NCBI GenBank assembly: GCA_963699545.1
Contig: CAVOUE010000005.1
Location: forward strand, 320,001 to 384,000
Direction of reading: 5' to 3'
Source: Nitrospirota bacterium
GTDB lineage: Bacteria; Nitrospirota; Thermodesulfovibrionia; Thermodesulfovibrionales; UBA9159
DNA: 64,000 nucleotides
Shown: positions 1-64,000 of the stretch, piece after piece
Layout of the letters: each line of letters opens with the position of its first letter
Numbering within the stretch: position 1 is the stretch's first letter
Position numbers and translations under genes: made by a program
Notes under the pieces: model-generated
Databases searched by the model: none
What the model was told of the DNA's origin: nothing
Seen by the model: only the letters and a program-made list of their open reading frames with translations

Positions 1-611
1 TCGCCGGGACCTTCAACCGTATTCTCAAGAAGGAAGCCCTCTCCGACCCTCTGAGGGAAAGGCTGAATGACCTGATGCTTGAGGCGGAGAAACTCGACAT
101 CATTGTGAAGGACTATGAGACCATCCTGAAGGGCAGACAGGTCATGTTCAGGGTAGAGGACCTGAACGAGATTGTGAAGAGCGTTCTTCCGCTGGTGGAA
201 AGCGAACGGAAAGATAAGGGCATCGCAATAAGACTGCTCCTCTCCGATACGTCTTCACAGTGCGTGGTGAACAGGCAGCTCATCAGGGTTGCAGTGCTCC
301 ATGTGTTGAAAAACGCCGTCGAAGCCACGCCTGCCGGTGGCACCATACTCATAACGACGTCCTCTGACGAGGACACCATATCCCTCAGCATCTCAGATAC
401 GGGCAAGGGGATCCCGGGGGAGGAAATACCGAAGATATTCAGTCTCTTTTACAGCACCAAGAAGCACCGGATAGGAATGGGATTGCCTCTGGTGAAGCAG
501 ATACTTGAGGAACACAAAGGCGCTATCACCGTGGAAAGTGTCCTCGGAAAAGGGAGCACCTTCCGGATCGCCCTCCCGGTCAGGTGGTCGGAGCAGGAAC
601 TCAAAGGGTGA
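1..611 (+). CDS. Sensor histidine kinase, C-terminal HATPase part (5' end outside window)
   Basis: N box (LKNAVEA), G1 (DTGKGI), F box (IFSLFYST) and G2 (GMGL) motifs; frame open to window start. Confidence 0.85.
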   Translation, partial: AGTFNRILKKEALSDPLRERLNDLMLEAEKLDIIVKDYETILKGRQVMFRVEDLNEIVKSVLPLVESERKDKGIAIRLLLSDTSSQCVVNRQLIRVAVLHVLKNAVEATPAGGTILITTSSDEDTISLSISDTGKGIPGEEIPKIFSLFYSTKKHRIGMGLPLVKQILEEHKGAITVESVLGKGSTFRIALPVRWSEQELKG

Positions 612-859
612 GAAGAATGATATGAGGATATGCTGCAAGGCAGAGGGCGGAAAAACACAGGCCCGGCCTGAGAAAGGAGGAACGTACAGACTAGGGCACT
701 ATGACCACGACCTATACGCAAATCGCTCGGCATCAGGAAGGCCTTTCGACGATCTACCGGGAACCGTCTTCTCCCACGTCACGGAAGACCGCCTCTCAAA
801 AGAAACCGGCAGTCTACTGTCGATCCTTAAAACCCATGTAATGCCAAAAGGAGGATGCA

Positions 860-1924
860 ATGGAACCGATGTCAGTTCATTATGATTTTTCGTTCCCTAC
901 TGAAAAGACCAGGAAAACCGCTCACGTCCGTGAGGAAACAGACCGCTATTTTACTCTTCTGGAGATCGCCACTGCCCGGCTCAACAGAGAACTGGAGGCC
1001 CTCGAAAAACGGTGCTCTGACCCGTCAGAGCATGCCGAGGAACTTCTCCGCGCCACAGAAAAGGCGATCGACACTGCACTCGCTTCCTGTGCAGCATTTG
1101 AGGAAGGGGTAAAGGATGGGGACGTCATCCGCAATGCGCGAATTACCTTCCGTGAAAGAACGAATCGTCTCCTTTCAAAAAGTTATTGCCTGAACCGGAC
1201 AAGAACCTGGCCTCAGGGATCACAGGGTGACTACAAAACGCTGGATATCATCTACAGAAACACACCGATGTCCGACGGCATAGGATATTATCTTGACAGA
1301 TACATGCTTTCTGCGCCGCTCGCCACTGGAGTGCGAGAGAGAATCGCAAAACTGGAAGAACTCCTCAGGGAGGAACTCGTTTGCAGACAGGCCCCAAAGA
1401 TCCTTGACGTAGCATGTGGCTCATGCCGCGAGGTTTTAGGGTTAGTCCCGGAAATCGAGGCGTCAGGAGCTCAGTTTACCTGCATCGATCTGGATTCGGA
1501 AGCCCTTGATTTTGCGATGAATCGCCTTTCATACGCCGGTTTCCGGGAAGGACAGGTCGAATTCCTCAGATACAACGCGCTCAGGATGTTCGATCACGAA
1601 ATGAACATGCAGGAATTCGGGATGCAGGACATCATTTACAGTGTGGGCTTCTTTGATTACCTTCCCGATGACTTCCTCACAAAATTGCTCAGTGCTCTCT
1701 ATCTGCTCCTCAAGCCAGGGGGAAAACTCATAGCTTCCTTTAAGGATGCAAACCGTTACAAGTCCCAGCCATATCATTGGCTGGGTGACTGGGATGGTTT
1801 CCTGCAGAGGAATGAGACTGACTTTAAGCGCATCCTCTCTGATGCCGGGATTCCGCACTTTGCACGAGCAGAGGCACGTGTAGAATCGGGAACGATAATC
1901 TTTTACACAGTGACCAAACAGTAA
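860..1924 (+). CDS. Class I SAM-dependent methyltransferase, PhcB-like (fatty-acid methyl ester signal synthase family, tentative)
   Basis: SAM motif ILDVACGSC and YSVGFFDYL; upstream WPQGSQGDY resembles the PxGYxGD motif I recall from PhcB-like proteins; RBS AAGGAGG. Confidence 0.7.
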   Translation: MEPMSVHYDFSFPTEKTRKTAHVREETDRYFTLLEIATARLNRELEALEKRCSDPSEHAEELLRATEKAIDTALASCAAFEEGVKDGDVIRNARITFRERTNRLLSKSYCLNRTRTWPQGSQGDYKTLDIIYRNTPMSDGIGYYLDRYMLSAPLATGVRERIAKLEELLREELVCRQAPKILDVACGSCREVLGLVPEIEASGAQFTCIDLDSEALDFAMNRLSYAGFREGQVEFLRYNALRMFDHEMNMQEFGMQDIIYSVGFFDYLPDDFLTKLLSALYLLLKPGGKLIASFKDANRYKSQPYHWLGDWDGFLQRNETDFKRILSDAGIPHFARAEARVESGTIIFYTVTKQ

Positions 1925-1955
1925 GAGTTTATTGCGGATTATACTATAATACCTC

Positions 1956-2717
1956 ATGGCAGACAGGGGATTGCTCTCTGATAGGGTAGCCATCGTCACC
2001 GGAGGAACGCGGGGCATAGGACGCGCGGTCGTCCGCGCGCTCTGCGGAGAAGGCGCAGACTGTGCGTTCACCTATACGAAGAGCCACCAGCTTGCGGAAT
2101 CTCTGGTTCAGGAGATGCAGCTCACGGGCAGGCGCATGCGCGCCGTGCAACTTGATGTGAGGGATTTTGAAGGCGCCAAGCTACTCGTCGAACAGGTGAA
2201 AAAGGAACTTGGAAGGCTTGATATTCTTGTGAACAACGCCGGGATTACGCGGGACAGGTCCCTCATGACGATGACGAGGGAGGAATGGACCGAGGTGATC
2301 GATACGGACCTCACTGGGGTCTTCAACATCACCCGCGCCTGCATCATCACCTTTTTGAAACAGAAGAGCGGGAACATAGCGAACATTTCATCGGTGGGCG
2401 GGATTCATCCCCTTCCGGGACAGGTAAATTATGCTGCGGCAAAGGCAGGGGTGATCGGTTTCACGAAATCACTTGCGAAGGAGGTGGCGCGTTACAATAT
2501 CAGGGTAAATGCGGTTGCCCCCGGCTTTATCGAGTCAGATATGACAGCAGCCCTCGACGGGAAATACCGGAGGCGTCTCCATGAATCGATACCCGCCGGA
2601 AGGTTCGGAACACCCAATGAGGTCGCAGAGGCGGTGCTCTTTCTGCTCAGCGATGAATCCGGGTATGTTACGGGAGAGGTAATAGAGATCGACGGAGGAC
2701 TGGGACTTTCAGGTTAG
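1956..2717 (+). CDS. fabG: 3-oxoacyl-ACP reductase (SDR)
   Basis: TGGTRGIG, NNAGITRD and YAAAK motifs. Confidence 0.9.
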   Translation: MADRGLLSDRVAIVTGGTRGIGRAVVRALCGEGADCAFTYTKSHQLAESLVQEMQLTGRRMRAVQLDVRDFEGAKLLVEQVKKELGRLDILVNNAGITRDRSLMTMTREEWTEVIDTDLTGVFNITRACIITFLKQKSGNIANISSVGGIHPLPGQVNYAAAKAGVIGFTKSLAKEVARYNIRVNAVAPGFIESDMTAALDGKYRRRLHESIPAGRFGTPNEVAEAVLFLLSDESGYVTGEVIEIDGGLGLSG

Positions 2718-2718
2718 C

Positions 2719-3955
2719 ATGGAGAAAAAGATCGTTGTCACGGGCATAGGAGTTTTATCGCCTATCGGCATAGGCAGGAATAGTTACTGGGAAGCCCTGC
2801 TGCTGGGGAAACCAGGATTTAATCCTATCACCCTCTTTGACACATCGCCGTTTAATGTGCGTATCGCGGGCGAAATAGGCGATTTCGATCCTGCTGAATT
2901 CCTCGGCAAGAAAGGACTTCGCGAACTGGACAGGAGCGCGAGGCTGATATGCTCGGCCGCAAAGCTTGCCATTGATGATGCCCATCTCCAGGTGACGGCT
3001 GAAAATACCCATTCTGTGGGAGTCTCTATTGGAACAACCTTCGGGAGTCTCCACAGCATCTCAGAGTTTGACCGATCCGGTCTCATTGAAGGCCCGAGGT
3101 ATGTAAACCCGTCCCATTTCCCCAATACGGTCCTTAACTCGCCCGCGAGCCGGGTATCGATACGTTTTCAAATAAGGGGCTTTAATACGACCATTTCCAC
3201 GGGATTCTGCGCTGCCCTTGACGCCGTCTCCTATGCGTGTGACTTCATCAAATTGGAGAGGGCGAACGTCGTTCTCGCTGGGGGAGTTGAAGAGCTTTGC
3301 GAGGAAACCTTCCTCGGTTTTTATACCCTCGGGTATCTCTCGGGGATTGATGCCTCACCTCCTGTGAGCTGTCCGTTTGATGCGAGGAGGAATGGGATAA
3401 TTCTTTCCGAGGGTGCAGCGATACTGGTGCTCGAAGAAGTTCAGCATGCTCTGAACAGAGGTGCGGAAATCCTGGCAGCAGTAAAGGGTTGTGGAAACGC
3501 CTTTGACGCTTCGGCGAACGGGGATTTCGGGCACGGGAGAAGAGGTCTGAGAAACGCCGTCACTCGTGCACTGAGCGATGCAGCCCTTTCTCCAGAGGAT
3601 ATAGACTATATTTGCGCCGGTGCCAATTCCACAAAAGAACTTGACAGAGCGGAGAACTGCGGTGATCAAAGAGGTCTTCGGCAACCATGCCTATTCGCTG
3701 CCTGTGAGTTCGATAAAATCCATGGTGGGAGAGTCCTTCTCCGCCTCAGGTGGGCTGTCCCTGGCAGCTGCGGCGGGGGTCCTGCACAGCGGATTCATTC
3801 CTCCCACGATACATTATGAGCAGAGTGACCCTGAATGCGACCTCGATTATGTCCCCGGTGCTGCGAGACGGAAAGAGGTCAAGAATGTTCTTGTGCTCGC
3901 GTCCGATCCTTACGGGAATAACTCAGCCATCGTGCTGGGCAGATATGAACGGTGA
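2719..3955 (+). CDS. Ketosynthase-like protein lacking catalytic residues (chain-length-factor-like); one frameshift near 3650
   Basis: FabF fold split over ORFs 2719-3819 and 3620-3955; STGFC, GANST and GES replace STAC, HGTGT and GH. Confidence 0.8.
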
Positions 3956-3958
3956 ACC

Positions 3959-4402
3959 ATGCAACTTGACTTCGAAGAGATAAAAAGACTGATACCACAG
4001 AGATTCCCTTTCATTATGATCGATAAAGTGCTGGAACTCGAGCCCGGCAGGAAGGCGGTATCGGTAAAAAACATTTCGGGCAATGACATCTTCTTCCTCG
4101 GTCATTTCCCCGACAAGGCGATTATGCCCGGTGCCGCGATCATAGAGGCCATGGCACAGACAGCGATAGTCCTTTTTGCAGCCGCAAAGGGGAACGAAGG
4201 GACTGATGCGAAACCCCTCTACTATTTTGGGTCTGTGAAGGCACGTTTTCTCCATCCTGTAGTTCCGGGCGATCAATTAAAAATAACCGTAGTGAATGTT
4301 AAAACACTCCCGCACGGCGCATATGTCTCGGCAGAGGCATTTGTCGATGGGAAAAAGGTCTCAGAAGCTGAACTTGTGTTTAGCACGAAGGGAGAAGCGT
4401 AA
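3959..4402 (+). CDS. fabZ: 3-hydroxyacyl-ACP dehydratase
   Basis: IPQRFPFIMID and FFLGHFP..IMPG..IIEAMAQ motifs. Confidence 0.9.
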   Translation: MQLDFEEIKRLIPQRFPFIMIDKVLELEPGRKAVSVKNISGNDIFFLGHFPDKAIMPGAAIIEAMAQTAIVLFAAAKGNEGTDAKPLYYFGSVKARFLHPVVPGDQLKITVVNVKTLPHGAYVSAEAFVDGKKVSEAELVFSTKGEA

Positions 4403-4432
4403 TCTTTTTTGCACCTTTTTCAGGAGGAGATT

Positions 4433-5293
4433 ATGTCGGATGAAAACAAAGTAGCGCGCAATATAATAAAAAGCTATTCTGAGAACATAGGATTCATGGT
4501 CTATACAGCAGAAGAACTTCAAAAATTGTACCAGACCCTGGGGATAGATCCCAAAAGCACGAACAGAAGCATCTTCGACCTCGAGAGCATGTCACACCAC
4601 CTGCAATCGGAAGTTATAAAGTTGATCAAAATGATGAATATCACGAAAGATGATGTAGTCTTGGACGCGGGATGTGGGAATGGAGCCCCGACAAGGCTCA
4701 TCGCCAAGACCTGTGGTTGCAAAATCAGGGGATTCGATATCAATCCTGATCAGATCAAAAAAGCGGCGGCATGTAACCGTTTCCAGGGTGTGGACCATCT
4801 CATAGCACTGTCGGTCAAAGATGTGCATGAAGTGGATTACCCCCACTGCACATTCGATAAGGTTTTTCACAACGAAACGATCTGTCACTGGATGGACAAA
4901 CGGACCGCATTATCAGGGCTGTTCAATGTGCTGAAAAAAGGCGGCATTATGGGTTTTCATGACTGGGCAAAAGGAGAAAAAGGAGATCTTAATGAGGCCG
5001 GCGGCGACTTTCCCGGGACGTACGCTGAAAGTGTGTGGTTTCAGCACAGCATTGAAGAGACGCGGCGATTATTAGAAGAAGCGGGATTTTCCCTGCTTCG
5101 CTCTGAAGATACAACTGATATCGTGGATCGAGGACTACGGGCCAAATTAAGAGAATTGGAGATGTCAAAAGATTATTACATAAGAAGCGGTTATGAGGAA
5201 TATTTCTTAAAATCAGTGCGCTATTGCAACATCATGCTTAAAACCCACTATGACTATCTGAAATATGGAAGATTTTTGTGTATGAAAAATTAG
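4433..5293 (+). CDS. SAM-dependent methyltransferase (sterol/tocopherol/cyclopropane-synthase-like fold)
   Basis: VLDAGCGNG motif; RBS GGAGGAG before ATG 4433. Confidence 0.8.
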   Translation: MSDENKVARNIIKSYSENIGFMVYTAEELQKLYQTLGIDPKSTNRSIFDLESMSHHLQSEVIKLIKMMNITKDDVVLDAGCGNGAPTRLIAKTCGCKIRGFDINPDQIKKAAACNRFQGVDHLIALSVKDVHEVDYPHCTFDKVFHNETICHWMDKRTALSGLFNVLKKGGIMGFHDWAKGEKGDLNEAGGDFPGTYAESVWFQHSIEETRRLLEEAGFSLLRSEDTTDIVDRGLRAKLRELEMSKDYYIRSGYEEYFLKSVRYCNIMLKTHYDYLKYGRFLCMKN

Positions 5294-5313
5294 AACATAA
5301 CGATGACCAAATC

Positions 5314-6525
5314 ATGATAAAAACTCGACGAATAGTGATAACAGGATTAGGGGTCATATCTTCAATCGGTATCGGTTGGAAGGAATTCTGGAATAGTCTT
5401 TTGAAGGGTACCTCAGGCATAAGTCCCGTGTCCTCATTCGACACTTCACTGTATCCCACACATTTCGGCGGCGAGGTCAAAATCTTCAAACCCGAGGAGT
5501 TTATCGCTAAAGAACGCTTAAACGTCATGAACCGCGCTACCCAGATGGCGCTGGCTGCTACAAAACTCGCATTAAAGGATGCTGCCCTGGCCCCCGAAGA
5601 GTTGGCAAACTACAACGTTGGGGTCTCTCACGGAACGACACTCGGTGCTGCGCAGACCATAGAAGAGGTAGATGTGCTCCTCATTGATAAGAAACCGATA
5701 GATAAGCGGGTCTTCTGTCAGATGCCGACACATGCGCCGCCCTCCGTGATAGCCACCGAATTTAAATGTGGCGGACCGAATTTCATGTTCTCTACAGCCT
5801 GCGCAGCAGGAAATTATGCGATCGCTTATGGCTTTGACCTCATCAGATTGAATAAGGCCGACATCGTGATTGCGGGAGCGTCAGATCCTTTTTCGCGGAT
5901 TGAATACACAGGCTTTAATCAATTCTCCGCGGTCGCTCCTGAAAAATGCCAGCCCTTTGACAAGAACAGAAAAGGCATGATGCTGGCGGAAGGAGCTGGG
6001 ATACTTGTCCTCGAACCTCTCGAGAGTGCCGCAAAGAGAAACGCGCCTATCTATGCCGAAATTCTGGGATATGGCCTGAGCTGCGACGCCTTCCATATGA
6101 CGACTGCCACTGTTGAAGGAATTGCGGAGTGCATGCGAAAGGCAATGAGAGAGGCGGGCATCGCGGTCGGGGACGTCGACTATATAAGTGCCCATGGTAC
6201 GGGAACAGTGGCAAACGACAGAGTTGAATGCGCAGCGATTAAAGAGGTCTTCGGACCTCGTTCTCAACAGGTACCAGTGAGCTCTATCAAATCCATGCTC
6301 GGCCATACAATGGGAGCGGCATCAGCAATCGAAGCAATCACCTGTGCCCTCGTTGTAAAGCATGACGTCATTCCACCGACCATAAACTTTGAGACTCCCG
6401 ATCCCGAATGTGACATCGACTGCGTTCCGAACAAGGCACGGCACCACACCGCCCATATAGCCCTGAACAACTCTTATGCGTTTGGAGGGAATAACGCTTG
6501 TCTGGTAATAAAAAAACTTGTATAA
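5314..6525 (+). CDS. fabF: Beta-ketoacyl-ACP synthase II, catalytically intact
   Basis: STAC, HGTGT and GHTMGAA give an intact Cys-His-His triad. Confidence 0.9.
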   Translation: MIKTRRIVITGLGVISSIGIGWKEFWNSLLKGTSGISPVSSFDTSLYPTHFGGEVKIFKPEEFIAKERLNVMNRATQMALAATKLALKDAALAPEELANYNVGVSHGTTLGAAQTIEEVDVLLIDKKPIDKRVFCQMPTHAPPSVIATEFKCGGPNFMFSTACAAGNYAIAYGFDLIRLNKADIVIAGASDPFSRIEYTGFNQFSAVAPEKCQPFDKNRKGMMLAEGAGILVLEPLESAAKRNAPIYAEILGYGLSCDAFHMTTATVEGIAECMRKAMREAGIAVGDVDYISAHGTGTVANDRVECAAIKEVFGPRSQQVPVSSIKSMLGHTMGAASAIEAITCALVVKHDVIPPTINFETPDPECDIDCVPNKARHHTAHIALNNSYAFGGNNACLVIKKLV

Positions 6526-6613
6526 TAGGTCAGTTATAAAGTTCATTATAAGGTTTTGTTAAACATTTATCTGGTAACATTTTAAAATTACAGGGATTCA
6601 GGAGGATACGCTG

Positions 6614-6850
6614 ATGGCTGACGTCGAAAGTGAGATCATCTCGATAATATCCGAGGTCTCAGGGGTAGATGTTGAAGAAATTTCGCTTGATTCCGACCTG
6701 GCGAGTGACCTGGAGATCGACTCGATCAAGGCCATCGAGATTGTCGTGGCGATCGAAAAAAAATTTAAGATTTCGATTCGTGATGAAGATATCCGCAACA
6801 TCACCACGACAAGGCAAATAGTGGACCTAACAAGAACTTTGTTTCCCTAG
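6614..6850 (+). CDS. Acyl carrier protein
   Basis: Acidic 78 aa protein; DLEIDSI phosphopantetheine Ser motif; RBS AGGAGG. Confidence 0.9.
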   Translation: MADVESEIISIISEVSGVDVEEISLDSDLASDLEIDSIKAIEIVVAIEKKFKISIRDEDIRNITTTRQIVDLTRTLFP

Positions 6851-6970
6851 GGAAGGTCTCATTGAATTCTCACAAGGAGAGCTTGCATGAGCACGGTGAT
6901 ACCCGTATACTGACCTCTGTACCGAAAGAGATTTTTTGACAACGTAGCTTAACAGAATAATCATTATGGT

Positions 6971-9139
6971 ATGGGAAAAGATACCTACATAAAGCAGGAA
7001 CTTCTCAATTTGACAAGATTCTGGCTGACCTTCGGTCTCATTGGAGGGGCCCTCGTCTTTGCCTTGCTCAGCGCCCTCGATTATTTGGTCACCCCGGAGA
7101 ATTTCTTGAGATTCTTGCTTTATAGAATAACCTGTGTCTGCTTAATGATTGTTCTCCATTTCATCAATAGAAAAGTCTCGCGGGAACTCACCCAAAAGAT
7201 ATTAATTGCCTTAACCGTTATTCTCGTGTCATCGACAGTAGAGCTTATGATTCTCTTTTTTGGAGGTCATCAGTCAACGTACTATGCAGGCATTATCATC
7301 ACGGTCGTTTTTTTACTTGGGATTCTCCCCCTTCATTTTAAAATGTCCTTTTTTTTGGTATCCATTGCTTATTCTATTTACCTTTTTCCGATCTTGCTCT
7401 TTGACCGTATTACGAATGTCGAATTATTTATTAGCAACAATGCATTCTTGCTGGCTATTGTTATGATCGCCCTTACATGGAGATTCCTTAGCCAGAGAAG
7501 CCTCATAAATGAACTTGGCCTCCAATACGAACTTGATAAAGATAAACGCGAACTCGAAAAGTATTCCACCAACCTCCAAGAATTAGTCAGTGAGCGGACA
7601 AAGGAACTGAACAAATCCGAGACCATGCTGAAGGCGCTCTTCGAAAATGCAAATGACGGGATCATGATCATGAACAGGGACGGTATAATACTCGACGTGA
7701 ACCAGAAGGCATGCGACATCCACGGGTTCGACAGGGCCGCTCTCATCGGAACGAATATCAAGCTTCTCGAGACCCAGGAAAACCAGCATTCATACAGGGA
7801 CCGTATGGAACGCATCGTGAACGGTGAGTCGCTGCTCTTCGAAACCCAGCACTACCGGAGGGACGGGACCAGGATCTCGCTCGAGATCAGTTCCAAGGCG
7901 GTAGAGGTCGAAGGCAACACGTATATCCAGTCATTCCACAGGGACATCACCGAAAAAAAGAGGCTCCATCAACAGCTTTTCCAGTCTCAGAAAATGGAAT
8001 CCATCGGGGTCCTCGCAGGCGGCATCGCCCATGACTTCAACAATATCCTGTCCGCCATCCTCGGTCACGCTGAGCTGTTGCATGAATTCAGCACTCTTGA
8101 CGCCCAGGGGAAAGAGAGGGTCAGGATCATAGAGAATTCGGCGCGCAAGGCCGGCCAGATGATATCGAAGCTCCTCAGTTTTGCCCGCAAGGGAACCTTC
8201 GAAAGCGTGCCCATAGATCTCAATGACATCGTAAAGGATACCGCCGAGCTTCTGGAGCGTATGATGACAAAGAGAAACGTTGCGATCAGAATGGACATCA
8301 GCGGCACCCTGCCTCCTGTTGAAGGTGATGCAAACCAGTTGGAGCAGGTCGTCATGAATATCATCGTGAATGCAGGGGATGTAATGCCGAACGGTGGCGT
8401 TATCACCGTTGCGACCTCCTCAGTGGACCTTCAGAGGGATGCCCGCCAGGTTCATCCCCTCCTGGAGCCGGGGAAATATGTGGTCATCAAGATCACGGAC
8501 ACGGGCCCCGGCATCCCTGAGGAAATACGGGACAAGATCTTCGACCCGTTCTTCACGACCAAGGGTCCGGGAAAAGGCACCGGCCTTGGGCTCGCCATGG
8601 TGTACGGCATCGTGAAAGAGCATCGGGGAGTGATCAACGTGAGGACAAAGCTGGGAAGAGGCACCACGTTCGAGATCTATCTGCCGGCGTCCGGCAAGCT
8701 CATCCCGCGTCTGGAACGTCCTCTTGTCTCTTCCGTGGCGGGACGCGAAAAGATACTGGTGGTGGATGACGAAGAAGACATTGTCAGTTTCATAAAGGAT
8801 GTCCTGGAATCGCAGGGATATAAGGTGCTGGCCACGACAAATCCGGTGTATGCGCTGGATATCTTCAAGGAAATAAACGATACCATAGACTTGGTCATCT
8901 CCGACATAATCATGCCCCTGGTGAACGGAAGAGAGCTCATCGGGCATTTTAAATTGATCAAGCCTGCCGTCAGAATATTGGCGATCTCGGGCTACGAAGC
9001 GGGAACCATCGGTAAGAACGACCGGGACATCAACGGATTTATCAGAAAACCCTTCGAGGGCACTTACCTCCTCACTGTGGTGAGAAGGGTGCTCGATACA
9101 GCGGGTGCTTCTTCCTCACCACGGCGCATGCCTCTCTAA
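6971..9139 (+). CDS. Hybrid sensor histidine kinase (about 6 TM, PAS, HisKA, HATPase, REC)
   Basis: Hydrophobic N-terminus, PAS domain, GGIAHDFNN H-box, FFTTK..GTGLGL, receiver ILVVDDE. Confidence 0.92.
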   Translation: MGKDTYIKQELLNLTRFWLTFGLIGGALVFALLSALDYLVTPENFLRFLLYRITCVCLMIVLHFINRKVSRELTQKILIALTVILVSSTVELMILFFGGHQSTYYAGIIITVVFLLGILPLHFKMSFFLVSIAYSIYLFPILLFDRITNVELFISNNAFLLAIVMIALTWRFLSQRSLINELGLQYELDKDKRELEKYSTNLQELVSERTKELNKSETMLKALFENANDGIMIMNRDGIILDVNQKACDIHGFDRAALIGTNIKLLETQENQHSYRDRMERIVNGESLLFETQHYRRDGTRISLEISSKAVEVEGNTYIQSFHRDITEKKRLHQQLFQSQKMESIGVLAGGIAHDFNNILSAILGHAELLHEFSTLDAQGKERVRIIENSARKAGQMISKLLSFARKGTFESVPIDLNDIVKDTAELLERMMTKRNVAIRMDISGTLPPVEGDANQLEQVVMNIIVNAGDVMPNGGVITVATSSVDLQRDARQVHPLLEPGKYVVIKITDTGPGIPEEIRDKIFDPFFTTKGPGKGTGLGLAMVYGIVKEHRGVINVRTKLGRGTTFEIYLPASGKLIPRLERPLVSSVAGREKILVVDDEEDIVSFIKDVLESQGYKVLATTNPVYALDIFKEINDTIDLVISDIIMPLVNGRELIGHFKLIKPAVRILAISGYEAGTIGKNDRDINGFIRKPFEGTYLLTVVRRVLDTAGASSSPRRMPL

Positions 9140-9158
9140 ACGGGGGGACCCAGGGAGT

Positions 9159-10461
9159 TTAGAGTTTTCTCCTGTCGACAACGCGCTTCGCCTTCCCCTC
9201 AAACCGGTCGAGGGTCTTCTTCTCGACCAGTTTCACGTCAACGGCAATGCCGAGTTCCGAAGAGAGCCTCCTCCTGATGAGGCCAACCAGTTCGCTCTGT
9301 TTCTTCATCTCGTCAAAGAATATGGACTCCGACACCTCAACAAGCACCGTCACATCGTCAAGGGCTCCCCTCCTGTCCACGATGATCTGGTAGTGGGGCT
9401 CCGTTCCTTCGATATCGCAGAGCACGGTCTCGATCTGGGAGGGGAAGACATTCACTCCCCGTATGATGAGCATGTCATCAGTCCTCCCCATCACCCTGGA
9501 CATCCTCATGAACTTCCTGCCGCAGGCACATGGGTCGGGCATCAGCCTCGTGAGATCCCTCGTCCTGAACCGTATAACAGGGAACGCCTCTTTTGTGAGC
9601 GTCGTGATGACCAATTCACCGATTTCCCCCGGGGCCACAGGTTCCAGGGTGTTGCGGATCAACCACCTCCACAAGGAAGTGGTCTTCGTTGATGTGAAGT
9701 CCGTTACGCTCAAGGCATTCGCCTGCCACGCCCGGACCCATGACCTCGCTCAGGCCATAGTTGTCCGTTGCCATGATCTTCAGTCTTGCCTGTATCTCCT
9801 GCCGCATCCCCTCGGACCATGGCTCTGCTCCGAAAAGTCCGTACTTCAGGGAAAGCGAATTCACATTGATCCCCATGTCCTGTATGGTATCGGCGATCAG
9901 GAGGGCGTAACTGGGGGTGCAGATCAGGGCCGTGGTCTTGAAGTCCTGCATGATCTTCACCTGCCGCCTCGTGTTGCCGCTGGAAATGGGGATGACCGAT
10001 GCACCGACTCTCTCTGCGCCGTAATGCAGGCCGAACCCGCCGGTGAAAAGACCGTACACCGAAGGCTATCTGGACCACATCGTCCTTTGTGATCCCTCCG
10101 GCAGTGAGGACCCTCGCCACAAGGTTCGACCATGTCTTTATATCGTTTTTCGTATATCCGACCACCGTCGACATCCCGGTGGTGCCGGAGGAGGCATGGA
10201 TCCGTACCACTTCCCTTAAGGGTACTGCAAACAAACCGTAGGGATAGTTGTCCCTCAGGTCGTCCTTCTGTGGTGAACGGAAGATTCCTGAGGTCGCTTG
10301 AGCGATGTGAAGTCATCGGGGTCTATCTCCAGCTCGTCAAACTTCTTCCTGTAGAAGGGAACGTTCAGATACACCCGGTGCAATGTGGATTGGAGCCTTT
10401 CCAGCTGGAGCTGTTCGAGTTCTTCCCGTCCTATGGTCTCATATTCAGGTTCCCAATACAT
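9159..10461 (-). CDS. paaK: Phenylacetate-CoA ligase, several frameshifts (probably assembly indels)
   Basis: Pieces 10255-10461, 9710-10234, 9616-10059 and 9159-9713 carry [18 protein letters not shown] and [16 protein letters not shown]. Confidence 0.85.
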
Positions 10462-10496
10462 GATAGCCTCCGTTCACAAAAAATTTCAGGGCAACT

Positions 10497-11234
10497 TTAT
10501 AGCTTCGTTTCCGCATCAAGATCTCTGCCGAGATATGCCCTCTGCACATCCCTGTTCGCGAGTAAATCCTCCGCCGGTCCCTCAAGAATGACCCTGCCGG
10601 TCTCGAGCACATATCCGCGGTCTGCAATGCCGAGTGCGGCTTTGGCGTTCTGCTCGACGAGCAAGACCGTGTTGCCCTCGTCCCTGAGCCTTGTAATGAT
10701 GGCAAAGATATCTTTGACAATCAGCGGCGCGAGCCCCATCGAAGGCTCGTCCATCATGATCAGCTTTGGCCGCGCCATGAGCGCTCGTGCGATAGCAAGC
10801 ATCTGCTGTTCGCCGCCCGAGAGGGTGCCGGCGTACTGGCGTTCCCGCTCCTTCAATATCGGGAAGAGACCATAGATACGCTCTAAGTCCTGCTGCACTT
10901 CCGCTTGCCTTTTCCTCCGGTACTGTACATACGCCCCGAGACCGAGATTCTCCCGCACGGTCATCGGCGCAAACACCTGCCTGCCTTCCGGCACGAGCGA
11001 ACATCCGAGCATCACGATCTTTTCCGGCGGATACCTCTTAATCTCCAGCTTGTCAAAGAGTATCTCACCATCGCGAGCACGCAGCAGCCCTGAGATGGTC
11101 TTCAGAAGGGTCGTCTTCCCGGCACCGTTGGCACCGATGATCGTGACAATCTCGGCGGTACTTACGTGCATCGTCACCTTTCGCAGGACTTTAAGCCTGC
11201 CGTAGCCCGCCTCCAGGTTCTTAATTCTCAGCAT
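10497..11234 (-). CDS. livF: Branched-chain/aromatic acid ABC transporter ATPase
   Basis: GANGAGKT, LSGGEQQM, DEPSMGLAP. Confidence 0.9.
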   Translation of the reverse strand: MLRIKNLEAGYGRLKVLRKVTMHVSTAEIVTIIGANGAGKTTLLKTISGLLRARDGEILFDKLEIKRYPPEKIVMLGCSLVPEGRQVFAPMTVRENLGLGAYVQYRRKRQAEVQQDLERIYGLFPILKERERQYAGTLSGGEQQMLAIARALMARPKLIMMDEPSMGLAPLIVKDIFAIITRLRDEGNTVLLVEQNAKAALGIADRGYVLETGRVILEGPAEDLLANRDVQRAYLGRDLDAETKL

Positions 11235-11991
11235 CTTCCTCCCCGAGATACACTCTGACTACTTCAGGGTTCTTCTGGATGGCGAGAGGTCTGTCGTCGG
11301 CAATCTTCTGGCCGTAGCTCAGCACGATGATCTCATCCGAGATGTTCATGACGAGCGACATGTCGTGCTCGACGAGAAGAACGGTAATTCCCATGCCGCG
11401 GATCCTGCTTATCAGTCTTCCCATTTCAGTGGTCTCGCGCATGTTCAGTCCGGCAGCAGGCTCATCCAGAAGCAAGAGCTTCGGCTCGCAGGCCAGGGCC
11501 CTCCCGAGTTCAACTATCCGCTGCTGACCATAGGCAATGCTTGTTGCCTCTATATGGGCAAAGCTGGCAATACCAAGAAACTGCATGATTTCAAGACTCT
11601 TCTTCCTTATTCTCTGTTCCTCCTTCCACGTGAAGGGGAGATTCAGCATCCCTGCAACGAACCCGGCTTTGCTGTGAACGTGACGGCCAACCATGATGTT
11701 TTCAAGGACCGTCATCTTCGGGAAAAGCCTGATGTGCTGAAAGGTCCGAGCCATCCCTCTGGCTGCAATCTGATGGGGCTTGAGCCCTTGCACAGGGATA
11801 CCGCTGAAGACAACCGATCCACTGTCAGGCTGCATGAGACCAGAGACAAGGTTGAAAAGCGTCGTTTTCCCTGCGCCATTCGGACCAATCAGCGCCTTGA
11901 CTGTTCCCTCGGCAACGTCGAACGACACGTCGCTCACGGCCTGGAGGCCACCAAAACGTTTGCTGAGGCCCTGCACGGAAAGGACCGTCAC
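11221..11991 (-). CDS. livG: ABC transporter ATPase
   Basis: GPNGAGKT, LLDEPAAGLN, VEHDM. Confidence 0.9.
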   Translation of the reverse strand: MTVLSVQGLSKRFGGLQAVSDVSFDVAEGTVKALIGPNGAGKTTLFNLVSGLMQPDSGSVVFSGIPVQGLKPHQIAARGMARTFQHIRLFPKMTVLENIMVGRHVHSKAGFVAGMLNLPFTWKEEQRIRKKSLEIMQFLGIASFAHIEATSIAYGQQRIVELGRALACEPKLLLLDEPAAGLNMRETTEMGRLISRIRGMGITVLLVEHDMSLVMNISDEIIVLSYGQKIADDRPLAIQKNPEVVRVYLGEEDAEN

Positions 11992-12009
11992 AAAACCTCC
12001 TCTTCGCTA

Positions 12010-13065
12010 TCATTTGGGCTGAAGAATCCGCCTGATATCCCCGAGGATATGCCGTCTGAGCAGTCCACCGGGTGCAAAGAGCATAATGAGGATAAGGATC
12101 CCTCCGAAGACCGCGTCGTCGAAGGAACCGAAGTAGCCGCGCAGCGAGAGGTAGTTGAGAACAAGGCTCATGACAAGGGCCCCCCAGAGGTTCGCCATAC
12201 CGCCGACCGCAACAATCGCAACGTAGCGCACCGATTTCATGACAGAGGCTTCGGAAGGACCAATACCTCCGTTATAATGTGTTAAAAGCACGCCCGCAAG
12301 CGCGGCGAACGCCGCGCTCAGCACAAAGGTCTTTAGCTTATACCGTGCCGTCGGGATTCCCACGGCATCAGCCGCATCCTCTGCACCATGAATTGATGCG
12401 AGGGCCCTTCCCACGCGCGAGCGGATCAGATTGAGCAGAAGGGCAACGCCCGCGGTCACGAGCCCCCATGCGATGTAGTAATTCATCACCCGGGATGAGG
12501 AACTGCCCGTGATTTCGACACCGGACAGCAGCCTGAAGGCGGGGACGTCGGAGATCCCGTCAGCTGCACCGAAGAGTTCAGAGGCGAGGACAATCCGGTA
12601 GACGATAATGCCGAAGCCGAGGGTGGCCATCGCAAGATAATGACCCTTTAACTTGAGCACGGGGCCACCAATGATATAGGCGATTATGATGGTTACGCAA
12701 AGCGCGACGATGCAAGAAGCCCAGGGGTTGACGGTGAGAAGGTCTCCCCCGTAGAGGTTGGGCCTTGTCGCGAGAACACCGCTCTTCGCCAGGATCATAA
12801 CAATGCTTTTACTCCTGTAGAGGGAAAAGTCATGTGTCGTCAAAAAAGCAGAGAGATAGCCACCTATGGCGAAGAACCCTGCGTGACCCAGTGAAATCTG
12901 GCCTGCATAGCCAATGAGCATGCAGAGGCCTATGATGAGCAGGGAATAGTAAGCCGTCATCGTAAGTTGCGTCAGATGGTAGCCACTGTCAGTGAACTGC
13001 GTCAGAAGTTGGATCGCGACGATAAGCGAGGAAAAGCCGAGGAGATGAAGGTGTTTCTCCTTCAT
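12010..13065 (-). CDS. livM: ABC transporter permease
   Basis: GYAGQISLGH and LKGHYLAMATLGF; hydrophobic. Confidence 0.9.
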   Translation of the reverse strand: MKEKHLHLLGFSSLIVAIQLLTQFTDSGYHLTQLTMTAYYSLLIIGLCMLIGYAGQISLGHAGFFAIGGYLSAFLTTHDFSLYRSKSIVMILAKSGVLATRPNLYGGDLLTVNPWASCIVALCVTIIIAYIIGGPVLKLKGHYLAMATLGFGIIVYRIVLASELFGAADGISDVPAFRLLSGVEITGSSSSRVMNYYIAWGLVTAGVALLLNLIRSRVGRALASIHGAEDAADAVGIPTARYKLKTFVLSAAFAALAGVLLTHYNGGIGPSEASVMKSVRYVAIVAVGGMANLWGALVMSLVLNYLSLRGYFGSFDDAVFGGILILIMLFAPGGLLRRHILGDIRRILQPK

Positions 13066-13955
13066 CAGAATTCCTTCAGTCCGGCCGTCTCGGCACTGCC
13101 GAAGATGCCGCTCGGCTTTACGAAAAGGATCACGAGAAGTATGGAAATGGAGATGACGTCCTTATAAGCAGCGGGCAACACCCAGATGCTGAAAGATTCA
13201 AGGATCCCGAGGATCATACCTGCCGCTACGGCCGCCGTGCTATTGCCGAGGCCACCGAGAATGGCAACCGTGAAGCCCTTGATTGCCAGAGGCGTGCCGC
13301 TGTCGTATTGCACATAGGTTATCGGGGAAACGACGCAGCCGCCCAGCGCGCCGATAGCTGCGCTCAGTATGAACGACAGGGTCACCATGTTCTTTGCGTT
13401 GACCCCGCACAGCCTCGCCGCATCCCGATTCGCTGCGCACGCACGCATCTGCCTGCCAAGGAGCGTATGATTGAAGAAGACCGCAAGAAATGTAACAGTG
13501 ATGGCGCTGATTCCAACGACCCAGAGGACTTGAGGCGAAACATACACACCACCCAGGTTGAGAGAGCTCACTGAGGTGCCTGTAAAATAGGGCAAGGCCC
13601 TCACACTCGTACCCCAGATGTGAAGAGCACCCTCCCGGATGAGGATCGAGATACCGATGGTGATGATGATCAGACGCAACACCGACGGCCCGCGAAGCCA
13701 TCGAATAAAAACCATCTCGATGAGCGCTCCGATGGTCATCGTAATGAGCACCGCCGACAGGATAGCCGCAGGAAGTGGCATGAGATGATGGAGCGTTACA
13801 GCAATCATACCGCCGAGCATAACGAACTCGCCCTGGGCGAAATTGATGATGCCCGTCGCGTTGTAAATGATGTTAAACCCTATCGCCACGATCGCATAGA
13901 TCGTACCGTAGGTTATGCCCGCGACGATATACTGGGAAAAAAGTTCGATGCTCAT
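13065..13955 (-). CDS. livH: ABC transporter permease
   Basis: GIINFAQGEF and ILGGLGN; hydrophobic. Confidence 0.9.
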   Translation of the reverse strand: MSIELFSQYIVAGITYGTIYAIVAIGFNIIYNATGIINFAQGEFVMLGGMIAVTLHHLMPLPAAILSAVLITMTIGALIEMVFIRWLRGPSVLRLIIITIGISILIREGALHIWGTSVRALPYFTGTSVSSLNLGGVYVSPQVLWVVGISAITVTFLAVFFNHTLLGRQMRACAANRDAARLCGVNAKNMVTLSFILSAAIGALGGCVVSPITYVQYDSGTPLAIKGFTVAILGGLGNSTAAVAAGMILGILESFSIWVLPAAYKDVISISILLVILFVKPSGIFGSAETAGLKEF

Positions 13956-13971
13956 ACCCTTCTCTCAAAGA

Positions 13972-14006
13972 ATCGGGAGTATCCGCGCAGAGCGGATACT
14001 CCCGAT
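13972..14006. other. Perfect 15-bp intergenic hairpin between the binding-protein gene and livH
   Basis: ATCGGGAGTATCCGC-GCAGA-GCGGATACTCCCGAT. Confidence 0.8.
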
Positions 14007-14027
14007 CAATAATACCTTGGAATTCGT

Positions 14028-15176
14028 TTACTTGCCGAGAACGGCGAACTTGCCGTTCTTTACCGTGAGCATCTCAAAGGAGCTCATGTCAAGGCCGTTG
14101 TGGTCTTCGGGAGAGAAGTTGAAGATGCCGGCGGTCCCGACAACGCCCTTCAGCCCCTCGATGGCCGTTCTGACCGCCTCCTTGTCTGTGCTGTTGGCCT
14201 TCTCGATAGCCTTGGTGAGGATCAGCATGGCGTCATAAGCGTGGCCGCCGAAGGTGCTGCATTCTTCCCCACGGTTTTTAAGTTCATACTCTTTCTTGTA
14301 CTTCATCAGGACAGCCTTCTGTTTGTTGTCTTTCGGAAGCGTCTCGGCAATGAGGAGCCTGCCCGCCGGGAAGATGACGCCTTCAGCGGCTGGTAATGCG
14401 GCTTCGACGTATTTGATGTTGCCGAATCCGTGGCTCTGGAATATCTGGCCATTGAAGCCGATTTGGCGGGCGTTCTTTATTACTATGGACTGGGCCGGTT
14501 CGATCGACCAGTTGATGATCGCTTCGGCGCCGGACGCCTTCACCTTCGTCACCTCGGCCGTCAGATCGGTGGCGGCCTTGTCATACACCTCATTGGCCAC
14601 TATCCGGATGCCGTGCTCAGCAGCAAGTTTCTCGATCTGCTCCTTCCCTGCCTTTCCGAAGCCGGTGTTGCTCGAAAGCACGCCCGTTTTGGAAAGCTTC
14701 ATCTTCTTCATCTGCTCAAATATCTTTATGACCGCATAGCTGTCTTTCTGAGGAGTCTTGAATACATACTTGGCTACGGGATTTACAATCGTCTCTGCCG
14801 CGGCGCAGGAAAGCAGGATGGTTTTACCTTCTTCGGCAACGTTCTTGATCTTCATCGTCTCCCCGCTTGTCGAGGGGCCGATAATTGCGAGCACCTTGTG
14901 CTCCTCGATCAGCTGCTTTGCGAAAGAGAACGCCTTCTCAGGGCTGGCCCCAGAATCCTTGACAATCAGCTCGATCTTCTTGCCCTTGATGCCGCCATTC
15001 TTGTTGATATCATCGACCATCATCACGAGCGTTTTCTCCTCGGGCGCACCAAGGAACGAGGCAGGCCCGGTCACCGCAAGAATCGCACCGACCTTAATCG
15101 TGTCAGCCGCGAACGCGGGAGCAACCGCGAACGCAACAAGGACTACTGCTGCAACATACTTCCATGCCTTCATCAT
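14028..15176 (-). CDS. ABC transporter substrate-binding protein (LivK/LivJ family)
   Basis: Signal peptide; IKVGAILAVTGPAS; RBS AAAGGAGG. Confidence 0.9.
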   Translation of the reverse strand: MMKAWKYVAAVVLVAFAVAPAFAADTIKVGAILAVTGPASFLGAPEEKTLVMMVDDINKNGGIKGKKIELIVKDSGASPEKAFSFAKQLIEEHKVLAIIGPSTSGETMKIKNVAEEGKTILLSCAAAETIVNPVAKYVFKTPQKDSYAVIKIFEQMKKMKLSKTGVLSSNTGFGKAGKEQIEKLAAEHGIRIVANEVYDKAATDLTAEVTKVKASGAEAIINWSIEPAQSIVIKNARQIGFNGQIFQSHGFGNIKYVEAALPAAEGVIFPAGRLLIAETLPKDNKQKAVLMKYKKEYELKNRGEECSTFGGHAYDAMLILTKAIEKANSTDKEAVRTAIEGLKGVVGTAGIFNFSPEDHNGLDMSSFEMLTVKNGKFAVLGK

Positions 15177-15210
15177 ATTACCTCCTTTTTGTGACAGGTT
15201 TTGTGATAGC

Positions 15211-15645
15211 TTATAGTGCATGAACCTCCTCCCCTCTCAGCATCCTGACGCCGGCCTTCTGGAGCACGGTGATGGCCTTTTCGATGTCGTCAAAACGGAA
15301 AATAATGATCGCATTTTCACCGCTTTTCTGGACAAAGGCATACATGTACTCGACATTGATCCTTTCGCCCTTTAGCGCGTTCAGCATCCCGGCAAGCCCG
15401 CCCGGTCGGTCAGAAACCTCGATGGCGACCACTTCGGTCTTCCCCACCGTGAACGCATTCTCCTTCAGTACCGCCTTTGCCTTTTCCGTATTATTCACGA
15501 TCAGTCTCAGTATCCCGAAATCGGCGGTATCGGCAAGAGAGAGAGCCCTGATGTTGATCCCCGCCTTCGCCAGGACTTCCGTCACCTCAGCAAGCCTCCC
15601 TGACTTGTTCTCAAGAAATATCGATATCTGCTCAACCTTCATCAT
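15211..15645 (-). CDS. Tandem ACT-domain amino-acid-binding protein
   Basis: [13 protein letters not shown] and NVEYMYAF; typical paaK neighbour. Confidence 0.88.
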
Positions 15646-15655
15646 GACCTCCTGT

Positions 15656-15704
15656 TAACTCCTCTCTGTCCCCCCCCTAGCTAAAGGAGGGATGAAGGGG
15701 GTTA
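15656..15704. repeat. REP-like imperfect palindrome
   Basis: TAACTCCTCT..CCCCCCCCTAGCTAAAGGAGGG..GAAGGGGGTTA between paaK and the ACT gene. Confidence 0.5.
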
Positions 15705-17003
15705 GAGTTTCCTCTTATCGATAACGCGCTTTGCCTTTCCTTCGCTTCTTTCGATGGTCTTGGGCTCAACGAGCTTCACTCTCGCGCTTATGCCAAGAAT
15801 GGAGCTGATCTCCCTTCTTATCCTATCAGCAAGCGTTTGCATTTTCTTGACCTCATCGGAAAATATCTTCTCCTCCACCTCAACGAGGATCTCGAGCTCG
15901 TCCAGTTCCCCTGCCTTTCTGTCAACAATGAGCTGATAATGGGGTTGCGTCCCTTCAATGCTGAGGAGCACATGTTCTATCTGGGACGGGAAGACATTGA
16001 TCCCCCTTACGACGATCATGTCATCGGTCCTTCCCCTGATCTTGCTTATCCTCGGGGTGGTTCTGCCGCAGCGGCACTTCTCATAGGTGATGCTCACATT
16101 ATCCCTCGTGCGGTACCGTATGAGAGGGATTCCCTTCTTAGTGAGGGTGGTGATCACGAGTTCTCCGACCTCCCCTTCACCCAGGGCCTTCCCCGTTTCA
16201 GGGTGAATCACCTCAGGGTAGAACACATCCCACCATATATGCAGGCCCGCCTTGTGTGTACACTCCTGGGCCACTCCCGGTCCGATGATCTCGGAAAGAC
16301 CGTACACATCGGTCGCGATCATGTTCCAAGTGGCCTCGATCTCCTTCCTCATCGATTCGCTCCAGGGTTCGGCGCCGAAGATCCCGATCTCCCAGCTGCT
16401 CTCCCGGGGGTCGAGCCCCATCTCCCGCGCTTCATCAGCCATATAGAGGGCGTAGCTCGGCGTACAGGCAAGTATCCTCGGTTTGAAATCCGTCATGAGC
16501 TTCAGCTGGCGTTTTGTCTGGCCGGAGGATGCCGGGATGATCGTCAGTCCCGCCTCAAGGGCGCCGTAATGAAACCCGAGCCCCCCGGTGAAAAGTCCAT
16601 AGCCATATCCGATCTGGATCTTGTCCCGCGGTTCAGCGCCTGCGCAGCAGATGGCCCTCGCCATCACCTCTGACCATAGTTTTATATCCTCCCTTGTATA
16701 TCCCACCACCGTAGGGTTTCCCGTGGTGCCGCTGGAAACATGTATCTCCTTGATCTTGTCCACAGGCACGGAAAAGAGGCCGAAGGGATAGCTGTCCCGC
16801 ATATCATCCTTTACGGTGAAAGGCAATTTCTGGATATCCGCTATGCCCCTGATGTCCCGCGGTCTCACTCCGAGGGCGTCAAACTTGGTCTTGTACGGGG
16901 GGCAGTTCTTACAGACATAGGAAACGATCCTGCGCAGTCTCTCTGACTGGACATCCTTCATCTCCCTCCGTCTCATGCATTCCATCTTTTCATTCCATAT
17001 CAT
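15702..17003 (-). CDS. paaK: Phenylacetate-CoA ligase (second paralog, intact)
   Basis: HVSSGTTG, YGLSEIIGPG, GRTDDMIVVRGINVFP. Confidence 0.92.
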   Translation of the reverse strand: MIWNEKMECMRRREMKDVQSERLRRIVSYVCKNCPPYKTKFDALGVRPRDIRGIADIQKLPFTVKDDMRDSYPFGLFSVPVDKIKEIHVSSGTTGNPTVVGYTREDIKLWSEVMARAICCAGAEPRDKIQIGYGYGLFTGGLGFHYGALEAGLTIIPASSGQTKRQLKLMTDFKPRILACTPSYALYMADEAREMGLDPRESSWEIGIFGAEPWSESMRKEIEATWNMIATDVYGLSEIIGPGVAQECTHKAGLHIWWDVFYPEVIHPETGKALGEGEVGELVITTLTKKGIPLIRYRTRDNVSITYEKCRCGRTTPRISKIRGRTDDMIVVRGINVFPSQIEHVLLSIEGTQPHYQLIVDRKAGELDELEILVEVEEKIFSDEVKKMQTLADRIRREISSILGISARVKLVEPKTIERSEGKAKRVIDKRKL

Positions 17004-17021
17004 GACTGCAAACTCACCTCC

Positions 17022-17642
17022 TCAATTGGATCGCGACTGCTCTGTTCTCTTTTCCTGAAGCGCGCTCACTGTCTCTCTTCCCCTGAGAAACGCCTCAGTA
17101 TTGACCTTGCGGACTTTTTCAGCCATCCGTTCACTGATCACCTGCAGGAATACCTTCTCATCCAAAGGCAGGAACGCCGACAACGCACCGACGAGGACCA
17201 TGTTGACCGCCCTTGTCTCCCCCATAGCCCTGGCGATCTCAAAGCCATCGACAGGAAAGACTGCGAGGTCCCGCTGTCGAAGCTGGTCAAGTATATCTTG
17301 TGGGTATTTTTCGATCCCCGTTGCAACAGGCGCGGGCAGGATCTGCTGCGTATTCACAATTACTCTGGTGTTCTTGTTCATGTAAGGGAGATACCTCAAC
17401 GCTTCCAGCATCTCGAAGGATACGACGATGTCGGCACTCCCCGGCTCGATGAGCGGCGAGTATACCCTGTTGCCGAAGCGGATGTGAGATACGACGGAAC
17501 CCCCCCGCTGCGCCATGCCGTGGACCTCGCTCTGCTTTACGTCAAAGCCGGCCTTCATGCAAGCCGCTGATAGGACTTCGCTCGCCAGCAGGATGCCCTG
17601 TCCCCCGACACCGCAGAGAAGGATGTTCACCGTCTTATCCAT
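17022..17642 (-). CDS. iorB: Indolepyruvate:ferredoxin oxidoreductase beta subunit
   Basis: GVGGQG and SEVHGMAQRGG. Confidence 0.92.
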   Translation of the reverse strand: MDKTVNILLCGVGGQGILLASEVLSAACMKAGFDVKQSEVHGMAQRGGSVVSHIRFGNRVYSPLIEPGSADIVVSFEMLEALRYLPYMNKNTRVIVNTQQILPAPVATGIEKYPQDILDQLRQRDLAVFPVDGFEIARAMGETRAVNMVLVGALSAFLPLDEKVFLQVISERMAEKVRKVNTEAFLRGRETVSALQEKRTEQSRSN

Positions 17643-19470
17643 CGTCCTCCCCTGCAACGACAATGGCCGTGAACTTGCAGAGCGGAGCGCATTGACCGCA
17701 GCCGTCGCACAACGCCGCATTGATCCTTGAATACCCCTTCTGGCTCACCTTGTACCCGAGCTGTTTCGCCTCCGCAGCGGTGAGCGGCACCCACTCAATT
17801 GCCGGACACCCGAGCTTGAGGCACGTCTGGCATCCGGTGCATTTCTCCGGTACAACGACATAGAGCTTCCTGCCCTTTCTCTTCTTCATTTCGGGCAGAA
17901 GGACGCACGGAGCTCTTGCGATAATGACCGAGGGTTCGGGACGTCCGATCTCCTGCTTCACGATCTTCTGTGTCGCCTCGATATCGTTCGGGTTGACGGT
18001 GCGGACATGTCGTACGCCGATGGCCCTGCAGAGCGCCTCGATGTCCACCGGTGTTACGGTATCACCCCTGATCGTCATGCCCGAGGAGGGATGGGGCTGA
18101 TGGCCGGTCATGCCGGTCGTCCTGTTGTCAAGAATGACCACGGTCGTAAAACCCCGGTTATGGACAATGTCAATGAGGCCTGTTATCCCTGAATGGAAGA
18201 AGGTAGAGTCGCCGATGACGGCGACGATCTTGCCGAGGCTGTCCTCACCGAGAGCCTTCTCCATGCCGAAAGCATTGCCGATGCCCGCGCCCATGCAGAC
18301 ACAGGAGTCCATTGCCGAAAGGGGCCTGAGCGCAGCAAGGGTATAACAGCCTATGTCGCCGGCGACAAAGACCTTGAGCTTTGAGATCGCATAGAATATA
18401 CCCCTGTGCGGGCAGCCCGGGCAGAGGTTGGGCGGCCTAAGCGGGATCGGCGCAGCCCCGAACAGGTCCTGTCTCGACTCGCCGGTGATCGCCTTTCTCA
18501 CTATATGCGGGTTCAACTCCCCGATGGAAGGGACCAGTTCCTTGCCTCTGCATGCAATGCCCATAGCCTTGACATGCGTCTCGATAAAGGGATCAAGCTC
18601 CTCGACAATAAAGAGCTCCCCGACCTTTGAGGCAAATTCCCTGATAATCCTGTCAGGAAAGGGGTATGCCATGCCGAGCTTCAGTACGGACGCTTCAGGA
18701 AATGCTTCTTTGACATAAAGAGAGGAGACGCCGGCAGTGATGAAGCCCTTCCTGTTGTTTCGCCATTCGATGGTATTCCCCGGGAATGTCTCTGCGAATT
18801 CCTTCAGCCTTGCCATCCGTTTTTCGAGCTCGACCCTCCGTTTCCGGGCATGCGCAGGGAGCATCACGAACTTCTCAGGCATCTTTTCAATGCCAAGGGT
18901 TGCTGAAGAGCGTTCCCTTTCGCCGAGGGTCACCACGCCCTTCACATGGGCAACCCTTGTAGTGGTGCGCAAGAGCACCGGGGTATCGAATTCCTCACTT
19001 ATCCTGTAGGCTGCCTTCAGAAATTCCTTTGCTTCCGAAGCATCTGCAGGCTCAAGCATCGGGACCTTTGCCGCGTATGCGTAGTTCCTGTTGTCCTGTT
19101 CGTTCTGCGAGCTGTGCATCTCGGGGTCGTCCGCTGTCACAATAACAAGCCCGCCTTTGACGCCGGTGTATGCAGCAGTAAAGAGCGGGTCAGCAGCAAC
19201 GTTCAGGCCGACATGCTTCATGGTCGCCAGCGCTCGGGCCCCGGCAAAGCAGGCACCCAGCGCAACTTCCACAGCGACCTTTTCATTCGGCGCCCACTCC
19301 GTGTATATCCCTTCATAGGCGGACAGGCTCTCCAGTATTTCTGTAGAGGGGGTTCCGGGATATGCAGAAGCGACCTTTACTCCCGCCTCGTAGGCTCCGC
19401 GGGCGATAGCCTCATTCCCCGAGAGCAGCATTCTTTCCTCTGTGGCGACTCTTGATTTCATTTTTCCCAT
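17635..19470 (-). CDS. iorA: Indolepyruvate:ferredoxin oxidoreductase alpha subunit
   Basis: YPGTPSTE, CPGCPH, GDIGCY, GDSTFFHSG and C-terminal 2x[4Fe-4S] motifs. Confidence 0.95.
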   Translation of the reverse strand: MGKMKSRVATEERMLLSGNEAIARGAYEAGVKVASAYPGTPSTEILESLSAYEGIYTEWAPNEKVAVEVALGACFAGARALATMKHVGLNVAADPLFTAAYTGVKGGLVIVTADDPEMHSSQNEQDNRNYAYAAKVPMLEPADASEAKEFLKAAYRISEEFDTPVLLRTTTRVAHVKGVVTLGERERSSATLGIEKMPEKFVMLPAHARKRRVELEKRMARLKEFAETFPGNTIEWRNNRKGFITAGVSSLYVKEAFPEASVLKLGMAYPFPDRIIREFASKVGELFIVEELDPFIETHVKAMGIACRGKELVPSIGELNPHIVRKAITGESRQDLFGAAPIPLRPPNLCPGCPHRGIFYAISKLKVFVAGDIGCYTLAALRPLSAMDSCVCMGAGIGNAFGMEKALGEDSLGKIVAVIGDSTFFHSGITGLIDIVHNRGFTTVVILDNRTTGMTGHQPHPSSGMTIRGDTVTPVDIEALCRAIGVRHVRTVNPNDIEATQKIVKQEIGRPEPSVIIARAPCVLLPEMKKRKGRKLYVVVPEKCTGCQTCLKLGCPAIEWVPLTAAEAKQLGYKVSQKGYSRINAALCDGCGQCAPLCKFTAIVVAGEDDG

Positions 19471-19681
19471 AAGAAATACAGTTTTTTAGGTTATCACACC
19501 ATTGTCTTATTTTCAACAGCCACGTGCCAGAAGCTTTCCTGTGCTACTTCGCTTCCGCCTTGCTGAATTGACTTCAGCATCCAGAGGAGGCAACATCTGT
19601 GGGACCTTTCCGTCTCGGTGAGGCCGCAGTGGCGGAGGAATACGTTCAGGGTGAGAACAGCACGGTCTTACCCCGCTGCGA

Positions 19682-20491
19682 TCAGACAGAATTCAGGAGG
19701 CCGAGGGCATTCTCCCGCAGGATGAGTTTTTCCCTTTCCGGGCCGAGGTCAAGTCCTTTAAGGAGCGCCAGGGTACCACCCTGGTCGGTCCATGGTGAAT
19801 CCGTGCCAAAGAGCACATGGTCCGGCGGATGGTTCAGGATGATCTTCCGTGCGACCTCTTTCCCAAGGTATTCGAGGGAAAAGGATATCTCCATATATAT
19901 CTTCTTCCCTGCGATGTGCTTCTCCACCTCATCCCAGTCGTCCCAGGCGCCGAGATGCGTCGTTACGAGCTTGATGTCAGGAAACCGCCGGAGAACCCGC
20001 ATGATCCTTACCGGGTCTGCCTTCCGGACCTTCTCAAAGGCAAAGTCAAAGCCGGTGTGCACCACCATGATAAGGTTCTCTCTGCATATCCTTTCGTAGA
20101 CAGGGAAGAGCCGTTCGTCGTCGACATTGAAGTCCTGGTAATAGGGATGGAACTTTATCCCCTTGAACCCCTCCCCCTTGATATGCGATACTTGTTCCGC
20201 TGCCTCAGGGTCGAGAGGGTGGAGGGAGGGAAGCGGTATGATCCGGTCTGTACCGATCGTCCGTGACCACCTGAGTATCGTATCGAACTGGGAAGGCTTT
20301 GTGGCTATTGAGCAGACGATGCTTTTCTCGATGCCGTTCTTGTCCATCGACCGGAGAAGAGAAGAGACCCTGCCGTCAAGGCTTGCCTGAATGCCCCCTT
20401 CTTCCGCCAGCATCTTCATCGCTCTTTCTGCCAGTTCATCAGGAAAGGCATGGGCATGGAAATCCACAATTCCTGTCATATCAGGTGACAT
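19682..20491 (-). CDS. Amidohydrolase_2 family metallohydrolase
   Basis: DFHAH, GIKFHP, LFGTDSPW. Confidence 0.85.
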   Translation of the reverse strand: MSPDMTGIVDFHAHAFPDELAERAMKMLAEEGGIQASLDGRVSSLLRSMDKNGIEKSIVCSIATKPSQFDTILRWSRTIGTDRIIPLPSLHPLDPEAAEQVSHIKGEGFKGIKFHPYYQDFNVDDERLFPVYERICRENLIMVVHTGFDFAFEKVRKADPVRIMRVLRRFPDIKLVTTHLGAWDDWDEVEKHIAGKKIYMEISFSLEYLGKEVARKIILNHPPDHVLFGTDSPWTDQGGTLALLKGLDLGPEREKLILRENALGLLNSV

Positions 20492-20794
20492 ATTATAAAG
20501 GAATCATTCACGCGGAGTAAAAGGGTCGTCCCCGGAAGCAGCTCATTTGATCACCGGCAGGGCAAGAAAGACGAGTCATTATCATTACTTATCAACGTAT
20601 TAGCATATTTTATTTGAACTGCCCCTCACAGAAAGCTTATTATGTCGCTGATCGCTGAATTTCCAGACAAAACAGGCTCTTACACGACAACTACGGAGGT
20701 ATGTTTTCAGCGGCATCTATAGGGGCTAAACCGGGATTTCAGGACTTATAGAGATAACGTCCGATCAACAAATCTGAAAAGGGAGGTAGTAATT

Positions 20795-22165
20795 ATGAGA
20801 AAGCATTTGGTCAGAGTTCTTTTGCCGCTGGCAGCCAGCATCCTGTTCGCCTCTGTAGTCCATGCGGAAACCAAGTTCGACTACGGCGCAGACTTCAGGC
20901 TCAGGCAGGAGATCTGGGACGACGTGGTGACCCTCGGTGCAACCACATCAGGAAGCGGTGCTGACAGGAACTTCCTTCGCCTCAGGACACGACTTTGGGG
21001 GAAGGCAGACTTCAGTAATGATCTTGGCTCCTATTTGAGACTCACGAATGAAATGAAATGGTACGGATTTGGGCCATATAAGGCCTTCAAGACCAATCCC
21101 AACAACGATGACTTTGATCCCGATGAGCTCATCGTCGACAACTTTTATTTTGACGTGAAGAATCTCTTCGGCGCTGTTGACATCAGGATCGGGCGGCAGG
21201 ACTTCATCGGTTCCTATGGCGAGGGGTTCCTGATCATGGACGGCACACCAGGCGACGGCTCAAGGTCGTTCTACTTTAACGCCGCAAAGGTGAATGTGAA
21301 GGTGAGCCAGAACTTCAATTTCGATCTGACCTATATCACCGACCCGAGCACGGATATCTACATGCCTTCGATTCACCCGTCGGTCACAGGCGGGTCGTAT
21401 GTCGACAACAAGAAGCTGCTCAACGCTTCCAACGAACAGGCCTTTGTCCTCTATGGGAGGGGAAAGATCGACAACCTCGTCGTCGAACCGTACTATATTT
21501 ACAAAACGGAAAAGGCCTTTGCTGCAAATCCGAAGCTCAAATTGAATACCGTCGGTGCCAGAGCGGTCTACTCCTTTGATTCATGGAAAGTGGGCGGTGA
21601 ATTTGCCCACCAGTTCGGAGAATACTCGGGCGGCGTGGACAGGACCGGCAACGGCGGATATATCTTTGTGGGCCGGAAATATGAACAGACAACGTGGAAG
21701 CCTGAGTTCGACCTGAGATTTGTGTACCTCTCCGGCGATGACGCGGGCACCAGCAAGAACGAAACATGGAACCCGCTCTTTTCTAGGAACCCATACTGGA
21801 ATGAGCTCATCATTTATACCCTCATACCGGAAACAGGCAAGTTCGGCGGCGCCATCCCCGGCTACTGGACGAATATGGAGATACTCAAGGCAACTGCCAA
21901 GCTGAACTTCACGCCGGCCACGAACCTTGCCCTGGCGCTGCAGTACCTCTGGGCTCCGGAGAAGACGGTCGGCCTTGCCCCGGCGGCCATGTTCTCGAAC
22001 GACGGCACTGACCGTGGCTTTCTCCCCACGGCAATCTTGAGCCACAAGTTCACAAAGAACCTCGATGGTATGGTGCAGCTTGAATACTTTATGCCGGGAA
22101 ATTTCTATGCTGACAGCGCTCACAACGCTCTCTTCTTCAGGTGGCAGCTCAACTACAAGCTCTAA
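20795..22165 (+). CDS. Outer-membrane beta-barrel protein (alginate export/porin family)
   Basis: Signal peptide, RLRTRL, IGRQD, YLSGDD and a C-terminal aromatic beta strand. Confidence 0.8.
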   Translation: MRKHLVRVLLPLAASILFASVVHAETKFDYGADFRLRQEIWDDVVTLGATTSGSGADRNFLRLRTRLWGKADFSNDLGSYLRLTNEMKWYGFGPYKAFKTNPNNDDFDPDELIVDNFYFDVKNLFGAVDIRIGRQDFIGSYGEGFLIMDGTPGDGSRSFYFNAAKVNVKVSQNFNFDLTYITDPSTDIYMPSIHPSVTGGSYVDNKKLLNASNEQAFVLYGRGKIDNLVVEPYYIYKTEKAFAANPKLKLNTVGARAVYSFDSWKVGGEFAHQFGEYSGGVDRTGNGGYIFVGRKYEQTTWKPEFDLRFVYLSGDDAGTSKNETWNPLFSRNPYWNELIIYTLIPETGKFGGAIPGYWTNMEILKATAKLNFTPATNLALALQYLWAPEKTVGLAPAAMFSNDGTDRGFLPTAILSHKFTKNLDGMVQLEYFMPGNFYADSAHNALFFRWQLNYKL

Positions 22166-22190
22166 GATCTCATTCTTAAAGAAGTGTAAT

Positions 22191-22221
22191 AAAAACCCCT
22201 GCCGAACCGGCGGGGGTTTTT
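22191..22221. terminator. Rho-independent terminator, bidirectional-looking
   Basis: AAAAACCCCTGCCG-AAC-CGGCGGGGGTTTTT. Confidence 0.85.
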
Positions 22222-22261
22222 ATTTATGGTAAGATAGAATCAAAACTTGAGGAGGATATTC

Positions 22262-22621
22262 ATGAAGCTACTCAGCGTCGTGACAGCCGCCTTTGCCGTA
22301 TCGGTCCTTCTTTCGTCTTCTTCCCTCTTTGCAAAAGATGCTCCCGTGGAACAATCAGGCGAGCAGTTATTTAAGGAGCATTGCTCCGCGTGCCATCCGA
22401 ACGGCGGGAATATCCTGAGTCCGCAAAAAACCCTGTCCAGGAAAGACCGCGAAGCGAACAACATTAAAACATCCGACGATATCATAAGGAAGATGAGGAA
22501 CCCGGGGCCCTCCCCCACCCATCCCCAGGAGTGGGCAGGCATGAAGATATTTGACCAGAAGACAGTATCAGATGGGGATGCCCGGAAGATCGCCGACTAC
22601 ATTCTTAAGACTTTTCAGTAA
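22262..22621 (+). CDS. Periplasmic monoheme cytochrome c (c6/c553-like)
   Basis: Signal peptide, CSACH..GGN, distal Met (AGMKIF). Confidence 0.85.
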   Translation: MKLLSVVTAAFAVSVLLSSSSLFAKDAPVEQSGEQLFKEHCSACHPNGGNILSPQKTLSRKDREANNIKTSDDIIRKMRNPGPSPTHPQEWAGMKIFDQKTVSDGDARKIADYILKTFQ

Positions 22622-22648
22622 GATGGTCCTCTGAAGAAAGCGCAGAGA

Positions 22649-23629
22649 CTACCACCTGATCAGCGCGGAGGCCCAGGTGAGACCGCCGCCGAAGGCCTCC
22701 AGAAGCAGGTAATCGCCATTCCTGACCTTCCCGCCCTTCACCGCCTCATCGAGGGCAATGGGAATAGAAGCCGCTGACGTATTCCCGTATCTGTCGAGGT
22801 TGATCATCACTTTTTCCATGGGGAGACCCAGCCTCCTGGCCGTGGCCTGTATTATCCGGAGATTGGCCTGGTGGGGTATGAGGAGGGCGATGTCCGAGGC
22901 CTTCAGTTTGTTCTCCTTCAGGCTTTCCACCACAAGACTCTCCAGAGTCCTCACCGCCACCTTGAAGGTCTCGTTCCCCTTCATCTTGATAAAGTGAAGC
23001 CTTTTCTTCACTGTCTCCTTCGAAGCGGGATTCCTGGACCCGCCGCCGGGTGTGTGAAGCAGCTCCCACAAACTTCCGTCAGAATGGATCTTTGTCGAGA
23101 CGATGCCACGGTCTTCTTCCGTTGCCTCAAGCACAACAGCACCTGCGCCGTCCCCGAACAGAACACAGGTAGTCCTCTCTTCCCAGTCAGTGAACTTCGT
23201 GAGCACCTCGGCCCCCACTACAAGGATCCTCCGGTATGTCCCGCTCAGTATATAGGCATTGGCAACGGAAAGACCGAAGATGAAACCTGAGCATGCAGCA
23301 TTCACGTCAAAGGCGGCCGCCTTTTTCGCCTCCAGTTTATCCTGAAGGATACAGGCAGTTGCAGGCAACGGCATATCCCCCGAAACCGAGGCAACAATGA
23401 TGAGCTCTATATCCTTCGCCTTGAGGCCGGCGCTCTTCAGAGCCGCTCTTGATGCTCCAAACGCGAGATCTGACGCGGCCTGTTTTTCGGTAGAGATCCT
23501 CCGTTCCTTGATCCCTGTCCTCTCGATAATCCAATCGTCCGACGTGTCCACCATCTTTTCGAGGTCATGATTGCTGAGGATGGTCTCCGGCACGTATGAA
23601 CCTGTTCCGATTATCCTAGCCCTGAGCAC
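22649..23629 (-). CDS. fabH: 3-oxoacyl-ACP synthase III
   Basis: AACSGF, PHQANLRI, GNTSAAS. Confidence 0.95.
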   Translation of the reverse strand: MLRARIIGTGSYVPETILSNHDLEKMVDTSDDWIIERTGIKERRISTEKQAASDLAFGASRAALKSAGLKAKDIELIIVASVSGDMPLPATACILQDKLEAKKAAAFDVNAACSGFIFGLSVANAYILSGTYRRILVVGAEVLTKFTDWEERTTCVLFGDGAGAVVLEATEEDRGIVSTKIHSDGSLWELLHTPGGGSRNPASKETVKKRLHFIKMKGNETFKVAVRTLESLVVESLKENKLKASDIALLIPHQANLRIIQATARRLGLPMEKVMINLDRYGNTSAASIPIALDEAVKGGKVRNGDYLLLEAFGGGLTWASALIRW

Positions 23630-24626
23630 TCTTCCCTCCGCTCTTTATTCCCTCCCTGATGATCTCATGCACCTTCTTTCTCGAGAACTCCGCGGCAGCC
23701 TTTATCGCATTCCTGATGGCCTTCGCGGAAGACCTCCCGTGACTGATAATACAGGTTCCATTGATCCCGAGCAACGGCGCGCCCCCGTATTCGGCATAAT
23801 CTGTCTTCCTCCTGAAATTCCTGAGGGCAGGTTTCATCAGGAGATACCCTATACGACCGGTCGTTATGTCTGCGATCTCCCTCTTCAGCATCTTCAGGAT
23901 CACCTCGGCAAGACCCTCGCTTGTCTTAAGCACGATATTTCCGATGAAACCATCGCAAACCACCACATCGGCGTGCCCCGTGAAGATATCCTTGCCTTCG
24001 ATGTTCCCTATGAACCGTATCCCGCCATCTCTGAGCAGCTTGAACGCCTCTTTCGTGAGCACGTTGCCCTTGGTATCCTCTTCCCCGATGCTCAGGAGCG
24101 CGATCTTCGGCTGAGGATTGTTCAGCATGGTCTTGCAGTATGCATCACCCATGAGTGCGAACTGGAGGAGGTTCTCGGGACTGCAGTCCACATTGGCGCC
24201 TGCATCGATCAGCACAAAGGGGCCTTTGATGGTGGGCATCATGGTAGCAATAGCGGGTCGGTGGACGCCCTCGGAAGTGCCGAGCATGAAAAGGGCCATC
24301 GCCATAGCAACCCCTGAATGGCCTGCGCTCACCACGGCGTCGGCCTCACGGTTCTTTACCAGCTCGATCGCCCTTTTGATGGAAGAATCCTTCTTTTTTC
24401 TTATGGCGGCGACGGCAGGTTCATCCATCCCCACAACCTGCGACGCATGCCGGATATAAAGCCTGGTCGGCGGGTACCTCTTACCGGAAAGTTCCCTCTT
24501 TATCGAAGGTTCATCGCCCACAAGGGCGATTTCGATATCTTCACTTTCATTGACCGTCTCAACTGCGCCCTCGACAGTAACCGCAGGGGCAAAGTCACCC
24601 CCCATCGCATCAAGAGCAATTCTCAT
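23616..24626 (-). CDS. plsX: Phosphate acyltransferase
   Basis: ALDAMGGDFAP and CDGFIGN..LKTSEG. Confidence 0.95.
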   Translation of the reverse strand: MRIALDAMGGDFAPAVTVEGAVETVNESEDIEIALVGDEPSIKRELSGKRYPPTRLYIRHASQVVGMDEPAVAAIRKKKDSSIKRAIELVKNREADAVVSAGHSGVAMAMALFMLGTSEGVHRPAIATMMPTIKGPFVLIDAGANVDCSPENLLQFALMGDAYCKTMLNNPQPKIALLSIGEEDTKGNVLTKEAFKLLRDGGIRFIGNIEGKDIFTGHADVVVCDGFIGNIVLKTSEGLAEVILKMLKREIADITTGRIGYLLMKPALRNFRRKTDYAEYGGAPLLGINGTCIISHGRSSAKAIRNAIKAAAEFSRKKVHEIIREGIKSGGKSAQG

Positions 24627-24808
24627 CCCTTCTCGACTATTTCAAGAACCTTGCGTCCGTCATAAGAGCCGCAACTCAAACAGACCCTGTGGGACTCCTT
24701 CGTCTCTTTGCACTGAGGGCATACACTGAGATTCGGCATCTGGCCCTTCCAGTTCGCCCTTCTCTTGTCTCTCCTTGTCCTCGTATGTCTGTGCGTTGGA
24801 TTTGCCAC
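24623..24808 (-). CDS. rpmF: 50S ribosomal protein L32
   Basis: Basic N-terminus, CPQC..HRVCLSCG; position between yceD and plsX. Confidence 0.95.
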   Translation of the reverse strand: MANPTHRHTRTRRDKRRANWKGQMPNLSVCPQCKETKESHRVCLSCGSYDGRKVLEIVEKG

Positions 24809-24811
24809 GTC

Positions 24812-25321
24812 TTACTCCTTTCTCTCCAGAAGTTTTTTCAATACTTCAAGCCTTGGATCCGGTTCCCTGTGCTCACAATTGCATGCCTTCGCGTTCAGAT
24901 CGGCACCGCATTTCGGGCATATGCCCTTGCATGCATCGCTGCAGAGGGGTTTCATCGGCACATTCAAGAGTATCTGCTCCATAACAAGATCATCCACGTC
25001 AAGTTCATCCCCCTGATAGAACCCCAGGTCAAGCTCGTCATCCTTGATCTCATGCCTTTCATCACCCTTGAGTTCCTCAGCCGGATGGTAGACCACATTG
25101 ACCATGACATCCATATCCTGAGGGAAACTCTTCAGGCATCTGCTGCACTGAAGCTCAACCCTGGTCTTTACCTCCCCTTTCGCAAGCACTTCCGCGCCGA
25201 ACTTGTCGACCCTGAGGGCTGCCCTGACAGGGGAGAGAAGGGACAATGACTCAGACCGGACGGTCTCTTCAAATTCCAGGTCAAGTCCCTCCTCGGTGAT
25301 GTCAGATACCAGTATCTTCAT
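24812..25321 (-). CDS. yceD: DUF177/YceD family protein
   Basis: CSRCL, PMKPLC..CKGICPKCG and DPRL; start reassigned to MKILV. Confidence 0.9.
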   Translation of the reverse strand: MKILVSDITEEGLDLEFEETVRSESLSLLSPVRAALRVDKFGAEVLAKGEVKTRVELQCSRCLKSFPQDMDVMVNVVYHPAEELKGDERHEIKDDELDLGFYQGDELDVDDLVMEQILLNVPMKPLCSDACKGICPKCGADLNAKACNCEHREPDPRLEVLKKLLERKE

Positions 25322-25511
25322 TTTAAGAGACCATATTAAGCTGGGTATTATAACAAAATCCATCGCAGTCTTGTCAATCGATGAAGGAGCGAAAGCCGCG
25401 AAGGGCAAATATTTTTTTTGTGTTTCCACGGGAAACGGGGCAAGTCGGGAAAAGGGTTCGGCTGCCGCAAGAACAGACAATAAGGTTTCCTGATAGCTGC
25501 ATAATATTTCC

Positions 25512-25552
25512 TTGACATGCCCCATATGTTCTGATACCATTTGCCATATGGG
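25512..25552 (+). promoter_or_regulatory. Sigma70 promoter of the hydrogenase operon overlapped by an inverted repeat
   Basis: TTGACA(25512)-N17-TACCAT(25535) with extended TG; CCCATATG(25521)-N16-CATATGGG(25545). Confidence 0.6.
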
Positions 25553-25653
25553 AGGAGAGGGGGTTTTTCTTTCGGTACACAACGTTTTCCCGGCATAATA
25601 ACAAGATCCCCTCTTATGGTTTAAAAATCTTATTTAATGGAGGTGAGTCACCT

Positions 25654-26739
25654 ATGAGTAAGATCAAGGATGACACAGACAGTATCTGGACCAGTCTGGC
25701 GAAAAAGGGGGTAACCAGAAGGGACTTCGTCAAGTTCTGCACGGCCATGGCCGCCACCCTGGCCCTTCCCTCGAGCTTTGTCCCGAGGATCGTCGAAGCC
25801 CTCGAGAAGAAGCAGAAACCCTATGCGGTCTGGCTTGAGTTCCAGGATTGCTGCGGGGATTCCGAATCCATGCTTCGGGCAACGAAGCCGACCATCGCAG
25901 AGGTCGTTTTGGACGTCATCTCCCTTGAGTACCACGAGACCATCATGGCGGGTTCAGGAAAACAGGCGGAAAAGGCCCTCATGGACGTGGTCAAGAACCA
26001 GAAAGGCAAGTATATCGCCATCGTCGAGGGAGCGATCCCCATGAAGGACGGAGGGATTTACTGCACCATCGGCGGCAGATCCGCACTTGACATTGCCAAG
26101 GAAGTCTGCGGGAATGCGGCCATGACACTGGCCGTGGGATCATGCTCCAGCTGGGGAGGAATTGCCAGCGCAAAACCTAATCCCACAGGTGCGGTCGGAA
26201 TAGGGGCTGCGGTCCCCGGCATCACCTATGTGAACCTGCCCGGCTGCCCGATGAACGTCGAGAACGTGACTGCCACCGTGGTCCACTACCTCACGTTCGG
26301 CTCTCTGCCCGCCCTTGATGGCGAGCACCGTCCGCTTTTCGCCCATGGAAAGATCATTCATAATAATTGCGAGAGAAGGCCGCACTTTGATGCAGGCCAG
26401 TTTGTGAGGAAATGGGGCGACGAAGGGCACAGAAAAGGCTGGTGCCTCTATGAGATGGGCTGCAAGGGGCCCGAGGCGCACTTTAATTGCCCCACGATAC
26501 GGTGGAACGGAGGAACGAGTTGGCCTGTACAGGCAGGACATCCCTGCTTTGCATGTGCCAGCACCAACAACTGGGATGCCTTCGGACCTATTTACAGCAG
26601 GCTTGAGAACGTGCCGGGAGCCGGATATCAGACCACTGCCGACAAGATCGGGGCCACTGTTGCCGCAGTTGCAGCAGCCGGTGTGGCTGCGCATGCGGTG
26701 ATCCGTGCAGCAAAAGGGAAACCGGACAAAGAAGAGTAA
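25654..26739 (+). CDS. hyaA: Group 1 [NiFe]-hydrogenase small subunit (Tat-exported, C-terminal membrane anchor)
   Basis: TRRDFVK Tat motif; DCCGDSES, GSCSSWGG, PGCP, HNNC, CLYEMGCKGP, HPCFAC; terminal TM helix with His. Confidence 0.95.
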   Translation: MSKIKDDTDSIWTSLAKKGVTRRDFVKFCTAMAATLALPSSFVPRIVEALEKKQKPYAVWLEFQDCCGDSESMLRATKPTIAEVVLDVISLEYHETIMAGSGKQAEKALMDVVKNQKGKYIAIVEGAIPMKDGGIYCTIGGRSALDIAKEVCGNAAMTLAVGSCSSWGGIASAKPNPTGAVGIGAAVPGITYVNLPGCPMNVENVTATVVHYLTFGSLPALDGEHRPLFAHGKIIHNNCERRPHFDAGQFVRKWGDEGHRKGWCLYEMGCKGPEAHFNCPTIRWNGGTSWPVQAGHPCFACASTNNWDAFGPIYSRLENVPGAGYQTTADKIGATVAAVAAAGVAAHAVIRAAKGKPDKEE

Positions 26740-26768
26740 GAATAAAAACGATAGAAGGAGGCTAGAGC

Positions 26769-28478
26769 ATGGCAAAAATAGCGATTGATCCCATCACACG
26801 GATTGAAGGACACCTGAGGATCGAGGCACAGGTGGACGGCGGCAAGGTCACTGATGCATGGTCATCCGGCACCATGTGGCGAGGCATCGAGATCATTCTG
26901 AAAGGGAGGGATCCGAGGGAGTGCTGGGCGCTCACCTCGCGAATATGAGGGGTCTGAACAACGGTCCACGCACAGTGCTCCGTGAGAGCCGTGGAAAATG
27001 CCTTAGGGATTACGATAACCGATAACGCAAGGATCATCAGGAACATCATCAATGGTATTCAGTATGTTCAGGACCATGTAATACATTTCTATCACCTGCA
27101 CGCCCTTGACTGGGTCGATGTGGTCAGCGCCCTGAAGGCCGACCCCGCAAAGACAGCGGCCCTTGCCCAGTCCATTTCCGACTGGCCGAACTCTTCACCG
27201 ACTTACTTTAAGGCGGTCCACGGAAAGGTGAAGACGCTTGTAGAGAGCGGTCAGCTCGGCATCTTTGCCAGCGGATACTGGGGACATCCGGCATACAAGC
27301 TTCCGCCTGAGGCGAATCTCATGGCGGTTGCCCATTATCTGGAAGCCCTGGACTGGCAGCGTGATGTAATAAGGATGCAGGCGATGCTCGGCGCCAAGAA
27401 CCCCCACCCGCAGACGTGGCTGGTGGGTGGTATGGCCATCCCCATTGACCCCAATAGTCAGAATGCCATCAACGCAGGAAGCATCGCCCTCATGAAGGAC
27501 CTGGCGAAGAAGGCCCTTGCCTTTGTTGAGAAGGTCTATATCCCCGATCTCCTCGCGGTTGCGTCCTTCTATAAGGATTGGGCGGCGATCGGTGGCGGTG
27601 TGGGGAATTATCTCTCCTACGGCGAGTTCCAGAACGACAATGTGAGCAATACCACAAACGTCTGGCTTCCTGGTGGAGTCATCAGGAACAAGAACCTGGC
27701 CAAGGTCGAGCCCGTTGACCAGAAGCAGGTCACTGAAGACGTTGCACATGCCTGGTATAAATATGCGGACGGTGATGACAAGGCAAAGCATCCATGGGAC
27801 GGCGAGACCACCCCCAACTATACCGGTCCGAAACCGCCCTATGAATTCCTTGATACCAATAAAAAGTACACCTGGGTCAAGGGTATCCGGTACAACGGAA
27901 TGTCCACCGAGGTGGGGCCGCTTTCGAGGATGCTCATCGCGTACGCATCGGGACATAAGCGTGTCAAAGAAGTTGTCGGGCTTGTGCTCAGCAAATTGGG
28001 CGTCGGGCCCGCCGCATTGTTCTCTACCCTTGGCCGCACCGCTGCGAGGGGCATAGAGACCCTTGTGACCGCAGAGATGCTCCCGGTCTGGATCGATGAC
28101 CTGGCGGCCAAGATCAAGAGCGGAGATATTCGTATCCATAATAACGAGAAGTGGGACCCGTCCACCTGGCCGAAGGAGGCAAAAGGGTTCGGCTTCCACG
28201 AGGCACCCCGCGGTGCCCTTGGCCACTGGGTAGTGATAAAGGACGGTAAGGTCGCCAACTACCAGTGTGTCGTCCCGGGCGGGTGGAACTCTTCCCCCAG
28301 AGATGCAAAGGGTCAGAGGGGCCCGTACGAAGCAGCTCTTATGGACACCCCGATCAAGGACCCCAATAAGCCGCTGGAAGTCTTGAGGACGATCCATTCC
28401 TTCGACCCGTGCATGGCGTGTGCGATCCATGTAGTAGACACCAACATGGATGAGATCATAAAAGTCAGGGTGGTATAG
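26769..28478 (+). CDS. hyaB: Group 1 hydrogenase large subunit, 569 aa, with two in-frame TGA codons (codons 60 and 63, putative selenocysteines) at the L1 motif
   Basis: ATG 26769 after [21 protein letters not shown] and RI(TGA)GV(TGA)TTVH are in frame with ORF 26982-28478; L2 motif [11 protein letters not shown] plus a cleavable tail. Confidence 0.92.
26961..26995 (+). promoter_or_regulatory. Candidate bacterial SECIS element(s) immediately 3' of the two UGA codons
   Basis: TCCACG(26965-70) pairs with CGTGGA(26990-95); inner GCTC/GAGC stem with a CGUGA loop; alternative ACGGT/GCCGT stem. Folded by eye only. Confidence 0.5.
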
Positions 28479-28487
28479 GAGGCAGAC

Positions 28488-29130
28488 ATGTTAAAAAAGG
28501 TGTATGTCTGGGAGTTTCCTGTAAGGTTGACTCACTGGCTTAACTTCGTGACGATCCTGACGTTGGCAACCACCGGTTTTTACATCGGCGCTCCCTTTAT
28601 CCGGGCCATCAACGAGGACCAGTTGATCATGGCGCAATTCCGGTTCGTCCATTTCGTGGCTGCGTATGTCTTTGCGGTGAGCGTCCTGGTGAGGATCTAC
28701 TGGTGGTTTGCCGGTAACCGGTATTCACGCTGGAACCAGTTCTTGCCGGTGAGCTCTGAGCGGTGGGAGAGCTGTATCGAAACGACCAAGTTCTACTGTT
28801 TTGTCCGTCAGAAATTTCCTGACGTTGCGGGACATACCGGGATCGCGGGAATAACCTATTTCGTGATGTTCATGCTCTTCCTCACCGAGATCGTCACGGG
28901 GTTTGCGCTCTACTCACAGAGTCATGTGGGAAGCTTGTGGACGCGTGCTGGGAGGCTGGCTCTTTGTGATACTCAACCAGGGCGCGGTGCGGCTTATCCA
29001 CCACTGCATCATGTGGGTTATCGCTGTTTTCCTTATCCTCCATATCTACATCGGGTGGCACAATGACATGATAGAGAGGAACGGCCTTATGAGTTCGATC
29101 TTCAGCGGATACAAGTCTCTGAAGGAATAA
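28488..29130 (+). CDS. hyaC: Hydrogenase b-type cytochrome subunit, frameshift near 28945
   Basis: VWEFPVRLTHW, RFVHF, and RLIHH..LHIY in the second frame. Confidence 0.9.
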
Positions 29131-29137
29131 AGGGATA

Positions 29138-29635
29138 TTGACTACTACCGTCTTAGGTCTGGGCAATATCCTGTTACGCGACGAGGGAGTCGGGGTCCAT
29201 GCGGTAAACGCCATCAAGGAACGCTATGCGTTTCCTCCCGATGTGGAGGTCATTGATGGCGGGACACTGGGCCTCGACCTCCTTCCTCTTATCGAAAAAA
29301 GGGACAGGCTCCTCTTTGTGGATGCGGTGGACTTCGGGAAGGAACCCGGCCACGTGGGTGTCATCGATGATGATGCCATCCCCTCTACCCTCATGGCAAA
29401 AATGTCGGTCCACCACATCGGTCTCTCCGACGTGCTCTTTGCCGCAAAACTCCTGGACATAAAACCGGTAAAAGTGCGCCTTATCGGCATTCAGCCGAAG
29501 TCCCTTGAGGTTGGCCTTGATATGACGGAGTGCATCAGTGGTAAAATGGAAGTGATCATCGGCTTGATCCTCGAAACGTTGAAGGAGTGGAACATAGAAT
29601 GTGCCTCGCGGTCCCTTCAGAAATTGTCCGCATAA
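29138..29635 (+). CDS. hyaD: Hydrogenase maturation endopeptidase
   Basis: GLGNILLRDEGVG, DGGT, VDAV, SVHH. Confidence 0.92.
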   Translation: MTTTVLGLGNILLRDEGVGVHAVNAIKERYAFPPDVEVIDGGTLGLDLLPLIEKRDRLLFVDAVDFGKEPGHVGVIDDDAIPSTLMAKMSVHHIGLSDVLFAAKLLDIKPVKVRLIGIQPKSLEVGLDMTECISGKMEVIIGLILETLKEWNIECASRSLQKLSA

Positions 29636-29844
29636 CCGACCTCATGGCCACCATTGATGTGAACGGCGCGAGGAGGGATATCAGCCTCATGCTTCTCCCG
29701 GAAGAAGTTCAGGTGGGAGATTTCGTGATCGTTCACGCGGGCTTTGCCATTCAAAAGATCGACAGGGAGGCCGGCCATGAGGCCCTCCGGCTGATTAAAG
29801 AGCTGGTGGAATCCGAAGAGTTCAAGGCAGAATACATGGAGTGA
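29599..29844 (+). CDS. hypC: Hydrogenase assembly chaperone HypC/HupF
   Basis: MCLAVP and VGDFVIVHAGFAI. Confidence 0.95.
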   Translation: MCLAVPSEIVRITDLMATIDVNGARRDISLMLLPEEVQVGDFVIVHAGFAIQKIDREAGHEALRLIKELVESEEFKAEYME

Positions 29845-30435
29845 AACGCTATATCCTTGCGATATCGGGAGCCAGCGGCTCTGTGTTCGGCATCAGGGTC
29901 CTCGAATCCCTCATCAGGAAGTCAGAAGTGCATCTCATCATCTCGTCCCAGTCGTTTCCCATCATACACCATGAGACCGGCATTGACTGGTCGGGGAAGA
30001 GCGTCAGAGCAATTCAGGAAAAGATCAGGGCCCACTTCAACTCCCGCGCGATCCACTACCACGCAGAAACCGACCTCGCTGCCCCGCTTTCGAGCGGCTC
30101 GTTCATAACAGACGGCATGCTTGTGGTGCCGTGTTCGATGAAGACCCTCTCCGGCATCGCGCAGGGCTACGCGAACAACCTCACCGAACGGGCAGCGGAC
30201 GTCACGATAAAAGAGGGCAGACCACTGCTCCTTGCTCCCCGGGAAATGCCGTTCAGCGCGATCCATCTTGAGAACATGCTGAAGCTGGCAAGACTCGGGG
30301 TGAAGATAGCGCCACCTGTTCCCGGCGTTCTACCAGAAGCCGAAGAAGCTCGACGATATCGTCGATTTCGTGGCGGGGAAGATACTCGATTCCTTCTCGG
30401 TCGAACACGATCTCTTCAAAAGATGGGGCGGCTGA
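29841..30435 (+). CDS. ubiX: Flavin prenyltransferase, frameshift near 30325
   Basis: ISGASG, SSGS, PCSMKTL, PREMP; the true C-terminus (FYQKP..DFVAGKILD..RWGG) lies in the shifted frame. Confidence 0.9.
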
Positions 30436-30552
30436 GACAGCAAACCATCACACGTTTAACGTAGCCGGCCCCCGTTCTTCTCTCCAGTCAGTATGGTGTC
30501 CCGGGAATCAAAGTTGCTCCCTGAATGAAGAAGTTGCCTCACATTTTCGACA

Positions 30553-30581
30553 TTGACAAAAAAGCCATACTGTTTTACGAT
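30553..30581 (+). promoter_or_regulatory. Sigma70 promoter of the TA operon
   Basis: TTGACA-N17-TACGAT upstream of RBS AAGGAGG. Confidence 0.6.
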
Positions 30582-30611
30582 TGTATTATCGATAGGAGCG
30601 AAGGAGGACAA

Positions 30612-30818
30612 ATGGCAACGACCACGATATCTCCAAAATTTCAGGTAGTCATACCGAAAGAGGTCAGAAAGAAGCTCGATCTGAAATCCGGGCAAAAGAT
30701 GACGGTCATCACCAAGGGAGGCATCGTCTACTTCATCCCCGAGAAGCCCATAGAGGCGTTCAGAGGGTTTCTGAAAGGCATGGCTACGGGGAACGTCAGG
30801 GAGGACGAAGAACGCTGA
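30612..30818 (+). CDS. AbrB/MazE-family antitoxin
   Basis: ISPKFQVVIPKEVR; stop overlaps the toxin start. Confidence 0.9.
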   Translation: MATTTISPKFQVVIPKEVRKKLDLKSGQKMTVITKGGIVYFIPEKPIEAFRGFLKGMATGNVREDEER

Positions 30819-31210
30819 TGCTTCTCATCGATTCCTCCGGATGGATCGAGTTCTTCACCGATGGTCCTCTGGCAAGAGAATATGCAAAGCACCTGAAAGA
30901 TCCGGCAAGAATAATAACGCCCACAGTTGTTCTTTACGAGGTCTACAGGAAGATAAAGCGCGAAAAGACGGAAGAACAGGCCCTCCTGGCTGTTTCCTTC
31001 ATGAACAGGACATCAGTGATCGACCTCAGCGAAAGCATTGCGCTCCTTGCTGCTGACCTCAGTATTCAAAACTCGCTGCCGATGGCCGACGCAATGGTAT
31101 ATGCCACCGCCATGGAAAACAATTGCAGCGTTGTCACCAGTGATGAACATTTCAAGAAGCTTGGTAAGGTAATCTTCGTTCTCCTGAGAATTCGCCATTG
31201 GGGCGGCTGA
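30818..31210 (+). CDS. vapC: PIN-domain VapC toxin
   Basis: IDSSGWIE, YEVY, MADA, VTSDEHF. Confidence 0.9.
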   Translation: MLLIDSSGWIEFFTDGPLAREYAKHLKDPARIITPTVVLYEVYRKIKREKTEEQALLAVSFMNRTSVIDLSESIALLAADLSIQNSLPMADAMVYATAMENNCSVVTSDEHFKKLGKVIFVLLRIRHWGG

Positions 31211-31331
31211 GAAACAACGAGCCGTCACACCATTAAAGCAGCCTGTCCCCTTTTCCCTTGCCCTATCTCTTCGTACTTTGGGTTGAGCGGATGAAAGACC
31301 CGCCCATCCACATTCTGATGTTCATATTTAC

Positions 31332-32264
31332 CTAAAACTTCAATGATGAAAGCTTGGGAAAAATGGGACTGTCTCCTTTCCACTTAAAAGACAGCACGTC
31401 AATGCCAAGCTTGCTCAATTTGCCCGCCTGAGCTTTGCATAACATTTCGGGAATAATCAGGACCAGGCGCGGCTGGCTAATTATGTGAATACTATTGAGA
31501 AGGAGCTGGCCTACAGCAGAATATAGGCCCGTTGTACTTGCAGAGGTTTTAATCTCAAATATAGTCGAAATCACTTTCTTTTTGCCTGCAATGAACAGGT
31601 CCCGGTTCTTATCATTACGAACATCATACCCGCGCTTTCGCAAAGTCGATGCCAGCGCATTTACAATTAGGCCGTGATCACATGCCGCCTCGACTTGGCT
31701 GCCAGTGCTGTATTTTTTCTTCCCGGCATACTCTTCAGTAAAGCCTTGTTTATCCTTTTTCTCTTTCTTGACAGAGGCTGCCTTCCGCAATTTCTTGATG
31801 CGTTCAACTTCAAAGACGAATTGTTGCACCTGCTTAGGGAACCGCGGTGAGCTCAGCGCACCAATCAACGCAGCAGAACTTTTGTAAGGCCCGTCCACAA
31901 TATCTGTCCATGAGCCTGTGTAATTATCCTCAAACAAGGTCTTTCCTATTCCCTGCCGCCCACCTCCTATTTTCCCACGGTGGACTACAACTATTTCCCC
32001 CGCCTCATCCGAAGTGAAGGCTCCCCCCACTCTTCTATTGATTCCGCTTACTGGAAAATTTATTTCACAGGTTATGGGGATCATAGTATTAGCCTGTGGT
32101 TTTCTTGTCCCGAACAGGTTGACGCATCGTCCAGTTGTGAAGCGGGCCTTGTGTTTTGCGTTGCTCTTGAACGAGTAAAGCCAGATTCCCAAGCTCTCTA
32201 TCCATGCAACTTTGGCTTCAAAATTGCCGCCTGGATAACCTATTAGGGAAATAATTGGGGACAC
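31332..32264 (-). CDS. Hypothetical protein with C-terminal PD-(D/E)XK-like nuclease, possibly 5'-truncated
   Basis: RDLF..FEIKT..AVGQL pattern; start codon lies inside a GGGACACATCCC repeat with no RBS. Confidence 0.55.
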   Translation of the reverse strand: MSPIISLIGYPGGNFEAKVAWIESLGIWLYSFKSNAKHKARFTTGRCVNLFGTRKPQANTMIPITCEINFPVSGINRRVGGAFTSDEAGEIVVVHRGKIGGGRQGIGKTLFEDNYTGSWTDIVDGPYKSSAALIGALSSPRFPKQVQQFVFEVERIKKLRKAASVKKEKKDKQGFTEEYAGKKKYSTGSQVEAACDHGLIVNALASTLRKRGYDVRNDKNRDLFIAGKKKVISTIFEIKTSASTTGLYSAVGQLLLNSIHIISQPRLVLIIPEMLCKAQAGKLSKLGIDVLSFKWKGDSPIFPKLSSLKF

Positions 32265-32269
32265 ATCCC
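32258..32269. repeat. REP-like 12-mer GGGACACATCCC, copy 1 (other copies at 33545-33556 and 33588-33599)
   Basis: Three identical copies; GGGA/TCCC ends are self-complementary. Confidence 0.75.
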
Positions 32270-32283
32270 GTTTTTCTTCTTCC

Positions 32284-32354
32284 TGCAGACTCTCACCATT
32301 ACTATCGGAAATAGTAACACTTGGAGAGATAGCTGACGTGCGAGTTATCAGGTG
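32284..32354 (+). repeat. About 70-bp imperfect direct repeat, copy A
   Basis: TGCAGACTCTCA.CATTACTATCGGAAATAG.AACACT..GAGAGATAGCTGACGTGCG..TCAGGTG matches 34781-34851. Confidence 0.85.
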
Positions 32355-32445
32355 GACTTTGTGGTCGCCTTAAGTTCCTCCCACCGTAGACACCAGGGGC
32401 AAGCCCGTCGGTATCTACACATATCCACTCTTCAAAATATATTAG

Positions 32446-32754
32446 TTAGCCACCAATTACTGCGGTGTCCTCCTTTAATGCCTGAGATATTTCACGCTGG
32501 ACTATAGGGAAAGTAATTGAGTTCCAGGCGTCACCAAAATGGTTGGTAAGCATAGTTAAAGCTGTTGGGTCATTTGTCTCAATAACAAAAAAGATTTTCA
32601 GGGGAGAGCTTCCTACGACTTCATATCGCATAATTGTTTTACATTTCTTATGAAAAACCTTATCCTTGCCTTTTCTTATCCACGACGCCCTTTCCCGATA
32701 GATGTCTTTTCGAGTCATATTCTCTTTGGCATCAAAAATAGAGATATACCACAT
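32446..32754 (-). CDS. Small hypothetical protein (DUF3303-like, tentative)
   Basis: 102 aa ORF with RBS GGAGG; FFVIETND pattern. Confidence 0.65.
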   Translation of the reverse strand: MWYISIFDAKENMTRKDIYRERASWIRKGKDKVFHKKCKTIMRYEVVGSSPLKIFFVIETNDPTALTMLTNHFGDAWNSITFPIVQREISQALKEDTAVIGG

Positions 32755-32949
32755 ATTAGACCTCCGTTACTGGCGGGAATACTGTGATTCCCGTCAGTGG
32801 TAAATGGAATCTGACCTATGATCAGCTCGCATCAGCCTCCAATGTAACCAGCTGAAACTTGCTCCTTTTCAGGCGCTTCTTCCTGTATACGAAATGAAGC
32901 AGTGCTTTCGATATCGCGGGCGTACCACACTCTCTAACCCAAAAAACTT

Positions 32950-33294
32950 TTACACCACACTGCCTTCGCCCCTTAAATAGCCGAGAACCTGCGGGTTCGG
33001 TTTAGGAAGCCCTGCTATCTTCCAGGCCTTGAGAGGATCAATAAACTGCGTTATTACACAATCCTTAGGCTGATGGACGTGCGAACATATTCTGTCCAGG
33101 AGCGGGAAGAAATTGTATTTCATGTAATAATCCCTCATGAATTTTATGATGTCCATCCGGTCTTTTGTCAGCTCCTCCACCTTTTCATTTTCTGCTAATC
33201 CACAGGCGACCTTCTCATTCCATTCAGCAGTATTCACGAGATAACCTTCATCATCGACGGTTATCTTCAGCGCTCCATGTTCGATTACAGGCAT
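32950..33294 (-). CDS. TusE/DsrC-family protein lacking the C-terminal cysteines
   Basis: VDDEGYL..WN, IIKFMRDYY and KIAGLPKP; RBS AAGGAG. Confidence 0.85.
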   Translation of the reverse strand: MPVIEHGALKITVDDEGYLVNTAEWNEKVACGLAENEKVEELTKDRMDIIKFMRDYYMKYNFFPLLDRICSHVHQPKDCVITQFIDPLKAWKIAGLPKPNPQVLGYLRGEGSVV

Positions 33295-33696
33295 CTGAAA
33301 CTCCTTCCTCAGTTAAACTGCCATTTTTCTTTGACCTAAACGTCGCAACAAAGTGCTCTCGAATACAACGATCAGGTTACGTTTTAAGTCCCTACGCCAT
33401 GATTTGATGCTATCACACCTGCAATAAATGTCAACATTCAAGAATAAATGGTCCGTGTGCTTCAGCCTTTTAGCAAAACCTTTGCAGAATCCCCCTTGCC
33501 ACGGGGAGTTTCACCAAGATATTCGCTGAGAGCGGAAAAGACCAGGGACACATCCCAGTTTCGGCTTGCAGGTTCAGGAAAATATTAGGGACACATCCCG
33601 TTATTTAACGCATCCCAAGGATTGACAGCACTCTTTGTTATATCCTTCTTTTCGCGCGCAGAGAACAATTTTGCTGTCATCATTTCCACCACATAT

Positions 33697-34380
33697 TTAC
33701 TTAAACCCCAACCTTTGTGGAGGAAAATCGATTACCTCGCATGAAGATCTCAGTCCTTTCTGCGTCTTCTTGCTGAGCTTCAGTGATCTTATAACCGACT
33801 CCAACCGATCAGTATCGAGCTGCCGGGCAATGGCGGCACATTGCTCAAGGTCCTTATCTTTCTTGCTCTCGCCCAGCCTTCTCTGGGCCGTAATCAATTT
33901 ATGGACGAAGAAGGCTTCAGGTAGTGGCGCCCTTACCTTGAAGTTTCCAAAATCTGCTGTGAACGGGAAGCTGAGGAGAAGATCAACAAAAGGAAGGGGT
34001 GATGCCGTGATGTTCCATTTTCTTACTGGTACAACCTGCTCATCCCGCCCACCTTTACGATGTGCAACGAACTCAACAGTGAAATTTTCGTGAGTAAACC
34101 GACGGATGCCTGACTGCATGACAACAGGAATATAGCCGAGATCAGTGATGACCTTTTCGAGGTCAACTTTCTTTGCTCCGCCTAAGGGGGCAAATTTGAC
34201 CGCAAAATCTATGTCCAGCGTGCGTAAGACATAAGGGATGCCAAAAGCTTCCTGATACAGGGGCATCACCCAGCTTCCAATCAGAAGGGATTCATTGAAG
34301 AATCCTACCAAAGAAAATGCGCTCAAAAGTTCTCGGACTTCTGACGGGAAAATGTTCTTATTCGTGAGCGATACTTCCAT
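33697..34380 (-). CDS. Nucleotidyltransferase-fold protein (GSU2403/AbiEii-like)
   Basis: LIGSW..Y, RTLDIDF, HKL and KD motifs. Confidence 0.75.
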   Translation of the reverse strand: MEVSLTNKNIFPSEVRELLSAFSLVGFFNESLLIGSWVMPLYQEAFGIPYVLRTLDIDFAVKFAPLGGAKKVDLEKVITDLGYIPVVMQSGIRRFTHENFTVEFVAHRKGGRDEQVVPVRKWNITASPLPFVDLLLSFPFTADFGNFKVRAPLPEAFFVHKLITAQRRLGESKKDKDLEQCAAIARQLDTDRLESVIRSLKLSKKTQKGLRSSCEVIDFPPQRLGFK

Positions 34381-34720
34381 GTCCCCTTCTTCTGCCTGCT
34401 TGCAGTATCTTATTCAGATAGGCAATTTTCTTTTCGTAGGACTGCATTTCCTTCTCATATTTTTTCCTCATGGCAAGCTTTTCTAAAATCTCCTGCATCT
34501 CCTTATTAGGTATATGCTTGCCGATAACTTTCTCCCCTTCACGATACTTCAGGTAATAGTAAGAATACACCTTATCCTTGTAGCGCTTTTTCCTCTCGCT
34601 TATCACACCTTTCGGAAGTTTAGATACGGACTTCTCAAGTCTGTCAAACATCTCCTGACAACGCTTGAGTTCATCGCGAAGCATCCCGCTTATGACCTTA
34701 TCTTTTTCCACCACTTTCAT
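34358..34720 (-). CDS. Small basic hypothetical protein, putative DNA-binding partner of the nucleotidyltransferase
   Basis: LPKG..YYYLKYREGEKV..I; overlaps the start of the nucleotidyltransferase gene. Confidence 0.7.
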   Translation of the reverse strand: MKVVEKDKVISGMLRDELKRCQEMFDRLEKSVSKLPKGVISERKKRYKDKVYSYYYLKYREGEKVIGKHIPNKEMQEILEKLAMRKKYEKEMQSYEKKIAYLNKILQAGRRRGHGSIAHE

Positions 34721-34755
34721 GCCCTTATTATGCTTTGTGTGGTGGAAAAAAGCAA
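34703..34755 (-). promoter_or_regulatory. Leaderless sigma70 promoter with a 12-bp inverted-repeat operator
   Basis: Minus strand TTGCTT-N17-CATAAT-N6-ATG; TTTTTCCACCAC(34703)-N24-GTGGTGGAAAAA(34739). Confidence 0.6.
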
Positions 34756-34780
34756 TGCCCTTGATCCGACTGAATACCTT

Positions 34781-34851
34781 TGCAGACTCTCAACATTACT
34801 ATCGGAAATAGAAACACTCAGAGAGATAGCTGACGTGCGGAGTCTCAGGTG
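34781..34851 (+). repeat. About 70-bp imperfect direct repeat, copy B
   Basis: Matches 32284-32354. Confidence 0.85.
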
Positions 34852-34923
34852 CACACCACAGGCAAATGGGTTTCTTATGATTTATCTCATACCACACCGC
34901 GAATAATCTGATACAATAAAAGT

Positions 34924-35166
34924 ATGCTTAAGGAAGGATGTCCGGGAAGCAAAGAGATCAGGAACCCGTTCCCTGAAGAGATCGAGTGCTTTTGGTGCGG
35001 CGCCGTCAACGAGATATGGTCTGACGAAACCGAAAGAGCCTGCAAAGGCTGCGGCAAGACAATCTCCAGGGATATCGGGGTGACCTGCCTTCAGTGGTGC
35101 CCGGCGGCGCGGGAGTGCGTAGGCGCTGAAAAGTACGAACGCCTTATGAAGGCGGTGCACAAATAG
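34924..35166 (+). CDS. Small 8-Cys protein (Zn-ribbon or Fe-S candidate)
   Basis: CPG, CxxC, EIWSDE, CxxC, CxxWC, ECVG. Confidence 0.75.
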   Translation: MLKEGCPGSKEIRNPFPEEIECFWCGAVNEIWSDETERACKGCGKTISRDIGVTCLQWCPAARECVGAEKYERLMKAVHK

Positions 35167-35224
35167 CAGCCCGTTGTCTTCCTGAGGGGAGGAAGGCGTC
35201 GGCCTTGTGCAGAGGGGACAGACC

Positions 35225-36027
35225 GTGAGGAGAAAGGCAGCGGTTGCAGGGCAGTTTTACCATGACTCTTCTGCCCGGCTCAGCCATCAGGTCCAGCAGT
35301 ACATCACCCATGGTCTGCCCAGGGAACCGCCATCGGGATCCTTTCCCCGCACGCAGGCCTGATCTATTCCGGTGCGGTTGCCGGTGAGGTCTATTCAAGG
35401 ATATCGTTGCCGGGAACCCTCCTGCTGATCGGTCCCAACCATACCGGCCTCGGGGCGCGGATGGCCCTGATGTCCGAGGGCGAATGGGAAATTCCGACAG
35501 GTCTCTTTTCGATCGACGAAAGGCTCGCGCAGAGGATCCTCTCCAGCGCGCCGCTGGTCTCAAGCGACTCCCAGGCCCATATCTTTGAACATTCCCTTGA
35601 GGTCCAGCTTCCCTTTATCGCTGCGTTCTCAAAAGGCTCCAGGATCGTGCCGCTGACCGTCATGTCGGCCACGCTGGAAGAATGCATGTCCCTTGGCGAG
35701 GGCATCGCGAAGGCGATCAGGGGCCTGGATTACCCCGTATTGATGGTGGCGAGCTCCGACATGAGCCATTATGTCCCCGATGCCGTTGCGCGAAAGAAGG
35801 ACAAGATGGCGATTGACAGGGTCCTTTCCCTTGACCCCAAAGGGCTGTTCGAAACCGTGCGGAAGGAACAGATATCGATGTGCGGGTATTTGCCCGCCGT
35901 CATAATGCTCTTTGCCGCAAAATCCCTTGACGCGAGGGACGCGAGACTCATAAAATACGCAACGTCAGGGGACGTGAGCGGCGATTATGATGCTGTCGTC
36001 GGTTACGCGGGGATTATCATATCGTAG
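35225..36027 (+). CDS. MEMO1-family protein (AmmeMemoRadiSam protein B), frameshift near 35325
   Basis: AVAGQFY, SPHAGLIYSG, GPNH, EHSLEVQLPF, SSDMSHY, SMCG, VGYAG. Confidence 0.88.
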
Positions 36028-36200
36028 GGGTCAAGGGTCGAGTGGTTCTTCGATCCTGTTAACACGTTGCCGTTCTGTTGTTTTCTCTTGAACCCTTAAA
36101 TCCTCTTCACCCTGAACCCCTTTTTCTTGTTGCACTTTCTCCTTGCCCAAATACCATGATTTCTGGTATAACAAAAGTAGGTTTAGATTGAGGGCAGTTT

Positions 36201-36381
36201 GCCTGCCCTGTTTGTGATGGGTGAAAAAAGTTGATCCGGCAAATTAGATCTTTTGGGAGTCAGAGTAAGGGGTACGGTGCGCATGCCGGGCATTCATTTG
36301 CCTGGAAGCCTGAAGTCTCCTTCAAGACACCCACCTATACACTAGGCGGATCTGATTATTCACCTGCACGGCAGGGCGGGT
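36201..36381 (+). ncRNA. ssrS: 6S RNA
   Basis: About 180 nt; terminal stem CCTGCCCTG/CAGGGCGGG, long complementarity, central bubble; upstream of rny; promoter TTGCCC-N18-TATAAC at 36143-36172. Confidence 0.75.
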
Positions 36382-36626
36382 TTATTTTGCGGGTTCTTTT
36401 GATCGCGTTGCTTTTTGTGAGGAATTTAAATAAAAAAATAGAGGAATCTGGCACATTGCCTCCCTTCATGAACGCTGACACCGCTTCAGGCAGCCGGAAA
36501 GACCGCATTGTCCCGGAAGATTCCTTTAGGCTACAGAGTCGTATATCTCTCTTGCCATCCTTGCAATAGCATAACAGACACAGTAAGCCCGCACTGCCCT
36601 CATCGGCACTATACTACGAAAGGGGG

Positions 36627-38198
36627 ATGTGTGCGATGATCGACGTGTGGTACCTGCTCATTGCTGTCATCACCGGCATTTCAGTTGGCGTACTCCTCAG
36701 CCTTCTCTACAAACGCTCCATCAAGACCCAGCAGTCGGCCCTGAAGCAGGAAAAAGAGAATATTGTCGCAGAGGCAAAAAAGACGGCGGATGTCATCAGG
36801 AAGGAAGCCGCTGTCGAAGCCAAAGACCTCGTATACCAGGCAAAGTCGGAAGCGGAAAAGGAGCTCAGGGAGAGGCGCAATGAAGTGAACCAGCTGGACA
36901 AGAGGCTCAGGCAGAAAGAAGAGACCCTGGAGAGGAGGGTCAGCCAGTCGGAAAAAAGAGAGCACGAACTCAACAAGAGGGAGAAGGAATATAACGCAAA
37001 GGAGCGCGGACTTCAGGACAAGGAAAACCAGTACGCCCAGATCATCAAGGACCAGATGGCGGCCCTCGAAAGGGTTTCCGGCCTGACCGCGGATGAGGCG
37101 AGGCAGGAACTCGTCAGGAGAGTGGAAGAAGAGATGCGCTTCGAGTCCTCAAAGATCGCCAAGAGGATAGAGGATGAGGCGCGTGAAGGCGCCGAGAAGA
37201 AGGCCAAGGAGATCGTGAGCCTCGCGATCCAGCGGTATGCCAGCGACTATGTCGCTGACGGGACGGTAACAGCGGTGAGCCTCCCCAACGACGAGATGAA
37301 AGGGAGGATCATAGGAAGGGAGGGGAGGAACATCCGTGCCCTGGAGGCTGCCACAGGGGTCGACCTCATCGTGGACGATACTCCTGAACTCGTCACCCTT
37401 TCCGGCTTTGACCCTGTGAGGAGGGAAATAGCCCGTATGTCGCTGGAAAGGCTGATCGCCGACGGAAGGATACATCCGACCAGAATAGAAGAGATTGTTG
37501 AGAAGATCAAAAAGGAAGTGGATGCCACCATCAAAGAGGAAGGCGAAAAAGCGGTCTTCGACCTTGGTCTTTCGGGCATACACCCGGAGATCATAAGGCT
37601 GATGGGGCGGCTTAAGTACCGGACGTCTTATGGGCAGAACATGCTCCAGCACTCAAGGGAAGTGGCATATCTCGCAGGGATGATGGCGTCGGAACTCGGT
37701 GTTGATGTGAAACTCGCAAAGAGAGGGGGGCTCCTCCACGATATCGGCAAGGCGGTTGACCACGAGATTGAAGGCTCCCATCAGGAGATAGGCTCAAACA
37801 TCGCCAAGAAGCACGGAGAGAACCCCAAGGTGGTTAATGCAATCTATGCGCATCACGGCGATGTGGAGCCGACAACCGTGGAAGCCGCCCTTGTTGCGGC
37901 GGCAGACGCCCTTTCGGCGGCACGGCCGGGAGTGAGAAGGGAGAGCATCGAAAACTATCTGAAGCGTCTTGAAAAGCTGGAACAGATGGCGATGTCGTAC
38001 AACGGCGTCGAGAAATGCTATGCCATACAGGCCGGGCGAGAAGTGAGGATTATCGTGAAACCTGAGGACATCACTGACGAGATGGCGTCCATGCTCTCCC
38101 GGGACCTCTCAAAGAAAATTGAAGCCGAGCTGACCTATCCAGGCCAGATCAAGGTCACTGTCATCAGAGAATCGAGATACGTGGAGTATGCAAAGTGA
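36627..38198 (+). CDS. rny: Ribonuclease Y
   Basis: N-terminal TM helix, coiled coil, KH domain ([12 protein letters not shown]), HD domain (LLHDIGK). Confidence 0.97.
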
Positions 38199-38276
38199 GA
38201 CGATGGGCTATAGGCTGTTGGCGATGAATCGGGAAGGAGCTATGGCCTATGACCTCTTGCCTGGTGCCTCCGCGTT

Positions 38277-39059
38277 ATGAAGGTCCTTTTCATCGGGGAT
38301 ATCGTCGGCACAGTGGGGAGAGGGACTATCAAGGCCCTTCTCCCGGCGCTCCGTGACCGGTACAAGATCGATCTCGTTGTGGCGAACGGCGAGAATGCGG
38401 CAGGGGGCTTCGGGATAACGGAGAAAGTGGCCACAGAGATCTTCGGCCTTGGCGTCAATGTCATGACCAGCGGAAACCATATCTGGGATAAGAAAGAATC
38501 CGTCCCTTATATAGCCAAGGAGAACCGGATCATCAGGCCGGTGAACTATCCTCCGGGTGTTCCCGGCTTTGGCAGTGTTGTCGTCACCCTTCCCTCCGGG
38601 GCGAAGATCGGTATCGTCAATATATCGGGAAGGGTCTTCATGTCAAGCATTGATTGTCCTTTCAGGGTAGGGAAGGCCGAGATCGAGCGGGTACAGAAAG
38701 AGACGCAATGCATCATCGTGGATTTCCATGCCGAGGCCACGTCGGAGAAGATCGCCTTTGGTTATTTCATAGACGGTAAGGTGAGCGCGGTCGTGGGCAC
38801 GCACACCCACGTTCAGACGGCTGACGAAAAGATCCTGCCCGGCGGCACAGCGTATATCACTGACGTAGGTATGACCGGCCCGGAAATCTCGGTCATCGGA
38901 ATAGAGAAGGAACAGATCATCGAACGTTTTCTTCTCCAGATGCCGAGAAAGTTCGAGACGGCAAGGGGCAACGGAATGCTCTCAGCCGTGGTGATAGAGA
39001 TCGATGCCAAGTCCGGGAAGTCAACCGCCATTCAGAGATTGCAGCTGACATACCCGTAA
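38277..39059 (+). CDS. ymdB: YmdB-like metallophosphoesterase (TIGR00282)
   Basis: GDIVG, NGEN, GNH, DFHAEATSEK, GTHTH. Confidence 0.93.
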   Translation: MKVLFIGDIVGTVGRGTIKALLPALRDRYKIDLVVANGENAAGGFGITEKVATEIFGLGVNVMTSGNHIWDKKESVPYIAKENRIIRPVNYPPGVPGFGSVVVTLPSGAKIGIVNISGRVFMSSIDCPFRVGKAEIERVQKETQCIIVDFHAEATSEKIAFGYFIDGKVSAVVGTHTHVQTADEKILPGGTAYITDVGMTGPEISVIGIEKEQIIERFLLQMPRKFETARGNGMLSAVVIEIDAKSGKSTAIQRLQLTYP

Positions 39060-39096
39060 GGGGTTGACAGGAACACGTTCCAAGGGGGTAGCGGTA

Positions 39097-39519
39097 ATGA
39101 TGGAAGCGAAGGTTAAGTACGTCGACGGGATGCAATTTGTAGGCGAGGCCTCATCAGGCCATGCTGTTGTGATGGACGGTGATGCAAAGTTCGGAGGCGC
39201 GAACACGGCGGTCAGACCGACAGAACTCCTCCTCATCGGCCTTGGCGGCTGTTCCGGCATGGACGTGGTCTCCGTCCTTAAGAAGAAAAAACAGGATGTC
39301 AGGGGACTGGAAATCAATATAAAAGGCCAGAAGGCTGAAACCTACCCCCAGAAGTTCACTCACATCGACATAGAATTCGTTGTGAGGGGCCGCAATGTTT
39401 CGGAAGAGGCGGTGAAGCGGGCGATTGACCTCTCCATGGAAAAATACTGTTCGGTGAAGGCAACCCTGGAAGGGTGCGCAGAGATAACCTTTCGCTACAG
39501 GATAACAGAGGAAGAGTAG
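39097..39519 (+). CDS. OsmC/YhfA-family protein
   Basis: RPTELLL..GGCSGMDV and KYCSV. Confidence 0.9.
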   Translation: MMEAKVKYVDGMQFVGEASSGHAVVMDGDAKFGGANTAVRPTELLLIGLGGCSGMDVVSVLKKKKQDVRGLEINIKGQKAETYPQKFTHIDIEFVVRGRNVSEEAVKRAIDLSMEKYCSVKATLEGCAEITFRYRITEEE

Positions 39520-39568
39520 CTTCCTCTGTTATTCCCTTCGGCTGCCCTCGATACCGGGTTGCAGTCTG

Positions 39569-40646
39569 TTATCTGCGCGAGCTCCCGAAAGACCCAGTGC
39601 CGCCTCCGCTGAACGTCCTCCCCCCACCCAGCGACGAGCCGAACGATCTGCTCACCGCAGCAGACGGGTTGAACGTTCTTCCGCCAGAGGACGAAGCAAC
39701 AAATGTCCGCTGCTGCACGGAATGACCGCTGAACACCCTGTTTTCAGAACGGTAACCAGCCCCTCTCCCAACAGACGGCGTACTGAATGATCTGCCACCT
39801 CCGGAAAAAGGAGCGGCAGTGCCGCGAATATTGGTTTGTGAACCGGTTACGCTGCTGCCAGTGGCTGGAGCGGACATCCCGCTCCTCCTCGCCGCTGCAG
39901 GGCTGCCGGCGTTGAGAATCGCCTGAGCTCCGCTCTGCGCGGAAGGGCTGGCCCAACCTCTGCCTCCACTGTCACGCAACGTTCCTCCGTGAACTCGGCT
40001 CGCAGGGTCAATGCGGGACATCCTGCCTGTGGAATCTCGGAAATGGTTGGAAACAATTTCCCTGTGCCCGAAATGTTCCCCGTCATGATGGTGCCCGTGC
40101 CTATTCACGTGCACATCGAAGTCTGCGAGGACAAAGAATCCCGGGAACCAGGCATTCCACCACCAGAACGGATAAGGTACCCACGTGTACAGGTAATAAT
40201 AATCCGCAGGCGGTGCATAGTAGGTGACTACCGGCGGACCCTCAGCAGAGTAATACCCGTTTATCGCAGCCGGGTCAGGATATTGCTCATGAGCGGCCAT
40301 ATCTTGAACAGGCTGACCGGGTGTATGGGCCAGTACAGACAGGTTAAGCTCGCTCGTCACATTCTGGAAAACTTCCAAGGCCTCGCCTCTTCCCATGGTT
40401 ATCCGCCCAGAATCAGCAGCTTCACCAATGGCCTGCCGCCCCAAGGAGACTCTCTGCCTCGGTCTCGTTTGCAGTGGTCCCCACATCGAACGCCTCAGCC
40501 AGTCTTATCGCCAAGGTACCTTCACGTACTAAGGGCTGTGAAATCGGAGGATTTTCGCTCGTTGTCCCGGCCTGCGCACTCATCAAAGCGGGAGTGAAGA
40601 GCAAGCTGCCCAAGACAGCAACAACCAAAAAAAGTGTGCTTTTCAT
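39569..40646 (-). CDS. Secreted hypothetical protein with Tyr/Pro/Trp core and Gly/Ser tail; frame break near 40440
   Basis: Signal-peptide ORF (MKSTLFLVV) joins ORF 39569-40486 (YYAPPADYYYLYTWVPYPFWW). Confidence 0.6.
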
Positions 40647-40933
40647 AGTCGCCACCTCTTTTCAACACACTCATCTGCACTTTTGACCTCCTATACTTAG
40701 CATAGAACGAGTTATTCATATAAGCAACTCTATAACTCTCTGGAAGACCGTGGGTAATGGCGGTTTTTGGATGTTAACAATCGAAATTGCCACGTTTTAT
40801 CGCTTGTCCAATTCTCCCTCCTGGTAGCTCCTTTTATCTCATTCGACCAAGCCTCTCTCCCTCACGATTTCCCGCACTTTTTTTCTCTATGAATGAGGGG
40901 ACAACCGGACATTTTTTATGATAATCTACCTTA

Positions 40934-41386
40934 ATGCTGATCCGGATGATTCTTAAGAACCTTGCCACTCTCGGCTTCATAGGCTATCTGCCTTTTGCGC
41001 CGGGGACCTTCGGCACCGTGGCCGCAGTGGTCCTCTTTGCCCTTCTGAAACCTCCGTTCCCTCTGCACGTAGTCCTCGTGCTTGTGATTACCATGGTCGG
41101 GCTGGTTGCCGCGGAAACAGCGGAGAAGATATTGAACGAGAAGGACAGCAGCCATATCGTGATCGATGAACTGGCCGGGTATGCCGTGGCTGTTCTTCAC
41201 GTCCCTTTTACCCTTCCTTACTTGATTATGGCCTTTCTTTTATTCAGATTTTTCGATATACTAAAGCCGCCGCCTATACGATGGATTGAGAAGGTCTTTC
41301 CCGGAGGAGCAGGCGTCATGGCGGACGACCTTATGGCGGGACTTTACGTGAACGTATTATTACAGGTATGGAAAGTTCTTGGATAG
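40934..41386 (+). CDS. pgpA: Phosphatidylglycerophosphatase A
   Basis: APGTFGT, IVIDE, FRFFDILKP, MADD. Confidence 0.93.
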   Translation: MLIRMILKNLATLGFIGYLPFAPGTFGTVAAVVLFALLKPPFPLHVVLVLVITMVGLVAAETAEKILNEKDSSHIVIDELAGYAVAVLHVPFTLPYLIMAFLLFRFFDILKPPPIRWIEKVFPGGAGVMADDLMAGLYVNVLLQVWKVLG

Positions 41387-41856
41387 AGCCGGTCGAAAGA
41401 ATTCATACGCACTTCAAGGCCTCCTGGAAGAGGCTCTGTGTCGCCGAGTCCTGCACGGGAGGTCTTGTCAGTCATCTTATCACCAGTCTTCCCGGCGCAT
41501 CCCTTTTCTTTGATTCCGCCGTTGTGTCCTACTCCAACGACGCCAAAATAAGACTTCTTGGGGTCAAGAGGTCTCTCATCAGAAAGCACGGCGCAGTGAG
41601 CGAAGAGGTGGCTCAGGCGATGGCGGTTGGCATAAGGGGTAAGAGGGGATCTGACTTCGCCCTGGCAACTACAGGGAATCTCGGTCCCGTACCCATGGAA
41701 GGCAAACAGGTAGGCTTGGTGTATATGGCGGTGGACTTTGAAAAAGAGACCGTGTCAAGGGGAATGATATTTGAAGGGGACAGGGAAGAGATAAAACTTC
41801 AGGCCGCGCTGTCTTCTCTTCGGTTTCTCGCCGAGGTCGTCGAGACCTGGATATGA
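41368..41856 (+). CDS. cinA: CinA C-terminal domain / NMN deamidase
   Basis: AESCTGG, YSN..K, GAVS. Confidence 0.88.
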   Translation: MESSWIEPVERIHTHFKASWKRLCVAESCTGGLVSHLITSLPGASLFFDSAVVSYSNDAKIRLLGVKRSLIRKHGAVSEEVAQAMAVGIRGKRGSDFALATTGNLGPVPMEGKQVGLVYMAVDFEKETVSRGMIFEGDREEIKLQAALSSLRFLAEVVETWI

Positions 41857-42419
41857 GATGCTTTGTTGCAGTAAACATCGAGGATTCCCTGAAAAAAGAG
41901 ATCCGTTCCGCAATAGGCGACCTTACTTCGGGAAGATGGGATGTGAAGTGGGTTCCCGTGGAGAATCTTCATATCACCCTTAAATTTCTCGGTGATGCCG
42001 CCGATGATACCGTGCAGAGGGTGAAGGACTGCCTGGCGCGGATTTCGAAACACCATGGTCACTTTGAGGTCAAACTTCAGGGCGTCGGCGTGTTTCCTGA
42101 TAGGAAAAGACCGAGGGTGGTTTGGATAGATCTACTGAATTCAGAGAAGCTCAAGAAACTTCAAGCTGAAGTTGAAGTTTCTTCTGTATCTATAGGATTT
42201 TACAAAGAAGATAGGAGTTTTTCTCCTCATCTGACAATCGGGAGGATACGCGCACTGAGGGACAGGGATACGTTCATCCGGGCTATAGAAACCCTAAGTG
42301 ACAGGGATTTTGGTAATATAGGGGTGAATAAAATCTCTTTCATGAAAAGCGACTTAAAACCTACAGGGGCTCAGTACTCCATTGTGGCTGAGTTTCCCCT
42401 TAACAAGGAGGAACAATGA
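41853..42419 (+). CDS. thpR: RNA 2',3'-cyclic phosphodiesterase
   Basis: Two HxT motifs (HITL, HLTI). Confidence 0.92.
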
Positions 42420-43411
42420 CCAATAAGGACAAGATAAAGGCGCTCGATCTGGCGATCTCCCAGATCGAACGGAGCTTCGGCAAAGGGGCCATTATGAAAC
42501 TGGGTGCAGGAGAGGTGGCGGAAGGGGTACAGGCAATACCCACAGGTTCCATCACCCTGGATATTGCCACAGGAATCGGCGGCTATCCCCGGGGAAGGGT
42601 CGTCGAGATCTTCGGACCTGAATCTTCGGGAAAGACAACCCTTGCCCTTAACGCCATCGCCGAGGCCCAGAAGGCCGGCGGCGTTGCGGCATTCATCGAC
42701 GCAGAGCACGCCCTCGATATAAACTATGCAAAGAGGATCGGGGTGAAAGTGGAGGACCTGCTCGTATCGCAGCCCGACACCGGCGAACAGGCCCTGGAAG
42801 TGGCTGAGGCCCTTGTGAGAAGCGGCGCTGTTGATATCATTGTGATCGACTCCGTTGCGGCCCTTGTGCCGAAGGCGGAGATAGAAGGGGAAATGGGAGA
42901 TTCTCTTCCCGGCCTTCAGGCCAGACTGATGAGCCAGGCGATGAGAAAGCTCACTGCGGTCATCTCAAAATCCCTCACGACACTGATATTCATCAACCAG
43001 ATAAGAATGAAGATAGGGGTGATGTTCGGAAACCCCGAGACCACCACCGGAGGAAATGCCCTGAAGTTCTATTCCTCCATGAGGCTCGATATACGGCGGA
43101 TAGACAATCTCAAGGAAAATCAGGAGACCGTGGGTGGAAGGGTAAGGGTAAAAGTGGTGAAAAACAAGGTCGCTCCTCCTTTCAAACAGGCTGAGTTTGA
43201 TATATACTTTAACGAAGGAATATCAAGGGTCGGAGAGCTTGTGGACCTGGGAGTCGATGGTGGAATCATCGAGAAATCCGGGGCATGGTACAGTTACAGC
43301 AGCTCCCGGATCGGCCAGGGAAGGGAGAATGCCAAGGAGTTCCTGAAGAACAATCCAGAGGTCTGCGAAGCCATCCAGCAAAAGATCATGGAACTTAAGA
43401 TGAGGAGATGA
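42416..43411 (+). CDS. recA: Recombinase A
   Basis: [29 protein letters not shown]. Confidence 0.99.
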
Positions 43412-43414
43412 TCC

Positions 43415-44573
43415 ATGGAAATCAACGAACTGCTCAAAACCGCCATTACGGAAAATGCGTCTGACCTGCATATCAAGGTCGGCTCACCCCCCATTGTCCG
43501 GGTGACCGGAGAGCTGATACCTCTGGTCTCGAGGAGAGGATTTCGCAGCAGGAGGCCATGAAGATCGCCTTTGCCGTGATGAGCCCCGGCCAGAGGGAGG
43601 TCTTCAAGCAGAAGAATGAGATCGACCTTGCGTACAGCGTCCCGGGTCTCGGCAGGTTCAGGTGCAACGTCTTCATCCAGAGAGGCACCATCGGCCTGGT
43701 CTTCAGGGTCATCCCCATGAGGATTCCGTCCATCGAAGAGCTCAACCTCCCGGAGGTTCTGCAGAAGATCGCCATGGAGGAGAGGGGTCTCGTCCTTGTC
43801 ACGGGAACAACAGGAAGCGGTAAAGTCCACGACACTCGCCAGCATGATCGATTACATCAATATGAACAGGACATGCAACATCATCACCATCGAAGACCCC
43901 ATTGAATATCTCCACAGGGATAAAAAGAGCATCGTAAACCAGCGCGAGGTGGGTAGCGACACCGAGTCCTTCGGAAGGGCATTGCGCTCGGCCCTCAGGC
44001 AGGACCCTGACGTGATCCTCGTGGGCGAGATGCGTGACTTCGAGACGATCCAGACGGCCCTGACTGCTGCGGAGACCGGTCATCTCGTCTTCAGCACCCT
44101 CCATACCATCGATGCCACAGAGACGGTGAACAGAATCATCGCGGTCTTCCCTCCCTATCAGCACAAGCAGGTGAGCATCCAGCTGTCCTCGGTGATCAAG
44201 GGCATCATCTCCATGAGACTTATGCCCAAGGCTGACGGGAAAGGCAGGGTGCCGGCAGTGGAAGTTCTTGTCGCTACAGCAATGATAAAGGACTGCATCC
44301 TCGATCCGGACAAGACAAAGCTCATTCCCGACACCATTGCCCAGGGCAAGACTCCACTACGGCATGCAGACCTTTGACCAGTCCATCTTCGATCTCTTCA
44401 AGTTGGGACTGATCACCTACGAAGAAGCCCTGAGGAGGGCGTCAAACCCCGACGACTTCGTCCTGAGGGTAAAGGGCGTCCGTTCCACCAGTGATCTCAC
44501 CTTCGATGAACAGGCTTCGCCGACGGAACCGCCGGCGAAATCCGGGGTGGAGATTCAGCGATTTGCGAAATGA
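43415..44573 (+). CDS. pilT: Type IV pilus retraction ATPase; frameshifts near 43530, 43825 and 44350
   Basis: ASDLHIKVG, GTTGSGK, TIEDPIE, ALRQDPD, AAETGH, STLHT, GMQTFDQ across frames. Confidence 0.9.
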
Positions 44574-45067
44574 GGGTACAGGCTCCTCGCCTCTCTGTGT
44601 TACACTATGCGTACCGGCTCCTGAGCTACAGAAGCAGAAGCGAAGAGGAGATGGTCAGAAGACTGAGGATGAAGGGTTTTGATGAACTCTCCGTCAGGAA
44701 GGCCGTATCCCAGCTCAGGGAGAGCGGCTTCCTCGACGACAGGAAACTCGCGGCCTCCCTCAGACAACACGCAGAGGAGTCGAAGCAACTGAGCCTCATC
44801 GGAACACGGAGATTCCTTCTCCAGAGGGGTGTCCCTCCGGAGATAATCGCCGAGGTGGTGGGGGATATCGACGAGATCGGGACGGCAACGAAGCTCGTTG
44901 AAAAAAAAATCGCTGCGTGGAGAAAACAGAGCCTTTCCCGGAAGGGCTTGCAGATGGACGGCGCACTGATCAGAAAACTGTACGGTGTTCTCTACCGGAA
45001 GGGATACCCTGCCGATGCGATAAGAAAAGTACTGCACCGCTATGCAGACAAGGAGGATTTGGAATGA
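44570..45067 (+). CDS. recX: Regulatory protein RecX
   Basis: AYRLLSYRSRSEEE, GFLDD, LYRKGY. Confidence 0.88.
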   Translation: MRVQAPRLSVLHYAYRLLSYRSRSEEEMVRRLRMKGFDELSVRKAVSQLRESGFLDDRKLAASLRQHAEESKQLSLIGTRRFLLQRGVPPEIIAEVVGDIDEIGTATKLVEKKIAAWRKQSLSRKGLQMDGALIRKLYGVLYRKGYPADAIRKVLHRYADKEDLE

Positions 45068-45462
45068 AGAACGCGCTTTTTTTTGCTCTGCTTTTTACGC
45101 TTGGTCTCTTGAGCCTCTCAGGATGCACAACCGCGGTGAGGTACTCTCCCGAAGAGATAAAGGGCTACCCCCCTGCGATCCAGGAACAGATACAGCAGGG
45201 CAATGTGGTAGCCGGGATGACCCCTCAGCAAGTTCGGTACGCATGGGGATCTCCGACAACAGTGAATGTGATCACGCCGACCCAGGACGGAAAACTGCGG
45301 GAAGAATGGCTTTATTCGTCCGGGATATTCGTGCAGAGAAGACTCCTCTTTGTCGAGGGAAGACTCTTCGATATCTTCCCGGAACCAAAATCAGCGCCCG
45401 CACCTGCTCAGGAGAACACAGCAGCCGGAAAAATGATGAAGAGGAAAGGCATCCCGAGATGA
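45064..45462 (+). CDS. Lipoprotein (BamE/SmpA-like domain)
   Basis: Lipobox LSGC; GMT..QV..AWGSP; EEWLY. Confidence 0.75.
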   Translation: MKNALFFALLFTLGLLSLSGCTTAVRYSPEEIKGYPPAIQEQIQQGNVVAGMTPQQVRYAWGSPTTVNVITPTQDGKLREEWLYSSGIFVQRRLLFVEGRLFDIFPEPKSAPAPAQENTAAGKMMKRKGIPR

Positions 45463-48120
45463 AAAGCGCTGAGATCAGAGCTTCATACCTTGATTATTTC
45501 CGGGGCAAAGGGCACGAAATCGTAAAGAGTTCTGCCCTTATCCCGAAAGGCGACCCTACCCTGCTCTTTACCAATGCCGGGCATGGTCCAGTTCAAATCC
45601 GTTTTTCTCGGAGAAGAGACAAAGACCATATAGAAGCGCCACCTCCTGCCAGAAATGCCTGCAGGGCAGGGCGGCAAGCACAGCGACATAGAAAATGTGG
45701 GGCATACCGCACGACACCACACTTTCTTCGAAATGCTTGGGAATTTCTCCTTCGGCGACTATTTCAAGAGGGATGCCGTATCCTTTGCATGGGAGCTCCT
45801 CACGGAGCGGTTCAGCTTCCGGAAGACAGATTCTGGGTGTCGGTGTATGAGGACGACGACGAGGCGGCAAAGCTCTGGACGGAGCTTACCGGAGATACCG
45901 GACGGCAGGATCGTGCGACTGGGAGCAAAAGACAACTTCTGGCAGATGGGTGATACAGGACCGTGCGGACCGTGCTCCGAGATCATCATCGACCAGGGAC
46001 CGGACGTGGGCTGCGACAGAGAAGATTGCACCGTTGGATGCGACTGTGACAGCTACCTGGAGATATGGAACCTTGTCTTCATGCAGTTTAACAGGGACGA
46101 CCAGGGAAACCTTACCCCTCTCCCGAAACCGAGCATAGATACAGGGATGGGCCTTGAAAGGGTTACTGCAGTACTGCAGGGCAAGCTCAACAATTTCGAC
46201 ACAGACATCTTTTCCACCATCATATCTGCGGTGAGCCATTCCACCGGCGTCGGCTACGGCAAGAGCCGGCAGAGCGATGTCTCAATAAGGGTCATTGCCG
46301 ACCATATGCGGGCCATCTCCTTCCTCCTTACAGAAGGCCTTATGCCCTCCAATGAGGGACGCGGCTATGTCCTCAGGAGGATCATCAGAAGGGCTGCACG
46401 TCATGCCAGGATGCTTGGCATCCACAGGCCGGTGCTCCACCGGCTGGTAGACTCCGTTGTTGAGAGCATGGGGGATATCTACCCTGAACTCCATGAGGAA
46501 AGGGAACGGGCAGCCAGGTTCCTGATGATCGAAGAAGAGCGCTTTGCCAGGACCCTTGAACAGGGCATGAGGATGATGGACGACATCATTGCGACCATGA
46601 ACAAATCCGGCCAGAAACTGATCCCTGGCAGCGAGCTCTTCAAGCTCTATGACACCTTTGGCTTTCCGCTGGACCTGGCCCGGGATATTGCCGCTGACAG
46701 TGACCTGCTCATCGATGAAGACGGATTTCAGAAGGAGATGGAGATACAGAGGGAAAGGGCGCGGGCCTCGTGGGTGGGAGAAGAGGAGGCCGTGGCATCC
46801 ATTTACCGGGAGCTCATCTCCGAGATCGGCAGGACGGAATTCCTTGGCTATGAAACCCTGGAGTCGCAATCGCTCATAAAGGCCATCCTCAGGGATGGAA
46901 AAGTGATAAAGGAGGCAAAAGAAGGTGCAGAGGTCGAGGTCTTCCTCGACAGGACACCCTTCTATGGAGAATCCGGCGGACAGGTGGGAGACACCGGCGA
47001 GATCACGGGCGAGAACTTCAAAGCATCGGTGATCGACACTCGAAAACCCCTGGAAGGACTCCACGCGCATGTGGTGAAGATCAGGAAGGGAGCCCTCCAC
47101 GTGTGGGACAAGGTGCGGTGCAACGTGGATGCCGAAGAGAGAAAAGCGACGATGAGAAACCACACCGCCACTCATCTGCTCCAGGCTGCCCTAAAACTCG
47201 TATTGGGCGACCACGTCAAGCAGGCAGGCTCCCTTGTTTCGCCTTCGCGCCTCCGCTTTGACTTTACGAATTTCTCGGGTCTTGATGAACCCGAGCTCTC
47301 TGCCATCGAGGCCATGGTGAACGAAAGGATACTGGAGAACCTTCCCGTAAACACGACAGTGATGGATATACAGACCGCCATTGAGTCGGGCGCTACCGCT
47401 CTTTTCGGAGAGAAGTACGGGGAATCGGTGCGGGTTGTCTCAGTGCCGGGATATACTTCGGAGCTTTGCGGGGGGACCCACTGCAGGGCCACGGGGGATA
47501 TCGGTCTCTTCTCCGTCGTGTCGGAAGGAAGCGTTGCATCCGGTATCAGAAGGATCGAGGCGTTCACCGGCAAAACGGCATTTCAGTTCCTTCGGGACAA
47601 AGGCACTGAGTTGAAGAAGATCAGCGACCTCCTGAAGACCGACCACGCTTATCAGAGGATAGAGAAACTCATGGCGGAACTGAAAACGATGGAAAGGGAA
47701 CGGGATGCCATAAAACTAAAGGCGGCCACGAGGGACTCTTCATCCATTCTGGAGCGGGCCCGCACCATACACGGGATCACCGTGCTTTCCCACAGGGTTG
47801 ACGACCTTGAACAGAAGGACCTGAGGATACTTGCCGACACCATCAGGGACAAGGTAGGCTCCGGCATTATTTTTGTGGCGTCGGTAAAGAACGGCCAGGC
47901 ATCCATGCTCGCCATGGTCACGAAAGACCTCACCGGCCGGTTCAGCGCGGGAGATATGCTGAAAGAAGTCGCGGCCATGGCAGGAGGCAGGGGCGGTGGC
48001 AAGGCGGAAATGGCACAGGGAGGCACAAGCGATCTGGATGGACTGGACAAGGCACTGGAATCGGTATACGATATAATTGAAAAGAAAATAACGGGGAACA
48101 AGGTTCAGGTTACGAAATAG
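45459..48120 (+). CDS. alaS: Alanine-tRNA ligase, several frameshifts in the first 450 nt
   Basis: DPTLLFTNAG, RHHTFFEMLGNFSFG, NHTATHLL, ELCGGTH, GGRGGG. Confidence 0.95.
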
Positions 48121-48190
48121 AACAGGGACGTTTTCAGACCTCTCGTTGCTCTTGACTCATGACCCGTCAGTCTCATTAAGGAGGTGCCTT

Positions 48191-48517
48191 ATGACTTTTT
48201 TTGATGCCGTACGAAACGCTCTTCTTGCTGGGTTCGGGGTGCAGGAAAAGGTAGCCGAGTTCGTTAATGATCTGGTGAAGAAGGGGGAGCTGAGCGAATC
48301 CCAGGGCGCAAAGCTCGTGAGGGAATGGGCAGACAAGGCTGACAGCAGCACCGAGCAGTTCAGCAAGAGTCTTTCGGACATCATCTCAAAAACAATGGAA
48401 AAAATGACCATCCCCTCGAAAGACGATTTGGACAAACTGAACAGGAAGATCCAGTCCCTCACGGCGCGGGTGAAGAAGCTGGAGGGGATCAAGGAGGAAG
48501 GTCCGGAAGAGGAATAG
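48191..48517 (+). CDS. Phasin-like coiled-coil protein
   Basis: LLAGFG, LVKKGEL..QG; RBS AAGGAGG; typical ubiB neighbour. Confidence 0.75.
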   Translation: MTFFDAVRNALLAGFGVQEKVAEFVNDLVKKGELSESQGAKLVREWADKADSSTEQFSKSLSDIISKTMEKMTIPSKDDLDKLNRKIQSLTARVKKLEGIKEEGPEEE

Positions 48518-48522
48518 CTCTG

Positions 48523-50220
48523 GTGGATCTCTTCAGAGTCACCCGCACCTACAGGTCTGCACGAAGGCTTCAGCAGATCATCAATGTCTTTCTCAAGCAC
48601 GGCTTCGGCCGTATCATAGACCAGATACACCTCGGCAGATACGTCCCTTTCAGAAAGCGTCTCAAGACGTTCGGCCAGTGGCCCGCGCTCAAGGGACCTT
48701 CGGTGCCGGAGCGGCTCCGCATCGCCTTTGAAGAACTGGGACCAAGTTTCATCAAGCTGGCGCAGCTGCTCTCTTCCCGATCGGACCTTATCACGGCGCA
48801 GTTTGCAAACGAGTTCAAGAAGCTCCAGGACGAGGTCCCGCCCTTCCCTGTGGCAGTGGCAAAACAGATCATCGCGGAAGAGCTGAAAAAACCCCTGGGC
48901 GAAATATTTATCGAGTTCAGGGATGAGCCCGTTGCAGCGGCATCCATCGCACAGGTGCACTATGCAAAGCTTCTGGACGGCGGCGAGGTCATCGTGAAGG
49001 TCCAGCGCCCGGGGATACGGGAGCAGATCGAAACCGACATCAACATCCTTACCACGGTAGCACGCCTTCTGGAGCGGCATGTCCCTGAGAGCAGATTCTT
49101 TAATCCCACAGGAATTGTTGATGAATTCTCAAGGACTCTTTACAAGGAGCTGGACTTTGTGGGAGAGGCAAAGAATTGCTCCCGGTTCAGGAAGAGCTTC
49201 GAAAACAACCCCGACATTTATATACCGCAGATCTACGGAGATTATGTTACCGAGAAAGTCCTGGTCATGGAGAGGATCAAGGGGGTGAGGATCGACGACA
49301 TCCCCGGGATCACGGCCATGGGCCTTGACCGCAAGCGACTCGTGAAGATCAGTGTGGACGCCTACTTCAAGATGATCCTGGACGACGGGTTCTTCCATGC
49401 GGATCCCCACCCCGGGAATATCCTCGTGACCGGGGACGGGATGCTCGCCTTTGTGGATTTCGGCATCGTGGGGAGCGTAACTCCTGAAATGATGGAGACC
49501 ATGGCAAACACCTTCCTCGCTCTCATTCACAGGGACTTTGACGGCCTCATTGACCAGTACGTCGAACTCGGGTATGTGCCTGAGGATGTCGACCTTGACA
49601 AGTTCAGACGGGAGTTCAGGACAGACCTCCTCTATTTCCTTGAACCGCTCTACGGGCTCACGCTCCAGGAGATCAACTTCGCACAGTACCTCGACATCAT
49701 CACCCACATTGCGCTGAAACACAGGATGCAGATACCTGCCGACTTGCTGCTCATCAACAAGGCGATGCTCATTCTCGAAAATATCGGCAGGGAACTGGAC
49801 CCCGGCTTCGACTTCGTTGCAGCGGCAGAGCCCTACGCGGAGAAGATCGTGATGAGCAAGTACAGCCCCTCAAAGATGATGGAAAAGGCAGGCAAGAATG
49901 TCATGGAAATGGGAGATTTCATCTTTCTGTTTCCAAAACAGATAAAGTTGATCATACGGAAGATCCTCAGGGACGATGTCCATCTGAAGATGACCCATAT
50001 AGGGCTGGACCGGTTCATCACCGACATGGACCGTTCGAGCAATCGCATCACCTTCGGCCTGATCATCGCCGCCATGCTTCTCAGCTCCGCCATAATGCAA
50101 TCATCAGGGGTAGGATCAAGGATCTTCGGCATGTCCGTCCTCGGTCTCATGAGTTTCGGTTCCGCCTTCCTTCTGGGCATATGGCTCATCATATCCATCA
50201 TACGCTCGGGAAGACTTTAA
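48523..50220 (+). CDS. ubiB: ABC1/UbiB atypical kinase
   Basis: LGPSFIKLAQ, AAASIAQVH, VKVQRP, FHADPHPGN, DFG. Confidence 0.88.
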   Translation: MDLFRVTRTYRSARRLQQIINVFLKHGFGRIIDQIHLGRYVPFRKRLKTFGQWPALKGPSVPERLRIAFEELGPSFIKLAQLLSSRSDLITAQFANEFKKLQDEVPPFPVAVAKQIIAEELKKPLGEIFIEFRDEPVAAASIAQVHYAKLLDGGEVIVKVQRPGIREQIETDINILTTVARLLERHVPESRFFNPTGIVDEFSRTLYKELDFVGEAKNCSRFRKSFENNPDIYIPQIYGDYVTEKVLVMERIKGVRIDDIPGITAMGLDRKRLVKISVDAYFKMILDDGFFHADPHPGNILVTGDGMLAFVDFGIVGSVTPEMMETMANTFLALIHRDFDGLIDQYVELGYVPEDVDLDKFRREFRTDLLYFLEPLYGLTLQEINFAQYLDIITHIALKHRMQIPADLLLINKAMLILENIGRELDPGFDFVAAAEPYAEKIVMSKYSPSKMMEKAGKNVMEMGDFIFLFPKQIKLIIRKILRDDVHLKMTHIGLDRFITDMDRSSNRITFGLIIAAMLLSSAIMQSSGVGSRIFGMSVLGLMSFGSAFLLGIWLIISIIRSGRL

Positions 50221-50267
50221 GGGATTGGCGCTTTCGTCACGGTCTTCAGTGACTACGAGCTCTGTGC

Positions 50268-51572
50268 TCACTTGCCCAGCAGTATTGACCCCTCAGAAAA
50301 GAATGTCCCCGCCACCGCAGCGGTCATGAGGCATGCAAGGGTCGCTGCGATAAGCGCTTTGAAACCGATGCTGGAAAGGTCCTTCGTCCGCCGGGGAACG
50401 AGGGCCGCCGTGCCGCCGACGAAAATGGCAAGAGACGCGAAGTGGGCGAACCCGTTCAGGGCATAAGCAGCAAGGACCGCAGAGCGGGGATCCCTGAGAG
50501 CCCCGGAATTGAGGAGCACTGCAAGGTCCTGATACGACTTCACCTCTGTGAGCACAGCCCGCTCACCTATGAGCCTGGCGATCTCCACGGCGTCTGCGAA
50601 AGGGACACCGATCACAAGGGCAAGGGGATAGAACAGGTACCCCAGAAGACCCTTCAACGACCAGTCAACCTGAATTCCCAGGAGATCGTTCAGTCGCATC
50701 CCGACACCGGAAAGGAAAAGATCCACGAGCGCCACAATGCCGAGGAACGCAAGGAGAAGCGCCACGATCCCTGCCACCATCTTAAGCCCCTCGTTCGCCC
50801 CTGTGATGATCGCTTCCATTATGCTTGATTCTTTTTCATAGTGAGGGACCACGTCCATCCCCAGTGTCTCCGGTTTCCCGGTCTCGGGCATGATGATCTT
50901 TGACATAACAATTGCCGCTATGGCGGAAAGAATGGATGCTGAGACAAGGTGACCGGCTATGGTGGGGAACTTTTCTTTCAGGAGGAAGACGTAAAGGGCC
51001 AGGACGTTGGATGCGGTTGTGGACATGCCGGCAGCGAGGATGGTACAGAGCTCGGAGCGGGTCATGCCCCCCAGGTAGGGCAGGACAGTCATGTTGGCTT
51101 CCACCCCGACAAAGATATTGCTGGATACGCTGAGGGACTCTGCACCGCTTATCCCCATCAGTCTTGTAAAGACCTTTGAGAACAGCCTTATAAGCCTGGG
51201 CATCACGCCGATGTAGTAAAGGGCTGCCATGAGGCTCGCAAAGAATATGATGGTCGGAAAGGCCTGGAATGCCAGAATAAAGCCGATGGATTCTTCGCCT
51301 GCTTCATTCCTTGTGCCCGGTGGAAGGGCAAGCCTGCCGAAGAGGAACCTCGTGCCTGCACCTGCGCTGTCAAGGAGCTTTACCACCACGTCGTTCACAA
51401 AAAGGAAGAGCCGGGAGCCTGCAGGAACGACGAAAATGAAAAGGGCCAGGAGAAGCTGGAGGGCGGTTCCCCAAAAAATGACGCGCCAGTTGATGACCCT
51501 TCTGTCGGCGGAAAGACCCCAGGCAACGGCCATGAGGATGAAGATACCGATAAAACTTATGAGGTTATACAT
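50268..51572 (-). CDS. nupC: Concentrative nucleoside transporter (CNT/NupC family)
   Basis: FPTIIFF, GAES..NIFVG, GFAHFAS; hydrophobic. Confidence 0.88.
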   Translation of the reverse strand: MYNLISFIGIFILMAVAWGLSADRRVINWRVIFWGTALQLLLALFIFVVPAGSRLFLFVNDVVVKLLDSAGAGTRFLFGRLALPPGTRNEAGEESIGFILAFQAFPTIIFFASLMAALYYIGVMPRLIRLFSKVFTRLMGISGAESLSVSSNIFVGVEANMTVLPYLGGMTRSELCTILAAGMSTTASNVLALYVFLLKEKFPTIAGHLVSASILSAIAAIVMSKIIMPETGKPETLGMDVVPHYEKESSIMEAIITGANEGLKMVAGIVALLLAFLGIVALVDLFLSGVGMRLNDLLGIQVDWSLKGLLGYLFYPLALVIGVPFADAVEIARLIGERAVLTEVKSYQDLAVLLNSGALRDPRSAVLAAYALNGFAHFASLAIFVGGTAALVPRRTKDLSSIGFKALIAATLACLMTAAVAGTFFSEGSILLGK

Positions 51573-51586
51573 GTTCTCAATCCATC

Positions 51587-52357
51587 CTACTTCTTCCGTT
51601 CGAACATGGTCCCTGCGATCACCACAAAGGCAACAGACGTGGCGAGGAGAACACCGATATCCGTCACAAGGGAAAAATCAAAAACTCCTCCGTCTCTGAA
51701 TATGGCATGTTTCAGGGCATCTATGCCGTACGTGAAAGGATTCAGCCGGGTGAGGATTTTCAGAATGTCAGGAAGCAGTTTCACGGGGTACATGGCGCCG
51801 GAGAGGAAGAACATTGGCATCACGATGAAGTTCATGATGACGCTGAAGCTCTCAAAACTTTCATAGAACGTGGCGATGACGATTCCCAGGGACGCGATGC
51901 AGAAGGAAAGCAGCGTGCAAATCAGGATGGTCTCCATGATCGCCGGCACGCCGATCTTGATGCCGAGGAACGGGAACAGCGCGAGGATTATCACGGCCTG
52001 GATCACGGAGATGATGGTCCCGCTCAAGGCCTTCCCAAGCACTATCGAGAACCTTGACACCGGCGCAACAAGGATCTCCTTCATCAGGCCGAATTCCTTA
52101 TCCCAGATGATGGAGATGGATGAAAAGATGGCGCTGAAGAGGATGGTCATGCCGAGAATGCCGGGGAATATGAACTGGATGTAGGTAACACCTCCCATCG
52201 CCCCCATACCCGGAGAAACGAGCCTTGACATGCCGCCGCCCACAAGGAAGAGCCATATGAGGGGACGCGCGATGGTCGATATGAGCCTGGACTTCTCCCT
52301 TATGAATTTCTTGAATTCCCTGGCGACCAGGACGTAGATGGCATTAACCTCTATCAA
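51587..52357 (-). CDS. ABC-2 exporter permease
   Basis: DKEFG..KEILVAP, FFLSGA, NPFTY. Confidence 0.9.
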   Translation of the reverse strand: MIEVNAIYVLVAREFKKFIREKSRLISTIARPLIWLFLVGGGMSRLVSPGMGAMGGVTYIQFIFPGILGMTILFSAIFSSISIIWDKEFGLMKEILVAPVSRFSIVLGKALSGTIISVIQAVIILALFPFLGIKIGVPAIMETILICTLLSFCIASLGIVIATFYESFESFSVIMNFIVMPMFFLSGAMYPVKLLPDILKILTRLNPFTYGIDALKHAIFRDGGVFDFSLVTDIGVLLATSVAFVVIAGTMFERKK

Positions 52358-53348
52358 CCTTCCTCCTGTAGGAGCGCACTTCCTCTTTTATGGTATCTCC
52401 CGGGGACACGTCCTCAGCCCTGATCTCCTTCCCTGTCATCTTCAGAAAGACATCGTTCAGTGTCGGCCGCTGGAGCCTTACGGAAAGCACGCTATCACCC
52501 AGGGCCCTGATGATTTCGGGGATGCAGGCATCCCCTTTCAGGGAGGTCAGGAACAGTTCACCGTCCTGTTCAAAGACATCCACCTGGAACAGTTTCTCTA
52601 TTTTGCCCTTCGCCGTTTTATTGTCCGAGGTCTTGACGTAGATGACATCACCGCCGATGGTTTTCTTGAGTTCTTCAGGGGTCCCCATGGTGATGATCTT
52701 CCCATGGTCGATAATGGCGATCCTGCTGCAGACCTCCGCCTCTTCCATATAATGGGTGGTCATAAACACCGTCACCTTGTGTTTCCTGGGAAGTTCTACA
52801 ATAAAGTTCCAGAGATTTGCCCTGGTCTGGGGATCAAGCCCCAGCGTGGGCTCATCAAGAAAGAGCACCTTCGGCCTGTGGATGAGTCCCCGAGCCACCT
52901 CGAGCCTCCGCTTCATGCCGCCCGAGAATTTCTTCACGAGGTCGTTCCTTCTCTCGCTGAGGTCAACAAAATTCAGGGCATCCCTTATCCGCTCTTGTCT
53001 CTCTGACTTCTTTACGTCATAGAGATAAGCGTGGAACACAAGGTTCTCATATGCCGTCAGTTCCTTGTCCAGCGTAGTGTCCTGAAACACGATGCCGATG
53101 GCTTTTCTCACCTCGGATGATTCCTTCATGCAGTCATGCCCGTAAATAGAGGCTTTCCCTGATGTGGGGGAGAGCAATGTGCAGAGGATATTTATGGTCG
53201 TCGTCTTTCCTGCGCCGTTCGGCCCGAGAAAGCCGAATATCGTACCCTCCTCCACTTCAAAGGAGATATCATCTACCGCAGTGAGATTCCCGAACTTTTT
53301 GACGAGATTTTCTACTTTGATTATTGGCTTGCGTATGGGCATAGACAT
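52344..53348 (-). CDS. ABC exporter ATPase (DrrA-like)
   Basis: GPNGAGKT, FSGGMKRR, DEPTLGLDP, TTHYMEE. Confidence 0.92.
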   Translation of the reverse strand: MSMPIRKPIIKVENLVKKFGNLTAVDDISFEVEEGTIFGFLGPNGAGKTTTINILCTLLSPTSGKASIYGHDCMKESSEVRKAIGIVFQDTTLDKELTAYENLVFHAYLYDVKKSERQERIRDALNFVDLSERRNDLVKKFSGGMKRRLEVARGLIHRPKVLFLDEPTLGLDPQTRANLWNFIVELPRKHKVTVFMTTHYMEEAEVCSRIAIIDHGKIITMGTPEELKKTIGGDVIYVKTSDNKTAKGKIEKLFQVDVFEQDGELFLTSLKGDACIPEIIRALGDSVLSVRLQRPTLNDVFLKMTGKEIRAEDVSPGDTIKEEVRSYRRKVDRG

Positions 53349-53434
53349 ATAAGAGTTTAGCAGAAAAGGAATATTGTTGACAGAGGCAAAAACGGTTGAT
53401 AGAATACGCTTTAGGGAAAGGCGGTGACATTGAA

Positions 53435-53839
53435 ATGAGGCGTTCATCCATAATCGCTGTGTTTGTCAGTCTGATGGTTACGATGGTATCGATTGCATGG
53501 GCTGCGACCAACCTTAACTCGTCGAAAAGCAACATTTATAGACTCGTCTACTCGGCAGAAGCGGTGACTTCATCGCAGGCAACCGCAATCCTTGCCGAGC
53601 TGGACAAGATCGGTCCGGCAGATGAAGCGAGATTAAAACAGTGGTTGCCCGCGAATTTTAAGAGACATGGCGTTCAAGGCGACAGCATCAAGAAGATCAT
53701 CATCATACCGGCTGACAAAACGCGTAAGTCAATCACGATCATCCTCTTGACGAACCCTGCGGATGAGCCTGCGGCACGCCATATTGCAGTGAGCGATTCG
53801 GGTGCTGTTGGCAAGCCAACAATTGATATTAAGAAATAA
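53435..53839 (+). CDS. Secreted hypothetical protein
   Basis: Signal peptide ending AWA; mature protein starts ATNLNSSKSN. Confidence 0.65.
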   Translation: MRRSSIIAVFVSLMVTMVSIAWAATNLNSSKSNIYRLVYSAEAVTSSQATAILAELDKIGPADEARLKQWLPANFKRHGVQGDSIKKIIIIPADKTRKSITIILLTNPADEPAARHIAVSDSGAVGKPTIDIKK

Positions 53840-54004
53840 GCATCCTTTGCTCGCACCCCCGTTCCCGTCCTACGGACCGCGGAATGGAAAAGGGAAAGGG
53901 TGACCACTCTGTTGAGAGATGCCTCCAACCGCATATAACGACATATTGGCGCTCCCGCACTTCGGGAACCCAAAAGAGAAAGTCATGACCAAGGAGAAAA
54001 CAGG

Positions 54005-55177
54005 ATGAGAAGAACGGCAGCCTTATCATTCGTTCTCTTATTGTCCCTATTCTTGATCCGTCCGGCCTTTGCAGCTGAAACAGCCGGAAGATTTGCCTTT
54101 GTCCCCAGCGAAGGAGACAACAATTTGATGATCGTTGACCTGATCGCCGAAAAGGTGGTGAAGACCCTTCCCACGGGTAAGACACCTCACGCCCTTGCTT
54201 TTACAAAAGAAGGCAAAGGGTATGTGAACAACAGAGGGACAAAAGACTTGACGGTGATTGACGGGAATACATTTGAAGTTATAACGACCATATCATTGCC
54301 TGCAACGTCATTCCAGCTCGCCCTCTCACCGGACGGCAAGACCCTCGCTGTGGCATACAAGGACACACTCAAGGTCTCCCTTATCGACACGGCCACAGAT
54401 AACATCATTAAGACGGTTGCCATCGGAAAAGAGCCTGAAGCGGCTTTCAAGGGTGCGATGATGAAACACCCCTACTGGTCAAGGGACGGGAACTGTCTTT
54501 ATGCATCGGACAATGTTAATAACACCATTGTGAAGATCGATGCGGCAATTTTTGAGATAAAGGCAACCATTCCTTTGCCTGGCTCAAATCATTATATCCA
54601 TCCTTCCCGGGACGGAAAACTCCTCTATGCCGTGAATGAGACGACAAAGACGGGGACGTCCGTAACACTCATCAATCCAGACACGGACAAGATCATTAAG
54701 GACATCCCTATCCCCCTCGAAGCCGGGGAGCCCGGTCTCGGACATCACGGGGAATTCACTAAGGACGGACGGTTCTTCTTTGTCTGCAACGAGGGAGGGA
54801 GGACAGTGGCCGTTATCGATACCGCAAGAAAAGAGGTGGTGAAGACCCTTAAGGCGGGAATGGGAGCAGGCCATCCTGCGATGACAAGGGATGGCAATTA
54901 TATATTCGTTATCCATCACAAGGACAATGTTGTCACGGTCATAGACACGTCAAAACAGGAAGTCATAAAACACATCAATGTCGGGACAGGGAAAAAACAG
55001 GCCCACGGCTCGTACTTTTCCCCGGACGGTAAGTATCTCTACATGATCAACGCCGAGGACAACATGCTGCTTAAGATCGATATCGCAACGTTTGAAGTGA
55101 CATCGAAGATACCGGTAGGAAAATCGGCGATGTATTTCGGGATCAAAGAAGGTACGGGATTCCCGAACACCGAATAA
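54005..55177 (+). CDS. Secreted YVTN/YncE-type beta-propeller
   Basis: Signal peptide; repeated SPDGK..VxVIDT..VIKTIxxG units. Confidence 0.85.
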   Translation: MRRTAALSFVLLLSLFLIRPAFAAETAGRFAFVPSEGDNNLMIVDLIAEKVVKTLPTGKTPHALAFTKEGKGYVNNRGTKDLTVIDGNTFEVITTISLPATSFQLALSPDGKTLAVAYKDTLKVSLIDTATDNIIKTVAIGKEPEAAFKGAMMKHPYWSRDGNCLYASDNVNNTIVKIDAAIFEIKATIPLPGSNHYIHPSRDGKLLYAVNETTKTGTSVTLINPDTDKIIKDIPIPLEAGEPGLGHHGEFTKDGRFFFVCNEGGRTVAVIDTARKEVVKTLKAGMGAGHPAMTRDGNYIFVIHHKDNVVTVIDTSKQEVIKHINVGTGKKQAHGSYFSPDGKYLYMINAEDNMLLKIDIATFEVTSKIPVGKSAMYFGIKEGTGFPNTE

Positions 55178-55244
55178 GATTTAAGGAATTTTGCCTGGCC
55201 TGCCTGGATAGACTCTCATCCTTGACAGAGGAGGTTTCTATGAG

Positions 55245-56216
55245 ATGGATTTTCTGACAGTACTTTTCCCTGTGTCGGGTGTAACAACAAATGTATTATT
55301 ACCACCCTTAGTGGCAATGGTCATTTCGTTTTTTACTTCTATGGGTGGCATTTCCGGCGCATTTCTTCTCCTTCCTTTCCAGATGAGTGTCCTAAATTAT
55401 ACGGCCCCCTCAGTGAGCGGAACGAATCATGTTTTTAATATCGTCGCGATCCCGAGCGGTGTGTACCGCTTTATAAGAGAAGGGCGCATGGCATGGCCGC
55501 TTACGTGGACAGTAGTGATAGGCACGCTTCCCGGCGTGTTTTTCGGTTACTACATAAGGGTTCTATGGCTTCCAAACCCCAAGGCATTTAAACTTTTTGT
55601 AGGTTGTGTGCTGCTTTATATCGGCATACGTCTTGTTAAGGATCTCTTGGGCAAGGCAAGACAGAAGTCTGCGGGCACTAAAGCGCTTGAAGAAAAATTC
55701 AAGGCAAAGGTCAATGAAATCAAAAAAGAGCAGAGCGCGAGGGCGGCAGCCGGGATACCTGCAGATGCAGTAGTAAAGACGGTCTCCATATCATTGAAGA
55801 AGATTGAGTACGAATTTTGGGAGGAACGGTTTTCCTTCAATCCTGTCGGCATGTTCATTCTGGCCTTTATTGTCGGCATCATCGGTGGTGCCTATGGGAT
55901 TGGCGGTGGTTCGATTATTGCACCTTTCTGTGTGGCAATATTTCATCTGCCAGTTTATACCATAGCCGGTGCTGCCCTTATGGCAACCTTTATCACCTCT
56001 TTTGCTGGTGCAGTCTTCTTCAGCATCATTCCTGCAACTGGAGGCGTTTCGGCAATGCCTGACTGGCCCTTGGGTATTCTTTTCGGCTTCGGCGGTTTCA
56101 TCGGCATGTACCTCGGAGCTAGGGCTCAAAAGTTCGTTCCCCAAAAGGTCATCAAAATGATAGTAAGCAGCGTTATGGTGTTTCTTGCGATTAAATACAT
56201 TGTCCAGTATTTTTAA
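55245..56216 (+). CDS. TauE/SafE (TSUP) family exporter
   Basis: SMGGISGAFLLLP and GGAYGIGGG; multiple TM helices. Confidence 0.88.
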   Translation: MDFLTVLFPVSGVTTNVLLPPLVAMVISFFTSMGGISGAFLLLPFQMSVLNYTAPSVSGTNHVFNIVAIPSGVYRFIREGRMAWPLTWTVVIGTLPGVFFGYYIRVLWLPNPKAFKLFVGCVLLYIGIRLVKDLLGKARQKSAGTKALEEKFKAKVNEIKKEQSARAAAGIPADAVVKTVSISLKKIEYEFWEERFSFNPVGMFILAFIVGIIGGAYGIGGGSIIAPFCVAIFHLPVYTIAGAALMATFITSFAGAVFFSIIPATGGVSAMPDWPLGILFGFGGFIGMYLGARAQKFVPQKVIKMIVSSVMVFLAIKYIVQYF

Positions 56217-56231
56217 AGAAAGAAGAATAGC

Positions 56232-56590
56232 ATGAAGGAAAATATATGTCCGATAGCAAAGATGGAGAAACTCCTTATCGCAACGGACGGCTCAAAGTTC
56301 AGTGAAGGAGCTATACGTGAGGCTTTAAGTCTCTCAAAACAGTGTCCAAGCAGACTTATTGCCGTATCCGTGGTCAAGACGAATCTCGAGTTCGAAATGA
56401 CCATGCCTCAGGTCATTGAAAAAGATGAGGGGGAAGCAACGAGGCATCTTGAAACAATTAAGGCAAAGGCATCAAAGAACGGCATTGAAGCCATGGAAGG
56501 CAGGGGCTTGAAAGGCTTCTTATGGGCAGTGTCACGGAAAGAGTGATTGGTTATGCAGAGACCGCGGTCTTGGTAGTCAGAGCAAAATAA
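56232..56590 (+). pseudogene. Universal stress protein with an internal deletion
   Basis: LIATDGS N-terminus joined out of frame to HGRQGLERLLMGSVTERVI..VLVV; the intervening IVMG segment is missing. Confidence 0.75.
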
Positions 56591-56607
56591 ACTGAATTGA
56601 GAGCTGA

Positions 56608-57771
56608 TTGCTGAATCGTAAACCACACACTGCAAGTCTTTTTCTCTCTTTTCTCAAGCTTGGCCTGACAGCCTTCGGCGGGCCTGCCATGGTTGCATAT
56701 ATAAAAGACCTGTCCGTAACACCGCCACAAGTGGCTCGACGAAGAGACATTTAACGATGGTGTGGCCACTCTGTCAAATCTGTACCCGGGCGCCACAGCC
56801 ATGCAGACAGCCGCCTATGTGGGCTTCAGAATAAAAGGCATAATAGGAGCATTATCGTCATTTGTTGGATTCGGTTGCCTGCATTCGTTTTGATGCTGAT
56901 CCTGTCATCACTCTATGCAAAGTATCATGCTGTTCCGAGGATTGTCTCGCTCTTTAACGGCCTGCAAGTAGTGGTAGTTGCTGTTGTTGCAAATGCAACC
57001 TATTCTTTTGGTAAAACTACCTTCAAGGGTTGCAGAGATTTTGTTATTGCTCTGGCTGCATCTTTTCTTTTTGGTTCAGGGATAAGCCCCTTTATTGTGA
57101 TTTTGGGCGCTGCTGCCGCTGGAATTGTTCTTTTTAGAAGTGTCCCCGGCGTGCCTGAACGTGTATATGAAAGAGAAAAAGATGAGCGCTTTCTCAGACA
57201 CTTCCCGCTGCTTCTCTTGGTTCCTGTTCTGGGACTGCTCGTGCTCTACCTTATGGATGCAAAGCTCTTCAATCTGGCGGCACTGATGATGAGGATAGAT
57301 TTGTTTGCCTTCGGCGGCGGTTTTGCATCGTTGCCTCTGATGCTCCACGAAATCTCAGACGTAAGGGGCTGGATGGACAACAAGACCTTTATTGATGGTA
57401 TCGCGCTCGGACAGGTCACCCCCGGTCCTATTGTCATCACAGCGACCTTTGTAGGATATCTCATTCATGGAACGTCCGGTGCCATTGTGGCGACTTTGGC
57501 AGTCTTTACCCCGTCTTTCTTGATGGTTGTCGTCATTACCCCAATCTTTGACAGATTGAAGGCATCTGCCTATTTCCTTGGGGCGACAAAAGGAATACTC
57601 GCCTCTTTTGTAGGCCTTCTTTTTTTCGTCACGGTAATATTTGCATTGGCTGTGCCTTGGGATATTATCAGGGCCTTATTGGTATGCGCAGCTTTTGTCG
57701 CGTTGTATAAGAAAATGGATATTCTTCCTGTTATGCTCATAACAGCGGTTATCTCGATTGTTGTATTTTGA
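56608..57771 (+). CDS. chrA: Chromate ion transporter, frameshifts in the 5' part (start approximate)
   Basis: KLGLTAFGGP, PGATAMQ, AFGGG, GQVTPGP. Confidence 0.85.
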
Positions 57772-57874
57772 CGACTTCTGTTCATAAATCCTCACGGCTT
57801 TCCTCTTCAAATCTTCACAATAATGGGAAACGTTAACAGGACAAAAACTTCTCTCAGTCGTTATCATATCAGCG

Positions 57875-58451
57875 ATGAGCCAAAGTGCTGACGAATTGTC
57901 AATTATAGACAGGTTCAAAAAGGGTGATGAATCGGCATTCGAAGAACTTGTCCTGAAATACCAGGACAGGATATACAACCTCTGCCGTCATATGCTCGGT
58001 AATGCCCATGATGCTGAAGACGCTGCACAGGACACTCTTCATTAAGGCATATCAGAATCTGAAGGATTTCAGACCGGAGGCTTCGCTTTACACATGGCTC
58101 TATCGCATTGCAGTAAATACCTGCCTTGATTACAAGAAAAGGCCTCTTTTTCGAATCGCTCTTCAAGAAGCTCCGATGAAGGTGAGGAGTTTATCTGAGA
58201 ACCAGTCGTCAGATGAGCCTTCACCGGAAAAACTGTATGAATCAAAGCAGATTGGGCGTGCCTTACATAAAAGCTTAGGAAAACTGTCCCTCAAACTGAG
58301 GACGGTAATCATTCTGAAGGAAATTGAAGGCCTTTCATACGAGGAAATTGCGGAGATTCTCGAAGTCTCCATAGGCACCGTAAAATCGAGGATATCCAGG
58401 GCAAGGGAAGAGTTAAAAGTATTGATGAAAAAATTTAGGGAACAAAAATGA
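57875..58451 (+). CDS. ECF sigma factor, frameshifted near 58035 (possibly also near 58150-58200)
   Basis: AFEELV, DAEDAAQD, TWLYRIAVN, LSYEEIA..GTVKSRISRAR. Confidence 0.88.
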
Positions 58452-58463
58452 AACTGAATCGTT
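58439..58463 (+). promoter_or_regulatory. ECF-type promoter upstream of the anti-sigma gene
   Basis: GGAAC-N16-CGTT; related AGGAC-N16-CGTT at 57838-57862 upstream of the sigma gene. Confidence 0.6.
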
Positions 58464-58482
58464 TAAATAGTAGGAGGCAAAG

Positions 58483-58933
58483 ATGAAGTGCTCAAAGGCG
58501 CATAAACTCATATCACCCTATATTGACGGTGAACTGTCGGAACGGGACATGAAAACACTTGAAGACCATATGAAGGTCTGTCACAAGTGCCGGACGGAAT
58601 TCGAGGAGAGGCAAGGAACTGCATAATTTATTTGCAAATGCGGATAAATTTAAAGCGCCCTATGGCTTTCATACAAGGGTCATGGCGAACATAAGTTCAG
58701 GAAAGACAAGAAAGCTTCAGGAATTTCCGATTCTTGTCCAGGCTTGCGGAGGCAGTTGTGATTGCTTGTGGTCATCGCTTTCGGTATATTGTCCGGCAGC
58801 TTTCTGATAAAGGCTTATATGCCGGATAAAGCGACGAGATGTAATGGCTTCACTTTCACTTGATGTCTTTGACTCCGCACCTCCGGGTTCTTTGGGCGGG
58901 GCATATCTTGCAATGACGGAGGTGAAGAAATGA
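58483..58933 (+). CDS. Zinc-binding anti-sigma factor (zf-HC2), frameshifted
   Basis: MKC..YIDGEL..HMKVCHKC; TM segment; RBS AGGAGG. Confidence 0.8.
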
Positions 58934-59411
58934 AAAATAGCACCCTAAAATTCCTTCTTGATCGTCTCCCTGATATTAAATATTTCCTTCCTGGGAGCTG
59001 CAGGATATCAGTATTACAAGAAGTCAACGTACTGGACCTCACCTTTTGGCTATAAGATTAAGAAGGGGCCATTTCTTATTTGAAGAGCTTTCCTTGCGTC
59101 CGGATCAGCTGAAGGCGATGAGGGAAACTGCAACCAAATTCCGGGCGGTAATCGATGAAAAGAGACAGGCAATCGCCTCAAAGAGAAAAGAACTCATTAC
59201 GCTTATGCGTCAGGACAATCCTGACAGAAATGCCATTGCCGCCGTCGTATCCGAGATCAGCGGAATGCAGGAAGAGATGCAGCGAATGATAGCCATGCAT
59301 ATGCTCGACATGAAGGCCGGACTGGATAAAGAGCAACAAAAGAAGTTTCTCGATTTGATAGAAAACGCCATGACAGAGGGGAGACAGATGGGATGTCCGC
59401 CGGTGCAATAA
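58930..59411 (+). CDS. Periplasmic Spy/CpxP/ZraP-like protein, frameshifted N-terminus
   Basis: L.L.PDQ, helical body, LDKEQQKKF; follows the anti-sigma gene. Confidence 0.75.
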
Positions 59412-59619
59412 AATTGATGAACCGCGAAACGCCATTATTTAGCGTTAAACAATCAGTATTCAAAAGCTTCCCTTTGTGCTGCAGCGCGGGTGAATTTGAT
59501 CAGCTCCGCTTCAGCACGATCAAGTGAGGGTGACCCTGAAATGGCCAGGACTAGGATCAGGCATCCCTCGATTCGCAGTATCTTGACTTCTTGCAACAAA
59601 ATGATAGGGGGCAACAGAA

Positions 59620-60780
59620 ATGAAATTGTCAGGTAAAAAGAAGATTATGGGCGTTATCATTGCGGCGTTTATCATTGGGTTCTTAGGGTATAAGATCTTC
59701 TGGTACCGGCTGCCGGTGGTCGCAGTCGTAGTCAAGAACGCAGAGATACATGGCAAAGTCCACGGGCCGGGCACGGTACAGTCCAGGGTGCCTGTTACGG
59801 TGAGCGCCAAGATTACCGGTATTATAGAAAAGCTCTATGTGGACCAGGGAGAAGACGTGAAAAGAGGCCAACTCCTTGCTGAACTCGACTCTGTCGAATT
59901 AAGAGCAAGGGAAGCCGCGGCACGCTCAGCCCAAAATCGGGCAGAACGCGACCTTGCACGAGCGCAGGCCGACCTGGTAAAGTCCGAAGCCAATCTTGCC
60001 TTAGCACAAAGCAATTATCAAAGGGACTTGGAACTTGTCAGGCCAGGATTTATCTCACAGGCGGCCTTTGACACCACCAAAACAGCCCTTCGGGTGTCCG
60101 AGAGCGATGTTGCAGCCAATCAGGCTGCCGTGAAGGCCCTCGAAGCGGCTGTCAATCAGGCAGAATCCGAAACTCGTGTGGCGGAAGCGCTGTACGAGTA
60201 CACGCGTATTCTGGCCCCAATGGAGGGGGTCATAACAGTGCGCAAAGCAGAAATCGGCAATACGGTCTCACCAGGGACACCTATATTCCAGATGGTGAAT
60301 TATCAGATATGGGCGGCCTCCTGGATCGATGAAACCAAAATAGCCCAGCTTCGCGAAGGCCAAAAGGCCTTGATCAAGTTACGGTCAGGGAGAGTCTATC
60401 CTGGTGAAGTTGTCCGCATCAACAAAGAGGCTGATACCGTGACCCGCGAGTTGGAAGTTGATGTAAAATTTGACACTCTGCCAGATCCCCTTGTAATCGG
60501 AGAAGAGTCCGAAGTCGATATTGAAACGGGCCGTCAAACTGCTCCGGCCGTTGCCATATCAGCCGTTATAGAAAAAAACGGTTCCAAAGGAGTAATGATA
60601 GTTGCTAATGGCAGGATGAGCTTCCGTCCCGTTGTTCTCGGCTTACAGGACGGGCAGCGAGTCGCAGTCTTAAACGGGGTGAGCGAGGGCGAGACGGTGG
60701 TACTTAACCCTGCAGTGACTGAACTGAATAAAAAAGTAAGGCCACAACTTAAATCCGATGTGGTGAAGAAGAACCAATGA
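59620..60780 (+). CDS. Efflux membrane-fusion (periplasmic adaptor) protein
   Basis: N-terminal TM helix, VDQGEDVKRGQLL, coiled coil, APMEG. Confidence 0.9.
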   Translation: MKLSGKKKIMGVIIAAFIIGFLGYKIFWYRLPVVAVVVKNAEIHGKVHGPGTVQSRVPVTVSAKITGIIEKLYVDQGEDVKRGQLLAELDSVELRAREAAARSAQNRAERDLARAQADLVKSEANLALAQSNYQRDLELVRPGFISQAAFDTTKTALRVSESDVAANQAAVKALEAAVNQAESETRVAEALYEYTRILAPMEGVITVRKAEIGNTVSPGTPIFQMVNYQIWAASWIDETKIAQLREGQKALIKLRSGRVYPGEVVRINKEADTVTRELEVDVKFDTLPDPLVIGEESEVDIETGRQTAPAVAISAVIEKNGSKGVMIVANGRMSFRPVVLGLQDGQRVAVLNGVSEGETVVLNPAVTELNKKVRPQLKSDVVKKNQ

Positions 60781-60853
60781 GCATAATGTGTTCTGGTAAC
60801 TCGTCGTATTGGAATCTGTAGAGTTATATCTCATCGCGTCTGCGGAGAATTGA

Positions 60854-62053
60854 ATGGACTTAGCATTTTATGACTTGAAGCAGCACAGGGGCCGGTTCAT
60901 TGCTACGGTTATCGGTGTGGGGCTTCTGTTCACCATCGTCCTCGCCATGAACGGCCTCTATCGTGGCAATATTTATGAAGGACTTGCCCTCATCAACGCC
61001 ACCAATCCCGATCTCTGGGTGGTGGAACGGTATCGGGGAGGCCCGTTTAACGAGCAGTCTACCATACCCGAAGTTTACCATTACAGCGTAAAGACGGTGC
61101 CTGGCGTGGAAGAGGCTAGCCCTTTTATCTACTACACCGTTGAAAGACCGATAGCGGGTAAAAGCCGACATTTCAGCATTATCGGTTACGATATCTTTGG
61201 TGGGCTGGGCGGTCCTCAGAAGATCTTTGCCGGCAGAAGCATCCAGAATGCTCATTACGAAATGGTCGCCCATCCAAAGTTGGGAGTGCACATAGGGGAC
61301 AGGGTAACTCTGGGTCTGCACACCTATACGGTGGTGGGCTTAACCAAAGAGGCGGTCTCTTCTGATGGGGAGGCTCTGGTGTATCTCTCATTGCCTGACG
61401 CCCAGGAAGTGCTTTATCAGAGAGACAATGAAGAGATTCGCGATCAGCGCAAGAGACTTGTCCGTACTCTATCCGTTCAGAGTTATCTATCCCCAAACCA
61501 GGCTGAAAAATTGCTTGCCCCCCTGCAGTCCGACACACACATAATAAATGCTATTCTGGTGAGGCTGAAGCCCGGAGCAAATCGAGCCGAGGTGGCCCGT
61601 CTTATCGATGATTGGCTATATCTCTCCTCTTTCGGCACGGAGAAGGAGGTTGAATTGATGCTGAAGGGTCGGCTGGCCAGTATGGCTAAGCAGCTTCTGC
61701 TTTTCAGGACGCTTCTTCTGCTCATCTCTGTAGTCATAGTTACCCTGGTGGTCTATACATTTACCATGGAAAAAATCCGGAGCATTGCGGTCATGAAACT
61801 TATTGGCGCCCCCAATTGGGTAATCGTCCGCATGGTGATGGAACAGTCTCTCCTTTTGACGGTCGGCGCTTTCTTGTTCGGAGTAGTTCTGATCCTGAAT
61901 ACGTATTCTCTATTTCCCAGGACTATCATGATACTTCCCGGAGATACCCTGCTTACTTTCATAATAGCTTTTGCTGGTGGTATCCTCGCCAGTATTTTAG
62001 GGCTCTGGCAGGCGTTGAAAACCCAGCCCGCCATGGCACTGGGGGGACAATAA
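60854..62053 (+). CDS. MacB/FtsX-type ABC permease
   Basis: One TM, periplasmic domain, three TM; IAVMKLIGA. Confidence 0.88.
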   Translation: MDLAFYDLKQHRGRFIATVIGVGLLFTIVLAMNGLYRGNIYEGLALINATNPDLWVVERYRGGPFNEQSTIPEVYHYSVKTVPGVEEASPFIYYTVERPIAGKSRHFSIIGYDIFGGLGGPQKIFAGRSIQNAHYEMVAHPKLGVHIGDRVTLGLHTYTVVGLTKEAVSSDGEALVYLSLPDAQEVLYQRDNEEIRDQRKRLVRTLSVQSYLSPNQAEKLLAPLQSDTHIINAILVRLKPGANRAEVARLIDDWLYLSSFGTEKEVELMLKGRLASMAKQLLLFRTLLLLISVVIVTLVVYTFTMEKIRSIAVMKLIGAPNWVIVRMVMEQSLLLTVGAFLFGVVLILNTYSLFPRTIMILPGDTLLTFIIAFAGGILASILGLWQALKTQPAMALGGQ

Positions 62054-62739
62054 TGGAGATCCTCAGAATCGAGGGTCTGTCGAAAACTTTCGGGTCCGGT
62101 GACTTGGAAGTCCGGGCACTCGAAGATATAAGCCTCTTGGTTTCAAAGGGTGAGCTGGTGGCCCTGCTCGGGCCGAGTGGGTCTGGCAAGACGACCCTGC
62201 TTTTATGCATCAGTTTGATTCTGGAGCCCTCAACAGGTAAGATCGACTTTGACGGTCAGACCATATTTCAGAAAAATGGATGGGGCGGCATAGACATACG
62301 CCGCGTTCGCCGGGAAAAAATAGGCTTCACCTTCCAGTCTCACAATTTGATCCCTTTTCTTACAGCCAAACAGAATGTGCTTTTTCCTTTGAGTCTCGTC
62401 GGCATGAAGAAAGAAGTGGCTGAGGGCCGTGCCATGGAACTTCTGGAATACATGGAGATCGCCAACCGGGCCGATTACCTGCCGGGTCTGCTTTCCGGGG
62501 GCGAGCAACAGCGAGTAGCCATTGCACGAGCCCTGGCAAACAAGGCAAAACTCATCCTGGCTGACGAGCCGACGGCTTCTTTGGATACCGCCAGGGGAAT
62601 GAGGGTCATGGAATTGTTAAAAAAGATCGCCAGGGAAAATCAGTCTGCGGTGATCGTGGTGACCCACGATGAACGGATGATCGCAGGTTTTGACCACGTG
62701 TATTATCTTAAGGACGGCTGCCTTGAGCTGAATCAATAA
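62053..62739 (+). CDS. ABC transporter ATPase (LolD/MacB-like)
   Basis: [27 protein letters not shown]. Confidence 0.92.
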
Positions 62740-62927
62740 TTATGCAGAGCACAGATGCATGGCAATTGGCTTTTGGCTGTTGCTTGGAGCTGATTTGGTG
62801 AGCCTGTAAAGGATGAGGGCGTGATTGATGAATAAGATGAAAGCAGTTTCAACAGCGCAATCGTGCCAGGCATCTTGAGCGCTGGGAACGCTCAGTCTTA
62901 TTGAGAGCTTGGGATTCCGGATTCTCG

Positions 62928-64000
62928 TTACACTTCTTCCCCGTCGATCGCCTTCCGCACCAGCTTCGCCATCTCCGCTACCCTGTACGGCTTGTTCAGG
63001 AATCCGAGAACCCCTGACTCCCTCAACCCGTTGGCCTCGTCCGCGGCGTAACCGCTGGAGATGATCACCTTGACGTCCGGGTTCATCACCTTCAGACGGC
63101 CATAGGCTTCAATGCCGTCAACCTTCGGCATGACCCTGTCCATGAGGATCAGCGCAACGTCGGCGCCACATTCACGGTAAACCCTGACCGCATCTTCACC
63201 GTCCACTGCAGTGATCACGTTATACCCCAGTCCCGTGAGGATGGAGGATCCGAGAGCCCGGATCAACTCTTCATCATCGGCCAAGAGAATCGTTTCTGTC
63301 CCCCTCGGAAGTTCCTGCTTCTCCACGTGCGTTTCCGCAGGCGCACTTTCCGCGGTGACGGCGGGAAGATACACCCTGAACTCCGAGCCCCTTCTGACCT
63401 CACTGTACAGGTTTATCCAGCCCCCGTGGGCCTTCACTATGGAATAGGTAACGGCAAGACCAAGGCCTGTGCCCTTGCCCTTGGTCTTTGTGGAGAAGAA
63501 GGGCTCAAATATCCTGTTCCTTATCTCCTCAGGAATACCCTCCCCCGTGTCCTTGACCGCCACCGTCACGTAATGCCCGGGCTTTGCATAGACATAATGC
63601 CTGCAATATTCCTCATCCACCAGCGCATCCCCGGTCCGTATTTCTATGACCCCACCCTTGCTGATGGCATCCCTTGCATTCACTACAAGGTTCATTACCA
63701 CCTGCGTTAATTGGGCCGGATCTCCATCCGCCGGCCGGATGTTCATCTTCGGTAACACGCGCATCTCGACGGTCTCCTCGACCATTCGCCTGAGCATTTT
63801 CATGGCATCCTCTATGAGGTGGTTCATATTAACGGGTTGACGGGTTGCCGGCAGCTTCCTTCCGATGAGGAGTATCTGGCGCGTAAACTCTGTCGCCTTT
63901 TCCGTCAGCTCCAGTACCCTGCCCAGGTATTCCCGTGCAGCGGGGTCGACAGAATCCTCAAGAGCCAGTTCAGAGTATCCCATGATTCCCGTGAGAATGT
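62928..64000 (-). CDS. Hybrid histidine kinase, C-terminal HisKA-HATPase-REC part (5' end outside window)
   Basis: [33 protein letters not shown]. Confidence 0.9.

Follow-up and report, generated by a model that had tools for sequence, protein, structure and literature searches.

A methyltransferase-membrane kinase pair with an anammox-type acyl cassette: a candidate lipid-signal module in a Nitrospirota bacterium

Does a single operon of an uncultured Nitrospirota bacterium build an acyl chain, methylate it and sense the product with its own membrane kinase? The question is raised by eight genes within a 64,000-nucleotide stretch of contig CAVOUE010000005.1 (the window). As originally predicted, all eight are co-directional on the + strand, from a methyltransferase gene (MT1, starting at 860) to the end of a hybrid kinase gene at 9139, and plsX-fabH lies elsewhere on the minus strand (PlsX, 23616-24626; FabH, 22649-23629). 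Housekeeping fabG/fabF and fabZ are located on separate contigs of the same genome (C7 and C12). The 248-nt intergenic region ahead of MT1 (612..859, + strand) has no ORF in the MT1 frame, and the open frame upstream of the MT1 ATG comprises only 6 codons. The operon is likely to begin in this region, where the promoter is placed by position only, a pattern scan having yielded no strong match on the + strand.

MT1 and the kinase form a conserved pair. From 401 Nitrospirota genomes, 79 loci with an MT1 match at E<=8.6e-75 were retrieved, 18 of which are cut by the end of a contig or of the fetched region, which leaves 61 judgeable loci. A same-strand kinase is found downstream of MT1 in 59 of the 61 (directly in 21, behind a cassette of fatty-acid-type genes in 38), which indicates that the MT1-kinase pair is the conserved core. 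In these 38 loci the cassette sits precisely in the interval between the two genes, reads in their direction and leaves only short gaps. Two judgeable loci have room for a kinase but lack one; loci L042 and L105 retain MT1, FabG and the ketosynthase partner (CLF) without a kinase. Among 80 metagenome contigs, 8 carry cassette and kinase, 3 carry the direct pair, the remainder are cut and none contradicts the pairing. Five genomes (G087, G103, G184, G200 and G203) each harbour two judged MT1-kinase loci, an arrangement that is usual for cognate signal-receptor pairs.

MT1 (860..1924, + strand) is predicted to be a class I SAM-dependent methyltransferase (PF08242, E=2.3e-10; PF12147, 30.4 bits against a cut-off of 21). 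Although hmmscan gives MT1 these 30.4 bits, PF12147 found nothing in a six-frame search of the genome that contains the window. The protein comprises an N-terminal helical domain of ~175 residues and carries the SAM motif LDVACGSC and the invariant D210, as seen in the sequence and its alignment. The AlphaFold model (pLDDT 94.6) finds its best folds among small-molecule methyltransferases (SgvM, 3ocj) at a TM score of at most 0.52; the nearest structures, which include SgvM, SibL, DnrK and the CurJ C-MT domain, also possess N-terminal helical domains, at low TM. The model thus favours a small-molecule methyltransferase, which we propose as the signal synthase. MT1 belongs to a large family (3502 cluster representatives match it at E<=0.001) and is a short form that lacks a PilZ domain. 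Such a domain is present at the N-terminus in 13 of the 120 homologues among the matches listed, and the KEGG name of PhcB is attached to 13 of the 32 with JGI names (automatic annotation) among these 120. A distant plasmid homologue sits between diguanylate cyclase genes. PilZ domains, PhcB naming and cyclase neighbours would all count as signalling links of the family.

The cassette between the pair resembles a private type II fatty acid line. FabG, a predicted 3-oxoacyl-ACP reductase (1956..2717, + strand; TIGR01830, 302.9 bits, cut-off 297.75), was identified in 28 of the 38 loci whose cassette is followed by the kinase. The next gene (2719..3955, + strand), originally described as KS-like, does not encode a second synthase. 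Its product is a partner subunit that resembles chain-length factors (CLF-like) and is of the amxFabFmut type (top solved match 9s5h_C, 276.1 bits; next, 191.3), in which Phe, Gly and Glu occupy the Cys, His and His positions of the same-locus KS in a by-eye alignment. One extra base near 3655 splits the gene into frames 2719-3819 and 3620-3955, and the relatives have a single unbroken frame. The break could leave the line inactive in this organism; an assembly error is indicated, since several other conserved genes are broken in this assembly. The active ketosynthase is predicted, from its Cys-His-His residues, to be the FabF-type KS of the amxFabF2 type at 5278..6525 (+ strand; NF005589, 402.1 bits against 387), whose best solved match is 9s5h_B (481.7 bits), followed by the ishigamide KS 6kxd (336.8). 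FabZ (3959..4402, + strand; NF000582, 139.1 bits against 113) is assigned to the amxFabZ-type 3-hydroxyacyl-ACP dehydratases: its top five solved matches are the anammox amxFabZ entries 8ayd, 7qv0, 8ayb, 8ayi and 8ayc. The dedicated ACP (6614..6850, + strand; PF00550, E=7.9e-15) has chains 7qv0_D, 9s5i_E and 7auf among its five best solved matches; 7QV0 is the amxFabZ-amxACP complex in the available text of PMC10139942, and 9s5i and 7auf are presumably also of anammox origin. The chain composition and the Val at the catalytic Cys position suggest that 9s5h and 9s5i are structures of preprint 10.64898/2026.05.19.726425, although neither code appears in the available preprint text.

By its nearest solved structures, the cassette is therefore assigned to the type of anammox Cluster I, described in the text available to us as Kuenenia KustE3603-3608 (amxACP, amxFabZ, amxFabF2, amxFabFmut, a phytoene-dehydrogenase homologue and a B12-radical SAM protein). 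KS, CLF, FabZ and ACP have their best or near-best solved relatives there, and both clusters have the dead partner ahead of the active KS. Unlike Cluster I, the window lacks the flavoenzyme and the radical SAM enzyme, and it adds FabG, MT1, MT2 and the kinase. Nitrospirota are not, to our knowledge, known as ladderane makers. The available text of PMC10139942 and of preprint 10.64898/2026.05.19.726425 calls Cluster I unique to ladderane producers, and it reports that amxFabZ and the amxFabF heterodimer favour C6-C8 substrates. In FabZ of the window, Ile70 aligns with the hallmark Ile69 of amxFabZ, and Leu is found at the equivalents of 96 and 115 (compared with the available text of PMC10139942), which points to a narrowed, amxFabZ-type substrate tunnel. 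By analogy with the C6-C8 preference of these relatives, the Ile69 hallmark suggests that the cassette makes a short chain.

The line also resembles type II polyketide synthases (ishigamide Iga11/Iga12, actinorhodin) in its heterodimer of an active KS and a triad-less partner. Its solved matches include 6kxd and 1tqy, which score much lower than the anammox pair (for KS, 336.8 against 481.7 bits). Aromatic CLFs have Gln at the Cys position; the window CLF, in contrast, has Phe.

Between FabZ and KS lies MT2 (4409..5293, + strand), a predicted SAM methyltransferase similar to cyclopropane-fatty-acid (CFA) synthases (PF08241, E=1.4e-17; PF02353 (CMAS), 29.1 bits against 27), the homologues of which are named 'CFA synthase-like' or 'UbiE' by JGI. 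Its GC content is 0.438. MT2 occurs in only 4 of the 38 cassette loci (L046, L070, L073 and L088), plus L177, and the nearest copy is that of L070 (77%). The possible second methylation of the original prediction needs adjusting: as a CFA-synthase-like enzyme, MT2 is likelier to modify a C=C bond than to make a second ester, and it would be the tailoring enzyme of a minority cassette variant. A CrtI-family flavoenzyme, absent from the window, is found in 32 of the 38 related cassette loci, where its gene directly adjoins the 5' end of the kinase gene. In three relatives a B12-radical SAM gene, also absent from the window, stands beside the flavoenzyme; both genes are further points of likeness to Cluster I.

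The gene for the kinase is mosaic in structure. The membrane part (6971..7570, + strand), with six predicted helices, is MASE8-like (E=5.4e-4); the Pfam score lies below the cut-off (20.6 against 26.2 bits), and PF20968 is precomputed on most homologues. The cytoplasmic part (7571..9139, + strand) has a coiled linker and, by Pfam matches, PAS, HisKA, HATPase_c and receiver domains; 'AHDFNN' can be read in its sequence as the H-box and 'ISDIIMP' as the receiver motif. Locus L041, which belongs to the same family and has the same flanking genes, shares 80-81% identity with the window in the kinase core, and the core tree places the two as sisters (support 100). The MASE8 parts, by contrast, share 45% identity and fall on opposite sides of a 99-supported split. 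Both trees come from rapid LG+G4 searches in which SH-aLRT is the sole measure of support. A MASE8 clade that joins the window and L041 is rejected by the AU test (p=2.1e-5), and the nearest MASE8 is that of L070, an MT2-type locus (67-68% identity). The MASE8 part is therefore the exchangeable half of the kinase. GC3 is 0.49 in the MASE8 part versus 0.70 in the remaining gene; a deficit of at least 0.15, a threshold picked post hoc with the data already seen, occurs in 20 of 27 cassette loci versus 3 of 18 direct-pair loci, and may partly reflect membrane-domain composition.

Across the cassette loci, which are related so that distance correlations overstate independence, flavoenzyme distances correlate with MASE8 distances at r=0.68 (0.62 as a partial correlation that controls for the core) and with core distances at 0.43. 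The flavoenzyme shares its history with the sensor domain across relatives. Because the two genes directly adjoin, one recombination tract, without functional coupling, could account for this. MT1 distances follow the core (r=0.88) and scarcely MASE8 (r=0.36, partial 0.14), which argues against a signal module, since co-variation would be expected if MT1 set signal identity.

We give roughly an even chance to the reading that the locus is a Phc-like, self-contained module in which a synthase and a receptor serve one small lipid, and whose specificity part can be exchanged. Gene content, MT1-kinase pairing, Cluster I kinship and the kinase mosaic are observed directly. KS/CLF, FabG, FabZ and ACP would build a short, partly unsaturated acyl chain, which MT2 would alter, most likely by acting on a double bond; the flavoenzyme would take the place of MT2 in most relatives. 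MT1 would then methylate the product, by PhcB analogy to a neutral, membrane-crossing methyl ester that could leave the cell, and the MASE8 domain would bind it inside the membrane and trigger a downstream response. Tailoring enzyme and sensor domain would together constitute the specificity unit swapped between lineages. The central idea of the original prediction, that a single locus would cover every step from building and methylating an acyl chain to sensing it, is partly supported: of 61 loci, 59 show the kinase conserved together with MT1 and the synthase genes. The 21 direct pairs, the two-pair genomes and the independently exchanged sensor further support it. If the reading is correct, an uncultured Nitrospirota bacterium contains an unpublished kind of lipid-signal system; our literature searches found no paper on such an operon.

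Several known systems have a comparable design. PhcB draws on general fatty acid synthesis; most of the present loci, unlike Phc, have their own KS/CLF assembly line. In Ralstonia and Cupriavidus, the signal is methyl 3-hydroxymyristate or methyl 3-hydroxypalmitate; the methyltransferase PhcB produces it and PhcS, a membrane kinase, is its sensor (PMC6989110, in its available text). As in phcBSRQ, the first gene of the present operon encodes a SAM methyltransferase and the last a membrane histidine kinase with several helices. The PhcB-like assignment of MT1 in the original prediction is thus a tentative one, supported by the automatic JGI names only, and a relationship of MASE8 to the PhcS sensor would likewise be putative. 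The present kinase differs in being a hybrid of MASE8 and PAS with a receiver fused to it, and it comes from an anaerobic lineage of Nitrospirota instead of a plant-pathogenic betaproteobacterium. The locus contains no PhcR- or PhcQ-like receiver gene, other response-regulator gene, HPt protein, DNA-binding regulator or transcription-factor gene. CqsA/CqsS (Vibrio), LqsA/LqsS (Legionella) and RpfF/RpfC (Xanthomonas) likewise consist of a synthase and a membrane kinase of several helices to which a small lipid binds, and CqsS and RpfC are hybrid kinases. Their synthases come from unrelated families (PLP-dependent acyltransferase, crotonase).

A different product is conceivable. An unusual acyl chain (methyl-branched, cyclopropanated or ladderane-related) might enter membrane lipids, with the MASE8 kinase monitoring membrane composition and regulating the pathway. 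We regard this as rather unlikely, albeit with a real share of the probability. Anammox Cluster I, home of the nearest solved relatives, is assigned to membrane ladderane lipids in the available text of PMC10139942 and of preprint 10.64898/2026.05.19.726425, and the radical SAM gene beside the flavoenzyme in three relatives completes the anammox gene set. MT2 resembles CFA synthases, which act on membrane lipids, and plsX-fabH, ~13 kb from the kinase in the window, adjoins it in locus L003. However, the 21 direct MT1-kinase loci lack the cassette entirely, and profile matches of its genes reveal no acyltransferase, thioesterase or enoyl reductase in the locus. The C6-C8 chains suggested by the FabZ hallmark and published enzymology would be too short for bilayer lipids, and a hypervariable, lineage-exchanged sensor domain is unexpected in a housekeeping membrane sensor.

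The missing enoyl reductase also fits a pigment or polyene antibiotic, with the kinase as a regulator that answers an outside cue: KS/CLF without this enzyme is a polyene-forming type II layout, the ishigamide polyene ketosynthase is the second-best solved match of KS, and 32 of 38 relatives have the CrtI-family enzyme. Such a secondary metabolite is nevertheless improbable, as long polyenes fit neither the narrow tunnel of amxFabZ type nor the C6-C8 substrates favoured by the nearest characterised enzymes, the locus contains no export, resistance or cyclase genes, and the cassette-free pairs are left unexplained. Those 21 pairs would suit a regulatory MT1 that methylates the kinase or another protein, as in CheR-like adaptation, beside a cassette that is an unrelated insertion, and PilZ, present in many homologues, is typical of signalling proteins. 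We also attach little probability to this option: the nearest folds, at low TM, are small-molecule methyltransferases with N-terminal helical domains, and a cassette placed exactly between MT1 and the kinase in 38 loci fits one pathway better than chance insertion.

The additional kinase originally noted just upstream is present as the 3' end of a histidine kinase gene (3..611, + strand; HATPase_c, E=9.2e-24). A homologue precedes MT1 solely in the same-family locus L041 (69% identity), and this kinase is outside the conserved module. Its portion beyond the window bears a Tll0287-like sensor domain.

The operon under study (860-9139) lies on the + strand in a source genome of 3.04 Mb, which comprises 13 contigs and is 87% complete. 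The ORF listing and the family scans recovered one co-directional + strand run of genes, as originally predicted. The first gene of the run encodes a class I SAM methyltransferase (MT1, 860-1924) and the last encodes a hybrid histidine kinase (6971-9139). Between them are located a 3-oxoacyl-ACP reductase (FabG, 1956-2717), a KS-like ketosynthase partner (2719-3955), a dehydratase (FabZ, 3959-4402), a second methyltransferase (MT2, 4409-5293), a FabF-type ketosynthase (KS, 5278-6525) and an acyl carrier protein (ACP, 6614-6850), all on the + strand. The N-terminus of the kinase comprises about 200 hydrophobic residues, read from the sequence as six helices, which are followed by PAS, HisKA, HATPase and receiver domains. 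The genes plsX and fabH are located at 22.6-24.6 kb of the window, and housekeeping copies of fabG/fabF (contig C7) and fabZ (contig C12) sit on other contigs. The synthase set of the operon is therefore an additional one. A promoter and terminator scan returned counts close to the shuffled expectation, and the operon boundaries are not clear from it. The 3´ end of another kinase is found upstream (3-611), and paaK, a liv-type ABC transporter and iorAB lie on the opposite strand downstream. In the upstream kinase (G000:C5:319123-320611, partly beyond the window), the ORF of a Tll0287-like sensor and that of the kinase appear to overlap in different frames, which may be another frameshift. An ordinary [NiFe] hydrogenase operon, with small subunit, large subunit, cytochrome b and maturation protease genes, occupies 25654-29635.

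The KS-like gene of the original prediction is present in the run, but its product is a partner without the Cys-His-His triad and it is frameshifted in the assembly. The gene is split over two frames (2719-3819 and 3620-3955), where a single extra base at about 3655 parts '...ELDRAE' from 'TAVIKEVFG...', and it is a single frame in all relatives. In an alignment read by eye, Phe, Gly and Glu occupy the positions of Cys, His and His in the KS of the same locus, and the protein is a chain-length-factor-like partner (CLF). Other conserved genes of the window or the genome also appear split or truncated, so an assembly indel is the more likely cause of the CLF frameshift. Only partial or two-frame family-model matches were obtained for paaK, the [NiFe] hydrogenase large subunit, pilT, alaS and the housekeeping fabF. 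The sites of these genes, at window positions 9159-10450 (-), 26762-28478 (+), 43294-44377 and 45042-48120 (+) and at C7:60609-61845 of the genome, suggest an indel-rich assembly, which bears on the reality of the CLF frameshift.

The family of MT1 is large, with 3502 cluster representatives matching at E<=0.001, of which 163 reach E<=1e-30, and it is present in several phyla (ESM Atlas; PF12147-type clusters). Lengths of 426-490 aa are common among its members, and the window copy is the short form; 13 of 120 listed homologues carry an N-terminal PilZ domain. MT1 scored 30.4 bits on PF12147 by hmmscan, although a six-frame search with this model over the window's genome and 14 controls missed it and matched only E. 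coli; the first-look filter of the genome search can skip partial matches. A Foldseek search with the AlphaFold model of MT1 (pLDDT 94.6) returned only generic small-molecule methyltransferases with N-terminal helical domains at TM <=0.52 (SgvM, 3ocj, SibL, DnrK and CurJ C-MT), and we infer the substrate class of MT1 from its genomic context, not from its fold. A sequence search of solved structures matched MT1 only to 3ocj and 1wzn and MT2 to generic small-molecule methyltransferases; the anammox enzyme AmxMT1 (8HD2; PMC9821293) was not among the matches of either.

The sole and indirect pointer to PhcB homology of MT1 is the automatic JGI product name, which is attached to 13 of the 32 JGI-named proteins among the 120 listed homologues. 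No Ralstonia name was found in two cluster look-ups covering 20 representatives of 462-477 aa, and tblastn of MT1 against plasmids yielded distant methyltransferases, with 24-29% identity among the matches listed, mostly from Rhizobium and with a single Paraburkholderia record. The term phcB is absent from the 20 top-ranked papers of a literature search that combined it with Nitrospirota, Thermodesulfovibrio or anammox. The operon resembles the Ralstonia PhcB/PhcS (Phc) system, whose product is a diffusible methyl ester of a 3-hydroxy fatty acid, in that one operon holds both a methyltransferase gene and the gene of a membrane sensor kinase. It differs in that the separate PhcR and PhcQ receivers are absent and the receiver is fused to the kinase. 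The sensor domain of the window's kinase is MASE8-like. No stand-alone receiver gene was detected within 1-9139 or in the 9 kb upstream, and the kinase-fused receiver domain is the only one there.

MT2 falls in a compact family (about 90 clusters, 52-79% identity), most of whose clusters also match the CMAS model, and its homologues are named CFA-synthase-like or UbiE by JGI. MT2 itself scores 29.1 bits on PF02353 (cut-off 27) over model positions 53-243 of 273. These CMAS matches and the CFA-synthase-like naming suggest that MT2 targets a double bond in the chain instead of catalysing a second esterification. A BioC-primed pimelate (biotin) pathway was rejected: on TIGR02072, MT2 reaches 39.9 bits (cut-off 184.95), no BioC match was obtained for MT1, and the window annotation contains no bio genes.

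The close homologues of MT1 occur in Nitrospirota and Thermodesulfovibrionales MAGs, and a match at E<=1e-10 was observed in 96 of 401 Nitrospirota genomes, the window's genome included. For synteny, 79 places with a match at E<=8.6e-75 were fetched; 35 weaker rows (fragments, pseudogene pieces and distant paralogues) were excluded except for four (L057-L060), and some of the 79 loci lie on contigs already present as L002-L009 in the first homologue set, so that the sets are not independent. The kinase follows MT1 directly on the same strand in 21 of the 79 loci and follows a synthase cassette on the same strand in 38. A further 18 run into the end of the contig or of the region fetched, among them L089, where a 5-kb insertion moved the kinase out of range, and two have room but no kinase. 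Co-conservation of the kinase with the MT1/synthase locus, on which the original prediction depended, is thus observed as a shared operon in 59 of the 61 judgeable loci. With 21 of these 59 pairs direct and free of the cassette, the methyltransferase-kinase pair is the conserved core, into which most copies, though not all, have the assembly line inserted. The two loci that lack the kinase (L042 in G040 and L105 in G320) come from one genus and are remnants, in which MT1-FabG-CLF runs directly into housekeeping genes, without KS, ACP or kinase. The genes that follow there are a tRNA U5-methyltransferase-like gene, a poly(A)-polymerase-family gene, a chromate transporter, IMPDH and GMP synthase. 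Five genomes (G087, G103, G184, G200 and G203) each carry two judged MT1-kinase loci. Among 80 metagenome contigs, the cassette with kinase was found in 8 and the direct pair in 3, while the remainder are cut and none contradicts the pairing; the metagenome scan with the MT1 alignment retrieved only close relatives (48-66% identity) and nothing beyond this family. At L053:14127-16302 (G015), a single kinase gene is preceded by MT1 in tandem, with two to three copies of which one is broken.

CLF, KS and ACP are the constant parts of the cassette across its 38 loci, while FabG was undetected in 10 and FabZ in 8. A flavoenzyme of the CrtI/phytoene-desaturase family is present in 32 of the 38 loci and MT2 in four (L046, L070, L073 and L088), which places the window in the minority MT2 type without flavoenzyme. 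Neither the flavoenzyme (at E<1e-8) nor a B12-radical SAM gene was found in the window or elsewhere in its genome. In three relatives, a B12-binding radical SAM gene adjoins the flavoenzyme gene (L083:5438-6772; L089:1318-2700 on the - strand; L101:6105-7415). With this gene, the three loci hold the full anammox Cluster I set (amxFabF2, amxFabFmut, amxFabZ, amxACP, phytoene-dehydrogenase homologue and B12-radical SAM) outside anammox bacteria.

The link to Cluster I was checked by a sequence search of the cassette proteins against solved structures. The best match of KS is 9s5h_B (481.7 bits), followed by the ishigamide KS 6kxd (336.8), and that of CLF is 9s5h_C (276.1 bits; second match 191.3), which has Val at the catalytic Cys position. 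The five best matches of FabZ (8AYD, 7QV0, 8AYB, 8AYI and 8AYC; 125-113 bits) are Kuenenia and Scalindua amxFabZ according to PMC10139942, with E. coli FabZ 6n3p close behind (111.6 bits), and 7qv0_D, 9s5i_E and 7auf are among the five best matches of ACP. PMC10139942 also describes three positions that set amxFabZ apart from canonical FabZ (S. brodae numbering). At position 69, the canonical tunnel Gly is Ile in amxFabZ and Ile70 in the window. At position 96, canonical Lys/Arg is replaced by Ser/Thr in amxFabZ and by Leu98 in the window, and at position 115, canonical Arg/Lys is replaced by Val/Ile and by Leu117, respectively. The two Leu residues align opposite Ser96 and Ile115 of S. brodae amxFabZ and are both non-basic. 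The window thus shares with Cluster I an active FabF homologue with a partner lacking Cys-His-His, and a FabZ with Ile for Gly and non-basic residues at 96 and 115. It differs in the Leu at position 96 and in lacking the phytoene-dehydrogenase homologue and the B12-radical SAM enzyme. The preprint 10.64898/2026.05.19.726425, to which 9s5h and 9s5i presumably belong, shows amxFabF2 and amxFabFmut to be a KS/CLF-like heterodimer that decarboxylates malonyl-ACP and prefers C6-C8 probes over C16. Cluster I is called exclusive to ladderane producers in this preprint and in PMC10139942, and 'Nitrospir' is absent from both. According to PMC11968836, BGC surveys have reported antiSMASH 'ladderane' clusters in non-anammox bacteria, so that a relationship to anammox genes is in itself no novelty. 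Of the relatives known outside anammox bacteria, this cassette is the closest to the enzymes proposed to initiate ladderane synthesis.

The kinase gene itself is a mosaic. Its membrane part matches the sensor domain MASE8 (PF20968) weakly, with 20.6 bits, below the cut-off of 26.2, and most of the 120 listed kinase homologues carry a precomputed PF20968 assignment. L041, a locus of the same family as the window with the same flanking genes (upstream kinase 69% and paaK 87% identical), encodes a kinase that is 80% identical in the cytoplasmic part (core) and 45% in the MASE8 part; identity climbs from 25-55% over residues 1-180 to 80-100% past residue 280. The core tree (50 rows) joins the window and L041 as sisters (support 100). 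In the MASE8 tree (54 rows), a split with support 99 separates the two, and constraining them together is 108 log-likelihood units worse (AU p=2.1e-5). The nearest MASE8 (68%) and the nearest MT2 (77%) of the window are both those of L070, which belongs to another family and has a kinase core only 51% identical. The four mutually nearest MASE8 loci (window, L070, L046 and L052) all lack the flavoenzyme and share one side of a branch with a support of only 45. GC3 is 0.49 in the MASE8 part versus 0.70 in the rest of the kinase gene, and a MASE8 GC3 lower by at least 0.15, a threshold chosen post hoc after the data were inspected, was observed in 20 of 27 cassette loci versus 3 of 18 direct-pair loci.

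Pairwise-distance correlations were calculated over the cassette loci (20-28 per gene), which are related to one another. The flavoenzyme correlates with MASE8 at r = 0.68 (partial 0.62) and with the core at 0.43. The respective values are 0.36 and 0.88 for MT1, 0.31 and 0.84 for FabG, 0.35 and 0.74 for CLF, 0.42 and 0.74 for FabZ, 0.25 and 0.59 for ACP, and 0.38 and 0.46 for KS. Joint exchange of flavoenzyme and sensor thus holds as a pattern in the family of this window. Since the kinase gene has the flavoenzyme gene directly at its 5´ end, the shared history of flavoenzyme and MASE8 may be plain physical linkage. MT1 was rejected as the specificity determinant, its distances following the kinase core and not the sensor.

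A putative signal synthase-receptor module working like Phc is the best-supported reading, and we give it about an even chance. A short acyl chain would be built on the private ACP, tailored by MT2 in the window and by the flavoenzyme in most relatives, and methylated by MT1; the product would be sensed in the membrane by MASE8, with tailoring enzyme and sensor as an exchangeable specificity unit. Several points count against such a module: MT1 does not co-vary with the sensor, no receiver, HPt or DNA-binding partner gene was found near the operon, and the link to PhcB comes from automatic JGI names. The main rival, in which the operon would make a specialised membrane lipid and the kinase would sense membrane state, loses weight through the 21 cassette-free MT1-kinase pairs, the short-chain hallmarks of the cassette and the lack of acyltransferase genes in the locus, and we regard it as rather unlikely. 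Methylation of a protein by MT1 seems less likely still, and a pigment or antibiotic product equally so. Returning to the signal module, a broader proposal is tentative: Nitrospirota may use pherotype-like polymorphic lipid signalling, in which the tailoring enzyme (flavoenzyme or MT2) and the MASE8 half switch together as a dialect cassette, and the anammox 'ladderane' Cluster I core would be a member of the same older short-chain signal-lipid family, not a ladderane-specific invention.

Cell-cell signals of the lipid type are well known from a few Proteobacteria; to our knowledge, the anaerobic, mostly uncultured Nitrospirota have not been studied in this respect. If the reading is true, a conserved synthase-receptor module whose specificity part can be exchanged would offer a new way into the communication of groundwater and sediment Nitrospirota. 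We know of no ladderane producer that is yet genetically manipulable; the simpler homologous line, with five or six genes, could be expressed in a standard host and could reveal the actual products of KS/CLF, the amxFabZ-type dehydratase and the CrtI-type enzyme.

A more distant relative of MT1 (25% identity) was observed on a Roseateles plasmid (L061, NZ_CP084754.1, 489563-491712) between GGDEF/EAL and sensor diguanylate cyclase genes; the partners of the wider MT1 family may include c-di-GMP enzymes in addition to kinases.

Follow-up and report, generated by a model that had tools for sequence, protein, structure and literature searches.

The hydrogenase operon and its two in-frame UGA codons

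The window, by which we mean the whole stretch of 64,000 nucleotides analysed here, comes from an anaerobic Nitrospirota bacterium and contains an operon that, judging from its sequence, encodes a periplasmic, membrane-bound and cytochrome-b-linked Group 1 [NiFe] uptake hydrogenase oxidising H2. The genes and other features are collected in Table 1. The large-subunit gene starts with ATG at 26769-26771 and ends with TAA at 28476-28478. Two in-frame UGAs had been placed on the Cys pair of the RxCxxC motif by an earlier sequence-only reading, and the frame read from ATG 26769 bears this out: only two stops, both TGA, lie between the start and the TAA, and they coincide with the two Cys of the N-terminal nickel motif RxCGxCxxxH. 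For this motif to be complete, Cys or Sec must be inserted at each of the two UGAs. Its first Cys is a terminal Ni ligand, as given in the available text of PMC13582414. Behind the C-terminal nickel motif come 15 more residues, the tail on which the maturation protease acts. The loss of the first 71 codons in the mechanical ORF list was also described correctly, as the list begins the gene at GTG 26982 and gives it 498 aa. Apart from the two TGAs the frame is open to the TAA, and with TGA read as Cys the protein matches PF00374 with 780 bits over model positions 1-508 of 508, so that the rest of the gene is intact as claimed.

Table 1. Features of the hydrogenase locus, with contigs from RNA libraries placed over the N-terminal nickel motif (L1)
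Feature	Position	Strand	Remarks
[NiFe] hydrogenase small subunit, twin-arginine (TAT) signal	25654..26739	+	PF01058, PF14720
[NiFe] hydrogenase large subunit	26769..28478	+	569 codons plus stop, two in-frame UGA
UGA 1	26946..26948	+	first Cys of RxCGxC
UGA 2	26955..26957	+	second Cys of RxCGxC, Ni-Fe bridging ligand
SECIS-like hairpin	26965..26995	+	minimum-energy fold of the 45 nt after UGA 2
C-terminal Ni motif DPCMACAIH	28404..28430	+	Cys at both positions
b-type cytochrome subunit, membrane anchor and quinone link	28488..29066	+	PF01292
HyaD/HybD-type maturation endopeptidase	29138..29635	+	PF01750
RNA-library contig, X1 record 1	26744-27217		
RNA-library contig, X9 record 25	26400-27583		
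RNA-library contig, X21 record 17	26416-27031		

All partner genes had been reported as present, and the small subunit, the b-type cytochrome and the HyaD/HybD protease were indeed found intact. The small subunit matches TIGR00391 (430 bits) and the TAT signal model TIGR01409, both above cut-off, and the endopeptidase matches TIGR00140 above cut-off (154.7 bits), while the cytochrome scores 116.8 bits with TIGR02125, slightly below the cut-off of 121.5. The proximal-cluster motif of the small subunit reads DCCGDSES here and ECTGCTES in solved enzymes.

Assignment to Group 1 follows from the full-length family match, the four Ni-ligand positions and the operon of TAT small subunit, cytochrome b and protease. 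Among solved structures the nearest to the large subunit is chain B of 3MYR, from Allochromatium vinosum (720 bits, aligned residues 3-554). Models of the NuoD and FpoD type, which would point to Group 4, gave 22-37 bits, and both the architecture and the nearest structures are those of Group 1. The protein is not of the HysA type of [NiFeSe] enzymes either: it has DPCMAC without Sec at the C-terminal DPUxxC position, and the HysA model stayed under its cut-off (NF045518, 393.5 vs 780), as did NF033181 (544.3 vs 600). Subgroup 1f is suggested by the name "hydrogenase, group If" that a single depositor gave to a homolog, and by the mix of taxa among the Cys-type relatives.

Conservation of the TGA pair and of the hairpin behind it

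It is instructive to follow the two codons through the relatives of this gene. Among 102 ortholog motif rows, 46 had UxxU (UU below), 52 CxxC (CC), four CxxU (CU) and none UxxC, and the UxxU orthologs span Nitrospirota, Chloroflexota, Methylomirabilota and Thermodesulfobacteriota. The alternation of TGA and Cys codons by which the sequence-only reading was to be judged is thus present, and Cys in homologs at the TGA positions makes this a classical Sec/Cys pair. UGA at both motif Cys, common to orthologs and aligned with Cys in homologs, places the gene among N-terminal UXXU forms. A match with exactly two TGAs at 70-95% identity was detected in 25 of 41 related genomes; TGA stood at exactly both positions in 18 of 20 orthologous loci, the window's own among them; and a second locus set gave 28 UU and four CU among 81 motif rows (80 named loci). 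Of 301 genomes sampled from the order, about 95 have two in-frame TGAs among the matches listed (a count by hand of the number of TGAs, not of their positions; there are 44 further matches). UU is the commonest form of this Group 1 enzyme in its order, where a separate CXXU clade is also present.

In alignment A1, with 47 distinct Sec-type sequences, UGA 1 is TGA in 43 and TGC or TGT in four, and UGA 2 is TGA in all 47, while the Gly and Val codons that separate the two show free variation at their third bases. The C-terminal DPCxxC is kept in all Sec-type genes whose motif was found; one locus, L098, gave none. A clade of Cys-type paralogs (L034, L035, L048 and L064) is nested in the UU clade and has lost the hairpin codons too.

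A general reassignment of UGA was rejected, as the earlier reading had already concluded from a smaller sample, since TGA ends 750 of the 1438 stop-to-stop frames of at least 300 codons in this genome. Public reads could not serve as a check on the TGAs, every run having at most 7% of the words sampled from 26400-28500. The L1 site is spanned by contigs from the RNA libraries of two studies (placement at 80% likeness, four runs), and these come from relatives about 89-94% alike, proof neither of the window's TGAs nor of transcription. Differences at the TGA positions were absent among the 40 rows listed for these contigs, beside which there are 379 further rows.

Behind the second TGA, at a distance of 19 nt, lies a hairpin with an outer stem of 6 bp (UCCACG/CGUGGA), an inner stem of 4 bp (GCUC, 26977-26980, with GAGC, 26986-26989) and the apical loop CGUGA (26981-26985). 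The apical loop is 32 nt from UGA 1 and 23 nt from UGA 2, and the 45 nt after UGA 2 have a minimum free energy (MFE) of -11.5 kcal/mol. The rules given for bacterial SECIS elements in PMC13188914 are a loop of 3-9 nt with G in its first two positions, a stem of at least 4 bp, a distance of 16-37 nt from the UGA and an MFE of -7.5 or lower. For both codons the window's hairpin agrees with all four, having G and U at loop positions 2 and 3.

Evidence that this structure is maintained was obtained from the 47 Sec-type sequences. In these, 75.7% of cells are paired, compared with 70.9% after shuffling, and the covariation score is 0.157 vs 0.086; none of 500 shuffles reached either value. Two-sided changes occur at the column pairs 34-48 (AU 11, GC 7, UA 6), 35-47 (GC 28, CG 7) and 36-46 (CG 42, UA 4), and all slid registers scored lower. 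Pairing survives Ala-to-Ser and Ala-to-Gly replacements, the loop bases G40-U41-G42 are invariant in A1, and the hairpin is alike in CU and UU genes. In contrast, the same columns in 50 Cys-type homologs are paired in 50.3% of cells, no better than shuffles (128/500).

Folding energy gave no such signal. The window's 55 nt do not differ from their shuffles (z -0.44; 64 of 200 fold equally well) and have another fold as their MFE structure, the RNAalifold consensus holds only three pairs, and mean MFE does not separate UU genes (-12.0, n=43) from CC genes (-12.6, n=52). About a quarter of the Sec-type sequences, those of the ACCGCCUCGGUGAGAGCGGU type, need a shifted register. As fold energy is uninformative, the SECIS assignment is based on where the hairpin lies, on the loop bases that never vary and on the compensating changes, and not on stability. 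Some Chloroflexota genes have an additional 6-bp hairpin; otherwise no second decoding signal was seen.

Read-through products were sought in public protein sets, where the best 120 full-length proteins are all CC over residues 1-200. The best match is 87% identical; since it is no closer than this and all are CC, the UU genes of 90-95% identity have no read-through product in these sets. The only exact protein match of a locus is P0092, for the CC locus L068. One NCBI-sourced protein, P0005, prints CC although UU is found in each of the five genomic loci closest to it (91-95%), and may be such a gene already read through by a pipeline.

Decoding of the UGA pair

The earlier reading had made its case depend on sel genes elsewhere in the genome, and most of these were detected. 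There is a tRNA-Sec (selC, 72.9 bits), which has a UCA anticodon, G as its discriminator and a long variable arm, and also selA (607 bits), selB (302 bits) and a Sec-type formate dehydrogenase gene with one TGA (1546 bits). The exception is selD, which neither the family model nor a relative's SelD as query found in this assembly, 86.94% complete; selD with its own TGA is present in all ten relatives checked. The selB gene is split over two frames near C3:319116-319123. We take this for an indel of the assembly, since tuf, whose two pieces lie in different frames, and a second fdh are split as well, though the break may be real. Genome G013 of the same family (100% complete), whose UU gene is 90% identical to the window's, has tRNA-Sec and a Sec-type selD and, by BLAST and Rfam, no selC*-type tRNA. 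Other complete genomes, G023 for one, have the UU gene too.

The two codons and how they are conserved, the co-variation in the hairpin and the finding of tRNA-Sec, selA and selB lead us to infer that this is a working gene in which both UGAs are probably decoded as Sec with the help of one SECIS hairpin. The proposal of an intact gene with recoded L1 codons in a cytochrome-b-linked respiratory hydrogenase is thereby supported by the TGAs of orthologs, the hairpin and the Sec machinery. The large subunit would be made with Sec at both positions of its N-terminal motif (RIUGVUTTVH), one Sec serving as terminal Ni ligand and the other as Ni-Fe bridge, while the C-terminal pair stays Cys. The single hairpin in the coding sequence would act as SECIS: SelB with Sec-tRNA(Sec) would bind it and serve UGA 1, then UGA 2 three codons later.

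The main alternative is that the UGAs are recoded as Cys: CysRS would charge a selC*-type tRNA-Cys (tRNA-ReC, with Sec-like shape and discriminator U), which SelB would bring to the same SECIS, either always or in selenium scarcity; the product would be an all-Cys [NiFe] hydrogenase or a mixture. The sequence-only reading had named a specialised tRNA of this kind as its own alternative, and such tRNAs are common in the order. In the available text of PMC13582414 selC*/tRNA-ReC are defined by a length of at least 80 nt, a UCA or GCA anticodon and discriminator U. Genomes G020 and G026 have tRNAs of about 90-97 nt with a long variable arm and the anticodon GCA, and their discriminator is U where the gene encodes CCA. 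With the G020 tRNA as query, BLAST gave matches in 22 of 41 related genomes, among them 15 of 25 UU genomes and both genomes of the same genus, and ARAGORN confirmed 11 of the 12 loci fetched. That selC* occurs in Thermodesulfovibrio and Nitrospirae, and that it can insert Cys at UGA, is stated in the accessible part of PMC5389517, and that of PMC13582414 reports tRNA-ReC as enriched in genomes with Group 4 UXXU enzymes. However, ARAGORN, Rfam and BLAST found no selC*-type tRNA in this genome, and none is present at the syntenic site on contig C7, which is assembled without N. Ten of the 25 UU genomes also lack a match to the G020 tRNA, including G013, G022 and G037 (100% complete) and G032 (99%), whereas seven of 16 genomes without a UU gene have one, a similar frequency. 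All checked tRNAs of this type carry GCA, cognate for UGC/UGU, and not the UCA that the earlier reading had in mind, and no tRNA-Cys with UCA was found in this genome. Moreover, TGC or TGT would be sufficient for Cys without any SECIS, yet the TGAs and the hairpin are under selection. We therefore regard Cys insertion as unlikely.

As many members carry both tRNA-Sec and a SelB-compatible selC* tRNA-Cys, one cassette may be imagined to give a two-selenium site with selenium and an all-sulfur site without it, a dual coding that we put forward as a long shot. In three genomes the selC* gene lies about 0.9 kb behind a Cys-type paralog of the same hydrogenase, and the two could form a back-up module for selenium starvation.

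It is still less probable that only UGA 2 is Sec, with UGA 1 passed by near-cognate read-through, read as Cys or decoded inefficiently, to give a CxxU-like or mixed product. The four CU against zero UC rows (n=102) and the separate CXXU clade would fit this, as would the identical hairpin of CU and UU genes and the distance of UGA 1, which at 32 nt comes close to the upper limit of 16-37 nt. But 32 nt is inside the published range, and, although a single base change would turn it into Cys, UGA 1 has persisted in each of the 46 UU genes, which belong to several phyla; a second decoding signal, apart from the 6-bp hairpin of Chloroflexota, was not seen. The frame breaks of this assembly in selB, tuf and the second fdh might suggest a pseudogene or assembly errors, but these breaks are indels and the TGAs two substitutions at catalytic codons, the remaining frame is unbroken, with 70-95% identity to orthologs, no partner gene is damaged, and the same TGA pair recurs in dozens of independent assemblies, so that we rejected this reading as practically excluded, in line with the earlier argument that independent nonsense changes are improbable.

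The proposed two-selenium enzyme among known hydrogenases

Hydrogenases of the [NiFeSe] type are prized for high activity and oxygen resilience. To our knowledge, the characterised members each contain a single selenium, which sits at the C-terminal terminal ligand. If both UGAs are indeed read as Sec, this enzyme would be without precedent among natural Group 1 hydrogenases in carrying selenium at a terminal as well as a bridging ligand, with one SECIS for two UGAs at a distance of three codons. The gene would then offer a clean natural test of whether a single bacterial SECIS is enough for UGAs nine bases apart, and the enzyme would directly test the chalcogen swap at each ligand position. 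Group 1 is a class open to purification, crystallisation and protein film electrochemistry, and single-site Sec variants of E. coli Hyd-1 are already available for comparison. Gene callers cut these genes at the TGAs, so surveys that cover sulfate-reducing Nitrospirota and Anaerolineae of sediments, soils and groundwater probably count too few of these enzymes or list them as truncated.

The canonical Group 1a [NiFeSe] hydrogenases, which we take to be represented by HysAB of D. vulgaris Hildenborough (PDB 5JSU) and the Desulfomicrobium baculatum enzyme (PDB 1CC1), are likewise periplasmic Group 1 enzymes with Sec as Ni ligand and SelB/SECIS recoding. They differ in having a single Sec, a terminal ligand at the first position of DPUxxC, whereas the Sec codons here are N-terminal, and they are distant in sequence (about 300 bits vs 720 for 3MYR). 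Much closer are the Cys-type Group 1 enzymes of Geobacteraceae, Acidobacteriota and Roseiflexus, 65-70% identical, with the same motifs and link to cytochrome b but with Cys at both L1 positions and no conserved hairpin. For the hydrogenase of Ca. Sulfobium, zero peptides were detected in a metaproteome (PMC5812927), a point against the proposed enzyme.

In E. coli Hyd-1, also a Group 1 enzyme, the variants C76U and C79U (PMC8020662, available text) carry Sec at one or the other of the two ligand positions discussed here. They are, however, single swaps made by amber suppression in an O2-tolerant enzyme, while both Sec here would be natural and have a long evolutionary history. Their activity was 3% (C76U) and 13% (C79U) of native, which we count against the two-Sec explanation; they had a lower apparent KM for H2 and were almost inactive at 10% O2. 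By analogy with these single swaps, Sec at these ligands suggests a higher affinity for H2 and a loss of O2 tolerance.

An N-terminal CXXU was described by Baltazar et al. (2011) for two sequences of Group 1 and one of Group 3, as cited in the available text of PMC13582414; there Sec stands at the bridging position, as proposed here, but it is the only one. The same paper (Front Microbiol, Sept 2026), in its accessible part, reports UXXU, CXXU and UXXC Group 4 [NiFeSe] hydrogenases, 47 sequences from nine phyla or about 0.2% of Group 4. The sequence-only reading therefore went too far in calling the window's enzyme a candidate new class, since UXXU is known for Group 4 (2026) and CXXU for two Group 1 sequences (2011). 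A literature search, supplements aside, did not find UXXU in Group 1 in print. According to the available text, the Group 4 UXXU enzymes resemble ours in the Sec codons of the N-terminal CXXC, the C-terminal Cys, the spacing of the UGAs three codons apart, the one downstream SECIS proposed for both and the tRNA-ReC of many genomes. UXXC, by contrast, occurs in Group 4 and in none of the Group 1 rows here (n=102). The Group 4 enzymes are energy-converting, cytoplasm-facing and multisubunit, whereas the window's operon is of the Group 1 periplasmic uptake type with TAT signal and cytochrome b. We conclude that the Group 1 UxxU form is a new variant beside the published Group 4 UxxU.

In-frame TGA codons in the hydrogenase operon

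The sequence-only reading had placed the start of the [NiFe] hydrogenase large subunit gene 71 codons upstream of the called one, with two TGA codons at the N-terminal L1 cysteines as the only breaks and all partner genes present. This gene structure was confirmed on the forward strand. From its ATG the frame has no other interruption, both stops coincide with the two Cys of RxCGxCxxxH, and the 569-residue product (TGA read as Cys) spans the whole Pfam PF00374 model at 780 bits, with DPCMACAIH as its C-terminal motif; the mechanical ORF list starts the gene at GTG 26982, 71 codons late. The operon, from small subunit to protease, is complete (25654-29635). Directly downstream lies a toxin-antitoxin pair, and a 6S RNA was also detected in the window.

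Features discussed in the text (plain numbers, window positions; G000, source genome; G003, related genome; C, contig; L, gene locus)
Feature	Location	Strand	Remarks
[NiFe] hydrogenase small subunit	25654-26739		operon gene 1; TAT signal
[NiFe] hydrogenase large subunit	26769 (ATG) to 28476-28478 (TAA)	+	two in-frame TGA
UGA 1	26946-26948	+	terminal Ni ligand site
UGA 2	26955-26957	+	Ni-Fe bridging site
SECIS-like hairpin	26965-26995		outer stem UCCACG/CGUGGA, inner stem GCUC/GAGC, loop CGUGA
b-type cytochrome	28488-29066		operon member
HyaD/HybD protease	29138-29635		operon member
MazE-like antitoxin, PIN-domain toxin	30525-31210	+	
6S RNA	36197-36386	+	Rfam RF00013, 84.9 bits
selB	G000:C3:318143-319991		two frames
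Second formate dehydrogenase	G000:C3:431250-434420		several pieces
tuf (EF-Tu)	G000:C12:46281-47161		two pieces, different frames
tRNA of undetermined type (ARAGORN)	G000:C9:215527-215602	-	four-base anticodon (tttg)
Paralog-linked selC*-type tRNA-Cys	L035:3652-3745; L048:8568-8663; G003:C8:3433-3526		

The small subunit carries DCCGDSES as its first proximal-cluster motif. In place of the C-x-G-C of solved enzymes, the window and its relatives show C-x-G-D or C-x-G-N. Among the upstream genes of L024-L122 in which the motif was found, the last residue is Asp in most Nitrospirota with both TGAs; Acidobacteriota and Roseiflexus have Asn there, and Anaerolineae have Cys. The variant is not confined to Sec-type genes, and the proximal Fe-S cluster may be ligated by Asp or Asn.

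The alternation of TGA and Cys codons in relatives was also found. Of 41 related genomes (the source genome counted), 25 have an ortholog at 70-95% identity whose frame contains exactly two TGA, and the motif, read in 20 loci, is RIUGVUTTVH in 18 and RFCGVCVTVH in two. With U for TGA at the two sites, the 81 motif rows from a species-representative genome collection (80 named loci) divide into 28 UU, four CU, 49 CC and no UC. The UU genes belong to Nitrospirota, Chloroflexota (Anaerolineae, Thermoflexus), one Methylomirabilia MAG and two MAGs titled Proteobacteria and Thermodesulfobacteriota. Within the order, 180 of 301 sampled genomes gave a strong match, and by hand count among the matches listed at least about 95 of the 301 have two TGA, a figure for the number of TGAs per match, not their positions, with 44 further matches outside the count. 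In the alignment of 47 distinct Sec-type sequences UGA 2 is invariant (47/47) and UGA 1 is present in 43, while the Gly and Val codons between them are free at the third base (GGG/GGC/GGU/GGA; GUC/GUU/GUG). Judged from these comparisons, the two TGAs are genuine, and the feature is conserved and widespread; neither error nor decay accounts for it.

The NCBI-sourced protein P0005 (569 aa) is full-length with Cys printed at both L1 positions, and its five nearest genomic relatives (91-95% identical) all have two TGA. It may represent a read-through annotation or a very recent change from Sec to Cys.

Decoding of the two codons

The sequence-only reading had seen no sel genes in the window. The genome (13 contigs, 86.94% complete) has one UCA-anticodon tRNA, typed SeC by ARAGORN (Rfam tRNA-Sec, 72.9 bits; discriminator G, long variable arm), an intact selA (607 bits) and selB (302 bits), the latter split over two frames near C3:319116-319123. 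At this completeness selD was found neither by family model nor with a relative's SelD; all ten relatives checked, both same-genus genomes among them, have a selD, itself with one TGA. The selB break is provisionally read as an assembly indel because tuf and a second formate dehydrogenase are also broken in this genome; the three breaks together suggest indels of the kind common in long-read assemblies, and bear on the trust to be placed in its other "broken" genes. Another formate dehydrogenase contains one TGA (1546 bits), and thus Sec is used in this genome.

A hairpin can form at one shared place in all Sec-type genes, downstream of UGA 2 over the codons for (C/S/A)-S-V-R-A-V. In the window, the 45 nt following UGA 2 adopt it as their minimum-energy fold (-11.5 kcal/mol). 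Across the alignment, 75.7% of cells pair in the 7-pair helix vs 70.9% in shuffles, and the covariation score is 0.157 vs 0.086 (0/500 shuffles as high in each case), each slid register being lower. Two-sided changes occur at pairs 34-48 (AU 11, GC 7, UA 6), 35-47 (GC 28, CG 7) and 36-46 (CG 42, UA 4), the loop bases G40-U41-G42 are invariant, and in Chloroflexota a paired codon change swaps the residue (Ala to Ser or Gly) yet keeps the pair. At the same columns of 50 Cys-type homologs (the 52 CC rows without the second hydrogenases of L068 and L087, which are distant) 50.3% of cells pair, and 128/500 shuffles are as good. In the bSECIS model (PMC13188914) an upper stem of 4-16 bp carries a loop of 3-9 nt whose first two positions hold G (mostly GG or GU); the loop lies 16-37 nt from the UGA, and the MFE is -7.5 or lower. 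The window hairpin agrees with all four rules for both codons, at spacings of 32 nt and 23 nt. However, four observations count against a SECIS: the window's own 55 nt have z -0.44 vs shuffles and a different MFE fold, the RNAalifold consensus holds three pairs only, in the 12 sequences of ACCGCCUCGGUGAGAGCGGU type the register is shifted, the loop is GGU and an A is bulged, and UU and CC genes are not separable by mean MFE. In the Chloroflexota UU genes L066, L069, L073 and L076 an extra 6-bp hairpin (GACGGU GCAU GCCGUC) lies between UGA 2 and the SECIS-like hairpin, beginning 11 nt downstream of UGA 1 and adjoining the SECIS-like hairpin without a gap. Nitrospirota genes show it weakly or not at all.

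The UGAs could instead be decoded as Cys, constantly or conditionally, by a selC*-type (tRNA-ReC) tRNA, as the sequence-only reading had allowed. This type is known in Thermodesulfovibrio and Nitrospirae (PMC5389517) and is reported to be able to insert Cys at a SECIS-dependent UGA (PMC13582414). In two complete relatives, G020 and G026, tRNA-Sec is accompanied by a second tRNA of Sec-like form, with anticodon GCA and discriminator U, and both same-genus genomes carry the type. By BLAST the G020 tRNA was matched in 22 of 41 genomes, comprising 15 of the 25 UU genomes and seven of the 16 others; ARAGORN identified 11 of 12 fetched loci as tRNA-Cys(GCA) of about 90-97 nt, a confirmation covering these 12, with weaker BLAST matches outside it. 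On the other hand, the source genome has no such tRNA, nor does its syntenic C7 stretch, assembled without N. Ten UU genomes gave no match, including G013, G022 and G037 (100% complete) and G032 (99%). Of these, G013 belongs to the same family as the source genome, and its UU gene shares 90% identity with that of the window; it has tRNA-Sec and selD and no other Sec-like RNA over the Rfam cut-off. Since Sec-tRNA(Sec) is the sole evident decoder in G013, Sec is probably inserted at both positions, and decoding as Cys appears rather unlikely. Global reassignment of UGA, rejected already in the sequence-only reading, is ruled out because TGA ends 750 of 1438 long frames and is the commonest terminator of the genome.

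Downstream of the Cys-type paralog of this hydrogenase, at a distance of about 0.9 kb, three genomes carry a selC*-type tRNA-Cys (GCA, about 95 nt). ARAGORN scans of Sec-type loci, with flanks of up to 6 kb, gave no such tRNA, and L034 has none either. The Cys-type enzyme may be linked with a Cys-recoding tRNA.

Evolution of the trait

A quick, unrooted tree of 102 large subunits was computed by maximum likelihood after masking both sites as X; on it the codon state requires at least nine changes vs about 37 for shuffled labels. A mostly Nitrospirota clade of 45 rows contains 38 UU, five CC and two CU, a Chloroflexota clade has six UU, two CU and one CC, and two UU genes stand isolated with CC sisters. 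Nested inside the UU clade is a CC clade (L034, L035, L048, L064), which is present as a second copy in G003 and has lost the hairpin codons. Some Cys-type genes beside Sec-type clades (L094, L068, L096) keep the hairpin partly or wholly at the same place (in L094, CGCCUC GGUGA GGGCG), and these may be fossil SECIS elements after a Sec-to-Cys change.

Because CxxU occurs without UxxC, and CxxU and UxxU genes share the same hairpin, the data would suit a course of events in which Sec arose at the bridging position before the terminal one, which then came to use the same SECIS, on a tree that as unrooted gives no direction. In the same taxonomic order, a second, more distant Group 1 clade (L164-L167 of G024, G019, G035 and G031; 52-54% identical) is CXXU, with the motif RFCGVUTTVH (one TGA, bridging position) and the C-terminus DPCLAC. 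About 17 further rows with one TGA (number, not position) at 69-73% identity appeared in the draw of 301 genomes.

Relation to known hydrogenases

Among solved structures, the membrane-bound enzyme of Allochromatium vinosum (3MYR) is closest at 720 bits, ahead of Hyd-1-type enzymes from Salmonella and E. coli; classical [NiFeSe] enzymes reach about 300 bits. The window large subunit falls below the cut-off of the NCBI HysA model, and Cys-type orthologs at 65-70% identity occur in Geobacteraceae, Acidobacteriota and Roseiflexus. By these sequence likenesses it is therefore classed as a Group 1 uptake hydrogenase outside [NiFeSe] subgroup 1a; one homolog was named "hydrogenase, group If" by its depositor.

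In Groups 1 and 3, Sec is C-terminal save for N-terminal CXXU in three sequences, two of Group 1 and one of Group 3 (Baltazar 2011, per PMC13582414). UXXC and UXXU were called previously unrecognised in PMC13582414, which in 2026 published UxxU for Group 4 hydrogenases; for hydrogenase catalytic subunits a 2026 review gives UxxC only (PMC13188914). The Ca. Sulfobium paper terms its enzyme a membrane-bound [NiFeSe] hydrogenase, but does not use the word selenocysteine, and reports that no peptides of the hydrogenase were found (PMC5812927). In full-text literature, mostly outside subscription journals and without supplements, we found neither a description of a Group 1 UXXU enzyme nor a paper joining "NiFeSe" with "Group 1f". 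The overall sequence-only reading of recoded UGAs at the L1 Ni ligands is thus supported, the inserted residues being predicted. Of its candidate new [NiFeSe] class, UxxU in Group 1 stands as new, not found in print, but the UxxU kind itself is already published for Group 4.

In E. coli Hyd-1, C76U and C79U retained 3% and 13% of activity; their apparent KM for H2 was lower, and under 10% O2 hardly any activity was left (PMC8020662). We infer only that higher affinity could benefit a strict anaerobe at low H2. The Hyd-1 variants were single substitutions, whereas the natural enzyme corresponds, in Hyd-1 numbering, to C76U plus C79U.
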